DNA of 64,000 nt from Candidatus Hydrogenedentota bacterium (lineage in GTDB: Bacteria > Hydrogenedentota > Hydrogenedentia > Hydrogenedentales > SLHB01): the NCBI GenBank assembly GCA_963668025.2, contig CAXXTH010000017.1, forward strand, positions 1,440,001-1,504,000. The letters run 5' to 3'. Shown here one piece after another: positions 1-64,000 of this stretch. The translations under genes and the position numbers were made by a program. The notes beneath the pieces are model-generated. The model was not told the DNA's origin. It was given only the letters and a program-made list of their open reading frames with translations, and made no database searches. Position 1 is the stretch's first letter. Each line of letters starts with the position of its first letter.

Positions 1-238
1 CGCCTTGAGCTTCGTCATGATCTGGCTGGCCATTCCCTTTGCGATGCGCCTGCGTCGGGGCGGGCTTGCCATCAGCTTCGGCGCGAGCATCGCCGTGGCC
101 GTAGCATATGTCGTCGCCTATTTTACGAGCGTGGGCCTTGGCCAAATGGGGCGGCTAGACCCCTTCATGGCGGCCTGGCTGCCCAATATTTTATTCTTCA
201 GCGGCGGCGTTTATCTGTTGTGGCGCACGCCTACGTGA
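1..238 (+). CDS. LptF/LptG family LPS export permease, C-terminal fragment (truncated by window edge)
   Basis: Hydrophobic helices ending in the LptF/G-typical 'LGQMGRLDPFMAAWLPNILF' motif. Confidence 0.8.
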   Translation, partial: ALSFVMIWLAIPFAMRLRRGGLAISFGASIAVAVAYVVAYFTSVGLGQMGRLDPFMAAWLPNILFFSGGVYLLWRTPT

Positions 239-250
239 CAAGGATGCAAG

Positions 251-982
251 ATGCGGATACACGTGATTGAAGGCGCGCCCGGCTGCGCCTATGCCGTTAA
301 ACACGGCTGCACGGCGGTTATCGTGGACGCCATGCGCGCAAGCGCCACCGCCGCGTTTCTGCTCGAATGCGGCGCGGCGGATTTGCTCATCGTACGGGAA
401 GTCGAAGAAGCTCTCGCAGCGAAAACCGAACAGCCCGATGCCCTCGTGTATGGCGAGCGGGGCGGGCTTCCCCCCGAAGGATTCGATTTCGGAAACAGCC
501 CGCGCGAGGCGGAAGCGGCCCGGGACCGGCGGGTCATCTTCAGCACCACCACGGGCGCGGGACGTCTTGTGGCGGCCTGGGGTGCGAAGGCGGCTTTCAT
601 GGGCTCGACGGTCAACGCTTCATCCGTTGCGGCGGTTATCGCGCGATATGAAGCGGACGCCGTGCTTATTCCCGCGGGCCTCGCTACGGACGACACCTTT
701 TTCGCCCAGGAAGACTGGGCCGCCGCCACGGCCATCGCAATGAAACTCGCCGCGCAAGGCGCCGTCCTGGGAGAAGGCGCGGAGGACTTCGCCTATTGGC
801 GCGAACGCATCATCGAGGAAGGGCTGCCCCGCCTGTTCGATACAGCCCCCCATGCGGATAAACTGCGTAAGGTGGGCCTCACGGAAGACATCGCTTTCAG
901 CGCCCAGATGGATATTTGCCGCGCCGTGCCCATTGCCGTCGAGAGAACGAAATATGGGGTGCGCTGCGCGCGGGCCTCATGA
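251..982 (+). CDS. comB: 2-phosphosulfolactate phosphatase family protein
   Basis: Motifs 'VIVDAMRASAT', 'GERGGLPPEGFDFGNSPRE', 'STTTG', 'EDWAAA'. Confidence 0.85.
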   Translation: MRIHVIEGAPGCAYAVKHGCTAVIVDAMRASATAAFLLECGAADLLIVREVEEALAAKTEQPDALVYGERGGLPPEGFDFGNSPREAEAARDRRVIFSTTTGAGRLVAAWGAKAAFMGSTVNASSVAAVIARYEADAVLIPAGLATDDTFFAQEDWAAATAIAMKLAAQGAVLGEGAEDFAYWRERIIEEGLPRLFDTAPHADKLRKVGLTEDIAFSAQMDICRAVPIAVERTKYGVRCARAS

Positions 983-1085
983 ACATATCCGGCGGCTGTG
1001 GCGGGTATTTCATTCCCTCGCCGGCGGATGGGCATGCCCTTGGCTTTGCCGCCATTCCTCTGGGTATCGCCCAATGCGTTTCGTC

Positions 1086-3785
1086 TTATAACCGTTCAAA
1101 ATGCAGCACGCGCGAAGCCCAGAGATCCAGTTTTTTAAGTAATTGCTTGTAATCGATAGGCTTGCTTAAATAATCATTCATGCCCATGGCAAGGCACTGT
1201 TCATGATCGCCCTGCATGGCATATGCGGTTAAAGCGACAATGGGTATATGTGACCGTTCGTCTGGCAAGTTTCGGATTGCCCGGGTCGCCTCGAAACCGT
1301 CCATTACCGGCATCTGGCAGTCCATCAGCACGAGGTCATATTTGCCCGTACGCACTTCCTCCACCGCTTTCGCTCCGTCCGAGGCCCATCTCACGGAACA
1401 CCCGGCTTTCCGCAACATGGCAAGCGCGACTTCACTGTTTATTTGATTGTCTTCCACGAGAAGCACTCGAAGGCCGTACCGATGATCATCCGGCAGGTTA
1501 TATATAGACGCCAAATCTTCTTCTGAACTCGATGACAATGCGTCTTCTGTTTTTTCGCTGAACGCAGCGGAAATGGCGCGCAGGAGATCAGATTGCTTAA
1601 CAGGCTTCGTCAAAAAACCGAAGAATCCTTCCTCTGTTTCGGGAGAAGCGTTGGTTTTGTATTCCATTGAAGTAAGCAAGATTAACACCGCTTCGCCCAG
1701 GCTGGCATCCTCTTTTATGGCCAGTCCCAGTTCTACCCCATTCGTCTCGGGCATGTCTGCATCAATTAACACCAGGTCATATGGCGCTCCCGCTGCAGCG
1801 TTTTCGCGCATCACTTGCAGCGCTTCTCCGGCATCCCGCGCGGTTCTCGTGGAACACAACAGCGGTTTGAGCAGATCCTGAATGCTCTCCCGGCTGGCCT
1901 CGTTGTCATCCACGATAAGCACTTTTTTATCCGGCAAACAACGCTGGGCGGGCAGCTCCTGCCCGGCTCCGGCGGGCTGCTTTTCAAACGGCAGCACCAA
2001 CCAGAATGTAGAGCCGATTCCTTCGATGCTTTCCACCCCAATTTCACCGCCCATGAGCTCCACCAACTGCTTGGAGATGGCTAACCCTAATCCCGTTCCG
2101 CCATACCGGCGTGTCATGGAGCCGTCAGCCTGAATAAATGATTGAAAAAGACGGCCTATAGCCGATTCCGGTATCCCGATCCCGGTATCCATCACCACAA
2201 TGCGCAGCCTTGCCCAGTGTTCACTTTCCGCTTCCAATAGGATCCTCAGCACGATCTCGCCTGTTTCCGTGAATTTGACCGCATTGGTGCATATATTGGT
2301 TAATACTTGGCGCAGCCGCCCCGGATCACCTACCAGCATGCGGGGCACGTTGGACGGCATGTGGACGATGAACTCCAGATTTTTCTGGTGGGCTCTTAAG
2401 GCGACAAGATCGGACAACTGCTCCACGACGGCTTGCAGATTGAATGTAATCAGTTCTAATTCCAGCTTTCCTGCTTCTATCTTCGAGAAATCTAGAATAT
2501 CATTGATGACTTGTATCAAAGACTCCGTGGATATCTGCATGGCTTCGCAATACCGGCGCTGTTGTGTATCCAAACGCGTTTCCAAGAGCATCTGAACCAT
2601 GCCGAATACGCCATTCATCGGGGTGCGGATCTCGTGGCTCATATTGGCGAGAAACTCACTCTTCGCCTTACTGGCAAGCTCCGCCGCCTCTTTCGCCTGG
2701 GCCAATAGTGCATTGCGCGACTCGATATCATGGCGGGCTTCGGCCAACTGCCCAAGCATATGGTTGAACTCTTGCCCCAGCGCCGACATCTCATCGTTGC
2801 CCGGGACATCGATGCGTTGATCCAGCACATCGTCCGCATGCATGCGTTCGATAAAGTCGCGCAGTTTGCTCACGGGAGCCAGGACGAAACGCCGCATAAA
2901 GAGCAGATTGATGAATAAGGTGGCTATAAACGCCACAAACATACTCAATAACAATACAATGACAGTATGGACCCCTTGATGATAAAAGGAACGGGTCAGA
3001 ATGACTCGGGCCAAGAGCATGTCGCGTCCGTCAAAATCTGGGAGAGTAAAATATCCCGTAAGGGTATTATAATCATGCGAGAGCAATCCATATTGGCGTG
3101 AACGATCAGGCAAGTCTAGATAGGCCTGCGCATCGGCGGGGATATTAGGACGGTCCAGCCGGATAAACTCGACATCTATCTTTTGTTCGGACTCGATCTC
3201 TTTATCAAAAGAATCATTTACGTAGCGCCCCACTACTACTAAGCCCGGGCTGTTGCCGCTTCCATCACTAAGGGTGACTGCTTGGGCAGCAATCATCAAT
3301 GGGCATGAATCCAAAGGGATGAGGCCGCTGGATGGGCCTCCGGAAATGATGGCTTCAATCTTGTTTTTGTGTTCTCTGATGTATTGCACGAATTCGTCTG
3401 GGAGAGGAACCACCTCTTTCTCGTCTGTGTCATATGCGATGGAGCCTATGATTTCTCCTTGCAGGTTCACCAAGGCAAAGATATTCAGGCTAAAAAAAGA
3501 GACTACCTCCGTGGTCAGATTCTCGCTGTTGTATTCTTCGACATGTTTACCGAAAAAATAGTCATACGTATCCGTCCATTGGGCATAATCACCCACCATA
3601 GCAAACAAGCGTTCCGTGTATTCTTTTACGTCATGTTCTGCACGCAGGACATCTTTTTCCACATAGGCATATTCCAGTTGTTCGATTTTGGACAGAAGAA
3701 TCGTGTTCACCAGTACGCAGACTACGGCGCCCAATACTAAAAACAAAAATAACTGGACTGCCAGCATTTTTCCACGAAGGGACAC
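1086..3785 (-). CDS. Hybrid sensor histidine kinase (CHASE4-like periplasmic domain, HAMP, HisKA, HATPase, two receiver domains)
   Basis: Two TM helices; '[11 protein letters not shown]' CHASE4-like; H-box '[16 protein letters not shown]'; 'YGGTGLGL'; two REC domains ('LIVDDN', 'LLVEDN...[14 protein letters not shown]'). Confidence 0.92.
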
Positions 3786-4426
3786 GGCAACACTCTCCCT
3801 CTCTCATGTCAATGGGTGCAAAATTACTATAGCCTCTCCCCTTCCCACAATAGGCTGCACTGCCTTTGAACGTGAAAGATTGTTCTCTCTAAAATTTTTC
3901 TCCGCTTTGGAACATCCCGGTCCACATGGCGCATTCTTTAGTGAATGATTAAGCCCAATCAAATGAGTACGATTTGATTGCGTCTGCTTTACCTGGATGT
4001 GCAAAGGTCTTTGCGCGCCCGAAACCCAAAGCCCTTATTAATCTACATTTTATTTTAGCACATATCTGACGAAAACGAGTTTCACATTCTCTCTACTTTC
4101 TATAATTTTAGGTATTTTTCATTATCCTGTCAAATAACATTATTCGCCCTTAGCCTGCTCATATAGCGTGGAATACGAACAAACCAGTGAAGCGCGGTTG
4201 TGAAAATCCTGCGATGTGTTTTTTCATCCGGGAATGCATGGGCGGGATTCCCATGTTGGAGGCGGCTTGAAAGAAAAGTACAAATCCGGCCGATGTTTTT
4301 TCCCTGGCGGTTTTGGAACTTCAACTTTCTTGCCGTGTTCTATAGGGCAATGATAGTATGCTCGATACGTTCTGCGTTTAGGTGTTCCGTGCCGCAAGGG
4401 CGCTTGCGTACGATATGGAGAGGCTC

Positions 4427-5665
4427 ATGGACAAGCCGGTAATCGCGTATCTTGCTAGTGAGTATCCTGCATTGTCCCATACCTTCATTTTTCGTGAAGT
4501 GCAAGCATTGCGGGAACGGGGCTTCTCCATCGCCACTGCATCGATTAATCCACCGAAGGCTCTCGAACGCATGACAATCGCCGAACAGGATGAAGCCGCT
4601 TCCACGTTGGTGATCAAGAAGGCTTCCATGGGGCTGTTGCTGCGTTCTTTTACTTCGCTGGCGTTTCATAGGCCGGGAGGATTCGGGCGGATTTGCCGGA
4701 GAACCTTTTCGGCCCCCTTGCGCGAACGCGCCGGGTGGAGGATGGCCTTTTTTTATGGCGTGGAAGCGGTTGTGCTCGCGGCATGGATGCGGGAGCGGGG
4801 CATTGGCCATGTCCATGTCCATTTCGCCAATCCCGCGGCGACGGTAGCTTGGGTGGCCGCCGCCGATCCGGCGGTATCATACAGCCTGAGTGTTCATGGC
4901 CCGAATGTGTTTGATGATGTCCGTCTTTCGCTGTTGCCCGAGAAGTTGCAGGGGGCGCGCTTTGTGCGGTGCATCAGTCATTTTTGCCGCAGCCAGGTGT
5001 TGCGCTGGCTGCCGCCCGGGCAATGGGGCAAAACATCGATTGTCCGGTGTGGCGTTGATATGGAACGCTTCCAATTCCGCCCCATTCCAGAAAACGCGGT
5101 TCCTGAGATTCTGTGTGTCGGGCGGCTTGTCCCCGAGAAAGGCCAGCACGTGCTGGTATCCGCCTGCGCCCAGCTCAAAGCCGCACGGAAGCCATTTCAT
5201 CTCACCTTTGTGGGGGATGGGCCAGATCGAGCGAGCCTCGAACGCCAAGTGTCTGAATTAGGGCTTGGCGGCGAAATCACCTTTGCTGGCGCCGTGGGCC
5301 AGGATGCCGTGCATCCATTTTACAATCGAGCCGATATTTTCGCACTCGCCAGCTTCGCGGAAGGGCTGCCCGTCGTACTCATGGAAGCCATGGCGAAGGG
5401 CATTCCCTGCGTTTCGACGCGCATCGCGGCCATCCCTGAACTGATCGAGCACGAACGCACGGGTTTAGCAGTGGCTCCAGGAGATGAAACCGGCCTTGCG
5501 AATGCGTTGCAACGGCTGCTAGAAGAACCCGGTTTACGCCGCCAATTGGGTGCGGCAGGCCGCATGGCCGTGGCCGGGCAACACGACATTGCCCAATGCG
5601 GAAATGGGATGGAAGCCCTATTCATACGCTTTTGGGGAACTAAACCGGAGCATGTGGGTTGTTGA
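4427..5665 (+). CDS. GT4 glycosyltransferase (WcaL-like)
   Basis: 'YPALSHTFIFREV', 'HVHFA', 'VGRLVPEKG', 'SFAEGLPVVLMEAMA'; ATG 4427 follows GGAGAGG RBS (alternative starts 4382/4415). Confidence 0.88.
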   Translation: MDKPVIAYLASEYPALSHTFIFREVQALRERGFSIATASINPPKALERMTIAEQDEAASTLVIKKASMGLLLRSFTSLAFHRPGGFGRICRRTFSAPLRERAGWRMAFFYGVEAVVLAAWMRERGIGHVHVHFANPAATVAWVAAADPAVSYSLSVHGPNVFDDVRLSLLPEKLQGARFVRCISHFCRSQVLRWLPPGQWGKTSIVRCGVDMERFQFRPIPENAVPEILCVGRLVPEKGQHVLVSACAQLKAARKPFHLTFVGDGPDRASLERQVSELGLGGEITFAGAVGQDAVHPFYNRADIFALASFAEGLPVVLMEAMAKGIPCVSTRIAAIPELIEHERTGLAVAPGDETGLANALQRLLEEPGLRRQLGAAGRMAVAGQHDIAQCGNGMEALFIRFWGTKPEHVGC

Positions 5666-5846
5666 TACCGATAGCGGCAAGGCTCCATAACTTTGTTTAG
5701 GGCTAAGCAATGGGGATGAAACGGGCTTGATGATCGCTAAAATCTGCCTGGCGCTGGCGCGCAAGCGCCGAGCATGGAGCCATCCCGGCAAATGATTTCA
5801 GAAAAAGTATTGATTTTGCGCCATTTAACCGCCACAATATAGGCAT

Positions 5847-6614
5847 GTGAACAATAAAGGCAACAGAGGGGTTGGTATTTTGGATTGGCTCCGGGAAGAA
5901 AGCCCTCAAGAGGCGCAAGAACGGCTGCACTTAGTGGCTCGATATGCCCAAGTGGGCCAGTGCGTCAGCAGCGTAGCGCATGATGTGAACAATTATCTGG
6001 GCGCTATTATGGCTTATGCCGAACTCATTGGCCTCGAGGAGAGCCTGGGCGCCGACACGCGGCGCATGCTGGATGAGATCATCGGCGCGGTGCGGAAAGC
6101 CAGCGGGCTTATGGGCAATTTGACGGATGTTGCCCGAAAAGACCGCAAAGATATCCGTATCGTGAATCCGGAGCAATTAATTGATCGCGCTCTGGATATC
6201 CGCCGGTATGACATCAAAGTCGGCGGCGTCTCCCTGGAGACCGATTACGAGCAGGGGCTCGGGGCTATCGCCATCGATCTCCCGCGAACGCAGCAAGCCA
6301 TCATGAGCCTTCTTTCCAACGCCATTGAAGCCATGGAAAATGAAAAGACACGAAAGATATGGGTGTCCGCCCGAACCTTTGACAATATGGTGGAGCTCAG
6401 CTTCCGGGATTCCGGGCAGCCTATATCCGAGTCGTTGCAAGACTCCATGTTTGAACCTTTCTTTACGACAAAGGGAGGGTTGCATCTAGGATTGGGTCTT
6501 CCGGCCGCCCGAGCCGTTGCCCAGCAACAACAAGGCACGCTTACGTATGAGCCTGAACGGGGATTCGTGTTTCGCCTTCCCGCAAAAAGCAAGCCCGGCA
6601 GTTTTACTCAATAA
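5847..6614 (+). CDS. Small soluble histidine kinase (HisKA plus HATPase only)
   Basis: H-box 'VAHDVNNYL', N-box 'LLSNAIEA', 'MFEPFFTTK', 'GLGL'; no TM or sensor domain visible. Confidence 0.8.
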   Translation: MNNKGNRGVGILDWLREESPQEAQERLHLVARYAQVGQCVSSVAHDVNNYLGAIMAYAELIGLEESLGADTRRMLDEIIGAVRKASGLMGNLTDVARKDRKDIRIVNPEQLIDRALDIRRYDIKVGGVSLETDYEQGLGAIAIDLPRTQQAIMSLLSNAIEAMENEKTRKIWVSARTFDNMVELSFRDSGQPISESLQDSMFEPFFTTKGGLHLGLGLPAARAVAQQQQGTLTYEPERGFVFRLPAKSKPGSFTQ

Positions 6615-6925
6615 GTTCCCGGCCGCACATGGCGCTTGGGTAAAGCTTCACCATTAATCATCTTAGGGTGGAAGGGGATGCTTTTCCGCCTCCTCGAAAT
6701 GCGCTTCAGCGATTCCATCGCAATCCGGTAATCAACTGACAACTCTGCCGTATGCGCATTAATATCATTAACTGCGTGTTAATAATGCTTTTTGTGCGCG
6801 GTTTGTGCTCAATTTTCTCTGAAAAGTTGAGCGCCGAAACCTTCACTGCGGATGTAAAATGGCTCGAAGAGTTGAAGGCTGATACGTAAGTTATTTGAAT
6901 GGCTGGACTTACCTGGCAACGAGAA

Positions 6926-6973
6926 ATCGCATATTTTGTATTGACAGCCTTTAGATACCACTATATACTGTAG
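6926..6973 (+). promoter_or_regulatory. Tandem NrdR boxes overlapping the promoter
   Basis: CCACTATATACTGTAG (6958-6973) and weaker ATCGCATATTTTGTAT (6926-6941) resemble the consensus acaCwAtATaTwGtgt; they are 32 bp apart and lie upstream of nrdD. Confidence 0.65.
6941..6969 (+). promoter_or_regulatory. Sigma70-type promoter upstream of nrdD
   Basis: TTGACA (6941-6946), 17-nt spacer, TATACT (6964-6969). Confidence 0.75.
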
Positions 6974-7536
6974 TTTGTCGGAGGTGGGGATGGCAAACAC
7001 TTCTAGCCGGGTGGATACATACAGGCTCGGAAGCGTGAGTTGGCCGTCATCAAGCCGTGAAAGTGTTTATGCGGAACGCTTTACGCGGCTTCGGAACCGA
7101 TCTTGGGGGGAACGGAGTGGGCAAACAGCGGTTTGCCCCATCGTTCCTAGCGGTTTTGACCGGCGATGAGCAGGTGAATGGCGTAGTTGGCGTGGGGCCA
7201 GAAACCGGAAAAAGGTGCGAATAGGGCTGCGATACCGTTGAGGTAGCGTTATGCCTAAGATGCGCCAGCGTGGGTGGGTTCCATCCCATGGGGATGAACG
7301 GAATCTGGCCGTGTTGCGGAAGGCTGCACTAGGCGTTTCTTCGAAGCAACTCTTCAAGCAAATCCACTTTTGTCCATTTTCACCGTTTTTGTGTGAGAAA
7401 AAATTGTATTCGGGATGGCTTCGCGCGCCCTCTATTGCCAGAGTGATGCGAAGATGGATTTTTAACGCGTAGGGGGGGAGGGGCGGCTATCCAGCGGCTA
7501 GGGCGGGGCCGGTGGGTGCTGCGCGGAAGGAGAATT

Positions 7537-9658
7537 ATGTTTGACGTTATTCGCAAACGGGATGGAAGCGTCGAGAAGTTTCACCCAGAAAAGATCACTT
7601 GGGCCATATTCAAAGCGGCGGCCGCCTGCGGCGGCAATGATTTCGGCCGGGCGGAAGCGCTGAGCACGGAAGTTATTGATATCGCCTTGGGGAAACTGGG
7701 CGATCGCATCCCTGAAGTGGAAGAGATTCAGGATATTGTCGAGAAAGTCCTTATTGAAAACGGCCACGCAAAGACCGCCAAAGCCTACATCCTGTATCGG
7801 GAGAAACGGGCGGGGGCCCGCAATCTGAACGCCCTTATCGGCGCCACGATCAGCATGTTTTCCGATTATCTCGGCGACAAGGATTGGCGGATTAAGGAGA
7901 ATGCGAACACCCAAAAGAGCATTAATGGCCTTAACAATTATGTGCGTGAGTTTTTCACCAAGAATTACTGGCTTCATGAAATCTACCCAGCGGAAGTCCG
8001 GGAGGCCCATGAATCGGGTGATCTGCATATCCACGACCTGGGCTTTTTAGGTGCGTATTGCGCGGGGTGGGATCTGCGCCAGCTTCTTATGGAAGGCTTC
8101 GGAGGCGTTCCGGGCAAAGTCGAGAGCCGCCCGCCGAAACATCTGCGTTCATTTCTGGGCCAGATCACCAACTCGACGTTCACGACCCAAGGCGAGCTGG
8201 CGGGCGCCCAGGCATGGTCGAGCTTTGACACCTATTGCGCGCCGTTCGTACGCTACGATGGCCTGAGTTTCGCGCAAGTGAAGCAATCGCTCCAAGAGTT
8301 CATCTTCAACATCAACGTGCCCACGCGCGTGGGCTTCCAGTGCCCCTTCTCGAATCTGACCTTCGACCTTACGGTGCCATCCACGCTAAAAGACCAGGCC
8401 GTGATCATTGGCGGCAAGCTCATAGATGCGAAATACGGCGACTTCCAGGCAGAGATGAACCTCTTCAATAAAGCCTTTTGCGAGGTCATGATCGAAGGGG
8501 ACGCCAAGGGGCGGGTATTCACATTCCCAATTCCCACCATCAATATCACCAAGGATTTCGATTGGGATTCGCCCGCGGTGGATGCTTTCATGGAGGCCAC
8601 CTGCAAATACGGCATTCCCTATTTCGCCAATTATGTCAACAGCGACCTTTCGCCGGAAGACGCGGTTTCCATGTGCTGCCGGTTGCGCATCGACACTACC
8701 GAGCTGCGCAAACGCGGCGGCGGCTTATTCGGCAGCAACCCCCTCACGGGCAGCGTAGGCGTCGTGACCATTAATCTACCCCGTATCGGCTATCTCTCGA
8801 AATCGAAAGAGGAATTCAAGGCCCGCCTGTGGCGGCTGGTTCAGATCGGCAAGACCTCCCTCGAGATCAAACGCAAGATCGTCGAGCATCAAACGGAGTT
8901 TGGCCTTTATCCTTATTCCTCCCACTATTTGCGCAAAGTGAAAGAGCGCACGGACGAATACTGGCACAACCATTTCAGCACCATCGGCGTTGTCGGCATG
9001 AATGAAGCGCTGGTGAACTTCATGGGCACGGATATCACTAAGCCGGAAGGCCAAGCGTTTGCCCTCGATATCATGAACTACATGCGCGGGCTTCTGGTGG
9101 ATATACAAAGCGAGACGGGCCATGTCTATAATTTGGAAGCCACTCCCGCCGAAGGCACCGCCTACCGCCTGGCCCGCTTGGACAAGTCCAAGTATCCCGA
9201 TCTGCACGCCGCGGGCAACGGCACGCCGTATTACACCAATTCGACGCAACTCCCCGTGGGATACACGCCGGATCTGTTCGAGACGGTGGAGCTCCAAGAC
9301 GCCCTGCAGACATGCTATACCGGCGGCACGGTGCTGCATGCCTATCTGGGAGAAAGCATTGACGACATCACGGTGTGCAAGCGGGTGATCCAGCGGATAT
9401 TCGCAAAATATAAATTGCCTTATCTCAGCATTACGCCTACCTTCAGCATTTGCCAGGAACACGGGTATTTGCGGGGCGAGCAATTCCATTGCCCCCAATG
9501 CGGCGCGGAAGCGGAAGTCTGGTCGCGCGTGACGGGATATTTGCGCCCTGTCGCCAATTACAACGATGGCAAAAAAAGCCGAGTATTTCGATCGGCTGAA
9601 ATTCGATATCCCCGTTATGCCCCCCGAACCGGAGCTGGCGGGAACTGGATTGAACTAA
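7537..9658 (+). CDS. nrdD: Anaerobic (class III) ribonucleoside-triphosphate reductase with N-terminal ATP cone; apparent +1 frameshift at the A7 run 9571-9577
   Basis: ATP cone 'VIRKRDGSVEKF', 'SMCCRL', 'EATPAEG', CxxHGY...CPQC, glycyl-radical motif 'WSRVTGYLRPV'. Removing one A gives the canonical-looking end GKKAEYFDRLKFDI...LN-TAA (9656-9658). Confidence 0.9.
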
Positions 9659-10395
9659 TGCAAATCGCGGGACTCGAGAAGTGTTCTTTTGTGGACTGGC
9701 CGGGCATGATGGCCGCAACGGTCTTCACGCCCGGATGCAATTTCGATTGCTTTTACTGCCACAACCACCGGCTGCTATGCGGCGGTCCAAGGGCCTTCCT
9801 CCCCCTGTCTGGGCTGCTGGCATGGCTTGATTCACGCCGTGGCCTCCTCGATGGCGTCGTGATCACCGGTGGCGAGCCCACCCTCCAGCAAGGCCTGGAG
9901 CGGTTTATCGAGCAGGTGCGCGAACGTGGATTTCCGGTGAAACTCGACACCAACGGATCCCGGCCGGAACGTCTCGCCCACCTGCTCGATGAGAATATGC
10001 TCGATTATGTGGCCATGGATGTGAAAGCGCCCCGGGAAAAATATAGCGATGTATGCGGCCTCCGCGTGAACGCCCGGGCTATTGACGCCAGCATTCAATG
10101 TATTATGGAGAAAGCGCCTGCATACGAGTTCCGCACTACGGTCCTGCCTCAATTTTCCGTGGAAGATATCGAGTCCATTTCGCGCCGCATCGCGGGTGCG
10201 AAACATTATTACCTGCAAGCATTCCGCTCGATTGCCCAGCGGGCTGGACGGATGCCTGATCTGCGGCTCGAGCATCCGCCTCACGGAATTCGCATGCTGG
10301 AAGACATGGCCCAGCGCGCCGCCCGCCACGTCCGCCATTGCGCTCTGCGCGGCCTGCCGCAAAATGCGCTCCGCCTGGCAAACAGCACCTCTTGA
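9658..10395 (+). CDS. nrdG: Anaerobic RNR activating enzyme (radical SAM)
   Basis: 'MQIAGLEKCSFVDWPG', CxxxCxxC 'CNFDCFYC', 'ITGGEPTLQ', 'KLDTNGS'; ATG overlaps the restored nrdD stop (TAATG). Confidence 0.9.
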   Translation: MQIAGLEKCSFVDWPGMMAATVFTPGCNFDCFYCHNHRLLCGGPRAFLPLSGLLAWLDSRRGLLDGVVITGGEPTLQQGLERFIEQVRERGFPVKLDTNGSRPERLAHLLDENMLDYVAMDVKAPREKYSDVCGLRVNARAIDASIQCIMEKAPAYEFRTTVLPQFSVEDIESISRRIAGAKHYYLQAFRSIAQRAGRMPDLRLEHPPHGIRMLEDMAQRAARHVRHCALRGLPQNALRLANSTS

Positions 10396-10473
10396 GTGTG
10401 GCGGTTCATATTCCCGCCGCATGGGCGCGGGGTGCGAACCTCTGCTGGCTTCTGTTTTTCATCATGAAAAACG

Positions 10474-10499
10474 AGGGGCGCGCTCGAAAGCGCGCCCCT
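10474..10499 (-). terminator. Hairpin terminator between convergent genes
   Basis: AGGGGCGCGCT-CGAA-AGCGCGCCCCT stem with a T-tract on the minus strand. Confidence 0.6.
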
Positions 10500-10523
10500 G
10501 AATGTTTATCTGGTTGGGCTAAT

Positions 10524-11738
10524 CTATAACTCGGCCTCGATGCCGACAGAGTGTCCATCCGCATCTGTTTTCACCACCAAGATATCTTCGTGATCGGGAT
10601 GGCCTTCAATCTCGAAAGACTGGCTTCCGCCCGCCAGGACATAACCGCCGCTATTCGCCTCGATGACATCCCATGCCACGTCGAAATCCGTGCCGCCGAA
10701 AACTCGTTCCCAGGCCAATTCACCGAGGTTATCGATTTTCATAAGATACATGTCTTCATCGCTGAGCGACTCCGCCCGTCCACCGGCTACGATATAACCG
10801 CCATCATCGAGAGGACGGATCACATGCGCCGCATCGCGCCCGTCACTGCCATATGTCTTCTTCCAGGTGACAGCGCCCGCCGCATCCAGCTTCCACACAA
10901 AGACTTTCGAGTCTTGAGCGGTCAGATCATATTGGCCCGCCAGCACATATCCGCCGTCCGGCGCTACGCGCACATCGTCCAATTCCACCGCGACGTTATC
11001 ATCATACGTTTGCCGCCAAGCTTCCTGTCCGTTGGCGTCCGTTTTCAACAGCACGATGGAGCCATCGAAAGTCCAAGTCTCGGCATTAAACGAAATGGTC
11101 CACCAGCCCAGCAGATACCCGCCATCCGCTGTTTGAATCGCGCGCGCGATATGGCTGCCCTCATCACCGGTGGCCCGCCATTGCTCCACGCCCATCCGGT
11201 TGGTTTTGATCATGGCTGCGTTCGATGAACCGACGAGATCCAGCTCCACACCTACGATAAAGCCGCCATCCTTGGTTTGCTCGACAGTTTGTGCGAGATC
11301 ATGTGTGCCGCCATCGTACGTTTTACGCCAGAGTTCCTGGCCTTTCGGGTCGGTTTTCAGTAGAAACGCATCGCTGGTTTCATCAAAATCTCCACCAAAC
11401 CGGCCAGCTAGAATGTAACCGCCGTCATTGGTTTGGTCTACGGCGTAAGCGGCGTCATTTCGTTCATCCCCGTATTCCGCCATCCATGCTACGTTGCCGT
11501 TGGCGTCAAGTTTCACCAAGGTGGCATTGTCATCTTCTTCCGCCGTGGTTTCAGTGTAACCAGCGATTGCATATCCGCCGTCACATGTTTTCGTGATGGC
11601 TTGGGCGCAATCATCGGCCTCCGTGCCAAAGCCTATGTTTACAAACCATGTATCCAATATTACTGGAGGGCATCCTAGTAAAATAACTACTACAGCCGCC
11701 GCCATTCCCATGGTGATTAAGGTGCGTTTTCGATGCAT
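10524..11738 (-). CDS. Lipoprotein with repeated beta-propeller blades
   Basis: Lipobox 'LLGC'; about 7 repeats of 'QT.DGGY..aG...lKtD..G...W...y'. Confidence 0.75.
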   Translation of the reverse strand: MHRKRTLITMGMAAAVVVILLGCPPVILDTWFVNIGFGTEADDCAQAITKTCDGGYAIAGYTETTAEEDDNATLVKLDANGNVAWMAEYGDERNDAAYAVDQTNDGGYILAGRFGGDFDETSDAFLLKTDPKGQELWRKTYDGGTHDLAQTVEQTKDGGFIVGVELDLVGSSNAAMIKTNRMGVEQWRATGDEGSHIARAIQTADGGYLLGWWTISFNAETWTFDGSIVLLKTDANGQEAWRQTYDDNVAVELDDVRVAPDGGYVLAGQYDLTAQDSKVFVWKLDAAGAVTWKKTYGSDGRDAAHVIRPLDDGGYIVAGGRAESLSDEDMYLMKIDNLGELAWERVFGGTDFDVAWDVIEANSGGYVLAGGSQSFEIEGHPDHEDILVVKTDADGHSVGIEAEL

Positions 11739-11786
11739 TGCTCATTCTCTCCTTTACTTATCGACTTCATCCAAAAACTTGCGGTT

Positions 11787-12233
11787 CTACCAGCGTGAAG
11801 GGAAATAGCCATTGATGCAGATCACGTAATTCACCGCCAGGAATGGAGGGATAGTGCTTCCGGTGACTTCCTGCGCCGGGGCGGCCACAACGGCGGTTTG
11901 CGGCTCTTCGGAACCGCCATGCACGCTTACGGGCGTGAGGTTCAGCGAAAATGTCTCGCTGCCGCCCGTATCCCCCATGTATCGGTCGGTTAATCCGGGG
12001 TTTGCTGCTTTGCCTTGCGATAGGCCAAGCGAAGCGCCCAAGGGAACACGCGAACGCAGATCCGGCAATGCGAATGTACTCACGCCGTTTCCTCCATACG
12101 TGGTTCCAATGATGGCAAACAATGCTTGATTTTGCGAAATGGGCAGCAGTTGGCCATTGCAAAGCGCATATCCATTCGGTGCATAACTGCCAGCAAAAAG
12201 GGCGATTTCGCCAAGATAAGATTCTGGGCCCAT
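11787..12233 (-). CDS. Phage tail-collar domain protein (microcystin-dependent protein MdpB-like)
   Basis: 'YLGEIALFAGSYAPNGYALCNGQLLPISQNQALFAIIGTTYGGNG.STFALPDLRSR' and C-terminal 'PPFLAVNYVICINGYFPSR'. Confidence 0.88.
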   Translation of the reverse strand: MGPESYLGEIALFAGSYAPNGYALCNGQLLPISQNQALFAIIGTTYGGNGVSTFALPDLRSRVPLGASLGLSQGKAANPGLTDRYMGDTGGSETFSLNLTPVSVHGGSEEPQTAVVAAPAQEVTGSTIPPFLAVNYVICINGYFPSRW

Positions 12234-12289
12234 GATTCTATTTCCTTTCTCTTGTTCTATCGGAAGATAATTCTCGATATGCCATTCCG

Positions 12290-12733
12290 CTATAGTTGCC
12301 GGAGAAGCCGGTTTATCACGATCTGGAAACATCTGATTTCTGGATTGGGCGAAACAACGGAGGTCATGAACAGCTCGAATTCGCCTATCGTGTCATGGGA
12401 GAAGGAATACGTGCTCTGCTCAAGCTCATCTTCCTTGCCACCCTCGAAATATAACGAGAAGCATTCCAGGAGCGGTTTTCCGTCTTTCCCCATGCGAATT
12501 TTCTCTGGCGCTTCCAGGACGGCGGCCAGCTTCAGTTTTCTAGACGCCATACCGGGCTTGCTTACCGTAAACATACTTCCAATGTGGGGCTCGAACATTG
12601 CCTGGGTTAAGTCCTCCACCGCCCATTTCCTCCTTTCCGATACTAAGGCTCCTAACGCGGGCGCGCTCTGCAACATGGCTGTCGCTGCCGTGGCTCCGCA
12701 TATGGTGAGAAATCTCCTTCTACTGAGATTCAA
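12290..12733 (-). CDS. Tat-signal protein, DUF6916-like, of the type found beside tail-collar genes
   Basis: TTG start after AAGGAGG; twin-arginine 'LSRRRFL'; 'FEPHIGSMF...FSLYFEG...LEQSTYSFSHDTIGEFELFM'. Confidence 0.65.
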   Translation of the reverse strand: MNLSRRRFLTICGATAATAMLQSAPALGALVSERRKWAVEDLTQAMFEPHIGSMFTVSKPGMASRKLKLAAVLEAPEKIRMGKDGKPLLECFSLYFEGGKEDELEQSTYSFSHDTIGEFELFMTSVVSPNPEIRCFQIVINRLLRQL

Positions 12734-12898
12734 TGCCGTACCCTCCTTTCGGTTGTGTGCCATGATGGGTGAATGGAACGTCATAATATCACAAATCGTT
12801 GCCATTGGAAAGATGGTTTTGTGTGCCAGGAAATCCGTTGATACAGTGTTTCCCATGCGCAAATGGAAATAAAATACGCGGCAAATTTGTTTATTTTT

Positions 12899-13084
12899 GT
12901 AACTGTCTAGCCGGTTCTGCAATTTGCACAAAGAAACCCGAACACCGCGATTCCCGCAAACGCATAAATCCAGATAATCCAGCAAAAAAGCGTATATCAG
13001 ACCCTTAATTCCCGCATTCATGGGAATGAAGTTCACACTTTCGAGCATGATGTCTTCAAATTTTGACACCTGCTAGACAGTTAC
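12899..13084. mobile_element. 186-bp MITE, copy 1
   Basis: 17-bp terminal inverted repeats GTAACTGTCTAGC(C/A)GGT; perfect 8-bp flanking direct repeat TTATTTTT; homologous copy at 59855-60040. Confidence 0.85.
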
Positions 13085-13127
13085 TTATTTTTAATTAATC
13101 ATTTGAAATTAGTGTGTTTACAAAAAT

Positions 13128-13156
13128 AAAAAAAGCGGCAGTACACCGCCGCTTTT
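13128..13156 (-). terminator. Rho-independent terminator
   Basis: Minus strand AAAAGCGGCGG-TGTA-CTGCCGCTTTTTTT, downstream of the 13186 stop. Confidence 0.7.
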
Positions 13157-13185
13157 CATGTGGAAATCAAGAAGGACATGATGGA

Positions 13186-15078
13186 TTATTCCGTTTTTAC
13201 CGCCTCCCAATAATCGGCTTGCATACCCTGGACATCGACGCTGGTCCACACATGGATAGAGAAACCGTCTTGTTCAAAGTTTTCTTCGACCGCTAGATTT
13301 GGGCGCAGGAAGGCCTCGATAACGGCGACATCCCACAAAATGCGCGTTGCATCGTTCGGACAGTGTTCATCCCATCGCTTGACCAAGTAATCAGGCACTC
13401 CTCCCTTGCCTTTAAAATGAGCTTCCACATCAGCCTTGGCCCATTTGAAATCGCGAAGGGAACTTGTTGGCATGATATGTAGTTCCGCGCCGCTTTTAAG
13501 GAGGCTGGCGCTCGCATTCAGATCGCCATGGGCGTTGAATTCATTTGGCTGGATTTGTCCATCTATATAGTTGAAGCCTATTACTCGGACCATTATTTTG
13601 TCCTTAATGCTGGGCTCAAGCAGCATCGCGGATGCGATATTGGTGTATGCTCCAAGCACGAATACATGGAGTTTCTGGCCATCCGGAGTCTCTTTTGCCT
13701 TGGCGATAATATCCCGGGCGGCGGGCGAATCCACCGGCGTGGATGGATCAGGCATGGGCGTAAGAGCCCCCTGCGGATGAGCGATCTGGTCTGTCAATCC
13801 CATCAGCGCGAGTATGTCTTCATTCATTTTCTGGCTTTTGCGCATGCCTTCGGCGAAATCGGGTATGCCCCCCCAGCTCATCGAAGACAGCCCCACCACA
13901 CTAAACTCCGGGGCGGACAATGCGCGGAATATAGCGTAGGGATCGTCAAGCTCATTAGCGGTATCCGTGTCGATATACACCAGGGATTTGACTGGCTCAC
14001 TCAGCGCTTGGCGGATGATGGGAAACAGGCAATGGGCTTGCCGGTTCATTCCGAGATCATTGGGGTGGCAGCCATCGACCGTGCCTTCGCCGTCATAACC
14101 GATGAGATCCGTTCCTGGAACCAGGAAAAGGCCCTTGATTCCTTCGTTTTGCAGGTTTTTTACGGCTGCCTCCTGATTGCGGGTGTATTCCGTGGGATGC
14201 GCCTCGGGGCGTATGAGGGATTGGCCGACAAAGATCATGGGCGTATCCGGATGCGCCTTGCGAATGGCATGCACAAGCTGGGTAATGCGCTCTAGATACA
14301 CATCGGGGCCAGCTTGCGTATTCCATGTGCAATCGATCACATACGCCGCCGGATCCAGTTCAGCCAGCGGTTCGCCCACGGGCGGCTCCATCGTGGCCGA
14401 GCCGGAAAATCCTAGGTTAATTACGGGCCGGTCTAGCAATCGCCCGAGTATCGCCGTCCAAGCCATACCTGGCCGGGACGCACATCCGCCTTGGACAATT
14501 GATGTGCCATAGACAACCACCGGTTTACTTTTGCCTTCGGGACGCGGCGCGGGTTTATCCAGATGGGCGTCCTGTGGCGCGCCGATCTCGATGGATTTCA
14601 CGCCGTTATAGAGGGGGAAATACAGCAGGCACTCACGCTGAGGCTTCGCGCCGTCCGGAAAGATGAATGTAACAAGATTAGCATCCACCTGGTGCGGGGC
14701 TCCATTGCCAATGAAACGCCAGGCGCCATCGGCTGCACGGGTGTATAAATCTACACCGCTGACACCAGTGGAGGGCATGTGGGGCATATCGAGCGCTTCC
14801 CGCGTGAGCGACCAGCGGACGCTGATGGAGGCGGCGTCCGTGGTGAAACGGGCGCAGATGCCCGCGCTGTCCTTGCTCAAATCCCACACGTGCGGGTTTA
14901 CTTTATCCTTGGCGCTATCCGGAAGGCGGTCGTAAGGGCCTGCGGTATTGGCCCATCCTCTGCCCTCTATCTCGAACGAACCGGCATCACGCCATTGCAA
15001 CTCCTGCCCCATGGCGAGGCCAGGAAACAAAACAAACAGAACCAACAAGGCTAGTGCAGAGGAATATAAGGCCGTCAT
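13186..15078 (-). CDS. Secreted fusion of an SGNH/GDSL hydrolase (GxDLY type) and an inosine-uridine nucleoside hydrolase-like domain
   Basis: Signal peptide; 'GVSGVDLY', 'YGTSIVQGGCASRPG', 'NLGFSG', 'DGCHPNDLG'; then 'IDTDTANELDD', 'EFNAHGD', 'LWD'. Confidence 0.8.
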   Translation of the reverse strand: MTALYSSALALLVLFVLFPGLAMGQELQWRDAGSFEIEGRGWANTAGPYDRLPDSAKDKVNPHVWDLSKDSAGICARFTTDAASISVRWSLTREALDMPHMPSTGVSGVDLYTRAADGAWRFIGNGAPHQVDANLVTFIFPDGAKPQRECLLYFPLYNGVKSIEIGAPQDAHLDKPAPRPEGKSKPVVVYGTSIVQGGCASRPGMAWTAILGRLLDRPVINLGFSGSATMEPPVGEPLAELDPAAYVIDCTWNTQAGPDVYLERITQLVHAIRKAHPDTPMIFVGQSLIRPEAHPTEYTRNQEAAVKNLQNEGIKGLFLVPGTDLIGYDGEGTVDGCHPNDLGMNRQAHCLFPIIRQALSEPVKSLVYIDTDTANELDDPYAIFRALSAPEFSVVGLSSMSWGGIPDFAEGMRKSQKMNEDILALMGLTDQIAHPQGALTPMPDPSTPVDSPAARDIIAKAKETPDGQKLHVFVLGAYTNIASAMLLEPSIKDKIMVRVIGFNYIDGQIQPNEFNAHGDLNASASLLKSGAELHIMPTSSLRDFKWAKADVEAHFKGKGGVPDYLVKRWDEHCPNDATRILWDVAVIEAFLRPNLAVEENFEQDGFSIHVWTSVDVQGMQADYWEAVKTE

Positions 15079-15177
15079 TTGTTTATCCTTTCGTGTGCGC
15101 CGCTCCGGGAGCGGCGCTAGATCATAAATGCTGTGTTGACTGTAGGGAGGTGGGATGGCGGAAGTCAAATATGCCCG

Positions 15178-17475
15178 CTAGAAGGCCGGCCCCATGGGCG
15201 TATTCTTAAAGGTGGGGGTTGGCGGGTCGGCGGATTTGCGGATCTCCGCGAGCAAGGCCTGGCAGCGTTCGTCCAAATCGGCGCAATGTTCGAGGATTTG
15301 AGCCGCGCGCCCTTGCCGCAATTCCAGCCGCAAGTGGGTGAATTCACGGGCCAGCGGGATGACTTTGAGGCCCAATTCCCGCGCGATTTCTGTTTTGCCC
15401 CGCCCCATTACCCGGCACAGTACGCCATCGCACGCACAGACAGCGGCGGTGGCGGAGATGATGTGCTTTCGAGCGCCGGCAATCGCTGGGGCGCCATAAA
15501 TCAGATCAACCAGCATATCGCGGGCGCGGTCCATTAATTCGAGTTTTGCAATGTCATCGCCCGATAGATCTTGCATGATCCGCTCGACGGCTCCGGTATG
15601 AAGCCCATACGCGCGGGCCAGCTCCATGTTGAACACAAGCTGGTGGCGGTCATCTTCCGCCAAGTGCCAGGCGATGGCGTCACGCCAATACGCACATACA
15701 TGAGGCGTTCCCGCCAAGACCATGCGCGCCTGCCCGGGGAACATTTCGACATGGCGCGACAAGGCCATGGGCGCCCAGGTGCGCGTACGCACGAAATCGG
15801 TCAGGTCATACATCTCGTAATTTTTCATCAATGCAGGCGGAATATCGACGTCCGCCGACACCATGCCCCGGATATCATTGCTGATGACGATGTGGAGGTT
15901 AAAATCCTCTCCGCGCAGACGGTATGAACTGGTGGCCTCCATGCCGTCGGGCATCTGGGGGCTTTCGGAAGAAAGGCGGCTTTTTACAAACCAATGCTTG
16001 GGAAGCGCCGCGGGGCGGGTATGGAGCAGCATAGGCGCCACCGCGACGAAACGCTCCATGGCGTTATCCAATTCCGCCCATAGGTCGGAAAACGCCAAAA
16101 ATGGCCCCGTGAGTGAACGCTCATATGTGCCGCCCATCCAGACGGGTTCATTATGGTAATAGCGGCTGAACCATCCCCGTGCGCCGTTTGCAAAGCCTAG
16201 ATTCACCATGAGGCGCACTTCAGGGCAACTGCTCCATTCTGGCGAGCCAGTGGCATACACATGCGTAGGCGCTTCGACCCAGAGCTGCTGCCCGCCTAAT
16301 AGGTGCACATGCTCGCGCACAATGCGGCCCAAATCCCAGGGCACATGGGAGGATGGATTCGCCAGCCCGGAAACGGAAAAGTGGGGCGCATATAAGGGCA
16401 AGCCTGTGGAAAACTGTGCCAGAATGCACAAGGGGTGTTTTTCATCGGCCTTTTCTAAGATTTGCCGTGCTTGGAGTAATTCCGAAAACTGCTCTTCCGT
16501 GGGCATATTCGAAAACGACCAGCCGAGCACGACATCCGAATCGGCATATGGCTTCACATTCCGGTCGATGAACTCTTGCCAGTCATCCGCATCGCCCTTT
16601 TGAGGGCCCGCGAGATGGAGGACGAGTTTCATCCCATATGTCTTGGCGCAGTGGAGGAGCTCCGCTTTTTCTCCTGCGCTTAACTGGTTCACATTTTCAA
16701 TCGCGACACAATTGTGATGATGCTTGACAATGTCTTCGAGGGTAAGCCCCCAATACTCGGGGAGGGATAACCCCAGCAGTTCCGTGAGGCGGCGCGCGGA
16801 AGCGGCGTCCATGCATACCCCGAGGGGAAGGAATTTATCGAGAATATCGAAATGCTTCGGTTTTGGATGGGCATCGAGCTGGAGGTCCGCTTTGCGCAGC
16901 GCCTCCTCTTCCGCTGGCGTCATCGCGCGAAAACGGATGGATGCAATATCCATGGATTGCGTCGTGCGGGAGGTGGAGCGCAGCCGCACGGTGACGGTAT
17001 CCAGTGTCCCGGGAAATCCGAAATGGGGGATACGGAGCGCCACGGTGCGCCATGCCTGGCTGGGCGGCAGCGCGATAGCCTGGAGCCCAGCCGCGTAGCC
17101 CCACACCACTTCGGGGAAAGCGGTGTCACTGGCGCAACGATAAGTGATTTCGAAAATGGGAAACTTCCGCAAATCAATGGGGAAACGATCGTCTTTCGCG
17201 CCTAGCGACGTGAGAGGCGCCCAAAAGCCTGGGTGATCCGCAGGCAGGATATCTATCCGGCGCACGTCTTCAAACCGGCCCATTAAGCGGACACAGTCCT
17301 CCCGGCGTATACGGCTTGCAGGAATGCTGCTCCACGCTTTATCTGGACATAAATCCTTCGCCGCCCACTGGGCAAGCTCCGCCGGGCCGAAAACAATGGC
17401 TTCTACGCTACCGCGGGCATTGTCTTCCGTGGCATATAGGATTTCTTTTAAATATCCAGCGTATTCGTACAGCAT
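15178..17475 (-). CDS. Hypothetical 765-aa protein, possibly with a glycoside-hydrolase-like TIM barrel
   Basis: Long ORF with RBS (AGGAGA), co-oriented with the sugar ABC genes; 'VLGWSFSNMP' and 'ANGARGWFS' weakly GH-like. Confidence 0.55.
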   Translation of the reverse strand: MLYEYAGYLKEILYATEDNARGSVEAIVFGPAELAQWAAKDLCPDKAWSSIPASRIRREDCVRLMGRFEDVRRIDILPADHPGFWAPLTSLGAKDDRFPIDLRKFPIFEITYRCASDTAFPEVVWGYAAGLQAIALPPSQAWRTVALRIPHFGFPGTLDTVTVRLRSTSRTTQSMDIASIRFRAMTPAEEEALRKADLQLDAHPKPKHFDILDKFLPLGVCMDAASARRLTELLGLSLPEYWGLTLEDIVKHHHNCVAIENVNQLSAGEKAELLHCAKTYGMKLVLHLAGPQKGDADDWQEFIDRNVKPYADSDVVLGWSFSNMPTEEQFSELLQARQILEKADEKHPLCILAQFSTGLPLYAPHFSVSGLANPSSHVPWDLGRIVREHVHLLGGQQLWVEAPTHVYATGSPEWSSCPEVRLMVNLGFANGARGWFSRYYHNEPVWMGGTYERSLTGPFLAFSDLWAELDNAMERFVAVAPMLLHTRPAALPKHWFVKSRLSSESPQMPDGMEATSSYRLRGEDFNLHIVISNDIRGMVSADVDIPPALMKNYEMYDLTDFVRTRTWAPMALSRHVEMFPGQARMVLAGTPHVCAYWRDAIAWHLAEDDRHQLVFNMELARAYGLHTGAVERIMQDLSGDDIAKLELMDRARDMLVDLIYGAPAIAGARKHIISATAAVCACDGVLCRVMGRGKTEIARELGLKVIPLAREFTHLRLELRQGRAAQILEHCADLDERCQALLAEIRKSADPPTPTFKNTPMGPAF

Positions 17476-17884
17476 GCTCTCCTGCTAGAGGCGGCAGCCC
17501 GGCCATAAGCTACTAGGCGGGCTGCGCCCCGCCTTTTTGCGTCCGGCGCATCATCCATTCATCAATGAACACCCCCGCTAGAATCGCGCCGCCAATGACC
17601 ACATATTCCAATTCGCTTGCGATTCCGAGGATATTCACCAAATTGCGCAATACGACGATGAGTGACGCCCCGATCACGACTCCCACGATATTGCCTGAAC
17701 CTCCGCGCAAGCTGCACCCGCCAAGCACGGCCCCCGCGATGGCGTATAGCTCATAAAACCCGCCGAAGTCGCTCGGCCCCATGCTATTCACTTTAAATGC
17801 AATGAGCAGGCCGCCGATGGCGGAGAGCAGCGCACACAATACATAGGCGAGGATTTTAAGCCCATTCGTGGAGATGCCGCTAAA

Positions 17885-19723
17885 GGGCCTGTCGATTAAG
17901 CAGCCGCCTCGATAGGGTATATCTCCACCGCATCGACAGGAATGCGCCGGGGATGCCGATTCGACGTTATTCGTGGGAAAAAAGCATAGGCTACGGCTCT
18001 AGCTGCGGCATGAAGCCCCGCCAGGACCGTGTTTACGCCAGGATGGCCGCCTTGGGGGAAGCCGGTGGCCATGTTTGCCTTGCGGGCCAGAAGTTTTTTG
18101 AGGGTATACGCGGTGCAAATCCAGGACCAGTCGCACCGGACTTTCTCCAGGCCGCGCCGGGCGAAGCGGCGGATGCCCATGCACGACTTGATGACGCCGA
18201 ACAATCCTTCGATCCCCGGGGCGCGTTTCTTGTAGATGGCCCGGCCTTCTTCGGTCTTCATGCGCTCGTCCGCGGCCTCGCGCAGCGGTTCGTGTTCGTC
18301 GCGGGTGATGGTCCGGTGCGTGGCCTTTCCTTTGATGCATTGCCCCGCCAGCGGGCAGCCGGGGCAGGCTTCGCATTGGTAGGTGGCGTATGAAACGCCG
18401 TCTTTGTCCGTGCCGTGTTTCGAGGCCGCCATCTCGTGGCCCATGGGGCAATGGTAGGAGTCGGCTTGTTCGTCGTACACAAATGCGGTGCGGGCGAACT
18501 GGCCGCCTTGTTTGGGCAGGCGTTCCACCGCTTCTTGGGCCACGGGAAGCGCGGGCTCGGGGCGTTGAGCCGGATTGTCCGCCCCAGAGGCCGAGCGGGT
18601 GGGCATGTAGGCCTCTATCCCTTGGGCCTCAAGGGCTTCGAGCACTTGGCCCGCGGCAAAATTGCCGTCGGCGGCGATTGCGCAAGGCTTCTCGCCCGTA
18701 AGGGCTTCAACGGCCTCCACCGCCGGGCAAACGGCGCTGGCCTCGTCGGAACCCGCCAGCACATCATCATAGAGGATAGCGCCTGTTTGCGCGTCAATCG
18801 CGGCCACGGGGGTGTAATTCGGCGCGTAGCCCCCTTCTTTGTTGGGGGTGATTTGGGAGTCCGGATCGCTCACGGGCACTCGGACGGGTTTGGCGTTCTT
18901 GCCATTGTGCTCTTGGGACTTCGCGTCTCGCCTGCGGGCGGCGTCGAGGGCTTTTTGAAGCTGTTTGCGTTTCGTTTCGAGCCGCGCGATTTCCTGGCTG
19001 GCCTTTTCCAACTGTTCCGCAACGTCTCCATCCGGCTCCATGCCCGCCAGAAACTCGGTTTCAGGAAGGGCTTGGGCATCATTGCGCCGCATTTCCTCCA
19101 TCCGGCGGTCCAGTTCCCTTATAATCTTCTCGATGGTCCCGGCCGTGCGCGCCCCGTGGCGGTCGCTGTCGGCCCGCAAACGGGTGCCGTCGATGAGCAA
19201 TTCCAATAGCGGCTTCTCGCGCTCACCTAGCAGGAGCTGGGCGATTTGCCGCTTCAACTCGTCGATGGCTTTGGCGTGGCGCACCCGGAATTTGGCGAAC
19301 GTGGAGTGATCGGGCGTGAACCCTTCAAGGAACCATATGAAATCCAGGTGCTTGCACGCCGCCATTTCCAGCTCGCGCGACGAACGCACGCGGTGCATCA
19401 GCCCGTACAGGATAGCTCCCGCCAGGTAATGTGGATGGATCGGCGGCTGGCCAACGCCCACATAGGCAGCCTCCCAAGCGCTCCAATCCAGTTCATCCAA
19501 AATCCGTGCGAATATCCGGATGGGCGCATCCGCCGGGAGCATCTCGTCCAGATACTGGGGATACAGCACCATTTGATGCCGCTGCGCCTTCGGAGTGGCG
19601 AATAGAATGTCTCGTGCGTTCATGTGGGTTTCCCTGGTGACACCAATAATAAATTCTATTCTACTAGAAATCGAGTTATATGTCTATATAAATTCTACCC
19701 CGGCGCACTACATCGACAGGCCC
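17885..19723 (-). mobile_element. IS1182-family insertion sequence (about 1.84 kb)
   Basis: Terminal inverted repeats GGGCCTGTCGAT / ATCGACAGGCCC; target duplication TAAA (or CTAAAG with ends 1 bp inward); single transposase ORF. Confidence 0.88.
17896..19623 (-). CDS. IS1182-family DDE transposase
   Basis: 'RSSRELE', 'PDHSTFAKFR', 'IDGTRLRA', 'SDPDS', 'ADGNF', 'YHCPMGH', 'CPGCPLAGQC', 'YKKRAPGIEGLFGVIK'. Confidence 0.92.
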   Translation of the reverse strand: MNARDILFATPKAQRHQMVLYPQYLDEMLPADAPIRIFARILDELDWSAWEAAYVGVGQPPIHPHYLAGAILYGLMHRVRSSRELEMAACKHLDFIWFLEGFTPDHSTFAKFRVRHAKAIDELKRQIAQLLLGEREKPLLELLIDGTRLRADSDRHGARTAGTIEKIIRELDRRMEEMRRNDAQALPETEFLAGMEPDGDVAEQLEKASQEIARLETKRKQLQKALDAARRRDAKSQEHNGKNAKPVRVPVSDPDSQITPNKEGGYAPNYTPVAAIDAQTGAILYDDVLAGSDEASAVCPAVEAVEALTGEKPCAIAADGNFAAGQVLEALEAQGIEAYMPTRSASGADNPAQRPEPALPVAQEAVERLPKQGGQFARTAFVYDEQADSYHCPMGHEMAASKHGTDKDGVSYATYQCEACPGCPLAGQCIKGKATHRTITRDEHEPLREAADERMKTEEGRAIYKKRAPGIEGLFGVIKSCMGIRRFARRGLEKVRCDWSWICTAYTLKKLLARKANMATGFPQGGHPGVNTVLAGLHAAARAVAYAFFPRITSNRHPRRIPVDAVEIYPIEAAA

Positions 19724-20359
19724 TAAAGCGGGCCGCTTCCTCATTGGCCCCCAAAGCGAACAAATGGCGGCCTTGCGCCGTGAAATGCAAATACATGCCC
19801 ACGATGAACGCAAGAATGAGGAAGATGAGAAAAGGCGTTGGTAAAAAGGCGTTTTCATTCGGGATGAAGCCATTTCCCAGCCATGTCAAATCGGGATATG
19901 CCGAGCCAAATCCTTGCGTCCAATCTTTGGCGGTATAACGGGCGATGCCACGGTAAAAGAAAAGGCCGCACAACGTCACCACGAACGGCTGCATGCGCGC
20001 CTTTGTAATCAGGACGCCGTGCCACGTTCCAATGAGCGCACCTAAGGCTAGCATGCCGGGGATCACCAGGAAGGGCGAATAGCCATTCCCTTTATCCAGC
20101 AGCAATGCCGCCGAAATGCCCACAAGCCCCACGATGCTTCCCACGGATAGATCAATGCCTCCCGTGATAATAACGAATGCTTGCCCCAGGCTCAAAATGC
20201 CAAATAGGCCTACCCACGTTAATACATTGCGCATATTAGCGGCGCAAATAAAATCCACGCGGCCTTTTTGAGTGTATTCCCATAGGCATACCACGGCAAC
20301 AAGAATTGCCAGCAGGCCTATCAGGCTCAGTGCTTTCCGCATAACTACACGTTCTCCCT

Positions 20360-21367
20360 TTAACCCCGGCCGGTCAATTCTTTTAAGTTCTTCCAGAAGG
20401 CCTCGACATTGTCTTTCGTGATATTGACCGTGTTGATGTATAGCTGCTTGCTGGGCGGAATGCTTGAGTTATTGCCCTTCGCAAGCTCGACAAGCACTTT
20501 CACTGATGTGTAGCCGAACTCGAAAGGCTGCTGGACCACCGTGCCCGTAATATAGCCGTCTTGCACGCCTTGCAGGGTCTCTTCGTCTTCATCGAAACAG
20601 ATGATCTTGACTTGGCCCAATTTACCGGAACCTTGCACGGCGTTGAGGATGGCAGGGCCATTATAAGAATACAGCCCTACCAGGCAGCTTATATCCGGAT
20701 ACGCAACCAGTGTGTCCTGGACATTGGAGATGGCTTTCGCCGTATCCACCTCGTCTGTCCGTACGCCGAGGATTTCGATATTCGCGCCTGCTATCGCGTC
20801 TTCAATTCCTTTTTTGCGATCCTGCGCGTTTTGGGCGTCCATGGTGCCCACAAAAAGCATGATTTTACCGCCTGAAGGCAGCGTGGTTTTGATGAGTTCG
20901 CCCGCGGCTTTGCCCGCGTCATAATTGTTCGTTCCGATATAACATAAGCGGTTGCTTTCAGGAGCGTCTGAATCTTGCGTGATGAGATTGGCCTTCGACG
21001 CCACTTTATTAAGGAACGCAAGCTGGTTTGTCGGGTCTTTCGGGCTGATGGCTATGCCCGATACGCCCGTTACAAGCAAGTCATCGATGATGGATTGCTG
21101 TTCAGCCGCCGTGCTTTTCGACGGCATGCGGAAGATGACCTCGCAGCCATATTCGAGAGCGGCCTTTTTTGTTCCAGCTTCGGCGATTTTCCAGAAATTC
21201 GAGTTCCCATTCGGCACAAACGCGATGCGGATAGGCTGGCCTGGCGATGGAGCGGTTGCGGCTTTTCCTGTCTCTGGCGCATTCGCGGAAGGTTCACGCG
21301 CCGGTTTCCCACATCCGCTGCAGCATACAAATCCTGCCAGCAACATAAAGCAGAGCACGAATCTCAT
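20360..21367 (-). CDS. Sugar ABC transporter substrate-binding lipoprotein (RbsB-like)
   Basis: Lipobox 'CSGC'; 'FWKIAEAG', 'DSDAPES.R.CYIGTNNYDAG', 'VVQQPFEFGY'. Confidence 0.9.
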   Translation of the reverse strand: MRFVLCFMLLAGFVCCSGCGKPAREPSANAPETGKAATAPSPGQPIRIAFVPNGNSNFWKIAEAGTKKAALEYGCEVIFRMPSKSTAAEQQSIIDDLLVTGVSGIAISPKDPTNQLAFLNKVASKANLITQDSDAPESNRLCYIGTNNYDAGKAAGELIKTTLPSGGKIMLFVGTMDAQNAQDRKKGIEDAIAGANIEILGVRTDEVDTAKAISNVQDTLVAYPDISCLVGLYSYNGPAILNAVQGSGKLGQVKIICFDEDEETLQGVQDGYITGTVVQQPFEFGYTSVKVLVELAKGNNSSIPPSKQLYINTVNITKDNVEAFWKNLKELTGRG

Positions 21368-21957
21368 TAGCGTTTCCTCCAAAATAATATTGCTAATTTA
21401 CTCCTAATAGGCACACTTTTCATATGGAAGATACTTATTGAATTGCTCCCCGAACCCCACTATTCGCCAGATGAGCCTGCGGATCGAGTCTTGCCTCTTA
21501 GCGGCTGCCTTCTATAGGCCCGTGCAGCTCGATTCGGTTTCATTATATTATCGCACAATAGGAAATACAATCACCTGCCGGAATTCAATATGACAAAAAA
21601 TGCGATATGCGCCTACTAGGTTGATTTTTAGAACCATAAAGGAACACAACCAAACTTAGAGCGGCATAGCCGCATTTAAAAAAAGTGTTGGGCCATGAAA
21701 TTCTGGGCCATGAAACATTTCGCAGAAGCCGTAATATACCAGTGCGAATATATTATCCCAATACCGTTTTTATTTCCCGTTGCATGGCATCTCGCTTCAT
21801 GCCACTGTTCCGGCTTCTTGTCCAGCGGCAGGCATCATCGGATTGCGAATCTGGATGGGCTGGTTTGGCTCCCCCGCATGGCAACAAAACGTCCTGATCA
21901 ATAGAGGCTACTAATGAAGCGGGCCAGTTTGCTTGAAAAAGAAACGGGGGTATACGG

Positions 21958-23463
21958 ATGAAATCTTTCTTAGTGTTGGCGTGTTGCAGTGTGTTACTGC
22001 TGGCCATGGGAGCCGCGCCGCGATATTTGGAGGAATTGCGGATAGGCGGCGGGTATGGCGATGCGGCGGACGGCGGGGCGGATTGGGATAAGGCCGGGGC
22101 CTTGCGCGCGAATGGGCGCATAGAGGCCGATGCGGGACTGGCGGCGGGCAAGGAAGGTGCTGCACAAGGGCTCGTTACCGCAAATCGGGGAAGCGCATCC
22201 CAGCCGGGCGCGATTCGGGCTGTTCCGGGCGATGGCGGTGCGGGCGGTTATTTGTTCACGGGCGATGCAGATGAGCCGCGATGGGCACCGGCTTTGCCCG
22301 TTTCGCCAGCGGATGGCAGCCCATTGGTGCGTATGTCGGATGTAGGCGTATCAGCGGGAACCGTGGCCGCGGGCAATCACTACCATGTGGGAGTCTACCA
22401 GCCTGCCGACGCCACTCTAGGTGCGCTGGCGGAAGGCGGCGCAGCGGGCAAAATTCCCTATTGGAGCGCCACGGATGTGCTGTCCGAGAAATCCGTTTCC
22501 ACGCAAGGCCTTGCACAGCTTGCCCGCGCGGCGAATGATGCGGGTGGCTCGGGCGAAGGGCTGCTTGCGTTATGGCGCATGCGAAGTGTTTCCATATTGG
22601 CGGATTGGTCTGGCAATGGCAGAAAGGCGGTCTTGAGTGGAACGGGAACGCTGCAAGGAGTGGGCAAATTTGGCGCATGTGCGGAATTCGATGGGAATGG
22701 ATTCTATTCGGCGGGCAATGCGCTAACCACCGCCATGGGCGGGGCTTCCCAAAGCTCCACGCTTGCCGTGTGGATCAAAACAACATATGAAGGCAAGAAT
22801 ATCGCTGGCTTTTTCAACGCGAACAACCGGTTTGGATTTTCCAATACCAATGGGCGCGCCCGCATGTATATCGGTGACGGCGTGAACACCGCCACCATAA
22901 ACAACGCGTCCGGCCAAACAGTAAGCGATGGCAAATGGCATTTGATTGCAGGTGTTATTGATCGGGCTGCTGGAACCGCTTTTCTGTATGTGGATGGCGT
23001 GCAGGAAGTATCTTATTCCATTGCCGGATGGGGTGCGTTGTCTTCCAGCGCCACCGATTTCTGCATCGCTTCTTTGTCCTCTTCCGGCTCCATCGTGCGC
23101 TGGATGGGAGCAATTGATGAATGCATGGTGTGGGGCCGTGCGTTGCCCGCTAAAGAAATCGAGGCGCTCTATTTGGCTCCGCGTGAATTCGCGCCGGATA
23201 CTGGTTATGCCGCGTCGAATTTGGCCGCCGAAGGCAATCTGGAAGCCCATGGCGGCGGCGTGTACGCCGGAATGGATGGCGCGGTGCGCGGAGTTTTATC
23301 GGCATGGGACGGCAGTGGCGGCGCGGCGCCGGGATGCCTCGCCCTTGCAAGCCCCAATGGCGCGCTCTGGTATGTGTTCGTGGAAGACGATGGCACCTTG
23401 AAAGTCCATAACGCCCTTCCCACGGCGAATGCGGATGGAATCGTGGCGGGCCTACAAGAATAA
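21958..23463 (+). CDS. Secreted Gly-rich protein with a LamG/concanavalin-like domain and a tail-fibre-like segment
   Basis: Signal peptide; LamG motifs 'DWSGNG', 'FDGNG', 'DGKWHLIAGVID', 'LYVDG', 'GAIDECMVWGRAL...EI..LY'; 'YQPADATLGALA'. Confidence 0.7.
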   Translation: MKSFLVLACCSVLLLAMGAAPRYLEELRIGGGYGDAADGGADWDKAGALRANGRIEADAGLAAGKEGAAQGLVTANRGSASQPGAIRAVPGDGGAGGYLFTGDADEPRWAPALPVSPADGSPLVRMSDVGVSAGTVAAGNHYHVGVYQPADATLGALAEGGAAGKIPYWSATDVLSEKSVSTQGLAQLARAANDAGGSGEGLLALWRMRSVSILADWSGNGRKAVLSGTGTLQGVGKFGACAEFDGNGFYSAGNALTTAMGGASQSSTLAVWIKTTYEGKNIAGFFNANNRFGFSNTNGRARMYIGDGVNTATINNASGQTVSDGKWHLIAGVIDRAAGTAFLYVDGVQEVSYSIAGWGALSSSATDFCIASLSSSGSIVRWMGAIDECMVWGRALPAKEIEALYLAPREFAPDTGYAASNLAAEGNLEAHGGGVYAGMDGAVRGVLSAWDGSGGAAPGCLALASPNGALWYVFVEDDGTLKVHNALPTANADGIVAGLQE

Positions 23464-23473
23464 TCTTTTTTAC

Positions 23474-24601
23474 TTAATGGGGATGCTGCTGGAGATGGCG
23501 CTTGTAGACCGCCAAATGCTGCTCGACGGCATGGTCCAGGGCATGGTGGGTATTGACATATTCATAGCCCTTCATGCCCTGCCTGCGCCAATTCTCCTTT
23601 TCGAGGAGCCAAGCCAGCCCTTTTGCAAAATCCCCATCCGAGGCATGATACCCCATTTGCGAGGCGAAGCCGTCGGGATCGGTATAGCTGAGAATGGCGC
23701 ATTGATGTGCGGCCGCTTCCAGATAGGCCACCGGCAGGCATTCGCGGGCGGCGGGATTGCACATCACCCAGGCAGGGCCCAGGTAATCCGATAAAGAGCC
23801 GCCTGCAAACTGATCGACAAATCCAGGCATCTCCAGATTCGGAATGCCGCCGAAACGTGTGCGCAGATTGCGGTCATACGCCTCCTCATGCGCCTTGCCC
23901 ACGGCCACGAAACGGACTCCTGGAAATTGGGGGGCCAGTTCGAGGAACCGCTCGACCCGTTTCCGGCGATCCCATCGGGCGAGGAATACCACCAGCGGCG
24001 CAGGCGATTTCTCGAATGGGCGCTCGGGGATTTTTACCGGATTGGGCAGAAACTCCGGCTCGTAGTCCAGGCCATACATGTGGCGCACTTTGTCGCATAT
24101 AAAATGGGCTTGCACGTAACAGCGCGTACTCGAACGGACGGCCCGGCGCACGAGGGGATTGTTCTCATACGCCATCCAGACTGGAAATGTGAGGCGGCGT
24201 CTCATGCTCAAATAGCGGAATTCCGTCCACCAGTCCCATGCATCGCGCGGGTCTTGAGCCGTCACCAAATGAATGCGGCCTGGCATGGCCCGCTGGGCGT
24301 AATAGGTGCCCATGGTTGGTTCTTCGGAATGATAGATGTCGCAATCCGCCGCCCGGAAACACGCTATCGCGCTGCTCCACCGGCGGGGCGAATGGGACAG
24401 CACTTCCATGCCGTCCACGATTTCATGTTCCGGCTGGCCGGGCCGCCGGGGCGTAACGGCATACACCTGGACGCCCCGCTGTACAAGCGCCTTGCCCAAA
24501 GTCCGCGTGAGGCTGCCAAATCCGCCGTATTTGCCATGAATAAAAAGCTGGCTGGCGACAAAACATACTTTCATGTGCGTGCGATACCGTTTCACCATCA
24601 T
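23474..24601 (-). CDS. GT4 glycosyltransferase
   Basis: 'GKYGGFGS', 'ARWDRRKR', 'RECLPVAYLEAAA'. Confidence 0.8.
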   Translation of the reverse strand: MMVKRYRTHMKVCFVASQLFIHGKYGGFGSLTRTLGKALVQRGVQVYAVTPRRPGQPEHEIVDGMEVLSHSPRRWSSAIACFRAADCDIYHSEEPTMGTYYAQRAMPGRIHLVTAQDPRDAWDWWTEFRYLSMRRRLTFPVWMAYENNPLVRRAVRSSTRCYVQAHFICDKVRHMYGLDYEPEFLPNPVKIPERPFEKSPAPLVVFLARWDRRKRVERFLELAPQFPGVRFVAVGKAHEEAYDRNLRTRFGGIPNLEMPGFVDQFAGGSLSDYLGPAWVMCNPAARECLPVAYLEAAAHQCAILSYTDPDGFASQMGYHASDGDFAKGLAWLLEKENWRRQGMKGYEYVNTHHALDHAVEQHLAVYKRHLQQHPH

Positions 24602-24625
24602 TCGAGCGGTTCAATATTGAATGTC

Positions 24626-24673
24626 GTAGCATGGGCGTCCCGCCCATGTGCATGGCCGGGACGGCCATGCCAC
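24626..24673. repeat. GTAG/GTGG-type REP doublet in inverted orientation
   Basis: GTAGCATGGGCGTCCCGCCCATG-TG-CATGGCCGGGACGGCCATGCCAC; related single copy at 52798-52820. Confidence 0.7.
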
Positions 24674-24725
24674 GAGCGGAACGCCCAAGATGCGGGTGAT
24701 TATACAGAAAATATGGGTAGCGGCA

Positions 24726-25751
24726 TTATTTTTTTAAGGGATGCAAGAGCTTTTGTATTTCCGGCTCATTCATGTTTTCCCGCGTGACTACCGTGACGCC
24801 GGTATCGATTCGTTTTTCCACGGGCTTGCCCTGAATCGAATCGATGGCCGCCTTGACTCCTTGGAAGCCCATCTGGAAGGGATTCTGTACTATCAGCGCG
24901 TCAATCGAACCTGACTGCAAGGCCTCGACTTCCCGGTCCGCCGAGTCAAACGCCACTACTTTGATTTGTCCCGCTTTGCCTGCGGCCTCGATAGCCTGTA
25001 CGGCCCCCATGGCCCCGCTTTCATTCGCGGCGAAAATGCCTTTCAAATCAGGATGCGCCGTCATCATATCTTCGGCGGCGGCCATGCCCTTCGCCACATC
25101 GCTCTGGCTGTAGAGCGTGGCTACGAGCTGGACATTCGGATAAGCGGATAAGCCATCTTTGAAGCCCTGTTCACGCATTTCGGAGGTGGCGGCGCCTTGA
25201 ACGAAGGGGATAAGCCCCACGGGGCCTGCTTCTCCGACGAGTTTGGCCAGCACTTCCGCTGCTTTGCGCGCTCCCGCCACATTGTCCGTGGCGACATACG
25301 AGATGGGAAGATCAGACTTTACACCCGAATCGATGGTCACGACGGGGATTCCCGCCGCATGTGCTTTCGCCACTACATCGACAAGAGCCACTTCATTGCA
25401 GGCGGCCATGACAAGGGCGTCTACTTTCTGGTTAAGCATGTCTTCAATGATGCTGATCTGTTCCGCCACATCGGTCTCGGCATTAGGGCCGTTCCAAAGG
25501 ATGGAAGCGCCATGTTCTTGCGCAGCCGCTTCCGCGCCTGCCTTAACGGTAAGCCAAAACTCGTGGACAAAACCCTTGGGAACCACGGCGATGCGCAAGC
25601 CTTGCGCTTTCTGCGGCGCGGCCGCTTGATCCGTCCGATCCGTCTGATCCGTCCGATCCACTTGATTGGCCGTTTCAGGCGCCTTTGCAGGCCCACAGCC
25701 CACAACCGCCAACCCCATAATTATCGCACTCGCCCAGAAAAGCCGTTTCAT
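24726..25751 (-). CDS. Sugar ABC transporter substrate-binding lipoprotein
   Basis: Lipobox 'VVGC'; 'VPKGFVHEFW.TVKAGA', 'YVATDN', 'LIVQNPFQMG'. Confidence 0.9.
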   Translation of the reverse strand: MKRLFWASAIIMGLAVVGCGPAKAPETANQVDRTDQTDRTDQAAAPQKAQGLRIAVVPKGFVHEFWLTVKAGAEAAAQEHGASILWNGPNAETDVAEQISIIEDMLNQKVDALVMAACNEVALVDVVAKAHAAGIPVVTIDSGVKSDLPISYVATDNVAGARKAAEVLAKLVGEAGPVGLIPFVQGAATSEMREQGFKDGLSAYPNVQLVATLYSQSDVAKGMAAAEDMMTAHPDLKGIFAANESGAMGAVQAIEAAGKAGQIKVVAFDSADREVEALQSGSIDALIVQNPFQMGFQGVKAAIDSIQGKPVEKRIDTGVTVVTRENMNEPEIQKLLHPLKK

Positions 25752-26053
25752 GCTGCACCTCCTGTTCTTTCTCCAACACCCTTGATTATACCGAGTATAC
25801 TTGATGGCGTGTGCATCATAACACGCCCCAGGCCTGCTTAGCCAATGCGTCTACTGTTTGCGTGGCGGGAAAGTGCAATGCTATACTTCCCTGGTTTTCC
25901 ACTCGGCGCCCTGCCGCCTTGCGTTACGAACCGTGCGGTGCGCTTCGATAGGAATAATAGCAACAACGGTCCTCGCCCCGGAGGATCGTGGTGCCAGCTC
26001 GGGGAAACCGTTTCACGGCGTCGCACGCCGCAACGACCTAGGAGATTAAAATT

Positions 26054-27112
26054 ATGCCACTTGTACCTATGCGACAGATTCTCGATGAGGCCGCAAAAGG
26101 CGGTTACGGCGTTGGCGCGTTCAACGTCAACAACATGGAGCAAATCCAGGCTATCATGCAGGCCGCCAACGACACCAACAGCCCGGTCATCATCCAGGCC
26201 AGCCGCGGCGCCCTCAAGTACAGCAAAATGATTTACCTCAAAAAACTCATGGAAGCCGCTGCTGAAGAGTTTCCGAACATTCCCGTCGCCATGCACCTCG
26301 ACCACGGCAATAGCCTCGCGACGTGCAAGGAAGCCATCGAACTCGGCTTTACGTCTGTCATGATGGACGGTTCGCTCTCCGAAGACGGCAAGACGCCGAA
26401 TACCTACGAGCAGAATGTGGCCATCACGCGCCAAGTCGTCGAGCTGGCCCATCCGCTGGGCGTGACGGTCGAGGGCGAACTCGGCTGTTTGGGCGGCATC
26501 GAAGACGGCCACGGCGCGGGCCTCAGCGTGGATGAAGTGAATGACCACCTGACTGACCCGGCGCAAGCCGAAGACTTTGTCGCGAAGACGGGCCTTGATG
26601 CGCTGGCCGTCGCCATCGGCACCAGCCACGGCGCGTACAAATCTGGCCGTAAAGACCCGAAAACGGGCGAAATGCTGCCTCCGGCGCTGGCCATGGAGCG
26701 CATCCATGAAATCCACAAGCGCATGCCGAATTGCCACATGGTCATGCATGGTTCGAGTTCGGTGCCGAAAGAGCTCGTGGACATCATCAACCAGTACGGC
26801 GGCAAGATGCCCGACACCTTCGGTATTCCCATCGAGCAGATCCAAGACGGCATCAAGCATGGCGTCCGCAAAGTCAATGTGGACACCGATAGCCGCCTTG
26901 CCATGACGGGCGCTATCCGCAAGGTGTTCGTGGAAACCCCCAACAAATTCGACCCCCGCGATTATCTCAAGCCGGCCCGTGAAGCGGCCTATGAAGTGTA
27001 TGTCGCCCGCATGAAGGCTTTTGGCCAAGCAGGCCACGCGGGCGAGTACGCGCCCATGAGCCTCGCCGACATGAAAAAGGTCTACGGCTGCTGCTGCGGC
27101 TGCAACAAATAA
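26054..27112 (+). CDS. fba: Class II fructose-bisphosphate aldolase (Calvin-cycle/IIB-like subtype)
   Basis: 'AFNVNNMEQ', 'MHLDHG', 'SVMMDGSL', 'VEGELGCLG', '[10 protein letters not shown]', 'VMHGSSSVP', 'FDPR'. Confidence 0.95.
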
Positions 27113-27150
27113 ATAACGGGAGCAATCCCTAAAACCATTTGTCGACAATA

Positions 27151-27188
27151 AAAGGCGGAAAGAAATCCTCGGATTTCTTTCCGCCTTT
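27151..27188 (+). terminator. Terminator hairpin after fba
   Basis: AAAGGCGGAAAGAAATCC-TC-GGATTTCTTTCCGCCTTT, perfect 18-bp inverted repeat. Confidence 0.7.
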
Positions 27189-27344
27189 GCTTTCATATAA
27201 CTCCCCAAAAATTCAGATGGGCCTGTTTTGGTGCATATCGGTGAATCATACAAACTATCCTGTTTTTGCTCCTAGCGGTGTGTTCGCTTGTTTTATATGC
27301 TGGTGGGTGGTTTTATGTTCAATTTACCCATTGAGGAGGTGCGT

Positions 27345-29804
27345 ATGAACACAAAAAACGCTACAAAGGAAAAAAACGAAGAGAATAGATGCAAACCAAA
27401 AAGATTCGGTTTCAGGTTTACACGTAACTCATATCCCACTATACTATTTGCTGTCGCCGCCGTCTTTCTTTCCTGGCAAGCAGCCGGATTTGATTACTCC
27501 GAACCGATGCCCTGTGTGAAGGGTTTGCCGCTTGATGCCCCGGAAATGCCGTTTGTACTCCGGTTCACGGAGGAAGAGCTGCTCGCCCAGCCCATTTGGA
27601 GCAAAGAAATTGACGGGATAATCATCCCCAAGAATACGCCTTCGCCGATTCGTTTGGGCGCGGATGCGTTGAGAGCCACTATCGTGAAGTATCAGTTGGG
27701 CGAGGCCCCGTTCATCGAGATGGACGCCAATCAAGCCGAATTGCCTATAGAATTGGAGGGGAATCGCTTCATCGTTCTTGGAACACCGCAGGACTTCAAA
27801 TTGGCGGAAATGCTCGCGAAGGAAGCGAACCTGGATGTCACGGATGAAGCGCTCAATGGGGATGGTTTCCATATCAAGCCGGTGAAACAAGGGAAGCAGG
27901 ATGTTCTTTTGATTACGTCGCCCATGAGCAGGGGCGTCATGTATGGCGCATATGAATTGGATGAACGGACCACGAAGCGGGGCGTTCCGCGTATTGATGA
28001 CGTGTTCGTTCCGAGCATGCGTTACCGGGGATGGTCCATCTTTAACGGAATACCAGCGTTATACGAGTCCAATGGACGCTGGCGTGACAATATATCGAGC
28101 GAATACAGCGCTTGGTGGCCGCATGTGCTGCCGTACAAAGAGTATCCGGAGCTTGGGGGTGAAGCGAATCACACATATATTAGTGAGCAAGCAAGCCGTT
28201 TGCATGATGTTTTCGTGAACGCGGCCAAGCGTGGGAGCATGCCTGCGTTCACACTGAATCCTCTGTCTCTCCAATGGACGCCGTGCGGGCTCGAAGCGGC
28301 ACGCAAAGTGCTCTCCGAGGAATACCCAGGCATTCTGGCGCAGCCCGCCGACAAGTATCCGTACAGCCTGTGTCCTTCCCATCCCGAAACGCGCCGTTTC
28401 GTGGCCAGCATGGCTCGGGAATTTGTCGAGACTTTTCCGGAGACGGAACTGTTGATCCTCCAGATGTCCGACGAAGGCGGTGAAGTGCTGTGCGATTGCG
28501 AGCAATGCAAAAAAACGCCGTATTACGAAAGGCTCATCGATTACATCAACCTCACGATCTCCACGGCCCGTGCGGTGAATCCCAAAATGAAGTTCATTCT
28601 TTTCGGCAGTGGCATATGCAACAAAATAAGCATGTACGATCCTCAATTGGGAAGCGACCCGAATATCGGACTGAAAACACTGTACAACCGGGTGGGGGGC
28701 GATATCGAATTCATCATGCTCATGGCTACTTCTCCGCCGGGATTTGATGTGCAGACCTGGTTTTCACCGGATTCCACGATGCTGGGCCAAGGCGTGCCGC
28801 TGTATTACTTGCTGAATTGGTACGAAGCCGGGTGGCCGGGCATCGCCATTCCGATTTCACCGGTCATGAGCCATTTGAGCTGGCCCTTGCCGTTGTACCT
28901 CGAACGCTACAAAAAATTCACGGCTCCTGGAAGCGGCACGATAGGCGCCGACAGTCCGGTCGCGGGGATGAATGTGGCGTTTTGGGATCGGAATTTGGAT
29001 CCGCAGAAGTATATGAAGAATTGGTGCCAGGCCAAATTCGGAAAAGAAGCTGGCGATTATGCATACAAAGCCCTGGTGGACACGGACAAGATCACCAGTG
29101 CGTTCTACCTAGACACCAAGCCTAATGTCAACGAGAGTTTCGATATGTATCGCTGGGGGGCGTGCGGCCAGCCTTGGGCGGTGAATATGGATTCGCTGGC
29201 GAATGCCGGTTTTGAGAAAGACCTCAGCGGGCAAACGACCTTCGAGAGCATCGCCACCCTAGGCTTCATGTTCCCGCAAGCGCCCCGCCCCGACGCTTTC
29301 AAGACGCTGGCGCGGGATACGATGGCTCCTTGGGTCAAGCGGTTTGAGCTATCCGAGGAGACCGCCATCGGCGATCGGGCGGCGGCCCTGATGGCCAAAG
29401 CGCTGAAACACAATCCAGACAATAAGGATCTGCAGCGCCTGGACCGCCTGGCGCGGGGAACGAAGGCGCTGGTCCATCTTTTCCGGGAATACCATTTGGC
29501 GATGGTCTACGCCAGCGCGGCGCGAAACGATAATGACTCCATGGAGAAGTCCCGGTTGGTGGAGCAGGCGCGGACGCTTTTGAAACAGGCCGCTGAAAAT
29601 GTCGAAGCCTACCGGGCAAGCATGCTGCCCATTACAAAAGATGAGACAGTACACATGCGAATGAAGCGGGACACGGAGATACTTTATGTCACCGCTGCCG
29701 CATGCATAGTCCGGGAAGCTGCTTATTTGTTCGACCAAGAGTTTGGCGGCGAAAGCGTGCTGGCGCACTTTGATCAAGCGATGGGATTGACAGAGCGCCC
29801 GTAA
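27345..29804 (+). CDS. Large exported protein, probably glycoside-hydrolase-related (GH20/GH67-like N-terminal domain)
   Basis: RBS GAGGAGG; hydrophobic signal-like stretch; 'DGFHI...RGVMYGAYEL...P.MRYRGW', 'LCPSHPE', 'CDCEQC'. Confidence 0.6.
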   Translation: MNTKNATKEKNEENRCKPKRFGFRFTRNSYPTILFAVAAVFLSWQAAGFDYSEPMPCVKGLPLDAPEMPFVLRFTEEELLAQPIWSKEIDGIIIPKNTPSPIRLGADALRATIVKYQLGEAPFIEMDANQAELPIELEGNRFIVLGTPQDFKLAEMLAKEANLDVTDEALNGDGFHIKPVKQGKQDVLLITSPMSRGVMYGAYELDERTTKRGVPRIDDVFVPSMRYRGWSIFNGIPALYESNGRWRDNISSEYSAWWPHVLPYKEYPELGGEANHTYISEQASRLHDVFVNAAKRGSMPAFTLNPLSLQWTPCGLEAARKVLSEEYPGILAQPADKYPYSLCPSHPETRRFVASMAREFVETFPETELLILQMSDEGGEVLCDCEQCKKTPYYERLIDYINLTISTARAVNPKMKFILFGSGICNKISMYDPQLGSDPNIGLKTLYNRVGGDIEFIMLMATSPPGFDVQTWFSPDSTMLGQGVPLYYLLNWYEAGWPGIAIPISPVMSHLSWPLPLYLERYKKFTAPGSGTIGADSPVAGMNVAFWDRNLDPQKYMKNWCQAKFGKEAGDYAYKALVDTDKITSAFYLDTKPNVNESFDMYRWGACGQPWAVNMDSLANAGFEKDLSGQTTFESIATLGFMFPQAPRPDAFKTLARDTMAPWVKRFELSEETAIGDRAAALMAKALKHNPDNKDLQRLDRLARGTKALVHLFREYHLAMVYASAARNDNDSMEKSRLVEQARTLLKQAAENVEAYRASMLPITKDETVHMRMKRDTEILYVTAAACIVREAAYLFDQEFGGESVLAHFDQAMGLTERP

Positions 29805-29928
29805 TGGTTATACCGTAAATCTTTGGGATGGAGTAACTTGCCAGGGTGGCGGCTTGCCGCCGCTCTGGTAAGCGCTGTTGGGGCGTCATTGATATTGCAT
29901 TCAGGCGATGAAAGAAGAGGGGCAAAAC

Positions 29929-30999
29929 ATGCATCAGATAACAGGGGCTAAACCGGATTTCGAGAACCTCAAGCATGTGTTGATGGGCGGGCGTGGCTGG
30001 CGCGTGCCCAATGTGGAATTGGTGATTGATGGCGCGATTAAAGCACAAATCATGGGCAAGCCGGTGGTGAGCGTTGCCGATGATCTCGAATTCCGCCGTT
30101 ATGCCGGTTACGACTATGCTTGGGTGAGTATCGGCATGGTCGATCCGGCGGGCACCGTGAATAAGGAGCTTGTGGATGCGGCTGTGGATCGGCATTATGC
30201 GGGTGAAGACGGGCGCGTATGGGCCGCTGAACATGAAGGGCGCATCTATTCCGAAGCGGACCTCGAACAATTTCCCTGGCCCAATCCGGCCACGCTCGAT
30301 TACAGTCCTTTCCTAGACACGCCTTTACCTGAAGGCATGAAATTCATTGCTATCTTGGGGAAAATCTTCACGGCCACCTGGGAACTCCTGGGCTATGAAC
30401 AATTCTGTTTGGATATGTGCATGCGCCCTGATTTCCTTAAAACGTTGGTGAAGCGAGTGGGGGATACGCAGTTGGCCGTTTTCGAACGCGTGGCGCATAT
30501 GGATTCCGTCGGCGCGGTATGGGTTCCTGATGATATCGCCTATCACACGGGGCTCATGGCTCCGCCAGACTGGCTCCGCGAACACGTGTTCTCTTACTAC
30601 CGCCAGATGGCCGAAGTCTGCCGCGCCCTGGATAAGCCGTTCATTTACCATTCCGACGGCGATCTGTGGTCTTTTCTCGACACGATACTAGACACTGGTT
30701 TCAACGCTTTGCACCCTATTGAACCGGAGAGCATGGACATCTATGCTGTCCGCGAATATGTGGGCAAGCGGATCTGCTTGATGGGCAATATTCGCGTGCA
30801 TACACTGGCGTCGGGCACGCCGGACGAGATACAGGCGCTCGTGCGGGACCGTATCGAGCATATAGGGTATGATGGAGCCTATTGTGTGGGCTCCAGCAAT
30901 TCGGTTCCGGATTACGTGCCCGTGGAGAATTATATGGCCATGCTGAAGGCCAGCGCGGAGTATGGAGCCGTGCCTGGCGCGGCGGGGAGCTGGGTGTGA
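29929..30999 (+). CDS. Uroporphyrinogen decarboxylase / MtaA-CmuA methyltransferase superfamily protein
   Basis: 'FPWPNP', 'DDIAY', 'YHSDG', 'LHPIEPE.MD', 'GSSNSVPDYVPVEN' (alternative start 29908). Confidence 0.82.
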   Translation: MHQITGAKPDFENLKHVLMGGRGWRVPNVELVIDGAIKAQIMGKPVVSVADDLEFRRYAGYDYAWVSIGMVDPAGTVNKELVDAAVDRHYAGEDGRVWAAEHEGRIYSEADLEQFPWPNPATLDYSPFLDTPLPEGMKFIAILGKIFTATWELLGYEQFCLDMCMRPDFLKTLVKRVGDTQLAVFERVAHMDSVGAVWVPDDIAYHTGLMAPPDWLREHVFSYYRQMAEVCRALDKPFIYHSDGDLWSFLDTILDTGFNALHPIEPESMDIYAVREYVGKRICLMGNIRVHTLASGTPDEIQALVRDRIEHIGYDGAYCVGSSNSVPDYVPVENYMAMLKASAEYGAVPGAAGSWV

Positions 31000-32270
31000 C
31001 GCATCCGATTGCATATATCGCGTATGGCGAGGGGCGTGTGCCTCTGGAGCTGGATCCCGCTTTAGCGGATTGGCGGGTGGTAAGCCCTCGGATGGAAGCG
31101 CCGCACGAGGAGCCCCATGCGGCATTTATCGCGGCCTGCCGCCACCCGGTGGGTTCACCGCCTCTACGGGATGTTATCCGCCCGCACGACCGAGTGGTGA
31201 TCTCGACTGCCGATGGCACTCGCCCCGTGCCGAATCGGCTGCTGATACCATGGCTTTTGGAGGAATTACCGGTTCCCACCGAACAAGTGACGGTGGTCTT
31301 GGGAACGGGCACGCACCGCCCCAATACGCCGGAGGAAATCGACGCCATTTTCGGGCCGGATGTGGCGAAAACGGTGCGCATCGTGAATCACGACGCCTAC
31401 GATCCCGCGCGCAACATCACGGTGGGGCGTACGGCCGATGGCGTCGAGGTGCGCCTTGGGCGCGATTACGTCGAGGCGGATAAGCGCATCGCACTAGGCT
31501 TCATCGAGCCCCATTTTTTCGCCGGTTTTTCGGGCGGGCCGAAGGCAGTAGCGCCGGGCGTGGCGTCGCTCGAAACCATTCTGCATTTGCATCGGTATGA
31601 GTTGATAGCCCATCCCGATAGCGTTTGGGGCGTGCTTGAAGAGAATCCACTCCACCGAACCATCCGGGAAATCGTGGCGCTTTGCCCGCCTGAGTTTTTG
31701 GTGAATGTGACGTTGAACTCTGATAAGGCCGTTACACGCGTATTCGCGGGCCATTATCTCGAAGCCCATCGCCTGGGATGCGCCTATGTGCGCGAGCAGG
31801 CCATGGCCCCTGTCGAGCGGTCTTTCCCCATCGTCGTCACCTCCAATAGTGGGCATCCACTCGATCAAAACTTGTATCAATCCGTGAAAGGCCTATCGGC
31901 GGCGGCGCGCATCGCACAAGAGGGAGGCTCGATTGTCATGGCCAGCGCCTGCCGGGATGGCATTCCCGCGCATGGCCGTTTCAGACAGATCCTGGCCGCG
32001 CACGACACCATCGAAGAGGTGGATGCCTATCTGCGGTCCCGCGCTACGCCGGAATTGGATCAGTGGCAGGTGCAAGTTCTTGTTCAAGTGCGCAAGCGTT
32101 GCGCGGTGGATATATATTCGATGCTTCCCACGGAGGATGTGGTGGCATGCAAGTTAAATCCCGTGGCGGACTTGGCGCAAGCCGTGCGGGCGCGAATCGA
32201 GGAAGTGGGAAAAGGCGCGCCAGTCGCGGTGCTGCCCGATGGCCCCATCACCATCTCTTATATTGAATAG
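30996..32270 (+). CDS. larA: Nickel-pincer-dependent lactate racemase family protein
   Basis: 'DGTRPVP', 'GTGTHR', 'NHD', 'IEPHFFAGFSGGPK', 'PLDQNLYQSVKG'; GTG overlaps the upstream stop. Confidence 0.85.
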   Translation: MTHPIAYIAYGEGRVPLELDPALADWRVVSPRMEAPHEEPHAAFIAACRHPVGSPPLRDVIRPHDRVVISTADGTRPVPNRLLIPWLLEELPVPTEQVTVVLGTGTHRPNTPEEIDAIFGPDVAKTVRIVNHDAYDPARNITVGRTADGVEVRLGRDYVEADKRIALGFIEPHFFAGFSGGPKAVAPGVASLETILHLHRYELIAHPDSVWGVLEENPLHRTIREIVALCPPEFLVNVTLNSDKAVTRVFAGHYLEAHRLGCAYVREQAMAPVERSFPIVVTSNSGHPLDQNLYQSVKGLSAAARIAQEGGSIVMASACRDGIPAHGRFRQILAAHDTIEEVDAYLRSRATPELDQWQVQVLVQVRKRCAVDIYSMLPTEDVVACKLNPVADLAQAVRARIEEVGKGAPVAVLPDGPITISYIE

Positions 32271-32375
32271 ACCGGGAACCCCAAACCGGGACCCAAAACC
32301 CGACTGTTTACCTTCTTCCATTCTTTTGATAGAATCGCTTCAGAAAGCCCGCATGGGAATTAAAGGAGCTTGGAT

Positions 32376-33059
32376 ATGATGAGAAGTGTTTTGGCGTGTG
32401 TATTCGCTGGGTGCCTGGTTGTTGTGTTGGCGGGTTGCCCGCCGGTGAACAGCGGAACCGCTTCGCTGCGGGTGATCCAGGCCAGCCCTGACGCCGTTTC
32501 CACGGACGTGGCGGTGAACCGGGTGTGTGTATTTCAGGATTTGGCCTTTGGCTCGGTCACGTCGTATACCGATCTTCAGAGCGGATTCTACGAAGTGAAT
32601 TTCCTGCCCCAAGGAAGCGATTGCTACGAGGACCCCTATCTTGCGGGGGCCTATTTTTCGACTGCCGTCGCGCTGACCGATGGCGACCAAGTCACGATGG
32701 TGTCCATGGGTAAAAAAGCGGATATGTTTCCGCTTGTGCTGGGAGGCGTTTCCTCGACGCCTGCGGCGGGCAAGGCGCTGCTGCGCGTGGTTCATGCCAG
32801 CCCCGACATGCCTAAAGTGGATGTCACGCAAATGAACGGCGGCATGCTTTTCAATGATGTGGCGTTTGAAGATGTGACGGACGTTGTTGAATTGGCTGCT
32901 GGAACCTATACCTTGCAAGTGCGCAACGAAACGAGCGCTTCGCTGTATCTCGCGGTTCCAGATGTCTTCCTTGCCTCGGGGCGCGTCTATACCGCCTATG
33001 TGATCGGCCTCAAAAGCGGCGCGCCCGCTTTACAGGTGATGCTGGTCGAAGAGAATTGA
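32376..33059 (+). CDS. DUF4397-domain lipoprotein
   Basis: Lipobox 'LAGC'; two repeats 'LRV(I/V)(Q/H)ASPD'. Confidence 0.8.
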   Translation: MMRSVLACVFAGCLVVVLAGCPPVNSGTASLRVIQASPDAVSTDVAVNRVCVFQDLAFGSVTSYTDLQSGFYEVNFLPQGSDCYEDPYLAGAYFSTAVALTDGDQVTMVSMGKKADMFPLVLGGVSSTPAAGKALLRVVHASPDMPKVDVTQMNGGMLFNDVAFEDVTDVVELAAGTYTLQVRNETSASLYLAVPDVFLASGRVYTAYVIGLKSGAPALQVMLVEEN

Positions 33060-33073
33060 TTTCTTGATCCGTT

Positions 33074-33107
33074 AGGCAAGGGGCGCTGGCTCCTTGCCTT
33101 TTTTTTT
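33074..33107 (+). terminator. Rho-independent terminator
   Basis: AGGCAAGGGGC-GCTG-GCTCCTTGCCT followed by a T run. Confidence 0.75.
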
Positions 33108-33156
33108 GAGCCATCGGCACGATGTTCGATAGGCTTATACGGCGGAGGGGGGGGGA

Positions 33157-34119
33157 GTGAGCATGACGCCACGGGAACGTTTTATCGCCGCGCTCGAACG
33201 CCGCTCTATCACCGGGCGTGCGCCTCATTTTGAATTGGTGTTTTTCCTCACGATGGAGGCCTTCGGCAAGGTGCATCCATGCCACCGGAATTACTACCAA
33301 TGGGACCAGATGTCGGAAAACGAACGCAGGCTCCAGCGCGAGGATATGGCGGACATTTACATCGCCACCGCCAAACGGTACGAGCATAGCGCTATCTTTA
33401 TCCACCCGAATCCCAACAGGGAAGACGAGGCGATGCGCCTCATTGAGGCTATCCGCGACAAAACGGGCGATACCTATTTCCTCATGATGCATGGCGACGC
33501 CACCTACTCGGTGCCCACGGGTGACGATATGATGGCGCAAGTCACGTGGTTCTACGAGCATATGGACGAAGCCAAAGAACAGGCCCAGCGAAATGTGGAC
33601 GCCATGCTCGCCGCCGCGGAGCGTTATGCGCGCCATGGCGGCCTGGACGGCTGGGCGCTTTGTTCCGATTATTGCTTCAACGATAATCCTTTTCTGAGCC
33701 CGGACATGTTCGCGGAGATCATCGCGCCGTATTTGACGCAGCTCATCGCGGGTGAACGCGAACTCGGGTTTTACGTCATCAAGCACACCGACGGCAATAT
33801 CATGCCCATCATCGAGCAACTCGTTGCGGCCAACCCCCATGCGCTCCATTCGCTTGATCCGCAAGGAGGCGTGGATATCGCCGAAGTGAAGCGGCGCTAT
33901 GGCGGCCAGGTTTGCCTAATCGGCAATGTGAATTGCGGGCAGCTCCAATCAGGTACGGAAGAAGAGGTGATCGGCTCCGCGCGCTACTGTATCCGCCACG
34001 GCATGCCCGGCGGCGGCTACATCTTTTCGACCAGCAACTGCGCCTATACGGGCTTGGCCCTCGAACGCTATGAACTCATGTGGAGAGTCTGGCATGAAGA
34101 GGCCATTTATCCCGAATAA
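33157..34119 (+). CDS. Uroporphyrinogen decarboxylase superfamily protein
   Basis: 'MTPRERF', 'CSDY', 'KHTDGN', 'LHSLDPQGGVDI', 'GGGYIFSTSN'. Confidence 0.82.
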   Translation: MSMTPRERFIAALERRSITGRAPHFELVFFLTMEAFGKVHPCHRNYYQWDQMSENERRLQREDMADIYIATAKRYEHSAIFIHPNPNREDEAMRLIEAIRDKTGDTYFLMMHGDATYSVPTGDDMMAQVTWFYEHMDEAKEQAQRNVDAMLAAAERYARHGGLDGWALCSDYCFNDNPFLSPDMFAEIIAPYLTQLIAGERELGFYVIKHTDGNIMPIIEQLVAANPHALHSLDPQGGVDIAEVKRRYGGQVCLIGNVNCGQLQSGTEEEVIGSARYCIRHGMPGGGYIFSTSNCAYTGLALERYELMWRVWHEEAIYPE

Positions 34120-34130
34120 GGGACGGCGCG

Positions 34131-35864
34131 CTATGCATGGCGCGGCGGACGGGTGGGCAGGTGGCGATAGGGCTCGGTCTCGGCGATAAGCTCGCCGTAA
34201 TACGCGCCATTGCGGCATCGCAGGCGCACGCGGCGGTGGCAAACCATGCAGGCGATCTCGGCATCCGGTTGAGCCGGTTCGGGAATGAGGATATAGGTGC
34301 TGCAAAACGGGCAGGCGATGCTGTGGCCGTTTTGCTCGAAGTAGTTCTGCCGGATATTGTCGATGGAGCCGCCGCGCAGGCATGCTTCCAGGGCCGCGAT
34401 GCATCCCGGGTCAAATTGCGCGCCGCTCATGTTCCGAATCCGGGCGATGGCCTCCTCCGGATCGAGGCCCTTGCGGTAAGGCCGGTTGCTCGTCATGGCG
34501 TCATATGTGTCCGCCACGGCGATGATCCGGCCTTCCATCGGGATCTCTTCCCCGGCAAGCCCGTATGGATATCCTTGCCCATCCCATCGTTCATGATGGT
34601 ATAAGGCGTATGGAATGAGGGGAACTAGGAAATCCACATCCCTCATAAGGCGCGCACCCCGTTCCGGATGAACCTGCATCATGGCGTATTCTTCCTGGTC
34701 CAAGCCATCGGGTTTGCACAGGATCGAGCCGTCGATAGCGATTTTGCCCACATCATGCAGCACACCGCCCATGCGGCATTCCGCGATCTTGGCCTCATCC
34801 CATCCCATCTCGCGGGCGATAGCCATGGCGAATTGCGCCACCCGCCAGGCATGGCCCACGGTGTAATGATCCCGCATCTCGACGGCGTTCGCGAGCACGA
34901 TCAGGGTGTCTTGATAGCTTTTTTCGACGCGGGCGAGGTATTGGGCGTTTCGTATGGCCGTGGCCGACGCCAGAGACAACGCCACCAGTAATTCGAGGTC
35001 GCTTTCCGTGAATGCCCGGGCGAGGCCGCGCGCATCCACATACAGCGCACCCAGAATCTCGCCCTGATGCTCGAACGGCGCGCACATGGCCGAGGTGATA
35101 TTTTGAACAATAATGCTCCCGCCTTTGCCAAAGCGTGCGTCCGTGGCGGCGTCGTCCGTGATGACCGCTTCGCCCCGCTCGACTACGCGCTGCACAATGG
35201 ATGAACTCACCTTCATTTCATGGTCAGTGGGTTCGGCCCGGATACACACTTTTTCGAGGCGGCCGCTTCCGGGTTCTTTCAATAGAATCGCGCCATTATG
35301 GGCGGGGACCAGCCGGAAAACCTGATCGAGCACCCGCTCGAGCAATTGCTTCAAATCCCGCTCGCTCGATATAATCTGGGCTGATTCGTACACAGCGGCC
35401 AGCCGCCGCTGGGCGTCCCTCAATTGCGCTGCCGTCACATTGTTTCGCTGGCTCGTGTCGAAGAAGGTTTTGTATACGCTCGAGGCGGCCGCCGCACGTA
35501 TGGCATGGCCTTCTTCCGTCTCGAAAACAGCGCCTGACACAGGCGGTGTGGATTCGATATGCGCCGGATGGATGAGTTCAAACCGAATACGCGTATCGCC
35601 AATGGCGATGACATCTCCATCCGCCAGGCGGCTTTCGACTACTTGCCTTCCGCCTACGAAGGTGCCGTTTCCGCTGCCGAGGTCGCGCAAAAAGGTGCCC
35701 GAGGGCGTTTGGCGGATCATGGCGTGGCGGCGCGACACCTGGATATCGTTAAGCTGCACACTATTCTCGCGGCTGCGGCCAATCGTGGCCGCACCCGCCA
35801 GCTCTACGATTTGGCCTTGCTGGCCGCCGGAGAGAATGACAAGGCGTTCTGCTCTCATACGCAT
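34131..35864 (-). CDS. FHA-GAF-HD-GYP cyclic-dinucleotide phosphodiesterase with C-terminal CxxC..CxxC ribbon
   Basis: FHA 'IGRS...VSRRHA...DLGSGNGT'; GAF 'SAMCAPF...GALYVD'; 'RDHYTVGH', 'LHDVGK', 'HHERWDGQGYP'; 'CPFC...CMVC'; start uncertain. Confidence 0.88.
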   Translation of the reverse strand: MRMRAERLVILSGGQQGQIVELAGAATIGRSRENSVQLNDIQVSRRHAMIRQTPSGTFLRDLGSGNGTFVGGRQVVESRLADGDVIAIGDTRIRFELIHPAHIESTPPVSGAVFETEEGHAIRAAAASSVYKTFFDTSQRNNVTAAQLRDAQRRLAAVYESAQIISSERDLKQLLERVLDQVFRLVPAHNGAILLKEPGSGRLEKVCIRAEPTDHEMKVSSSIVQRVVERGEAVITDDAATDARFGKGGSIIVQNITSAMCAPFEHQGEILGALYVDARGLARAFTESDLELLVALSLASATAIRNAQYLARVEKSYQDTLIVLANAVEMRDHYTVGHAWRVAQFAMAIAREMGWDEAKIAECRMGGVLHDVGKIAIDGSILCKPDGLDQEEYAMMQVHPERGARLMRDVDFLVPLIPYALYHHERWDGQGYPYGLAGEEIPMEGRIIAVADTYDAMTSNRPYRKGLDPEEAIARIRNMSGAQFDPGCIAALEACLRGGSIDNIRQNYFEQNGHSIACPFCSTYILIPEPAQPDAEIACMVCHRRVRLRCRNGAYYGELIAETEPYRHLPTRPPRHA

Positions 35865-36066
35865 CCCGCTATTGGGACGGACAATGCCGCCGGTTGAATT
35901 CGGGATTTTAAAAGGATCCGCACATTTCACCGTTCCCGATTCCCCGCAATCGTAACACACCACAAGCAGATGCGCAACAGCACGGCATTTTGGAAATGAG
36001 GAAGAGTTGTAATACCATATTTTGTGTCAACAATATCCTCCTACCCCCACAAATTGTAATTTTATC

Positions 36067-36095
36067 TTGACAGCCCACAAGCGGTAGTTTAGAAT
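36067..36095 (+). promoter_or_regulatory. Sigma70-type promoter for the ExeA-TPR-OPX/secretin-wzc-wzy operon
   Basis: TTGACA (36067-36072), 17-nt spacer, TAGAAT (36090-36095). Confidence 0.7.
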
Positions 36096-36200
36096 AGTTC
36101 TACGATTAGCAAGAGTTTAATTAATATCGGTACTCTGATATAGAGTACGCCGCATGCATCAGCCATTTTGGGGGAGGCTTGTGCTTGAGACTCCATCTCG

Positions 36201-37400
36201 ATGGATGGCCGCTTGTTGCGGGATATTCAGGGCATTGAAGAGTGGATTGGCAGCATGAGGCGTTCCCCTTACGAGGCGGACGCAATACATGGATGGACCT
36301 ATTTTGCAAAGGAGGCCCTCGTGGGAGCCACACAGCCGATACCGTGGGAAGAGCGCCATACGCAGGCCAGCGCGAATGAATCCACCGACCTAGTGCTGCG
36401 TTATTTCGGCTTGCAGGAACAGCCTTTCGCCGCGACCGCGGATCCGGCGTACTTTTTTGCCGCGCGCCAGCATAAGGAATGCCTGTTCCGTTTATGGCAC
36501 TCCATTGATGAGCGCCATGGCATCACCGTGGTGTTGGGCAATTACGGCACGGGAAAAACCACCTTATTGCGCAAGCTCCTCACGGGTATGAGCGCCCAGC
36601 CGGAAAAATACAACACGGCGGTCATCGGCTCGCCTATTCCTTCCTGGACCAGTTTCTCGCTTCTTGAGAGCATCGTGAATAAATTCCAGTTACACCCGAA
36701 AGAGCGCTCGTTCGTGGAGTTCATGGAATCTTTAAACCGGTATCTGTTAAGCCGCCGGGACCGCATCACCACCTTAATCATTGATGACGCCCAGAACTTG
36801 AATAAACGCGGGCAGCTTGAATTGCTGCGCTTAGCCCAGAATCTCGAGACGCCCCAGCATAAGCTTCTCAATTTGGTATTTTTTGCGCAGCTCGAATGGA
36901 TGAACATCCTGCGCGCCGCCCCCAATTTCTACCAGCGGGTTAGCTTAACTTACACACTTGACGCATTGAGCCCGGCGGATGTGGCGGAGCTTATTGAGTT
37001 CCGGTTGCGCATGGCTGGCGGCGGCGACCGGGCGCCGCGTTTTGATGAAGGGGCTATTCACGCCATATATGCATATAGCGATGGCAGCCCGCGCGTAGTG
37101 GTCACGATGTGCCGGAATGCCCTGATTCTGGCCGCCCAGTTGCGTACGCGCCTCATTGGGCAAACAGTGATTTTGCACACGATACAGAAGACCACCTTGC
37201 CAGACCAGGAGAAGCAGGAACGAGTGGCTCAAGCTCTCGCGGCGCATCAACAGCCTGTGGCGGCGCCGGTCGCCTTTGAACAAGTTCCAGAACGAGGCGC
37301 GGGAGTAGCAGTTCAATCCAATCGAGCCCGGGCAAGCCGCATGCTGTTGAAAGCCGCCCGGGCAGGCATGGACCAGCATTTGCCAAAGGGAGATCAATGA
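36201..37400 (+). CDS. ExeA/GspA-type AAA ATPase
   Basis: 'YFGLQEQPF...DPAYFF', Walker A 'GNYGTGKTT', Walker B 'LIIDDAQNL', 'YSDGSPR'. Confidence 0.88.
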   Translation: MDGRLLRDIQGIEEWIGSMRRSPYEADAIHGWTYFAKEALVGATQPIPWEERHTQASANESTDLVLRYFGLQEQPFAATADPAYFFAARQHKECLFRLWHSIDERHGITVVLGNYGTGKTTLLRKLLTGMSAQPEKYNTAVIGSPIPSWTSFSLLESIVNKFQLHPKERSFVEFMESLNRYLLSRRDRITTLIIDDAQNLNKRGQLELLRLAQNLETPQHKLLNLVFFAQLEWMNILRAAPNFYQRVSLTYTLDALSPADVAELIEFRLRMAGGGDRAPRFDEGAIHAIYAYSDGSPRVVVTMCRNALILAAQLRTRLIGQTVILHTIQKTTLPDQEKQERVAQALAAHQQPVAAPVAFEQVPERGAGVAVQSNRARASRMLLKAARAGMDQHLPKGDQ

Positions 37401-39076
37401 CGCCGGACGAAACAGAAGATCCCGGCCTTGATGATGGCCTGCTAGAGGAACTGGACGAGATTGACGAGCATTTCGCCGCCAATATCGACGAGGATGAGCG
37501 CATCTCGAGCGGCGTGCCGAAAAGCCAGCGCTCGGGCGATATCGATTTCATCCAAATGACGGGCCTCACCAATCCGGAAACCGCCATGGAAGCGGAATTA
37601 GCGGATATTGACCCCGCAAATCCCCTCAGTTTCTACGAAAGAGGCGTCGCGGATGTGGATGTTTCGATGGCGCCTGGCGTGCTGGGAAACGCCAGTGACG
37701 CTGATGCGGAAATAATCCCCGCACCGTCGCGCCCACCCAAATCGCAGGACATGCGCGCCATGCTCTCCAAAAAACGGGAGATGCAAGAAACGTCCCAACC
37801 GAGTAAAAACGTCGCTTCTAACGAAGTGAAGCCGAATCGTTCGTTCATGCGCCCCGAGGCCGAGAAGCCTCGTCCAGAGCCTCAAGCTCCCGTTTCACCG
37901 CCGCCGGAAGCGGTTGCGCCTCCGGTTGCGAGAGAACCTGTTCCGGAGCGCCCTGCGGCAAGGCCGATGGAAACCGCTGCACAGCGGCGGGCCGAGTATC
38001 CGGCATACCGCCCAGATTATTCCGGTGACGAAGAAAGTTGGAGTCCCAGCGTTTCGGAAGAGCCGGAAAAGAAGCCGGGCTCGAGTTCCCACCACAGGCG
38101 TCGCAGTGGCGGCCGCCAATCACGTAAAATCCGCCGGATTATGATGGCGTTCGCATTGTTGTGTGTGATGCTTGCGGCGCTGTACCTGGCATTCGAGGCG
38201 CTTAAGCTTCATCTTTCATCTCCCGAAGAGCAGTTCCGCGAAGCGGCTCGCGTGGAGGCGCAAGGCGATTATATTGGCGCAGCCCAGCGGTTCAAGAGTT
38301 TTTACGACCGCTTCTCGACGCATCCGCTAAAGGCCGAAGCCTTGTTCCGCGCCGCCTTTTTGTACCAGGCTTCGCCGAAGGAGGGGGGAGCCCAGCCGCA
38401 ACGATATTATGAAGAGTCGAAGATTCTCTTCGATAAATATATACAGGAATTTCCCGCTGCTCCCAATATGCCTCGAGTACGCACGCTCATGGGCATACTC
38501 GATTATCGGCTTGGAATGTATCGGGAAGCTATAGATCAATTAAGCGATCCCAAGCTTCGGAGCGAAGATCCTGGGGCGGATTTAGCTATTTTGCGCGTGC
38601 TTGGGCGGGCATATGCCGCGATTGGGCAATATCTGGAAGCACACAGCAGTTTCTTGCAGGCGGCTTCGACGAATGGAAACTTGGCACCGGATTTGGATTA
38701 CCAAGAACTCGGCAGCATGTATATGGCCATGGCTTCGAATGCGAAATCAGGAAGCGAGGCAAATACATACAAGGAAAAAGCAATCGAATTTCTAAAACGC
38801 GCGGCCGATTGCCCAACGATCACTGCGGCGAATCAGCAAGAGATCAAGGGCAAGCTGGAGCAGATTGAAGGCAAGCCCGAAAAGCCGGATGAAGCGCCCG
38901 TTAGCGCGTCGAATGCGCCCGCCCAAGCGCCGGAGAACGCGAATCCTGCGCCTCCGCCCGTGGATACGAGCATGGAGAGCGGTAAAGCTGCGTCGGCAGT
39001 GGCTGCGGATGCCGCATCCACTGCGCCTAGCGCGCCTCCGGCTGAGGCGGCGCCCGTGAAGCCGCAAACGCCATAA
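37397..39076 (+). CDS. Single-pass membrane protein: acidic/Pro-rich cytoplasmic N-terminus, TM helix, periplasmic TPRs (BamD/CpoB-like)
   Basis: Arg-rich segment then hydrophobic 'IMMAFALLCVMLAALYLAF'; TPR-like 'GDYIGAAQRFKSFYDRFSTHPLKAEALFRAAF'; ATGA overlap with the ATPase stop. Confidence 0.75.
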   Translation: MTPDETEDPGLDDGLLEELDEIDEHFAANIDEDERISSGVPKSQRSGDIDFIQMTGLTNPETAMEAELADIDPANPLSFYERGVADVDVSMAPGVLGNASDADAEIIPAPSRPPKSQDMRAMLSKKREMQETSQPSKNVASNEVKPNRSFMRPEAEKPRPEPQAPVSPPPEAVAPPVAREPVPERPAARPMETAAQRRAEYPAYRPDYSGDEESWSPSVSEEPEKKPGSSSHHRRRSGGRQSRKIRRIMMAFALLCVMLAALYLAFEALKLHLSSPEEQFREAARVEAQGDYIGAAQRFKSFYDRFSTHPLKAEALFRAAFLYQASPKEGGAQPQRYYEESKILFDKYIQEFPAAPNMPRVRTLMGILDYRLGMYREAIDQLSDPKLRSEDPGADLAILRVLGRAYAAIGQYLEAHSSFLQAASTNGNLAPDLDYQELGSMYMAMASNAKSGSEANTYKEKAIEFLKRAADCPTITAANQQEIKGKLEQIEGKPEKPDEAPVSASNAPAQAPENANPAPPPVDTSMESGKAASAVAADAASTAPSAPPAEAAPVKPQTP

Positions 39077-39123
39077 CACTACGGCTGGGCTTATCCTGAA
39101 GGGATGGGCACAGGGAGAGGGAA

Positions 39124-40707
39124 ATGATGTCCCGCACGACACGACGGAGAATTTGGAAGCCTATGGGGCCGATGCAGCGTTTTGCAGCAGTGGTTGTGGG
39201 CTGCCTATTATCGCTTGGGGTATTTGCACAAGAGCAAACAGTCCGGCCTCAAGATTCAACGGCCAGGGAAAATGTCATCGCGCCGCGCGAGGAAGCGCCC
39301 GTAGCGAAAACGACACTCAATGCCGGAGATTTGGTGTTTGTGGACATCGCACGGCACCCGGAATTGTCCACCAGCACGCAGATCGATACGGGCGGAAGCA
39401 TTGTGCTGCCCCATGTGGGCCCGGTAAAAATCGGGGGCATGTCGGAGACGGAGGCGCAAGATGCCATCGCAACGTCGCTGCTGCGCATTTTGCGCCAGAA
39501 GCCGCAAGTGATGCTTTCCCGCAACGCCCCGGCGGTAACCGCCAATAATTTCCGCACTTCCGAGATGACGACCGAATTAATCCCGCTGCAGAACGCCAAT
39601 GCGGAAAATCTCGCCAATGCGCTCCAAGGCATGACCAGCGCGGGCGGCAATATCAGTTATGATCCCGATACGTATACGCTCATTATTACAGATACGCCGG
39701 AGACCGTGCGCAATATCATGAGTGTTGTCAATCGCCTTGACAATATGAAGAGCCTTGTCACGCAAGTGCGGATCGAGGCCAAGATTGCCGAAGTGAAAGT
39801 AAACGCCATGAAAGAACTGGGCGTTAAGTGGTTTGCTCAAGGCGATGAAGCCGGGGGCGGGTATTATCCCACGGGCGTGCAAGGCACCGGCTTGCAAAAT
39901 TTGCTCGGTACCGCGTCCGATGCGAACGCCAACGAGCAAGTCAATTTGGGCGGTGGCGGGACAGGCGGCGGCCGTTCATATGTCGAAGAAGGGCTGTTTG
40001 ACCGGCGCGTAGTGCTGCCGGTAAATGTAGGCCAGCCAGGCCAGTTTTTCTTTGGGCTTTTGAATTCGGATATCGATCTGGGCATATTGCTGAATGCGCT
40101 TGTGGCGAATGATGAAGCGGAAATCCTGGCGAATCCGAGTATTTTGGCGGTGAATCACACCAAGGCGCAAATCCGCAGCACCGAACGCTTTCCGTTCACC
40201 GAATATGGCGTGTCGGATGGGCGCGACACGTTCGGCACCAGTTTCCTCGATCTCGGGATCAAGCTGATGGTGACGCCCCATGTGCGCACCGATGATAAAG
40301 GCATTTATGTGAACCTCGAACTCGAACCCGAGGTGTCGTATCCTACGGGCAACGCCGAAGGCGTGCCCACCTATTCCGTGCGTAGTTCAAAAAACATCGC
40401 GAATGTGCGTGACAGTCAAACGCTTGTTATTGGGGGTATTTACCGCAACCAGCAGCGCAATGTGGACTCTGGTTTGCCTGGACTGCGCAAGGCTCCGATA
40501 ATCGGCCATCTGTTCTCTCATGTCGAAAAAGAGCAAAATCAGACGGAGTTGATGGTTTTCGTTACGCCGACGGTGCATGACAGCCCGGAGACGGTCACCT
40601 GGGATCGAATGTTGGATATACAAAGCGCAAGCAATGCGCCTAGCGCGAGCAGTGTGCTGAAACCGGTTCCCACTCGAGCCGTTTTACCCGAGACTCGCAA
40701 GGAGTAA
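39124..40707 (+). CDS. Fusion of a polysaccharide export (Wza/OPX Poly_export) domain with a secretin (N3 plus secretin domain)
   Basis: Signal peptide ending 'GVFA-QE'; aa about 63-132 'LNAGDLVFVDI..HPELS...IDTGGSIVLPHVGPVKIGGMS..EAQ..I...L....KPQV'; aa about 148-206 'IPLQNANAENLA...ISYDPDTYTLIITD'; 'QVRIEAKIAEV...ELGVKW', 'ILANPSI', 'DLGIKLMVTPHV', 'TLVIGG', 'LPGL..AP.IGHLF', 'TELMVFVTPTV'. Confidence 0.85.
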   Translation: MMSRTTRRRIWKPMGPMQRFAAVVVGCLLSLGVFAQEQTVRPQDSTARENVIAPREEAPVAKTTLNAGDLVFVDIARHPELSTSTQIDTGGSIVLPHVGPVKIGGMSETEAQDAIATSLLRILRQKPQVMLSRNAPAVTANNFRTSEMTTELIPLQNANAENLANALQGMTSAGGNISYDPDTYTLIITDTPETVRNIMSVVNRLDNMKSLVTQVRIEAKIAEVKVNAMKELGVKWFAQGDEAGGGYYPTGVQGTGLQNLLGTASDANANEQVNLGGGGTGGGRSYVEEGLFDRRVVLPVNVGQPGQFFFGLLNSDIDLGILLNALVANDEAEILANPSILAVNHTKAQIRSTERFPFTEYGVSDGRDTFGTSFLDLGIKLMVTPHVRTDDKGIYVNLELEPEVSYPTGNAEGVPTYSVRSSKNIANVRDSQTLVIGGIYRNQQRNVDSGLPGLRKAPIIGHLFSHVEKEQNQTELMVFVTPTVHDSPETVTWDRMLDIQSASNAPSASSVLKPVPTRAVLPETRKE

Positions 40708-40715
40708 GTGCTTCG

Positions 40716-42986
40716 ATGGCCAATGATATGACAGGGCTGGAAAAAGCTGCCTCCCAGGGCCGCGAAAATCAATTGCGGTTTCTGGTTAATGTGGTGGCGC
40801 GCCATTGGAAGCTAATAGCCGCCTCGGTTCCCGTGGCGGTTCTGGGCTATTTCTGTTTTGTCCAAGGCTACGCGCTGTTTTTCCAGCCTCCAGCGCCTGA
40901 GGTGCAATGGCGCGCCCAGACCCAGTTGGTGGTCCAGCAAGCGGAGTGGGAAAAAGAGATCTTCCGCAGCCTGGCGGGCACGCCGCTGTTCCGGGGAACG
41001 CCCACGGCGCTGGCGGGGCGCATTAGCGCGCGCGATTTGGCCGCCGATGCGGTGCATGCCATGGTTCAGGACGATCTTCTGAATGGCGGGCTGATGGGCG
41101 GCATTTTTACAGAAGAAAGCGTCGAAGCAGCCATCCAGCCTATCTCTTCTGGGTTGGAAGTCGTGCCCGAGGATGAAACGGGCGTCATCGGCGTGCTTGG
41201 AGCCGCATCGGGCCGGGAAGAAGCCCGGCGCATTGTCGATTATGCCGGGCGCAGTTTCATCGAGCGGAATCAGCGTTTTCTTTCCAATGAAGAGCAAGAA
41301 GCGCTGGACTTCGTCCATACGCAATTAAAAGAAGTAGGCCAGCGCCTGGACCAAGCCGAGAGTGATGTCTGGCAGTTCAAAAAAGAGATGGGTTTCACGA
41401 CGGGCGAACAGTATGAAACCGATTTGTCAGCGCTCTACGATGAGCTGCGCATGAACGAAGCGTCGCGCTCGGGCCTTAATGATAAGCTGCAAGAGATTGC
41501 GAATGAATTGAAGTTAAATAATGAAAAACTCCCCGAGGCCTTGGGGCAAATCAACGATGCCGTCATTACCGGTCTTCTCAATCAACTGAACACGCAGCTT
41601 CAAGAGCAGTTCACGCTGAGCGTGACATATACCCCCGAGTTTGACGATCTGAAAAACCTGCAAGCTGATATCGAGGACACGCAACGCGCTATTCTCGAGG
41701 CGGTGCGCAAGCTGGACGGAGAAGCCGATAATGGCCAATTGGTGTGGGATCGCCGCCAGTTTCTGCATTCGCAATACCGGCAATGCCAGATAGACCTTAC
41801 TTCGCTAGAGATTCGTGCGTCTACAGTGGAAACGCGCCTCGATGATATGATGAAACAATGGCCCGTACTCAGCGAAAAGCGCAAGCAGTTCGAGAGCCTA
41901 CAGCGCGCCAGTGCGCAATTCCAGAAGCAATTTGATTTGCTTGTGGATAAGAAAACAGAACTCGAGGATGCCATCCGCCGCGGTGCGGCTCCCGTCAAGC
42001 GCGGAGAGTACGTCACTGATCTAGGGATGACCAAAGGCCGGGAGTCACAGCATGGCTGGCTGGATTATTTCATAGCCGCTGTCATCGGTTTGCTGGCTGG
42101 TTTAGCGATTTCCGTTGCTTGGGAATTGAATGATACATCGATTCGAAGTGTCGAGGATGTGACGGAATATATCGGCCTTGATGTGATCGGCATGATCCCG
42201 CGCATGCAATTTGGCCGCACCTTGCGGCGGCCACGCAATCGTGGCAATTATGTGGCCATCAAAGAGGAAAGTGAAGTTGACGCCTGTATTGTGACCCAGC
42301 ATGATCCGAAATCGCCCATTTCCGAGGCTTATAGGACGCTGCGGACCAATTTCCAGTTTGCCACCATCCAACAGAAACCGAAAACTATCCTGGTGACCAG
42401 CGCCGTGCCGGGCGAAGGCAAAACCACTACCGCCGTAAATATGGCCGTCACATTCGCGGATAGCGGATTTAAAGTTCTTCTGGTGGATACCGACTTGCGC
42501 CGCCCTCATGTGCATCATGTGCTCAAAATGCAGCGCGGGCCAGGCCTTGCCGATGTGCTCCGCCAGGGCCTTGATTATCATCCTCTCGTGCGGCAGACGC
42601 GCATCAAAAACCTCTGGTCTATATCGAGCGGCCATGTGCCGCCCAATCCATCAGAGTTGATAGGTTCGGAGCGGATGCGAAATGTTATGCAGAGCATGGC
42701 CAGCCATTTCGATTTGGTCATCTGTGATGCGCCTTCGGTGCTGGTCGTGACCGACCCCGTGCTTCTGGCCACCAATGTGGATGCGGTGGTAATCGTGGCT
42801 TCCGCCACCTACGCACGCCGTGAAACGGTCTTGCGCGCCAAACGCCTGATGGAAACGGCGAAAGCCCATATTGCGGGCGTTGTGTTGAACGGCATCGACG
42901 CCACCCGCCGCCATTATTATTACTACTATTATTATTACGATGAAAGCGCCTCTGGCCACCACCGGAAACGCTGGTTCAACAGTTAA
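40716..42986 (+). CDS. wzc: Wzc-type polysaccharide co-polymerase / BY-kinase
   Basis: Two TMs around a long coiled coil; 'PKSPISEAYRTLRTN', Walker A 'SAVPGEGKTT', 'VDTDLRRP', 'PPNPSELIGS', C-terminal Tyr cluster 'HYYYYYYYYDE'. Confidence 0.93.
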   Translation: MANDMTGLEKAASQGRENQLRFLVNVVARHWKLIAASVPVAVLGYFCFVQGYALFFQPPAPEVQWRAQTQLVVQQAEWEKEIFRSLAGTPLFRGTPTALAGRISARDLAADAVHAMVQDDLLNGGLMGGIFTEESVEAAIQPISSGLEVVPEDETGVIGVLGAASGREEARRIVDYAGRSFIERNQRFLSNEEQEALDFVHTQLKEVGQRLDQAESDVWQFKKEMGFTTGEQYETDLSALYDELRMNEASRSGLNDKLQEIANELKLNNEKLPEALGQINDAVITGLLNQLNTQLQEQFTLSVTYTPEFDDLKNLQADIEDTQRAILEAVRKLDGEADNGQLVWDRRQFLHSQYRQCQIDLTSLEIRASTVETRLDDMMKQWPVLSEKRKQFESLQRASAQFQKQFDLLVDKKTELEDAIRRGAAPVKRGEYVTDLGMTKGRESQHGWLDYFIAAVIGLLAGLAISVAWELNDTSIRSVEDVTEYIGLDVIGMIPRMQFGRTLRRPRNRGNYVAIKEESEVDACIVTQHDPKSPISEAYRTLRTNFQFATIQQKPKTILVTSAVPGEGKTTTAVNMAVTFADSGFKVLLVDTDLRRPHVHHVLKMQRGPGLADVLRQGLDYHPLVRQTRIKNLWSISSGHVPPNPSELIGSERMRNVMQSMASHFDLVICDAPSVLVVTDPVLLATNVDAVVIVASATYARRETVLRAKRLMETAKAHIAGVVLNGIDATRRHYYYYYYYYDESASGHHRKRWFNS

Positions 42987-43045
42987 GCCAAGCCGGGCGC
43001 TAGCATTTCGCTTCCCCCAAAATAGCTTTTCGGGAGCTGTCGGCG

Positions 43046-44578
43046 GTGTTTTTTAATACCAACAAAGAATACCAGATCGGCCGCGGTGAAGTCGCGGAAA
43101 GCCGGGTGGAAGCGCCGTTCTTTGTTGCGCTAATGCTGGTTTGCGGGCTGCTGCTCATCTGCGCCCATCTGTATTGGCGGAATCCAGAAGTAACGCTGGC
43201 TCTTAGTTTTACTATGACGGTATTTGCCATCACTGCGCTTCGTGTTAGTTTCGGCGTCTATGTGCTGGTGTTAGGCATGCTGCTTTCGCCGGAGATAACG
43301 GCAGGTGCAGTGGGCTCCAAAGACCACGCTCTAAACATGCGCTATAACGATGTCCTTATTCTGGCCATTTTCATGGGCGTATTCGTCCATGTGGCTTGGA
43401 AAGGGCGCATGCGTTTTTGGATTCCCAGTCCCATTAATTCAGGCATTCTCGTATATTTCGGCATATGTATTCTCTCAACCTTGCTCGCTTTACGGCGAGG
43501 CTTGCCCTATTTCGATGAGATAACCGCGTTTTTCGTTCTAGTAAAAATGGTCGAGTATTACTTGATATTTTTCCTTGTGGGCAACGCGGTATCGAGTAAA
43601 GCAACCATGCGAAGGCTGTTGATTCTCTTTTTCATGACGGCGCTCTTCGTGGCGATTTATGGAATCGGACAAGTAGGCAAAACAGACCGCGTGGGAACGC
43701 CTTTCGAGTCAGAAGGCGCCGAGCCTAATACGCTTGGAGGATATCTCATGCTTGTGATGATCCTATCGTTGTCTTTATACCGGTATGCGCCTAGCCGCTC
43801 AAAAAAGGCCTTATTCCTATTGCTTTTCGCTATTGTTTTTGCACCTTTTCTCTTCACGCTTTCACGGGCTTCCTATCTTGCTTTAGTGGCCGCCATGATA
43901 GCCATGGGCATAAAAAGCCGGTCCTATTTGGTGCTTTCGATTGTGGGTATTGGCTTGTTGATATCTCCTTTTGTAATGCCTTCCGCCGTACAAGACCGAG
44001 TCAATTATACTTTTCAAAAAGGCGCTGGTGAGGAAGTCACGGTCGCGGGAAAAGACACCGGGATACAAGTCGATAAATCCACGTATGAGCGTATTTATGT
44101 ATGGAAAAAAGTTGGATATAACCTCCGTTATTTGCCGTGGTATGGCGGCGGCGTTTCGTGGGACACGGTCATGGACAGCCAATATGCCCGTGTGCTCATT
44201 GAAACGGGCCTATTTGGATTTGCTGCCTTTCTATTCATGCAATTCCGCATTCTGCGGACAACGCACCAAACGTATAAGTGGGCGGACGACTGGGTAGGCC
44301 GAAGCCTGGGACTTGCCACATTCTCTTTCACGATTGGCCTTATTGTCCACAGTTTTGGAACCATCTCTTTCCTCATTGTACGGATCATGGAGCCCTATTG
44401 GTTCCTGGTGGCGATGGCGGTCGTGGTGCGGGATAGGGCGATTCGGGACTATGTGCGGTCTAAGATGCGCCAGCGGAGTGAGGCCCCAAAAACGGCGGCC
44501 CAGCCATCCCCCCTCCCGCAGCCGGTTTTCCAGCCGGCACCGGTGCTCAGTCTTCGCAACCCAGATTATGTGGAATAA
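43046..44578 (+). CDS. Wzy polymerase / O-antigen ligase family polytopic membrane protein
   Basis: About 12 hydrophobic segments; 'R...PF....EPNTLGGYL', 'TLSRASY', 'ERIYVW', 'DSQYARVLIETGLFG'. Confidence 0.82.
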   Translation: MFFNTNKEYQIGRGEVAESRVEAPFFVALMLVCGLLLICAHLYWRNPEVTLALSFTMTVFAITALRVSFGVYVLVLGMLLSPEITAGAVGSKDHALNMRYNDVLILAIFMGVFVHVAWKGRMRFWIPSPINSGILVYFGICILSTLLALRRGLPYFDEITAFFVLVKMVEYYLIFFLVGNAVSSKATMRRLLILFFMTALFVAIYGIGQVGKTDRVGTPFESEGAEPNTLGGYLMLVMILSLSLYRYAPSRSKKALFLLLFAIVFAPFLFTLSRASYLALVAAMIAMGIKSRSYLVLSIVGIGLLISPFVMPSAVQDRVNYTFQKGAGEEVTVAGKDTGIQVDKSTYERIYVWKKVGYNLRYLPWYGGGVSWDTVMDSQYARVLIETGLFGFAAFLFMQFRILRTTHQTYKWADDWVGRSLGLATFSFTIGLIVHSFGTISFLIVRIMEPYWFLVAMAVVVRDRAIRDYVRSKMRQRSEAPKTAAQPSPLPQPVFQPAPVLSLRNPDYVE

Positions 44579-44645
44579 TCATGTTGGGGATGTGTTAAGT
44601 GCCGAGGCGTTTCACCGCATACGCGTGGCGTGATCGAATGTAGAG

Positions 44646-44738
44646 TGGCGGAGAGAGAGGGGTTCGAACCCTCGGAACACCTTATGAGCGTTCACACGCT
44701 TTCCAAGCGTGCGCCTTCAACCACTCGGCCATCTCTCC
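44646..44738 (-). tRNA. tRNA-Ser(GGA)
   Basis: GGAGAGATGGCCGAGTGGTTGAAGGCG...anticodon loop CTTGGAAA, long variable arm, GGTTCGAACCC, encoded CCA. Confidence 0.95.
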
Positions 44739-44833
44739 GAAGAAGCCGCATTGTAGACATACCTTGGAACCTCTGTCAAACTCACCCGAATCGTTGGGCA
44801 AGGACGAGGAAATACCGGCGATGTACATAAAAA

Positions 44834-44948
44834 AGGACAAGAAAGCGGTAGCAAGCTACCGCATCCCATATGCGCTCTAAGTTCTTTTTATGTAACTATT
44901 TGGAGTGCGGAAGCGTGCTGCCGCTTTGGGTGCCGGATTTCGTTTGAA
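44834..44948. repeat. REPIN-like inverted REP pair, copy 1
   Basis: AAAGCGGTAGCAAGCTACCGCA...TGGAGTGCGGAAGCGTGCTGCCGCTTT; homologous about 115-bp copy at 58185-58300. Confidence 0.75.
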
Positions 44949-45086
44949 TACCCGTTTCGACTCTGCGCGATATAGATTCGTGCCCGGAGCATTTTTAGAA
45001 ATCACCGAAGGCAAGGAGCAAGAGGAAACGCCTGCTTGAACGTTTATAGGCCCACGAGAAATGATGGCGAAGGGAAACTCACGATT

Positions 45087-46106
45087 ATGCGGCGAGTGTT
45101 TCTTGTGTTTGCGTTGATCGGCATGATGACCGGCTGCGCCCGCTTGCTGCTGGGGGCAATCGCCGACAGGCCGCTGCATTGGGATTGCCAACTGCTCGCT
45201 CCTGGCGGGCGGATCGACGCCATCGCACACTTGGGCGATGGAGTCGTCGTGGCGGGGACGCGCAACCTCGAACCGGGGCTAATCTTTCGGAGCACGGACT
45301 ATGGGCGGACCTGGACGCGGACTGCCCAAGTCGATAGTGGTGAGTTTCTAGGAACCAATGTGACGTGCATTACTTCTGCAGGCGGCGGCGTGGCCTACAT
45401 GGTGGCGGGCGACGCGACCGTCTGGAAGTCGGTGGACTGGGGCAGCACGTGGGCGCGGCTGGCGCAGGTTTCGCAAAGCCCCCGTCTCGATGGCTTTCAG
45501 CGCAGCTACGCCATCGTCGCGTTGAAGACCGGCGCCGTTCTGATGAGTGATACCGGTGCAAACGGCGGGCACGTGTTCCGTTCCGAGGACGGGGGCGCAA
45601 GCTGGACTGACCTAGGAGCGGTGTCGGAGAAGCCCGTGTATCGCTTTCAGATAGTGGGTGACGGTGTGATTCTTAACGGTTGGGCAGGGCGCGTCTTTAA
45701 GAGCGTGGACGACGGGCGCACGTGGAGCGGCACAGGAAAGCTGGTTGATGCGCCGCTATATGCGACGGAATACTTGGGGAACAGCATTGTCTTGCAGGCG
45801 TCGCATACGGGCGAGGTGTTCCGCAGTATAGATAACGGCGTGAGCTGGGTTTCAGCGGGAACGGTCGCCGACCCTTCCGATGATTTTGTAGGCCTGGGTG
45901 GCGGAGCCGTCATCTGCTCGACCTACCTGGGGCGGCGGAGCATGTATCTCTCCCGGGACTGGGGGCGGACCTGGAGCGACATTGGCCCGGTTCCGACAGG
46001 CGTGGCCGAAGATAGCCTGGACCATGTGATCCGCGTCACCGGTTCTGGCGTCAATGCGGCGGTCGGCGGAACGTGGAATGGCTACATCGTCCGATTGGAT
46101 TGGTGA
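45087..46106 (+). CDS. BNR/Asp-box repeat beta-propeller protein (sialidase/YCF48-like), probable lipoprotein
   Basis: 'MTGC' lipobox-like; six 'S.D.G.(T/S)W' Asp boxes. Confidence 0.75.
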   Translation: MRRVFLVFALIGMMTGCARLLLGAIADRPLHWDCQLLAPGGRIDAIAHLGDGVVVAGTRNLEPGLIFRSTDYGRTWTRTAQVDSGEFLGTNVTCITSAGGGVAYMVAGDATVWKSVDWGSTWARLAQVSQSPRLDGFQRSYAIVALKTGAVLMSDTGANGGHVFRSEDGGASWTDLGAVSEKPVYRFQIVGDGVILNGWAGRVFKSVDDGRTWSGTGKLVDAPLYATEYLGNSIVLQASHTGEVFRSIDNGVSWVSAGTVADPSDDFVGLGGGAVICSTYLGRRSMYLSRDWGRTWSDIGPVPTGVAEDSLDHVIRVTGSGVNAAVGGTWNGYIVRLDW

Positions 46107-46154
46107 AGTGGTTTTCAGTTGGAGTTCCACCACTTTCCCAATTATCATTCAAGC

Positions 46155-46901
46155 CTAAACACTCATGCTCTCACCGGCGGAGTCCAACGCTGTTGATTTC
46201 GACGAAGCCGCGCCCAAAATATCGTTGATGATCACCCCAGCCGCCGTGAGTCCGATTATTCCGGGTATGAAAGACAAAGAACCATAGGACCGGCTGGCCG
46301 ATGCGGGTTCTTTTTCGGCGCATGCGGGTTCGGATGAATACACACAGCGAACACCGCGTTGAATACCGCAGGCGCGCAGGGCGAGGCGTACGCGCTTGGC
46401 CAAGGGACAGTATTGGGTGGCGGCGATATCCGCCACTTGAATGCGGGTGGGATCGAGCCGGCGGGCAGCGCCCATGCAGGATACAAAGGGGATGCCACGT
46501 GCGCAAAATAAGCGAATCAAGGCGATTTTGGCGTCGAGTGAATCGATGGCGTCCACGCCGTATCCCACGCCGGATGGTATAAGGCTGTCCGCATTTTCGG
46601 GAGTGATGCGTGCTTGAATGGGTGTGATGATTCCATCCGGATGGATGAGGGCGGCACGTTGGCGGACTATCTCGACTTTGGCTTGGCCCACGGTGTTGTC
46701 CAAGGCCACGAGCTGGCGGTTGATGTTGCTAGCTTCGACCGTATCGGCGTCGATGGCCACAATATGGCCAATTCCCGCCCGCACAAGCGCTTCGAATGCA
46801 TAGGAGCCCACGCCTCCTAATCCGCACACCACTACGGTGGCGCTTCTAAGGCGGCACATGCCGTCCTCGCCGACTAATTGACGGGTTCTTGAAAACCGCA
46901 T
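46155..46901 (-). CDS. tcdA: tRNA threonylcarbamoyladenosine dehydratase (ThiF family)
   Basis: 'GLGGVGS', 'SNINRQ', 'DAID', 'SCMGAARRLDPT', 'CPLAKRVR', 'VYSSE'. Confidence 0.88.
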   Translation of the reverse strand: MRFSRTRQLVGEDGMCRLRSATVVVCGLGGVGSYAFEALVRAGIGHIVAIDADTVEASNINRQLVALDNTVGQAKVEIVRQRAALIHPDGIITPIQARITPENADSLIPSGVGYGVDAIDSLDAKIALIRLFCARGIPFVSCMGAARRLDPTRIQVADIAATQYCPLAKRVRLALRACGIQRGVRCVYSSEPACAEKEPASASRSYGSLSFIPGIIGLTAAGVIINDILGAASSKSTALDSAGESMSV

Positions 46902-46971
46902 AATGCTTCTCCGTTGGCCAGCCTAAAGGCTTGCGCCATGGCGTGTTAGCACCTAATTCCGGATGGCGGCG

Positions 46972-47742
46972 CTATATGTGGAATCCGAATAGCTGGGCGG
47001 CGTTGGATGAGGTGGTTTCGGCTACTTGCTCTTCGGATTCGCCTAATGCTTCCGCCGCCGCCCGGAGAGTATACACGATGTTAGCGGGGGTATTTATATC
47101 GCCTTTCGCGCCCAGGGGGAGCATGTCCGGGCTGTCGGTCTCCAGCAGGAGAAAATCCGGATAGATGCGCCGGAGCAGGCGTTCGCGTTTAGGGCTGCTG
47201 CGATAGGTGAGAGAACGCCCGAGGGAAAATCGCATGCCGTACGGGAGCAACGCATCAGCGATCTCCGCGTTTCCACTGTACGCGTGGATGAGCCCGCCGC
47301 ATGGCGGTGCGCCGATTGATTTTAGGACACCCAGCAAGACATCAAACGCCCCACGGCAATGGATGACCGGGGGCAGATTTATTTCCCGAGCGATGGCGAG
47401 TTGCGCCCGGAAAACCGCCAATTGTAATTCCATAGGCGGCGTCTCGATTTTAGCGTCCAGCCCGATCTCGCCGATGGCGCACGCGCCATGCTCGCGCGCC
47501 ACCTCAAGGCCGCGGACGGCGTCCAGATCTTCTGTCCGCACGAACCATGGATGAACCCCCCAAGCGAACGCAACCTCCGGAAACCGCTGTGCAAGAGATT
47601 CGGAACGTGGCCACTGGCTGGCGGACACGGAAGCAGTAACGAGCTTAATGATACCCGCTTTGCACGCCTCCGCGATCACGGCCTCCGCCGAATCCCATAA
47701 TTCCTCACTCTCCAAATGGCAATGGGCATCGACGATACGCAT
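46972..47742 (-). CDS. TatD family hydrolase/DNase
   Basis: 'DAHCHL', 'GVHPW', 'IGEIGLD', 'IHCR', 'LLETDSPD'. Confidence 0.9.
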   Translation of the reverse strand: MRIVDAHCHLESEELWDSAEAVIAEACKAGIIKLVTASVSASQWPRSESLAQRFPEVAFAWGVHPWFVRTEDLDAVRGLEVAREHGACAIGEIGLDAKIETPPMELQLAVFRAQLAIAREINLPPVIHCRGAFDVLLGVLKSIGAPPCGGLIHAYSGNAEIADALLPYGMRFSLGRSLTYRSSPKRERLLRRIYPDFLLLETDSPDMLPLGAKGDINTPANIVYTLRAAAEALGESEEQVAETTSSNAAQLFGFHI

Positions 47743-48086
47743 GGCTTGTTTCCTTTCTTGGGAAAACTATAGCAGAATGCAAGGACGAGAAGGATATTAG
47801 GCAGGCATTTCTTGTCGCTTCACTGCTGTGATAAACTGGATGTGCTCTCTGGTTGCAGTATTTGATCCAGATCTTAATACGCTTGTTTGCGTATGACGAA
47901 TGGAACACCGGTACTTGATATGAATTCGCGTCATTTTTACAGTAATATTTTCTGTATATGCAAATCATTCGGCATGCTGGCTTGCAAAGCCGCCCTATTC
48001 TTGAAAGGATAGCCTAGGCCGTGTAATTGATTAGCCAATAAGCAGCGCAATGCATTTAAAGAAAGAGGAATCGAAAGGAATAGCAC

Positions 48087-49520
48087 ATGAAGGTGCTTTT
48101 TGTAACGGAAGTAAATCATTTTAATTACAGCGAACCGCTCGGTGTGATGCTGCTTATTTCTATCTTGAAAAAGCTGGGCCATGAGATTCGTTTGTGCGTC
48201 GAGAATGAAAGAAAGCTGGAGCAAATCCTGGATGAGTGGAAACCTCAAGTCGTAGCCTACTCGATCACCACACGCGGCCATCGAAGTTGTTTTGATCTTA
48301 ACTTTCGCTTGAAACAAAAATTCCCGTTCTTAAGCGTATTTGGCGGGCCTCACCCGACTTTTTTCCCGGATTGTATAGAAGAGAAAGGCGTTGATGTGAT
48401 TTGCCGGGGAGAAGGCGAGGGAGCGATTGCTGAACTGGCTCAAGCCATTGATGCCGGTGAAAGCTTAAATCAAATCCCAAATCTGTGGGTAAAAGACGCT
48501 GAAGGCCAGATTCATAAGAACGAAGTCCGGCCACTTATCGAGGATCTAGACGGATTGCCCTTCCCAGACCGGGAGCTATTTTACGCCATTTATGATCGAC
48601 CCGGCTTGCAGAATATAGCCAAATTCATGGTAGGCAGGGGATGCCCATTTAATTGCACCTATTGTTATAACAATAAATACTTCAAGCTATATTCAGGAAA
48701 AGGAACCAGGTTGAGGTACCGTTCCCCAGAGAATGTAGTCGAAGAAGCAGCTATAGTTTTAGATAAATATCCATTTGAGATGGCTTATTTCGTGGATGAC
48801 TGTTTTCCCACGGACAAGGAATGGGTGGAGCGGTTTCGAGCGTTATATAAGGCGCGCATTGGAAGGCGTTTTGTGTGCTACCAGCGCGTGGAGCGCATTA
48901 CGCAGGAATGGTGCGATGCCATAAGCGACTCCGGCTGCCATGCCATTTGCATCGGTGTGGAAACGGGCAATGAAGTCATACGCAATGAGATCTTGCACCG
49001 GTATCACACCAATGAGGATATTATCGCCGCGTGCGAAGCCATGCATGCGTCTGGTATCAAGATCATGGCATCCAATATGCTCGGATTTCCAAACGAAACG
49101 TTAGAAAATTCGCTGGAAACGCTGGATTTGAACCTAAGAATCAAACCAGCACATGCGAGCGGGTGCATATTACAGCCATTTCCGAATACGGAGTTATACG
49201 AGATGGCTGTGCAGATGCACATTTATGACGGCGATGTGTCTGATGTGGGGAATTTTCACAAAAGCCCCGATACTTGGAAATTGGAGCACAAAGAGGAAAT
49301 GGTGCGCTTGCGCGCCTTATTCGCGCTGGTAGTGGTATTTCCCTTCTTGCGTCCTTTGGTTCCCATGCTGCTCCGCTTGCCGCTCGATGCGTTGTACCAG
49401 GTGATCAGCAAAGTGGTTGTTGCTTATGTCTTCAAGTTTCGCCTGTTGCCGGTTCATCTTGGCGTACGACGGTTTGTTCGCTTGATGGTGCGGTTCGCGT
49501 TATCCCGTGAACCGGGATGA
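48087..49520 (+). CDS. B12-binding radical SAM protein
   Basis: 'GGPHPTFFP', 'GEGE', 'DLDGLPFPDR', 'RGCPFNCTYC', 'GVETGN'. Confidence 0.9.
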   Translation: MKVLFVTEVNHFNYSEPLGVMLLISILKKLGHEIRLCVENERKLEQILDEWKPQVVAYSITTRGHRSCFDLNFRLKQKFPFLSVFGGPHPTFFPDCIEEKGVDVICRGEGEGAIAELAQAIDAGESLNQIPNLWVKDAEGQIHKNEVRPLIEDLDGLPFPDRELFYAIYDRPGLQNIAKFMVGRGCPFNCTYCYNNKYFKLYSGKGTRLRYRSPENVVEEAAIVLDKYPFEMAYFVDDCFPTDKEWVERFRALYKARIGRRFVCYQRVERITQEWCDAISDSGCHAICIGVETGNEVIRNEILHRYHTNEDIIAACEAMHASGIKIMASNMLGFPNETLENSLETLDLNLRIKPAHASGCILQPFPNTELYEMAVQMHIYDGDVSDVGNFHKSPDTWKLEHKEEMVRLRALFALVVVFPFLRPLVPMLLRLPLDALYQVISKVVVAYVFKFRLLPVHLGVRRFVRLMVRFALSREPG

Positions 49521-49547
49521 TGCGCCCGCATGATGGAGGTAAAAGCC

Positions 49548-50939
49548 ATGGAATACCGTATTGAGAAAGACACCATGGGAGAAATGCAAGTGCCCGTGGG
49601 CCGGTATTATGGATGCCAAACCGCGCGGTCCCTGGTGTTTTTCAAAATAGGCGCGGAGCGCATGCCGTGCGAGGTCATCCGGGCGCTGGGCGTACTCAAA
49701 AAAGCGGCGGCTATGGTGAATATGGACCTCGGCTTGCTTGATTCGCGATTGGGCGGCGCGATTTGCCAAGCGGCGGATGAAGTCATTTCCGGCGCGCTCG
49801 ATGATCACTTTCCCCTTTCGATCTGGCAGACCGGAAGCGGCACGCAGACCAATATGAACGCCAACGAGGTCATCGCCAACCGCGCCATCGAACTCCTTGG
49901 CGGCGTGCTCGGCAGCAAGAATCCCGTGCATCCGAATGACCATGTAAACATGTCGCAGTCGTCCAACGACACTTTCCCGACGGCTATGAGCATCGCAGCC
50001 GTCGAGCAACTCACGCATCAGCTTATACCCGCGCTCGAAAAACTGCGCGACGCTTTTGAAAGCAAGGCGGACGATTTCGAGCACATCATCAAGATTGGCC
50101 GCACGCATCTCATGGACGCCGTGCCGCTCACGCTGGGCCAGGAATTCTCGGGGTATGTGAAGATGCTGGGCAATGGCATCGAGCGCGTGGCGTCCACCTT
50201 GCCCAAATTGGCCGAACTGGCTATCGGCGGCACCGCCGTGGGCACGGGCCTCAATACGAAAAAAGGCTATGACATCAAGGTCGCCGAGCAGATTAGCAAG
50301 GTCACGGGCCTGCCGTTCAAGGCCGCGCCGAACAAATTCGAGGCGCTGGCGGCCCATGATGCGCTGGTGATGGGGTCGGGCGCGCTCAAGACCGTGGCGT
50401 GCAGCCTCATGAAAATCGCCAATGACATCCGCTGGCTCGCTTCGGGGCCACGCTGCGGCCTGGGCGAGCTTTCCCTGCCTGCGAACGAACCCGGCTCCTC
50501 CATCATGCCCGGCAAGGTGAATCCCACCCAATGCGAGGCGGTGACCATGGTGGCGGCGCAGGTGCTTGGGAACGACGCCACAATCAACATCGCAGGAGCG
50601 TCGGGCCATTTCGAGCTGAATGTCTTTAAACCCGTGATCATCTACAATTTTCTGCAATCGGTCCGGCTGCTGGCCGACGCCTCCGTTTCGTTCGCTGACC
50701 ATTGCGTCGTGGGCATCGAGGCGAACGAGGCGCGTATCCAGGCTCTGCTGAACGAATCACTGATGCTCGTTACGGCCTTGAACCGCCGCATCGGATACGA
50801 CAATGCCGCCCGCATCGCTAAAACCGCCCACGCCCATGGCACAACTCTCAAGGAAGAGGCCGTTAAACTGGGATTCATGACGGCGGAAGAATTTGATCAA
50901 GCCGTGGACCCAAGCAAGATGCTGGGGCCATCGGAATAG
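49548..50939 (+). CDS. fumC: Class II fumarate hydratase
   Basis: '[15 protein letters not shown]', '[18 protein letters not shown]', 'GRTHLMDA', signature '[13 protein letters not shown]'; RBS GGAGGT. Confidence 0.96.
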
Positions 50940-50956
50940 GGAGGCCGGAAACGCGT

Positions 50957-51097
50957 TGTGGGGAACCCTTTCTTTCTCAGAAAGGGTTCCCCACACCCCT
51001 CCCAAAGAACCTCGATTTCGCTTCGCGAATAACGCCCAGTTGAAAGTTTTTGGAAAGGGGTGCGGGGAAAACCTTTTTTCAAAAAGGTTTTCTCCGC
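50957..51097. repeat. Composite inverted repeat (two palindromic arms) between convergent fumC and rlmB
   Basis: TGTGGGGAACCCTTTCT..AGAAAGGGTTCCCCACACCCCTCCCAAAGAAC versus inverted AAAGTTTTTGGAAAGGGGTGCGGGGAAAACCTTTTTTCAAAAAGGTTTTCTCCGC. Confidence 0.65.
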
Positions 51098-51846
51098 TCT
51101 TTTTCACGTTGCGCATGGGCCGCCTGAAACAACGCCACGCCGGCCGCCACGGCGACATTGAGGCTGTCGAGGCCGCCCGCCAAAGGTATGCTCACGAAAG
51201 CGTCGCAGGCCTTGCGCACGCCGGGACGCAGGCCTTCCGTCTCGTTGCCGAGCACGAGCACGGCGCGTTGGGCCCAAGGCGTGCGAAACACATCCATATC
51301 GCCTGCCGCGTCCAGGCCGTACGCCCAGAATCCTGCTTCCTTCATTTCGCGCAAGGCTTGGGCCATGTTACCGCAGCTCACGATGGGAAGATGAAACACC
51401 GCCCCCGCGCTGGCCCGCAGCACGGTGTCGTCGATGAGTGCGCCGCCGCGCGCCGTGAGGAGGAGGCCCGACGCCCCCGCCCCGAGCGCCGTGCGCGCCA
51501 TCATGCCCACATTGCGCGGATGCTGCACTTGATCGAGCGCCAGCAACAACGCGGTCGGCGGGCAAGCGGCGAGGCAATCTTCCAATGAGGCATACGCGAT
51601 AGGGCTGATCTGCGCCACTACCCCTTGGTGTTCCTGCGTGTCCGCCAGTTCGTTCAATTTGGCTTGCGGCACAAAATCGAACGGCACGCCACCGGCCCGC
51701 GCGGCCTCCACCAGCGCCGCACAATCCCGCGGGCGCGATTCCCGTGCAAAATACACCCGGTTCACCCGCCCGCCCGCGCGCAGCGCCTCCGCGACGCTCC
51801 GCGCACCGTATATCACTTGTCCCGCCAAATAGGTTTCTCCCAACAT
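51079..51846 (-). CDS. rlmB: 23S rRNA (G2251-2'-O)-methyltransferase, TrmH/SpoU family
   Basis: 'HQGVVA', 'LDQVQHPRNVG', 'SAGA', 'LGNETEGLR', 'DSLNVAVA'. Confidence 0.88.
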   Translation of the reverse strand: MLGETYLAGQVIYGARSVAEALRAGGRVNRVYFARESRPRDCAALVEAARAGGVPFDFVPQAKLNELADTQEHQGVVAQISPIAYASLEDCLAACPPTALLLALDQVQHPRNVGMMARTALGAGASGLLLTARGGALIDDTVLRASAGAVFHLPIVSCGNMAQALREMKEAGFWAYGLDAAGDMDVFRTPWAQRAVLVLGNETEGLRPGVRKACDAFVSIPLAGGLDSLNVAVAAGVALFQAAHAQREKERRKPF

Positions 51847-51891
51847 AGACCATCCATTGAAAACTCAGATGCCCACCTACTGGTAATTTTC

Positions 51892-52302
51892 TCACATAGC
51901 ATTTTTAAGCAATATGGAGCGTATGGCCGCTCGAACCTCGCGCGCCATCTTCACGGCCTCCCAAGCTTCTTTGACATCAATTGGATCCCAAGCGCCCGGA
52001 TAACGGGCTTCCACGGAATACCGGTTCAATGGCTGCACCTTTTCCACAGTTAGCGAGACTTCACCGGTGCGTATGGCTAAGTTGAACAGTACAACAAGAT
52101 CGTGAGTCTTAGGAAAGTAAATGCCATAATGTACCAGAAAGGCTTTCAGGTATTTCTCAGCGCACTGCTGGCAATGGAAGCACACAGTGTCCGTGGGGCA
52201 ATCGTCCTCGAGCGTCAATACATATTCCGCATTTCGCAGGTCATGCTCTGCTTTTTCCATCCAGCGCCACACTTCGAGTTCGAGTTCAGGCGGCCCGTTC
52301 AT
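51892..52302 (-). CDS. HEPN domain protein
   Basis: 'W..KAEHDL..A', 'CFHCQQCAEKYLKAFL', 'PKTHDL', 'ARYPG'. Confidence 0.88.
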   Translation of the reverse strand: MNGPPELELEVWRWMEKAEHDLRNAEYVLTLEDDCPTDTVCFHCQQCAEKYLKAFLVHYGIYFPKTHDLVVLFNLAIRTGEVSLTVEKVQPLNRYSVEARYPGAWDPIDVKEAWEAVKMAREVRAAIRSILLKNAM

Positions 52303-52615
52303 AAATGATCTTGCCTTCTTGTGCAGCCACGCGGACGATCGTCCCGATCACATCCTTTTGGCGTTCAAACTGGTCGGGCGTTACGACGATAACATCGATC
52401 GGAATGGTGCGGTCAGACAAGGCAAGGTCAATCTCGTTTGCCTTGCTGCGCAGAGAACCTTCAACGGGCATGACAACTAGAATGTCGAAATCGCTATCGG
52501 GCGTGGGCGTACCCTTCACATACGAACCGAATAAGATAATGCGGTCGGGATGAAATCGCGACACGATTCGCTGCGCCATCTCATCAAGGAATTGCATGCG
52601 CTCTTGTTCCGTCAT
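52286..52615 (-). CDS. Minimal nucleotidyltransferase (MNT)
   Basis: 'IILFGSYVKGTPTPDSDFDILVV' (GSx10DxD); overlaps the HEPN start. Confidence 0.88.
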   Translation of the reverse strand: MTEQERMQFLDEMAQRIVSRFHPDRIILFGSYVKGTPTPDSDFDILVVMPVEGSLRSKANEIDLALSDRTIPIDVIVVTPDQFERQKDVIGTIVRVAAQEGKIIYERAA

Positions 52616-52982
52616 CTCATGTTCCTTTCGATTGGACGGTTCCATGTTATTTGGACATGCCACGCGGCTAAATGTCAACCTCGAATCGCCGCATAACTGG
52701 GATGTCGGAAAGCGTGTGCATACAAATGGCTCATATATTCACGACCATTCATTCCACAGCGCCGTCATCACCCATTTCACCTATTTGGTGAGATCCCGTG
52801 GCATGGGCGTCCCGGCCATGCAACGGTCCGCCATAATCACGTGGCTTCGCGATGGCAGTCCAGTATTTGCAGCGTGTATTGAAATAGCGCACCCAAGGTG
52901 GCAGAATGATACCGAAAGGTTCTGCTTCCATACACCATGTGATATGCGAATGTGGCGCGAAAAGCATGAAAGGGGATGAACC

Positions 52983-54194
52983 ATGAACGTACAAGTTTTC
53001 TCCTTGACCGTTGCTGTTTGCCTAAGCCTTTTGATTACTCCTCCGTGCGCGGGCTCAGGGCAGGTTTCCACCACTGTCCCAGATGCCGCTGTCATCGCCT
53101 CTAATGCGTTCGCGATGGATCTGTACGCCGCCTTGCGCAAGCAGGAAGGCAACTTGTTCTTCTCGCCCGCCAACATCGCCTGCACACTGGCCATGGCGGA
53201 AGCGGGCGCACGCGGCAAAACGGCCCAAGAGATCCGGGATGTGCTCCACATGCCCGATGACTCGTTGGCCATGCACAAGGCCTTCGGCGCATTGGGCAAA
53301 AGCGCGCCGGGCGGAATCCTTCTCTACTCCGCCAACGCGATATGGTCGCCCGAGCCCATCCAACTGCTCGAACCCTTCCAAACCATCATGGAACGGGCCT
53401 ATGGCGTCAACAGCGTCATGACGCCAAATCCCGGGGATTCAAGGGAATATCATATCCAGATCAATGAGTGGATCGCGAAAGAAACGAACAACCGGATCAC
53501 AGAAGCGATCCGGTTCGAGGATTTGCCCCCGGGAGGGCTTAGCCTATCGCTGGTGAGCGCTTCCTATATGAATGGGCAATGGCGCGCCCAGTTTCCACGA
53601 CAGCGAACAGAAACCGCGCCGTTCACTACGGCCAGTGGTGAAACAGTCGAAGTTCCCACGATGCATATGGATGATTTCCTTGAATATGGGGAGAAAGAAA
53701 ACTGCCAAGTGCTGGAAATGAGCTATCAAAATAGCGTAATGGCCATGATTCTCGTGCTACCCAAAGAGCCTGATGGCCTGCCCGCTTTAGAAAAAGAACT
53801 CACCCAAATCGAAGTGAACGCCTGGCTGCCCAAAATGCAGCCCGTTATGGCCATCGTCAGTTTGCCCCGGTTTCGTTTTACGTCCGATCTGCATCTCGGC
53901 AATGTGCTGGGAAAAATGGGCATGCCCACCGCTTTCAGCGACAAAGCGGACTTTAAAAATATGATGTCTATTGATGGATTGCAGTTAAAACTGGCCAAGC
54001 ATTGCTCGTGGGTGGATGTAAACGAAGAGGGTACGGAAGCCGCCTCCGCTACCGTTATGGGGATAGGCATGCCTGGAATGGTTGATGAGTCCGTCGACTT
54101 TATCGCCGACCATCCCTTCCTATTTTTTATCCAGGACAGAAAGAGCGGTTTGATTCACTATGTAGGGCGCGTTCTGGATCCATTGCAGAAATAA
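52983..54194 (+). CDS. Serpin 1 (secreted)
   Basis: Signal peptide; 'SNAFAMDLY', 'NLFFSP', hinge 'EEGTEAASAT', signature 'FIADHPFLFFI'. Confidence 0.92.
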   Translation: MNVQVFSLTVAVCLSLLITPPCAGSGQVSTTVPDAAVIASNAFAMDLYAALRKQEGNLFFSPANIACTLAMAEAGARGKTAQEIRDVLHMPDDSLAMHKAFGALGKSAPGGILLYSANAIWSPEPIQLLEPFQTIMERAYGVNSVMTPNPGDSREYHIQINEWIAKETNNRITEAIRFEDLPPGGLSLSLVSASYMNGQWRAQFPRQRTETAPFTTASGETVEVPTMHMDDFLEYGEKENCQVLEMSYQNSVMAMILVLPKEPDGLPALEKELTQIEVNAWLPKMQPVMAIVSLPRFRFTSDLHLGNVLGKMGMPTAFSDKADFKNMMSIDGLQLKLAKHCSWVDVNEEGTEAASATVMGIGMPGMVDESVDFIADHPFLFFIQDRKSGLIHYVGRVLDPLQK

Positions 54195-54271
54195 ATGATA
54201 ACGAAAGGTTCTGCTTCCATACACCATGTGATATGCGAATGTGGCGCGAAAAGCATGAAAGGGGATGAACC

Positions 54272-55480
54272 ATGAACGTACAAGTTTTCTCCTTGACCGT
54301 TGCTGTTTGCCTAAGCCTTTTGATTGCTCCTCCGTGCGCGGGCTCAGGGCAGATTTCCACCACTGTCCCAGATGCCGCTGTCATCGCCTCCAATGCGTTC
54401 GCGATGGATCTGTACGCCGCCTTGCGCAAGCAGGAAGGCAACCTGTTCTTCTCGCCCGCCAACATCGCCTGCACACTGGCCATGGCGGAAGCGGGCGCAC
54501 GCGGCCAGACCGCCCAAGAGATCCGGGACGTGCTCCACATGCGCAAAGGCTCGCTGGCCATGCACAAGGCCTTCGGCGCATTGGGCAAAAGCGCGCCGGG
54601 TGGAGTCCTTCTCTATTCCGCCAACTCGATATGGGCGCCCAAGCCCATCCAGCTTCTCGAACCCTTTCAAACCATCATGGAACGGGCGTATGGCATCAGC
54701 AGCATCATGATGCCTAATCCAAACGATTCGCGAGATATTTATGGCCAAATCAATGCATGGATAGCGCAACAAACGAACAACCGGATTGAATCCACGATTC
54801 TTCGTAGCGACATTCCTAGCGTTCCTCTAAATATGTTTCTCGTGAGCGCTTCTTATATGAAAGGAACATGGCACACTCCGTTTCCCCGCGAGCGCACCCA
54901 ACCAGGCGCTTTCACCATGGCCAGCGGGAATATAATCCAAGTACCCACCATGCATCTAGATTGTCGGCTTGGGTATGCTAAAAAAGACGGCTGCCAGATT
55001 CTTAGTTTGCCTTACAGTAAAAGTACATTATCTATGATAATCGTACTCCCAAATGACCCGGACGGGCTTCCCGCCTTGGAAAAAGAGATCTCGCAAAGTG
55101 ATATAAAAAAATGGATGCCCTGGCTTGATACCGCTAAAGCAAAGGTAAGCCTGCCACGGTTTTGTTTGGCGTCAAATTTTGAACTTAAAAAAACGCTGAG
55201 CGATATGGGCATGCCTCTGGCTTTTTGTGCTTCAGCGGATTTTGGAAACATTACCGCTGATTGCCCATGGTGGATCATGCTTGCAAAGCACTGCGCCTGG
55301 GTGGACGTAAACGAGGAGGGCACGGAAGCCGCCTCAGCAACTGTTTTGGGTTATGGAATGGGTCCGGTGCCGGAGGAGGTCGATTTCATCGCTGATCACC
55401 CCTTTCTGCTTCTCATCCGTGACCGTGACACGGGCCTGATCCATTATATCGGGCGCGTTCTGGATCCTACTCAGAATTAG
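54272..55480 (+). CDS. Serpin 2 (secreted)
   Basis: Same motifs as serpin 1; hinge 'EEGTEAASAT', 'FIADHPFLLLI'. Confidence 0.92.
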   Translation: MNVQVFSLTVAVCLSLLIAPPCAGSGQISTTVPDAAVIASNAFAMDLYAALRKQEGNLFFSPANIACTLAMAEAGARGQTAQEIRDVLHMRKGSLAMHKAFGALGKSAPGGVLLYSANSIWAPKPIQLLEPFQTIMERAYGISSIMMPNPNDSRDIYGQINAWIAQQTNNRIESTILRSDIPSVPLNMFLVSASYMKGTWHTPFPRERTQPGAFTMASGNIIQVPTMHLDCRLGYAKKDGCQILSLPYSKSTLSMIIVLPNDPDGLPALEKEISQSDIKKWMPWLDTAKAKVSLPRFCLASNFELKKTLSDMGMPLAFCASADFGNITADCPWWIMLAKHCAWVDVNEEGTEAASATVLGYGMGPVPEEVDFIADHPFLLLIRDRDTGLIHYIGRVLDPTQN

Positions 55481-55511
55481 GCAGTACAACGTTTTATAGG
55501 AGGAACCAACG

Positions 55512-56723
55512 ATGTGGAAAACAGGACTTGTTGTGGGAGTAGCGATGTGCTCAGTGGCGATGGCCACGACTATGGAGGATCAGATTGAAAAGGCCAAACC
55601 CGCCGCCGAGGCGTCCAATGCCTTCGCGGGTGATTTGTATGGCGCATTACGCACACAAGAGGGCAATCTTTTCTTCTCGCCCGCGAGCGTCTCGATTGGC
55701 TTGGCCATGGGCGAAGCAGGCGCGCGCGGCGACACTGAGGCGCAGATGGCCAAGACGCTCCACTTGCCGCCGAACGACCCCGCGATTCACGAAGCCTTTG
55801 GCGCGCTCGTCTGGTTACTGACGCAGCCCGGAAGCGACTGCGGACTACGAGCCGTGAATTCCATGTGGGCGCAACGGGACTATCCTTTCTGCGATTCGTA
55901 TATGCACATCGTGCGGGATATATACGGCGCCCAAGCGCATAAGGCCGACTTCATCCAGGCGGCTGACTCAGCGTGCGAAATAATTAATGCCTGGACCGCC
56001 ACGCAAACCAATTTTCGCATATGCGATCTGATCCCGCCAGGGCTTCTCGATTCGAGAACCCGAATGGTGCTCGTGAATGCGATGTATTTCAAAGCCCGAT
56101 GGACATTTAAGTTCCTGGAAAAGAACACGAAAGACGCCCCCTTCCACCTCACGTCCGAACAGACGGTGCAAGCGCCCATGATGCACCAACGAGGCATGTA
56201 CCGGTATGGCGAGAATGAGACGATGCAGTTCCTCGAAAAGACATACGTGAGCGGAAGCATGGCCATGATGATACTCTTGCCTCGGGCGGTGGACGGTTTG
56301 CCCGCCATCGAGCGGCAATTCAGCGCAAAGGCCTTGCAGGACTGGCTGTCCCAGTCGCAGGACGAGGATGCGGAGGTAGCGATTCCCCGTTTTCGCATGG
56401 AATCGTCCTTCTCCTTAAAAGACACGCTCAGCGCCTTGGGCATGCCGCTGGCCTTCAGCGGCGGGGCGGCGGATTTCACGGGTATGACCGACAAGGAGAA
56501 GGCGTTGTATCTGTCATTCGTGCTCCATAGGGCGTTTGTCGACGTGAACGAAGAAGGCACGGAAGCCACTGCGGCCACGGGTTTTGGCTATATGGGCGGA
56601 GGCGAACTCACAGAGGGTCCGCCTAAACAGTTCAACGCCGATCATCCGTTCCTGTTCGTCATCCGCGAAACCTATACGGGGACGATTCTCTTCGTAGGAA
56701 GGGTGATGAATCCGGCGCAATGA
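55512..56723 (+). CDS. Serpin 3 (secreted)
   Basis: 'LVNAMYFKARW', hinge 'EEGTEATAAT', 'FNADHPFLFVI'. Confidence 0.93.
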   Translation: MWKTGLVVGVAMCSVAMATTMEDQIEKAKPAAEASNAFAGDLYGALRTQEGNLFFSPASVSIGLAMGEAGARGDTEAQMAKTLHLPPNDPAIHEAFGALVWLLTQPGSDCGLRAVNSMWAQRDYPFCDSYMHIVRDIYGAQAHKADFIQAADSACEIINAWTATQTNFRICDLIPPGLLDSRTRMVLVNAMYFKARWTFKFLEKNTKDAPFHLTSEQTVQAPMMHQRGMYRYGENETMQFLEKTYVSGSMAMMILLPRAVDGLPAIERQFSAKALQDWLSQSQDEDAEVAIPRFRMESSFSLKDTLSALGMPLAFSGGAADFTGMTDKEKALYLSFVLHRAFVDVNEEGTEATAATGFGYMGGGELTEGPPKQFNADHPFLFVIRETYTGTILFVGRVMNPAQ

Positions 56724-56783
56724 TGGCGGCGGCGCTCGCCGGGGAAGAGCACGGCGGAAAAAGCAATGTACTATTACTATGCC

Positions 56784-56803
56784 ATTCCCGCGAAAGCGGG
56801 AAT
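56784..56803. repeat. ATTCCC-N8-GGGAAT palindrome (dRS3/REP-like)
   Basis: ATTCCCGCGAAAGCGGGAAT. Confidence 0.55.
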
Positions 56804-56936
56804 GACGGTGGGGTGAGTTATGCGCAAGTGTCAACGACGATGCCGTGGAACCGTTTCCGGATGCGGGACGTCGTTGGGCGCGTTGAGAAGCCTTTTGAGA
56901 ACCAGAACGTGTTAGTATGATGAGGAGGAGTCGGCC

Positions 56937-58163
56937 ATGCGGAATAGGTGGATTTTCATCGGAGTGGCCATTTTGTTCGCCGTGATGCCCGGTTTCTCTA
57001 CGGCGGAAGCGAATACCAGGGAACCTGCTGTCGCAGCCCCCGCCGTGGCGGCGTCCAATGCGTTCGCAGGCGACTTATATGGCGCGCTGCGTGCGCAGGA
57101 GGGCAATCTATTCCTTTCGCCCGCGAGCATCTCCATTGGCTTGGCCATGGGCGAAGCCGGCGCGCGCGGCGAAACCGAAGCGGAGATGGCAAGAACGCTC
57201 CATCTGCCGCCGAATACGCCCGCGATACACGATGCCTTTGGCGCACTCGTGCGGCTGCTGAAGCAGCGTGAACTCAACAGCGAACTGCAAACCATGAATA
57301 CGTTATGGTCGCAAAAAGGTTTTGTCTTTTTCGATACGTACATGCGCGTCGTGAAGGATCTGTATTCGGCCCAGGCATTTGAGGCCGACTTCATCGGCTC
57401 CGCAAATTCGGCACGCAGACTCATTAATAACTGGACCGCCGAGCAGACCAACGACCGCATACGCAACTTGCTCCCGGCAGGGCTCCTCGATTCCTACACC
57501 CGTATGGTGTTGGTGAATACGATCTATTTCAAAGCCAGGTGGACAACGGAGTTTACGAAAGCTAACACGGAGGACGCCCCTTTCCATCTCACGCCCGACC
57601 AAACCGTGCAAATACCGATGATGCACCAAAAAGGCACGTACCGGTATGGCGAGAACGAAACGATGCAACTCCTTGAAAAAACGTACGCGGGCGGATGCAT
57701 CGCCATGACAATTCTTTTGCCGCGCGCGGTTGACGGCTTGCCCGCCCTCGAGCGGCAATTCAGCGCGGAAGCCTTGCAAGACTGGCTGTCACAGTCGAGT
57801 GAGTCGAATGCAGAAATGGCGCTCCCCTGTTTCCGCATAGAATCGTCTTTTTCCCTGAGCGACACGCTTATTGCCTTGGGCATGCCGCTTGCCTTCAGTA
57901 CGAAGGCGGATTTCTCTGGAATATCGGACGACGAGAGGGGACTCTATTTATCAGCGGTGGTCCATAAGGCCTATATTGAAGTAGACGAAGAAGGCACGGA
58001 AGCCGCCTCAGCCACGGGCGGTGTTTACGCATGTGCTATTTCCGCACCCAAAATGGATCCACCAAAGGTGTTCAATGCCGATCATCCATTCCTATTTGTT
58101 ATTCGCGAAACCAGGACAGGGGCTATAATCTTTCTTGGAAGAGTGATGAATCCTGCGAAGTAA
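56937..58163 (+). CDS. Serpin 4 (secreted)
   Basis: 'LVNTIYFKARW', hinge 'EEGTEAASAT', 'FNADHPFLFVI'. Confidence 0.93.
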   Translation: MRNRWIFIGVAILFAVMPGFSTAEANTREPAVAAPAVAASNAFAGDLYGALRAQEGNLFLSPASISIGLAMGEAGARGETEAEMARTLHLPPNTPAIHDAFGALVRLLKQRELNSELQTMNTLWSQKGFVFFDTYMRVVKDLYSAQAFEADFIGSANSARRLINNWTAEQTNDRIRNLLPAGLLDSYTRMVLVNTIYFKARWTTEFTKANTEDAPFHLTPDQTVQIPMMHQKGTYRYGENETMQLLEKTYAGGCIAMTILLPRAVDGLPALERQFSAEALQDWLSQSSESNAEMALPCFRIESSFSLSDTLIALGMPLAFSTKADFSGISDDERGLYLSAVVHKAYIEVDEEGTEAASATGGVYACAISAPKMDPPKVFNADHPFLFVIRETRTGAIIFLGRVMNPAK

Positions 58164-58184
58164 TGGCGTCGGAATGCGCGAAAG

Positions 58185-58300
58185 AGGACAAGAAAGCGGT
58201 AGCAAGCTACCGCACTCCATACATGCTCTAAGTATTTCTTATGAAAGTATTTGGAGTGCGGCAGCTTGCTGCCGCTTTGGGCGTGCGGATTTCATTTGGA
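58185..58300. repeat. REPIN-like inverted REP pair, copy 2
   Basis: AAAGCGGTAGCAAGCTACCGCACTCCA...TGGAGTGCGGCAGCTTGCTGCCGCTTT; homologous to 44834-44948. Confidence 0.75.
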
Positions 58301-58513
58301 TGCGCTCTTGCGATTCCATAGCGATATCCGACTCGCCGGGTAAAGGCACGACGAAAGAAGCAATGTACTACCATGGCGCCGTTCCCTTTCGCGGTGAAGG
58401 CGTTTGGGTGAGTATTGCGAAAATGTCAACGAAGCGAGTATGGAAGCCGTTTTCCGTGGGTGGGACGCCATTAGGCGCTCAGAGCGTTTTAATACGATTA
58501 GGAGGAGCCAAAC

Positions 58514-59737
58514 ATGCGGAATACTTGGATACTCAGTGGAATGGCGTTGTTGTTTGCCGCGATACCTGTTCGTTCAATGGCGGAGGAAATCACCATGCAG
58601 CCCACCACTACCGTAGCCCCCGCCGTGGCGGCGTCCAACGCTTTTACGGGCGATCTGTATGGCGCGCTGCGCGCACAGGAGGGCAATCTATTTCTTTCGC
58701 CCGCAAGCATCTCGATCTCCTTAGCCATGGTCGAGGCGGGGGCGCGCGGCGGTACGGAGGCGGAGATGGTTAAAACGCTTCATTTGCCGCCCAATACGCC
58801 CGCGATACATGAGTCCTTTGGCGCGCTGGTGCGGCGCTTGAAGGATGACGCCAGCGGCTGTGAACTGCGCACGGCGAACGCCTTATGGGCGCAACAGGGG
58901 TATCCATTTCTCGATTCGTACAGGCGCGTGGTGCAGGATATGTATAACGCCCAAGCATCGGAGGCCGATTTCGCACGCGCTGCCGAATCGGTGCGCAAGA
59001 TCATCAATGACTGGACCGCCGGGCAGACCAACGCCCGCATACGCGACTTGATCCCATCGGGGCTTCTGAATGCGAATACGCGCTTGGTGCTGGTGAACGC
59101 CATTTATTTCAAAGGGCTGTGGGAAAGCCCGTTCAAGCCTGATCTCTCGGAAGATGCGCCGTTCCAGCTCGAACCGGAGCAAACCGTGCAAGTGCGCATG
59201 ATGCGCCAAAAGGGCAATTTCAAATACGGCGAGACCGATACGATGCAACTCCTCGAAATGCCCTATGTGGGCGGACGCATCGCCATGGCGATTCTCTTGC
59301 CACGCGCCGTGGATGGGCTCCCGGCGCTCGAACAGCAGTTCAACTCGACCGCCCTCCAGGATTGGCTATCTCGGGCGCGCAAGGTGGAAACGGCCGTGTC
59401 GATTCCCAAGTTCCGCATGGAATCGTCCTTTTCGCTAAACGACACCCTTATCGCCTTGGGCATGCCGCTGGCTTTTAGCATGAAGGCCGATTTTTCGGGC
59501 ATGGCGGACGATGACAAGGCGCTATTTTTGTCGGCGGTGGTCCACAAGGCATTTGTCGAGGTGAACGAGGAAGGCACGGAAGCCGCCGCGGCCACGGGCG
59601 CCGCCGTAGCGGTCAAGTCATCCGTGCCCCGGCCCCCAAAAATATTCAATGCGGATCACCCTTTCCTTTTTATTATGCGCGACACCGATACGGGTGCGAT
59701 CCTTTTCTTGGGGAGGGTGATGAATCCGGCGAAATGA
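58514..59737 (+). CDS. Serpin 5 (secreted)
   Basis: 'LVNAIYFKGLW', hinge 'EEGTEAAAAT', 'FNADHPFLFIM'. Confidence 0.94.
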   Translation: MRNTWILSGMALLFAAIPVRSMAEEITMQPTTTVAPAVAASNAFTGDLYGALRAQEGNLFLSPASISISLAMVEAGARGGTEAEMVKTLHLPPNTPAIHESFGALVRRLKDDASGCELRTANALWAQQGYPFLDSYRRVVQDMYNAQASEADFARAAESVRKIINDWTAGQTNARIRDLIPSGLLNANTRLVLVNAIYFKGLWESPFKPDLSEDAPFQLEPEQTVQVRMMRQKGNFKYGETDTMQLLEMPYVGGRIAMAILLPRAVDGLPALEQQFNSTALQDWLSRARKVETAVSIPKFRMESSFSLNDTLIALGMPLAFSMKADFSGMADDDKALFLSAVVHKAFVEVNEEGTEAAAATGAAVAVKSSVPRPPKIFNADHPFLFIMRDTDTGAILFLGRVMNPAK

Positions 59738-59778
59738 TGACGATGGATGCTTTTTCTGGGCAAATTTTACGGAAGATA

Positions 59779-60116
59779 CACCACCAAGGCACAAAGACAC
59801 GAGGAGGCTCGCAAGAATTATCTGGCGTATGTAGCCATTATATATGTAAAATACGTAACTGTCTAGCCGGTTCTGCAATTTGCACAAAGAAACCCGAATC
59901 ACCGTGATTCCCGAAAACACGTGAATCCAGATAATATAGATAAAATCGAATCACAGACCCTTAATTCCCGCATTCACGAGAACGAAGTTCCTACTTTAGA
60001 GCATGATGGCTTCAAATCTTGACACCTGCTAGACAGTTACTAAAATATTTACTAATCTAAGACAGAGCAGGCAAGTAAAGGCTTAGGGCTCCTTGTGTCT
60101 TAGTGTCTTAGTGGTG
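59779..60116. repeat. Inverted-repeat element with 8-nt-periodic arms enclosing MITE copy 2
   Basis: CACCACCAAGGCACAAAGACACGAGGAG (59779-59806) versus the reverse complement of 60089-60116, CACCACTAAGACACTAAGACACAAGGAG (24/28 identical). Confidence 0.7.
59855..60040. mobile_element. 186-bp MITE, copy 2
   Basis: Same terminal inverted repeats as 12899-13084; flanks TAAAATAC / TAAAATAT (7/8 direct repeat). Confidence 0.85.
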
Positions 60117-60183
60117 AAAAACGTTTTTTTGGTTGCGGCCATGCCGCGCAAAGCATTTCGTTGTCCCTTTAATAATGATATCT

Positions 60184-61905
60184 CTACATCCGGTCTACAA
60201 TTTCGATCCCGAGCAGCCCGAGGGCGTTGCGCAAGGTTTGGCGCGTGGCGGCGCAAAGCTGGGCGCGGGAATCGCGCAATGCCGGTGTAGCGGCGTCGAG
60301 GACGGGGCATTCGTGGTAGAACGTGGTGAACGCACGGGCCGCATCCAACACGTACTGGGCAATGGGCGCGCAGGAGCGTTGCGATAAGGCCGTTTGTACT
60401 ACGGTGGGAAATTCCGACAGCTTCAAGCACAACAGCCACTCGGCGTCGGTTTCCATGGTGAAGCTCCCGGACACCGGCGGCACATCCATCCCGTACTTCC
60501 GCAGGATCGAGGCGATGCGCGCGCAGGAATACTGCACATACGGCCCCGTGTCGCCCGAGAAGGACAGGCTCGATTCCCAGTCAAACACGACGTTTTTATT
60601 CGGATTCACCCGCAGAATCGCGAATCGCACCGCCGCCACGGCCACTTTTATGGCGATGGACCTGCGCTCTTCGGGGGAAAGGTCGCGGCATTGCTCCTCG
60701 ACCTTCTCGGCAGAACGCCGCGCCGCTTCATCTAGGAAATCCGAGAGCAGCACGACCTTGCCTTGGCGGGTGGACATTTTGCCGTCTTTGAGCACGATAT
60801 AGGCGTAATACACCGCCTCGGGATACTGGTGCCCCGCCGCTTCGAGGATCATGGACTGCTGCTGGGCGTAGAGCTTGTGGTCTTCGCCGAGAATGATCAG
60901 GTTCAGGTCCGCGCATTGCTCCATCTTGTGGATGGTATACGCGAGATCGCGGTAGCCGTACATCGAGCTGCCGTTGGCCCGCATGAGGACGAAATAACGC
61001 CCTTCTTCCTGCGTATGGCCTAACGCCGAAAGGTCCACCACGAGGCGGCCTTCTTCATCCGTGAAGACCGCGTTCCGCGCCTGCAACGCGGCCACAATGG
61101 CATCCAGGCGTGGGTCGCGCACGAAATTGGATTCGCGGTCGAACACATCGTAATTAATGCCCAAGCGCGCCAGCACCAGGATTTGGCCGTTCAAGCACAG
61201 GTTGGTGACGGCATGGAATTTGGCCCGTGTCTCGGGGTCGCCTTCTTCCATCCGCGCGAGCAGGGAATAGCCCTTGGCGGCGAAAGATTCGTCATCCTCC
61301 GCACGCTGGTTGGCCTGGACATAGGCATCGAGCACTTCCTCGAAACGGATATCCGGCTCAGCGCCTTCCGCCAAAACGCCCACTTTTTCTTCAATAGCCA
61401 GCACCAGCAGGCCGATTTGGCGGCCCATGTCGTTGACGTAATAATGAACGCTGACATCGTATCCTTCGAAGCGGAGCAGCCGGACGATGCTGTCGCCGAT
61501 CATGGCGTTGCGCGCCCGGCCCACATGGGGGCTTGCATTCGGATTGATGCTCGTGTGCTCGACCAGCGCCGTCTTGCCCGCACCCGTCGCGCCGGAACCA
61601 AAATATGCGCCCATATCAAAAACGTGATCAGCCAGGCGGCGGCCAAAAAAGGCGCGGTCGATATGGAAATTCACATACGGCCCCGCCAATGCCGTTGATT
61701 TAACTTCAGGGCCAAAAGACGTCTCGTCCGCGATGCGTTTCGCCATATCAGGCGGAGCTATGCCCAGGCGTTTCGCAGGCAGGAAAGCGCGCAATGCCAT
61801 ATCGCCCATACCCGGCTTGGGAGCGGGCGAGAACACTAGGTCCGCAGGCTCCAAACTTGGAAAAGCCTTCAAAATGGCATCTGCGATAGGCGCGAACAAT
61901 TCCAA
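60184..61905 (-). CDS. argS: Arginine--tRNA ligase
   Basis: HIGH-like 'EHTSINPNASPHVGRARNA', 'YYVNDMGRQ', 'YRDLAY', 'KMSTRQG', 'GDTGPYVQYSCARIASIL'. Confidence 0.95.
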   Translation of the reverse strand: MELFAPIADAILKAFPSLEPADLVFSPAPKPGMGDMALRAFLPAKRLGIAPPDMAKRIADETSFGPEVKSTALAGPYVNFHIDRAFFGRRLADHVFDMGAYFGSGATGAGKTALVEHTSINPNASPHVGRARNAMIGDSIVRLLRFEGYDVSVHYYVNDMGRQIGLLVLAIEEKVGVLAEGAEPDIRFEEVLDAYVQANQRAEDDESFAAKGYSLLARMEEGDPETRAKFHAVTNLCLNGQILVLARLGINYDVFDRESNFVRDPRLDAIVAALQARNAVFTDEEGRLVVDLSALGHTQEEGRYFVLMRANGSSMYGYRDLAYTIHKMEQCADLNLIILGEDHKLYAQQQSMILEAAGHQYPEAVYYAYIVLKDGKMSTRQGKVVLLSDFLDEAARRSAEKVEEQCRDLSPEERRSIAIKVAVAAVRFAILRVNPNKNVVFDWESSLSFSGDTGPYVQYSCARIASILRKYGMDVPPVSGSFTMETDAEWLLCLKLSEFPTVVQTALSQRSCAPIAQYVLDAARAFTTFYHECPVLDAATPALRDSRAQLCAATRQTLRNALGLLGIEIVDRM

Positions 61906-61933
61906 TGTACAGTCTCCTTTTCAACTATAGAAC

Positions 61934-62733
61934 GCAGGGTGGGGCTTGCCCCACCGCTCAAAGCCATACTCCGCCTGGCGGGATAGCAATCATTGATCCA
62001 CAAATGATGCATATGGCATAACGCGGCATGGCGGCAACTAAAGATCCGGATTTTGAGACCACTAAACACACTAACTACACTAAAATCTGTAGGGTGGGGC
62101 TTGCCCCACCGATCAAGGGATACGCCTATACAGTCTCGAACATAATCATTTTATATGCAATGGTTTCTCAGGAAAATTTTCGCAAGAAAACAACATTTCG
62201 GCAAATAGTAGCATGGATGATAAAATACCGCAGAGGCAGGTTGCACCATTATAACCACTGATTTATACGGTGAATCGGACCTTGCCCTAAATAATCATAG
62301 CGAAGATCGCACCACTATCTTTCAAAAAGGTAACACTTTAGTCGACTGAAGTAGCATCTGATATTTGGCAGCCTTGTTTATTCCTTTTCGCCGGTATTGA
62401 TACATTATTTTGCATCTGACGACCGACGATGGCGTCGGTCCCACACTTTTTAATGTAATCAAATTGTGGGACCGGCGCCCTCGCCGGTCCTTCTTCACCA
62501 CTTGGCTAAAGTGTTACTCAACATCTTGTTTTCTTGCGATGATTTTCCGTGTAAGCAAGTCAGAGTACATTAACTTGATATAGCATACGATTTTCAGGGT
62601 ATTTGGGCTGGCTCCTCCTTTGACTGGTGGGGCAAGCCCCACCCTACGTCAAGATTGTAAAAATCGATTATTCGTGATCATCCGTGCCTATTCGTGGTTC
62701 AAGATCCGGATCTTTGGCCGCGACGATGCCGTG
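61934..62733. repeat. Nested set of inverted repeats / REP elements
   Basis: GTAGGGTGGGGCTTGCCCCACC at 62089-62110, inverted at 62626-62647, plus a variant at 61934-61955; four further nested inverted pairs (see findings). Confidence 0.78.
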
Positions 62734-62741
62734 GAAGCAAC

Positions 62742-63287
62742 TCACTGCCCCGTGGGGGCGTCCGGCGCACCGGATTCACCGTATATTTTTTCTTCCTGCT
62801 CGCGCAGGTGCTTGTCCACGTCCGTCAGATAGCGTTTCGTGATGAGCACCAAGTGGTAGCCGAATCCCGTACGGATTATACCGCTCACCTGGCCGATGGG
62901 GCCTTTCCACACATACTCCTCGAAATCGCCCTGATAGGTTCCTTTCTTGGCGGGGCCTAGATCGCCGCCCTTCGTGGCGCTATAGGGATCTTCGGAATAC
63001 TTCTCCGCCAATTCCGCGAATGTTTTCTTGAGTTCATCAGGCGACTTGATGCCGTCGAGCTGCTGTTTGAGCTCTTTTAGGCGTTCGAGGGCGCGGGCTT
63101 TTTCCGCGGGATTATTTAGGTCCGCCTTAATCAGAATATGGCTGGCCGTCACCTCCGAGCGAGACGGCTTGACTGGCCCCATGAGCCAAAGCCCGAGCAG
63201 CATCACCACAAACAGCCCCGCCACAATGAGCCACCACCGTTTGGTGCGATCCGGCGTTTCCTCGACTTTATTGGATTCAAAGGACAT
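62742..63287 (-). CDS. Membrane-anchored parvulin-type (PpiC) peptidyl-prolyl isomerase
   Basis: N-terminal TM; 'ASHILIK', 'FAELAEKYSEDP.SATKGGDLG', 'IRTGFGYHLV'. Confidence 0.9.
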   Translation of the reverse strand: MSFESNKVEETPDRTKRWWLIVAGLFVVMLLGLWLMGPVKPSRSEVTASHILIKADLNNPAEKARALERLKELKQQLDGIKSPDELKKTFAELAEKYSEDPYSATKGGDLGPAKKGTYQGDFEEYVWKGPIGQVSGIIRTGFGYHLVLITKRYLTDVDKHLREQEEKIYGESGAPDAPTGQ

Positions 63288-64000
63288 TGTTTAACGCTCC
63301 AAAATATGCTCCATAAAACTGAAGAAGAACATACAACACCAAGCCTGCCACGGCCAAGTATAAGACATAATAAAGCACTTTCGCCATTTGCTCCGAGGCG
63401 TGCATGGCCTCGTCGGTATACCATTGGGCGCATTTGCGCAGCGCCGAGTCCAGTTTGCCGCTCACTTCGCCTACCCGCAGCATCTCGTGTGAAGTCGGCA
63501 GGAAATACCGGCTTCGTGCGAAAGCGTCCACGAGGGACGAGCCATCGCGGACCATCGGTATGGCGTTGAGCATATCTTGCTCGATATACGGATTCGCTGT
63601 TACGGCGGCGGCGCGCTCGATGCAACGCACTATCGGAACGCCGCTGCCGATTAGCAAAGCCATGCTGCGGAAGAACCGCGCCAGTGCGAAACGCCGCGCC
63701 ACTGGGGCGATGGGCCAGACAAATGTCGCCACCCAGCCCACAATCCACTTGAGCACGCCCATCCGCGAAAGGCCCATGCAACCCAGCGCCAGGAGTCCAA
63801 GGACAAATGCCGTCTTGATTTGAAACCAGGCATATCCGCCCAGATAGCGTCCAAACGAGAAGGCCGGGCCTTTTCCAAAGATCGAGCCGAACGCCTCCCG
63901 GATCAATGGCACGGAGAACGTGCCCGCGAACCAAGCCAGCACCACCAGCACGCACGGATACGTCAGTGCGCTCACCATGGCGCGCTGTATCTTGAGGCGG
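63277..64000 (-). CDS. Type II secretion F / PilC family platform protein, C-terminal part (truncated by window edge)
   Basis: 'SALTYP', 'LARFFRSMALLIGSGVPI', 'MLRVGEVSGKLD'. Confidence 0.88.
   Translation of the reverse strand, partial: RLKIQRAMVSALTYPCVLVVLAWFAGTFSVPLIREAFGSIFGKGPAFSFGRYLGGYAWFQIKTAFVLGLLALGCMGLSRMGVLKWIVGWVATFVWPIAPVARRFALARFFRSMALLIGSGVPIVRCIERAAAVTANPYIEQDMLNAIPMVRDGSSLVDAFARSRYFLPTSHEMLRVGEVSGKLDSALRKCAQWYTDEAMHASEQMAKVLYYVLYLAVAGLVLYVLLQFYGAYFGALNNVL

Follow-up and report, generated by a model that had tools for sequence, protein, structure and literature searches.

The outer-membrane (OM) routes described for Wzy- and ABC-dependent polysaccharides are the alpha-helical barrel of Wza, the KpsD-type proteins, and the short OPX proteins that work with a separate beta-barrel. 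Secretins, for their part, are classically known as gates through which folded proteins, pili and phage pass.

In the first group, Wza and Wzc form an octamer in which the forearm of the Wzc helical arm contacts the D1 (Poly_export) domain of Wza, and deletion of D1 from E. coli Wza abolishes its co-localisation with Wzc (PMC12881504). These data agree with the first-pass annotation of the locus described below, which had taken D1 as the domain that faces the co-polymerase. In the text of 10.1101/2022.02.11.480155, a protein counts as OPX when Poly_export is followed by one SLBB domain or more. Concerning secretins, a paper of 2025 reports PilQ/GspD to be necessary for slime secretion in cyanobacteria and myxobacteria (PMC12475490), and the idea that a secretin takes part in polymer export is therefore not entirely new. 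As presented there, these secretins are of the ordinary T2SS/T4P kind: they bear no OPX domain and are not said to be linked to Wzc. The main text of that paper contains neither the term ‘Poly_export’ nor ‘fusion’ in the sense used here.

In the 64,000-nucleotide stretch of a Candidatus Hydrogenedentota genome that we analyzed (the window), an ORF with an ATG start on the forward strand (39124..40707, 527 aa) encodes in a single chain a putative signal peptide, a Poly_export domain of the Wza D1 type, one N3 domain (Secretin_N), a secretin core, and, at the C-terminus, a conserved tail. We refer to this protein as D1-secretin. Searches with Pfam profiles, using their gathering scores, place on the same strand Poly_export at 39304..39513 (aa 61-130; 52.9 bits, cut-off 28), the N3 domain at 39571..39744 (aa 150-207; 53.1 bits, cut-off 28.2), and the secretin core (PF00263) at 40096..40575 (aa 325-484; 129.7 bits, cut-off 27.5), the last match closing with TELMVFVTPTV (aa 474-484). 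Considering all Pfam matches down to E <= 1, we found no SLBB, SLBB_2, Wza_C, N0 or STN domain, and likewise no N1, N2 or AMIN domain. The N-terminus, as read from the sequence, has a hydrophobic stretch followed by VFA-QEQ, which resembles a signal for signal peptidase I, and is modelled as a helix at aa 16-31. A lipoprotein reading of the VVGC motif at aa 24-27 was rejected, since the motif is part of the hydrophobic core and lacks conservation: only six of 49 family members show anything resembling a lipobox, by a loose match, and always within that core. The layout proposed in the first-pass annotation, with a signal peptide, Poly_export, a single N3 and a complete secretin core but no SLBB repeat, Wza C-terminal helix or lipobox, is thus borne out at every point.

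An alignment of 49 sequences reveals invariant residues in D1, N3, the core and the tail. Those of the core include the GGI motif (G437, G438, I439), which lines up with VVLGGL in GspD and LIVGGIY in PilQ. A Gly-rich loop at 39820..40038 (+ strand, about aa 233-305), modelled with pLDDT below 50, also holds invariant residues (W236, E271, R284, R294, and P299). The C-terminal tail (40576..40704, + strand; aa 485-527) is specific to the family and carries the nearly invariant residues T492, W493, D494, and E523; its helices are modelled at aa 488-496 and 499-503, with low confidence past aa 499, and it may represent an S-domain-like element.

The AlphaFold model of D1-secretin reaches a pLDDT of 86-97 over aa 61-133, and about 90 over both aa 145-225 and aa 320-490. 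Searched with Foldseek, it gave 49 matches to solved structures at E <= 1e-3, which include the secretins GspD, PilQ, InvG, pIV, and RcpA, with T2SS, T4P and T3SS all represented (best E 1e-16, with 5zdh, 6i1y and 5wq7 among the entries at this value), while Wza/OPX chains occupy ranks 41-49. The latter are matched by the N-terminal domain, which superposes on M. xanthus WzaB (9n9a) with an rmsd of 1.2 A over 70 columns and 31% identity, and also on E. coli Wza (7xfd and 2j58). Together with the Pfam score above cut-off, this fold similarity upholds the initial identification of Poly_export. A profile of the family points in the same two directions when compared with solved structures (GspD, E 1e-52; 9n9a, E 1.9e-11; 2j58, E 3.8e-8). 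Among NCBIfam models the best scores are for GspD (TIGR02517, 175.5 bits, cut-off 351.35) and PilQ (TIGR02515, 174.7 bits, cut-off 284.35), both being around half of the family cut-offs.

D1-secretin therefore shares features with three described systems. With Wza (class 1 OPX of the E. coli group 1 capsule and colanic acid; PDB 2J58, 9R60-9R69) it shares the D1 fold and a gene position adjoining that of a Wzc-type tyrosine autokinase co-polymerase, but the SLBB domains D2/D3, the Wza_C amphipathic helix and the lipid anchor are all missing from it. Its membrane part is predicted to be a secretin beta-barrel, as opposed to the octameric alpha-helical barrel of Wza, and we would expect the number of subunits and the width of the pore to differ accordingly. 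The closest D1 in fold is that of WzaB, from the M. xanthus WzaX/S/B and WzpX/S/B systems (class 3 short OPX with an 18-stranded beta-barrel; 9N9A), with which D1-secretin has in common the principle of pairing a D1 adaptor with a beta-barrel pore unlike the Wza channel. However, in class 3 the barrel is a separate monomer of the PgaA/BcsC type, whereas D1-secretin unites adaptor and pore in a single polypeptide, and its pore would be a multimeric gated secretin. Finally, N3, the secretin core and the conserved GG motif are shared with GspD and PilQ, from which D1-secretin differs by having no N0, N1, N2, AMIN or STN domain and by an operon devoid of Gsp/Pil genes. In the slime systems the secretin carries no OPX domain (PMC12475490); here the chain itself carries the connection to the Wzc pathway. 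Having no SLBB domain, D1-secretin falls outside the OPX definition given in the text of 10.1101/2022.02.11.480155, although it displays other OPX traits, namely an N-terminal Poly_export and pairing with a PCP gene. As the first-pass annotation had supposed, we found no description of this architecture in the literature searched, which did not extend to Tables S1-S3 of the same source, where such proteins might figure as unclassified hits.

The fusion is a real gene family. All three domains are kept in 119 of the 120 best homologues of D1-secretin, at 46-59% identity, and an orthologue is present in 49 of 100 other genomes labelled Hydrogenedentota (the operon is missing from a further 49 and partial in two), in line with the expectation that related genomes would carry the fusion. 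The junction between domains (39500-39570), for which a check of coverage had been advised, is spanned by contigs from three runs belonging to two studies: one covers the whole stretch and is possibly the source itself, and the others cover 38942-39582 and 39401-39611. An artefact of assembly or gene calling was rejected on the grounds of these contigs from other runs and of the presence of the same fusion in many independent assemblies. Moreover, quick trees place the D1-bearing proteins and 31 related D1-less secretins on the two sides of a single branch (SH-aLRT 99 with the D1 columns, 91 without).

D1-secretin is the third gene of a five-gene operon, all on the forward strand, which encodes in order a GspA-like AAA ATPase, a bitopic TPR protein, D1-secretin, a Wzc-like co-polymerase, and a Wzy_C membrane protein. 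We scored each neighbour in 49 family loci, counting only those with a flank long enough to include it, and every such locus has the neighbour concerned (43 of 43 for the TPR gene, 35 of 35 for the AAA_22 gene, 42 of 42 for the Wzc-like gene, and 40 of 40 for the Wzy_C gene). Gene order and strand are identical in every locus with enough flank, so that the linkage to wzc and wzy initially noted at this one locus is a property of the family. Wzy_C is the last gene of the operon, and the gene beyond it is on the opposite strand in most of the 14 loci with scanned flanks. A BNR gene at 45036-46106 was rejected as a part of the system, being absent at all 49 family loci. Upstream of the first gene we observed a promoter-like site (36067..36095, + strand; TTGACA-17-TAGAAT, 11 of 12 consensus positions), which is a consensus match only, the number of such sites not exceeding that in shuffled sequences.

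The first gene (36201..37400) codes for a soluble ATPase of the GspA/ExeA type (Pfam AAA_22, 62.7 bits) with no visible transmembrane segment. It scores 150 bits against TIGR03015 (XrtA/PEP-CTERM system-associated ATPase; cut-off 324.5), a family that we take to be related to GspA and MshM. TIGR03015 is the best match of all 20 ATPase orthologues given, out of 36 found (136-163 bits), and the only NCBIfam model that any of these 20 hits at E <= 1e-20. Haft 2006 (PMC1569441) mentions neither the ATPase nor export components. The stop of the ATPase gene overlaps by 4 nt the start of the second gene (37397..39076), whose product, as read from the sequence, is a bitopic inner-membrane (IM) protein with an acidic, Pro-rich cytoplasmic N-terminus, a transmembrane segment at about aa 245-270, and periplasmic TPR repeats at about aa 270-500. 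Its conservation is limited to aa 250-500, and it gives weak TPR_12, YbgF and BamD-like matches. The translational coupling of an AAA_22 gene to that of a bitopic protein, directly upstream of a secretin gene, recalls GspA/GspB (ExeA/ExeB), with the difference that here the partner carries TPR repeats; in the Pfam and NCBIfam searches of the pair, we detected neither a PG-binding domain (PF01471) nor a GspB HR domain. GspA/GspB are secretin assembly factors, and variants are described in which GspA has no periplasmic part and GspB is longer, so a soluble ATPase with a long bitopic partner fits such a pair (PMC9239104).

Downstream, starting 8 nt past the stop of D1-secretin as in the first-pass annotation, is the gene for a Wzc-like PCP-2a tyrosine autokinase (40716..42986; TIGR01007, 194 bits, cut-off 108). 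In this protein we find two transmembrane segments and a periplasmic domain of ~400 aa, together with a Walker A motif and a conserved C-terminal run of eight tyrosines; the Wzc, pepcterm_TyrKin and pepcterm_ChnLen models of NCBIfam match it below threshold. Across the operon, TIGR01007 is the sole NCBIfam match that is not far below its cut-off. The last gene (43046..44578) codes for a polytopic membrane protein of the Wzy_C superfamily, a putative polymerase or ligase. The assignment is weak: the Pfam score is 26.7 bits, under the cut-off of 31.7, though 32 of 35 orthologues match Wzy_C at E <= 1e-3. NCBIfam matches to PEP_O_lig_1 and IctB are weak, and the family profile has no match at E <= 1 among PDB sequences; on sequence, polymerase and ligase roles are not separable.

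Taken together, architecture and synteny lead us to infer, with a probability of about 0.7, that D1-secretin is the OM exit of a polysaccharide made by a Wzy/Wzc-type pathway, its D1 domain docking the secretin onto Wzc. The genes at 36201-44578 would then represent the terminal polymerisation-and-export module of such an extracellular polysaccharide pathway, with a secretin as translocon. The Wzy_C protein would polymerise, or transfer, lipid-linked repeat units at the periplasmic face, and the Wzc-like co-polymerase would form an IM ring controlled through autophosphorylation of its tyrosine tail. In the secretin multimer, a Wza-type D1 ring would lie beneath a single N3 ring, replacing the N0-N2 rings of pilus and T2SS secretins, and would dock on the periplasmic arms of Wzc, thus providing a continuous path to the gated pore. 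The ATPase and the TPR protein, in a GspA/GspB-like manner, may take the secretin past the peptidoglycan and into the OM.

A regulator is likely encoded by the divergent gene at 34131..35963 (- strand), a HD-GYP-type protein with FHA, GAF and HD_5 domains (Pfam) whose best NCBIfam match, far below cut-off, is a c-di-GMP phosphodiesterase family. Its link to the operon is frequent and not constant, since 23 of 49 family loci have an orthologue in the same place and orientation; among the 29 loci whose flank is long enough, 18 have one. Where present, it would probably couple expression or activity to a nucleotide signal.

Some observations count against polysaccharide export. The solved secretins among the Foldseek matches are 12-15-mers, an expected ring mismatch with the Wza-Wzc octamer; the problem is softened by the report that four of the eight Wzc arms are enough to recruit Wza (PMC12881504). 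In addition, no glycosyltransferase, Wzx flippase or initiating phosphoglycosyl transferase is present in the operon or its conserved flanks; they may be encoded at other places in the genome. Glycosyltransferases flank three of the 14 scanned loci, and those of the window (4382-5665 and 23474-24601) are far from the operon.

The same absence of glycosyltransferase and flippase would suit a module that makes and exports a glycoconjugate instead of a free Wzy-type polymer. In such a module Wzy_C would be a ligase, WaaL-like or of the PEP-CTERM type, attaching glycan to a lipid or protein carrier, and the wide pore would be required by a bulky cargo such as a glycoprotein or a lipid-anchored glycan. 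Wzy_C does match the ‘putative O-glycosylation ligase, exosortase A system-associated’ family and IctB (E 5.6e-8 and 1.6e-7), XrtA/PEP-CTERM-associated families give the best scores for the ATPase, kinase and chain-length parts, and an exosortase is encoded in the genome. However, the ligase and XrtA/PEP-CTERM matches are far below cut-offs (TIGR03015, TIGR03018, TIGR03007, TIGR03097, and TIGR03027 all remain under theirs), the exosortase lies outside the locus, on another contig and beside an OPX and a Wzc of its own, a tyrosine-kinase tail on a PCP typically goes with chain-length control of a polymer, and the operon has no conserved gene for a carrier protein. We therefore regard a glycoconjugate cargo as unlikely.

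The OPX next to the exosortase is an ordinary one (Poly_export plus SLBB) with its own Wzc-like gene. The two Wzc proteins of the genome are 28% identical, a figure limited to the kinase domain, and the D1 of D1-secretin and that of the ordinary OPX cannot be aligned by BLASTP. Such divergence of both partners within one genome fits D1-secretin and its Wzc being a privately matched pair.

It could also be proposed that D1-secretin belongs to a machine for proteins or fibres (T2SS, T4P or Tad-like) whose genes lie elsewhere, with Poly_export as a borrowed spacer and the linkage to wzc reflecting co-regulation. Indeed, all characterised secretin families among the PDB matches serve proteins, pili or phage, the genome contains, besides D1-secretin, six secretin matches as well as numerous paralogues of T2SSE, and in six of the 14 scanned loci a convergent gene for a T2SSE-family ATPase lies just past that of Wzy_C. 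The latter was rejected as a core component, on account of that frequency and because the orthologue in this genome is ~800 kb from the operon. Moreover, we could not find any pilin, GspF-type platform, GspC/PilP-type partner, or other gsp or pil gene in the operon or the 64-kb window; N0, the domain by which secretins dock their machine, is absent; D1 has invariant residues; and the secretin-wzc-wzy order is found in every locus with enough flank. Service to a protein or fibre machine thus appears improbable.

Finally, it seems very improbable that D1-secretin is only a periplasm-spanning or OM-anchoring ring for Wzc with the polymer leaving through another pore, since, even if short class-3 OPX proteins pair with a separate beta-barrel (10.1101/2022.02.11.480155) and the conserved gate residues imply a channel closed at rest, a complete and conserved secretin core would be a costly anchor and no conserved beta-barrel gene was found beside the operon.

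Polysaccharide export through D1-secretin would probably add a fourth kind of OM polysaccharide translocon, a gated, multimeric secretin set on a Wzc ring through a D1 adaptor and equipped with its own GspA/GspB-like assembly pair. The idea of a further route, put forward in the first-pass annotation as a ‘third export solution’, is thus supported, but its wording should change, as short OPX proteins with a beta-barrel are already a further solution. These data suggest that a secretin, known as a gate for proteins and pili, here releases polysaccharide from the cell. A single conserved chain joining a Wzc-docking domain to a secretin offers a well-defined instance, open to testing, of a secretin in polysaccharide export, and its operon provides independent genomic support for the claim of secretins in slime secretion. 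If confirmed, export by this route would make the fusion a ‘Rosetta stone’, evidence that a secretin can be devoted to the exit of polysaccharide. It would also strengthen the debated reports of secretin-dependent slime and raise two problems, the mismatch in symmetry and the means by which a polymer opens the gate. With 527 aa and two periplasmic rings, the system is compact enough for studying how an eight-fold Wzc is coupled to a 12-15-fold pore, and provides a route to study the opening of a secretin gate without a piston-like pilus. A practical consequence is that surveys defining OPX proteins as Poly_export plus SLBB will miss forms such as D1-secretin.

A small sister clade exists beside the main D1-secretin family; two of its members are encoded on contigs of 75 kb and 160 kb. 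We did not find it among 101 Hydrogenedentota genomes, which yielded main-family orthologues only, nor in 201 genomes of the phylum of an Omnitrophota-labelled record, 401 genomes of the phylum of a Ca. Kuenenia-labelled record (three candidates scored per genome), or nine single genomes; a metagenome scan returned three weak, unrelated loci only. These searches are samples of genomes and do not prove absence. As to where the sister clade may reside, the Atlas gives a Planctomycetota-leaning lead (0.91).

The 527-residue product of ORF 39124-40707 (+) joins on one chain a Poly_export domain (D1; aa 61-130, 52.9 bits), a Secretin_N domain (N3; aa 150-207, 53.1 bits) and a Secretin core (aa 325-484, 129.7 bits), all well above the Pfam gathering scores. 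These are exactly the three families returned by a Pfam scan at E <= 1, which gave no SLBB, Wza_C, N0, STN or AMIN match. NCBIfam ranks GspD (175.5 bits) and PilQ (174.7 bits) highest, each at about half its cut-off, and aa 64-132 weakly match the NCBIfam exosortase-type OPX models EpsE and pepcterm_export. As read from the sequence, the N-terminus is a hydrophobic stretch followed by VFA-QEQ. A 'VVGC' within this stretch was rejected as a conserved lipobox, since the loose motif is present in just 6 of 49 relatives.

An AlphaFold2 model built from a 49-sequence alignment (mean pLDDT 74.7) contains three well-modelled blocks, aa 61-133 (pLDDT 86-97) and, each at about 90, aa 145-225 and aa 320-490. 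Searched against the PDB with Foldseek, it retrieves the secretins T2SS GspD, T4P PilQ, T3SS InvG, phage pIV and Tad RcpA (best E 1e-16), and its N-terminal domain taken separately finds counterparts in M. xanthus WzaB (9n9a; 31% identity, rmsd 1.2 A over 70 columns) and E. coli Wza (7xfd, 2j58, 9r64). The family profile aligns with solved chains of GspD (E 1e-52), WzaB (E 1.9e-11) and Wza (E 3.8e-8), and the invariant G437-G438-I439 lines up with VVLGGL in GspD and LIVGGIY in PilQ. Domain scores, fold matches and conserved motif therefore confirm in every detail the first-pass annotation, which had described a Poly_export-like domain, an N3-like domain and a secretin core in one ORF that lacks SLBB repeats, lipobox and Wza C-terminal helix. 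Between N3 and the core lies a Gly-rich loop (aa 233-305, window 39820-40038) with pLDDT below 50 that nevertheless holds the invariant residues W236, E271, R284, R294 and P299, and may serve as a cap, lip or gate peculiar to this family.

The D1-secretin gene stands third in a row of five genes on the same strand. It is preceded by a soluble AAA_22 ATPase (36201-37400, +), whose sole strong NCBIfam match, as in all 20 orthologues given of the 36 found, is the XrtA/PEP-CTERM system-associated ATPase TIGR03015 (150 bits versus a cut-off of 324.5), and by a bitopic protein (37397-39076, +) that crosses the membrane once and carries TPR repeats on its periplasmic side, and whose gene overlaps that of the ATPase by 4 nt. 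Starting 8 nt past the secretin gene, as previously noted, is a Wzc-type PCP-2a (40716-42986, +; TIGR01007, 194 bits versus a cut-off of 108) that has two transmembrane segments, a periplasmic part of some 400 residues and an eight-tyrosine tail. The last gene (43046-44578, +) encodes a polytopic protein of the Wzy_C superfamily, which at 26.7 bits stays under the cut-off (31.7); 32 of 35 orthologues match Wzy_C at E <= 1e-3. Order and strand are constant over the 49 family loci, drawn from species-representative genomes, wherever the flank suffices (TPR 43/43, ATPase 35/35, Wzc 42/42, Wzy_C 40/40), so that homologues are consistently linked to the Wzc-like and Wzy_C genes. A divergent FHA-GAF-HD_5 gene (34131-35963) is kept in 18/29 loci whose flank reaches far enough. 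The window's BNR gene, which follows Wzy_C, was discarded as an operon member, being present in 0/49 loci; the next downstream gene is convergent in most of 14 scanned loci, and the operon therefore ends at Wzy_C. Neither the operon and its flanks nor the rest of the window contains a Wzx, an initiating transferase or a glycosyltransferase that is conserved.

In six of these 14 loci the gene directly past Wzy_C encodes a convergent T2SSE-family (GspE/PilB-like) ATPase of 508-650 aa (L034:15249-17201, L056:15268-16905, L057:15313-16839, L061:15311-17014, L064:15339-17153 and L065:15545-17257, all on the minus strand). The 60%-identical orthologue of the window's genome lies about 800 kb off (G000:C17:672237-673745). 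This proximity could be a trait of certain lineages, or a sign of a looser functional connection.

The D1-secretin is a gene family and not an accident. Among the best 120 of 324 homologues (E <= 1e-3), 119 share all three domains, with identities of 46-59%; the remaining one is a 397-aa fragment. Matches at E <= 1e-80 occur in 49 of 100 other sampled genomes of the phylum, with pieces at contig ends in two more, so the fusion is present in relatives, if patchily across families (f1 24/36, f7 12/13, f3 0/16, f5 0/10). The 49 family loci are labelled Hydrogenedentota/Hydrogenedentes/Hydrogenedentales (35), Nitrospiraceae/Nitrospirales (8), Bathyarchaeia (1) and Rhodothermaeota (1), or carry no label (4); the ten foreign labels are, we infer, doubtful bin assignments. 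One ESM Atlas cluster of 57 members, mostly Hydrogenedentota, has the same domain set. Read support across the D1/N3 junction had been called for, and it is spanned by contigs from three runs, which belong to two studies. In run X3, contigs break at window 39582-39584 and the loose ends on either side differ, probably reflecting strain variation in that sample; runs X1 and X5 are continuous.

An exhaustive search with aa 55-215 yielded, besides the family, only two representatives, P0159 and P0173, in which a single stretch covers both D1 and N3, each with the full three-domain architecture; 17 other proteins checked are ordinary OPX proteins. P0159 and P0173 belong to a small sister clade (P0173, P0277-P0281, P0270/P0159), 27-31% identical to the window protein over its full length and bearing a Lys/Glu-rich C-terminal extension. 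As far as seen, D1-secretins are confined to Hydrogenedentota and this unplaced clade. Quick trees place every D1-bearing secretin on one side of a branch and 31 related D1-less secretins on the other (SH-aLRT 99 with D1 columns, 91 with N3 and core only), a topology that fits, without proving, a single fusion event.

The D1-secretin, OPX-like at its N-terminus and secretin-like in the membrane, is a standard member of neither group. It lacks the SLBB, Wza_C and lipoprotein features by which a survey preprint (10.1101/2022.02.11.480155) defines OPX classes, and likewise the score, N0 and neighbourhood features of GspD and PilQ. The operon is distantly related to the XrtA/PEP-CTERM export core, with all scores below cut-offs and no exosortase in the locus. 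The architecture had been thought undescribed, and full-text searches of main texts, mostly outside the subscription journals, gave no account of a Poly_export-secretin protein. The closest precedent is the reported requirement for ordinary PilQ/GspD secretins in slime secretion by cyanobacteria and myxobacteria, in a paper that is silent on any OPX fusion (PMC12475490).

In E. coli, according to PMC12881504, Wzc holds Wza by D1, deletion of D1 abolishes co-localisation, the forearm of the Wzc helical arm contacts D1, mutations in this interface abolish capsule production, and four of eight Wzc arms are enough to recruit a Wza ring. By analogy, D1 would stand in for N0-N2, the domains by which other secretins dock, and would couple the secretin multimer to the Wzc ring; the polymer would be made by the Wzy_C protein, measured by Wzc and released through the secretin. 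The ATPase and TPR pair resembles GspA/GspB, which help secretins through peptidoglycan and of which PMC9239104 describes variants with a long GspB and a GspA without a periplasmic part. Architecture and synteny make polymer exit through a D1-docked secretin the best reading, at a probability of about 0.7, and the earlier proposal that Poly_export replaces N0, so that a gated secretin may serve as the polysaccharide exit, is supported as the best inference. On this reading the operon would encode a machine for polysaccharide export whose outer-membrane component is new, assembled from two known families. The Wzy_C protein might instead act as a ligase in glycoconjugate export, which we consider unlikely. 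Still more doubtful is a secretin serving a protein or fibre machine. That the D1-secretin is an anchoring ring and not itself the exit seems very improbable.

Besides six other secretin matches, the window's genome (6.15 Mb in 24 contigs) contains a second, conventional export system, a canonical exosortase locus on another contig (L107, G000:C10:1320000-1332000). It comprises a sigma-54 activator, an ordinary OPX (Poly_export + SLBB, 422 aa), a Wzc-like protein (771 aa), a WecG transferase, two large TPR proteins and an EpsH exosortase. Because the two Wzc proteins align over the kinase domain only (28% identity) and the two D1 domains give no BLASTP alignment, the D1-secretin and its Wzc look, at sequence level, like a private, co-evolved pair.

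The search with aa 55-215 also picked up P0128, a giant protein of 3491 aa built from repeated Secretin_N-like modules, which matches the query's N3 portion in 11 places. Elsewhere in the window, URO-D-like genes (29908-30999 and 33157-34119) lie either side of LarA-like lactate racemase family and DUF4397 genes (29908-34119 overall), and five tandem serpin genes (52983-59737, +), whose products of 403, 402, 403, 408 and 407 aa match Pfam Serpin at E 8e-91 to 6e-120, form a paralogous array unusual for a bacterium.
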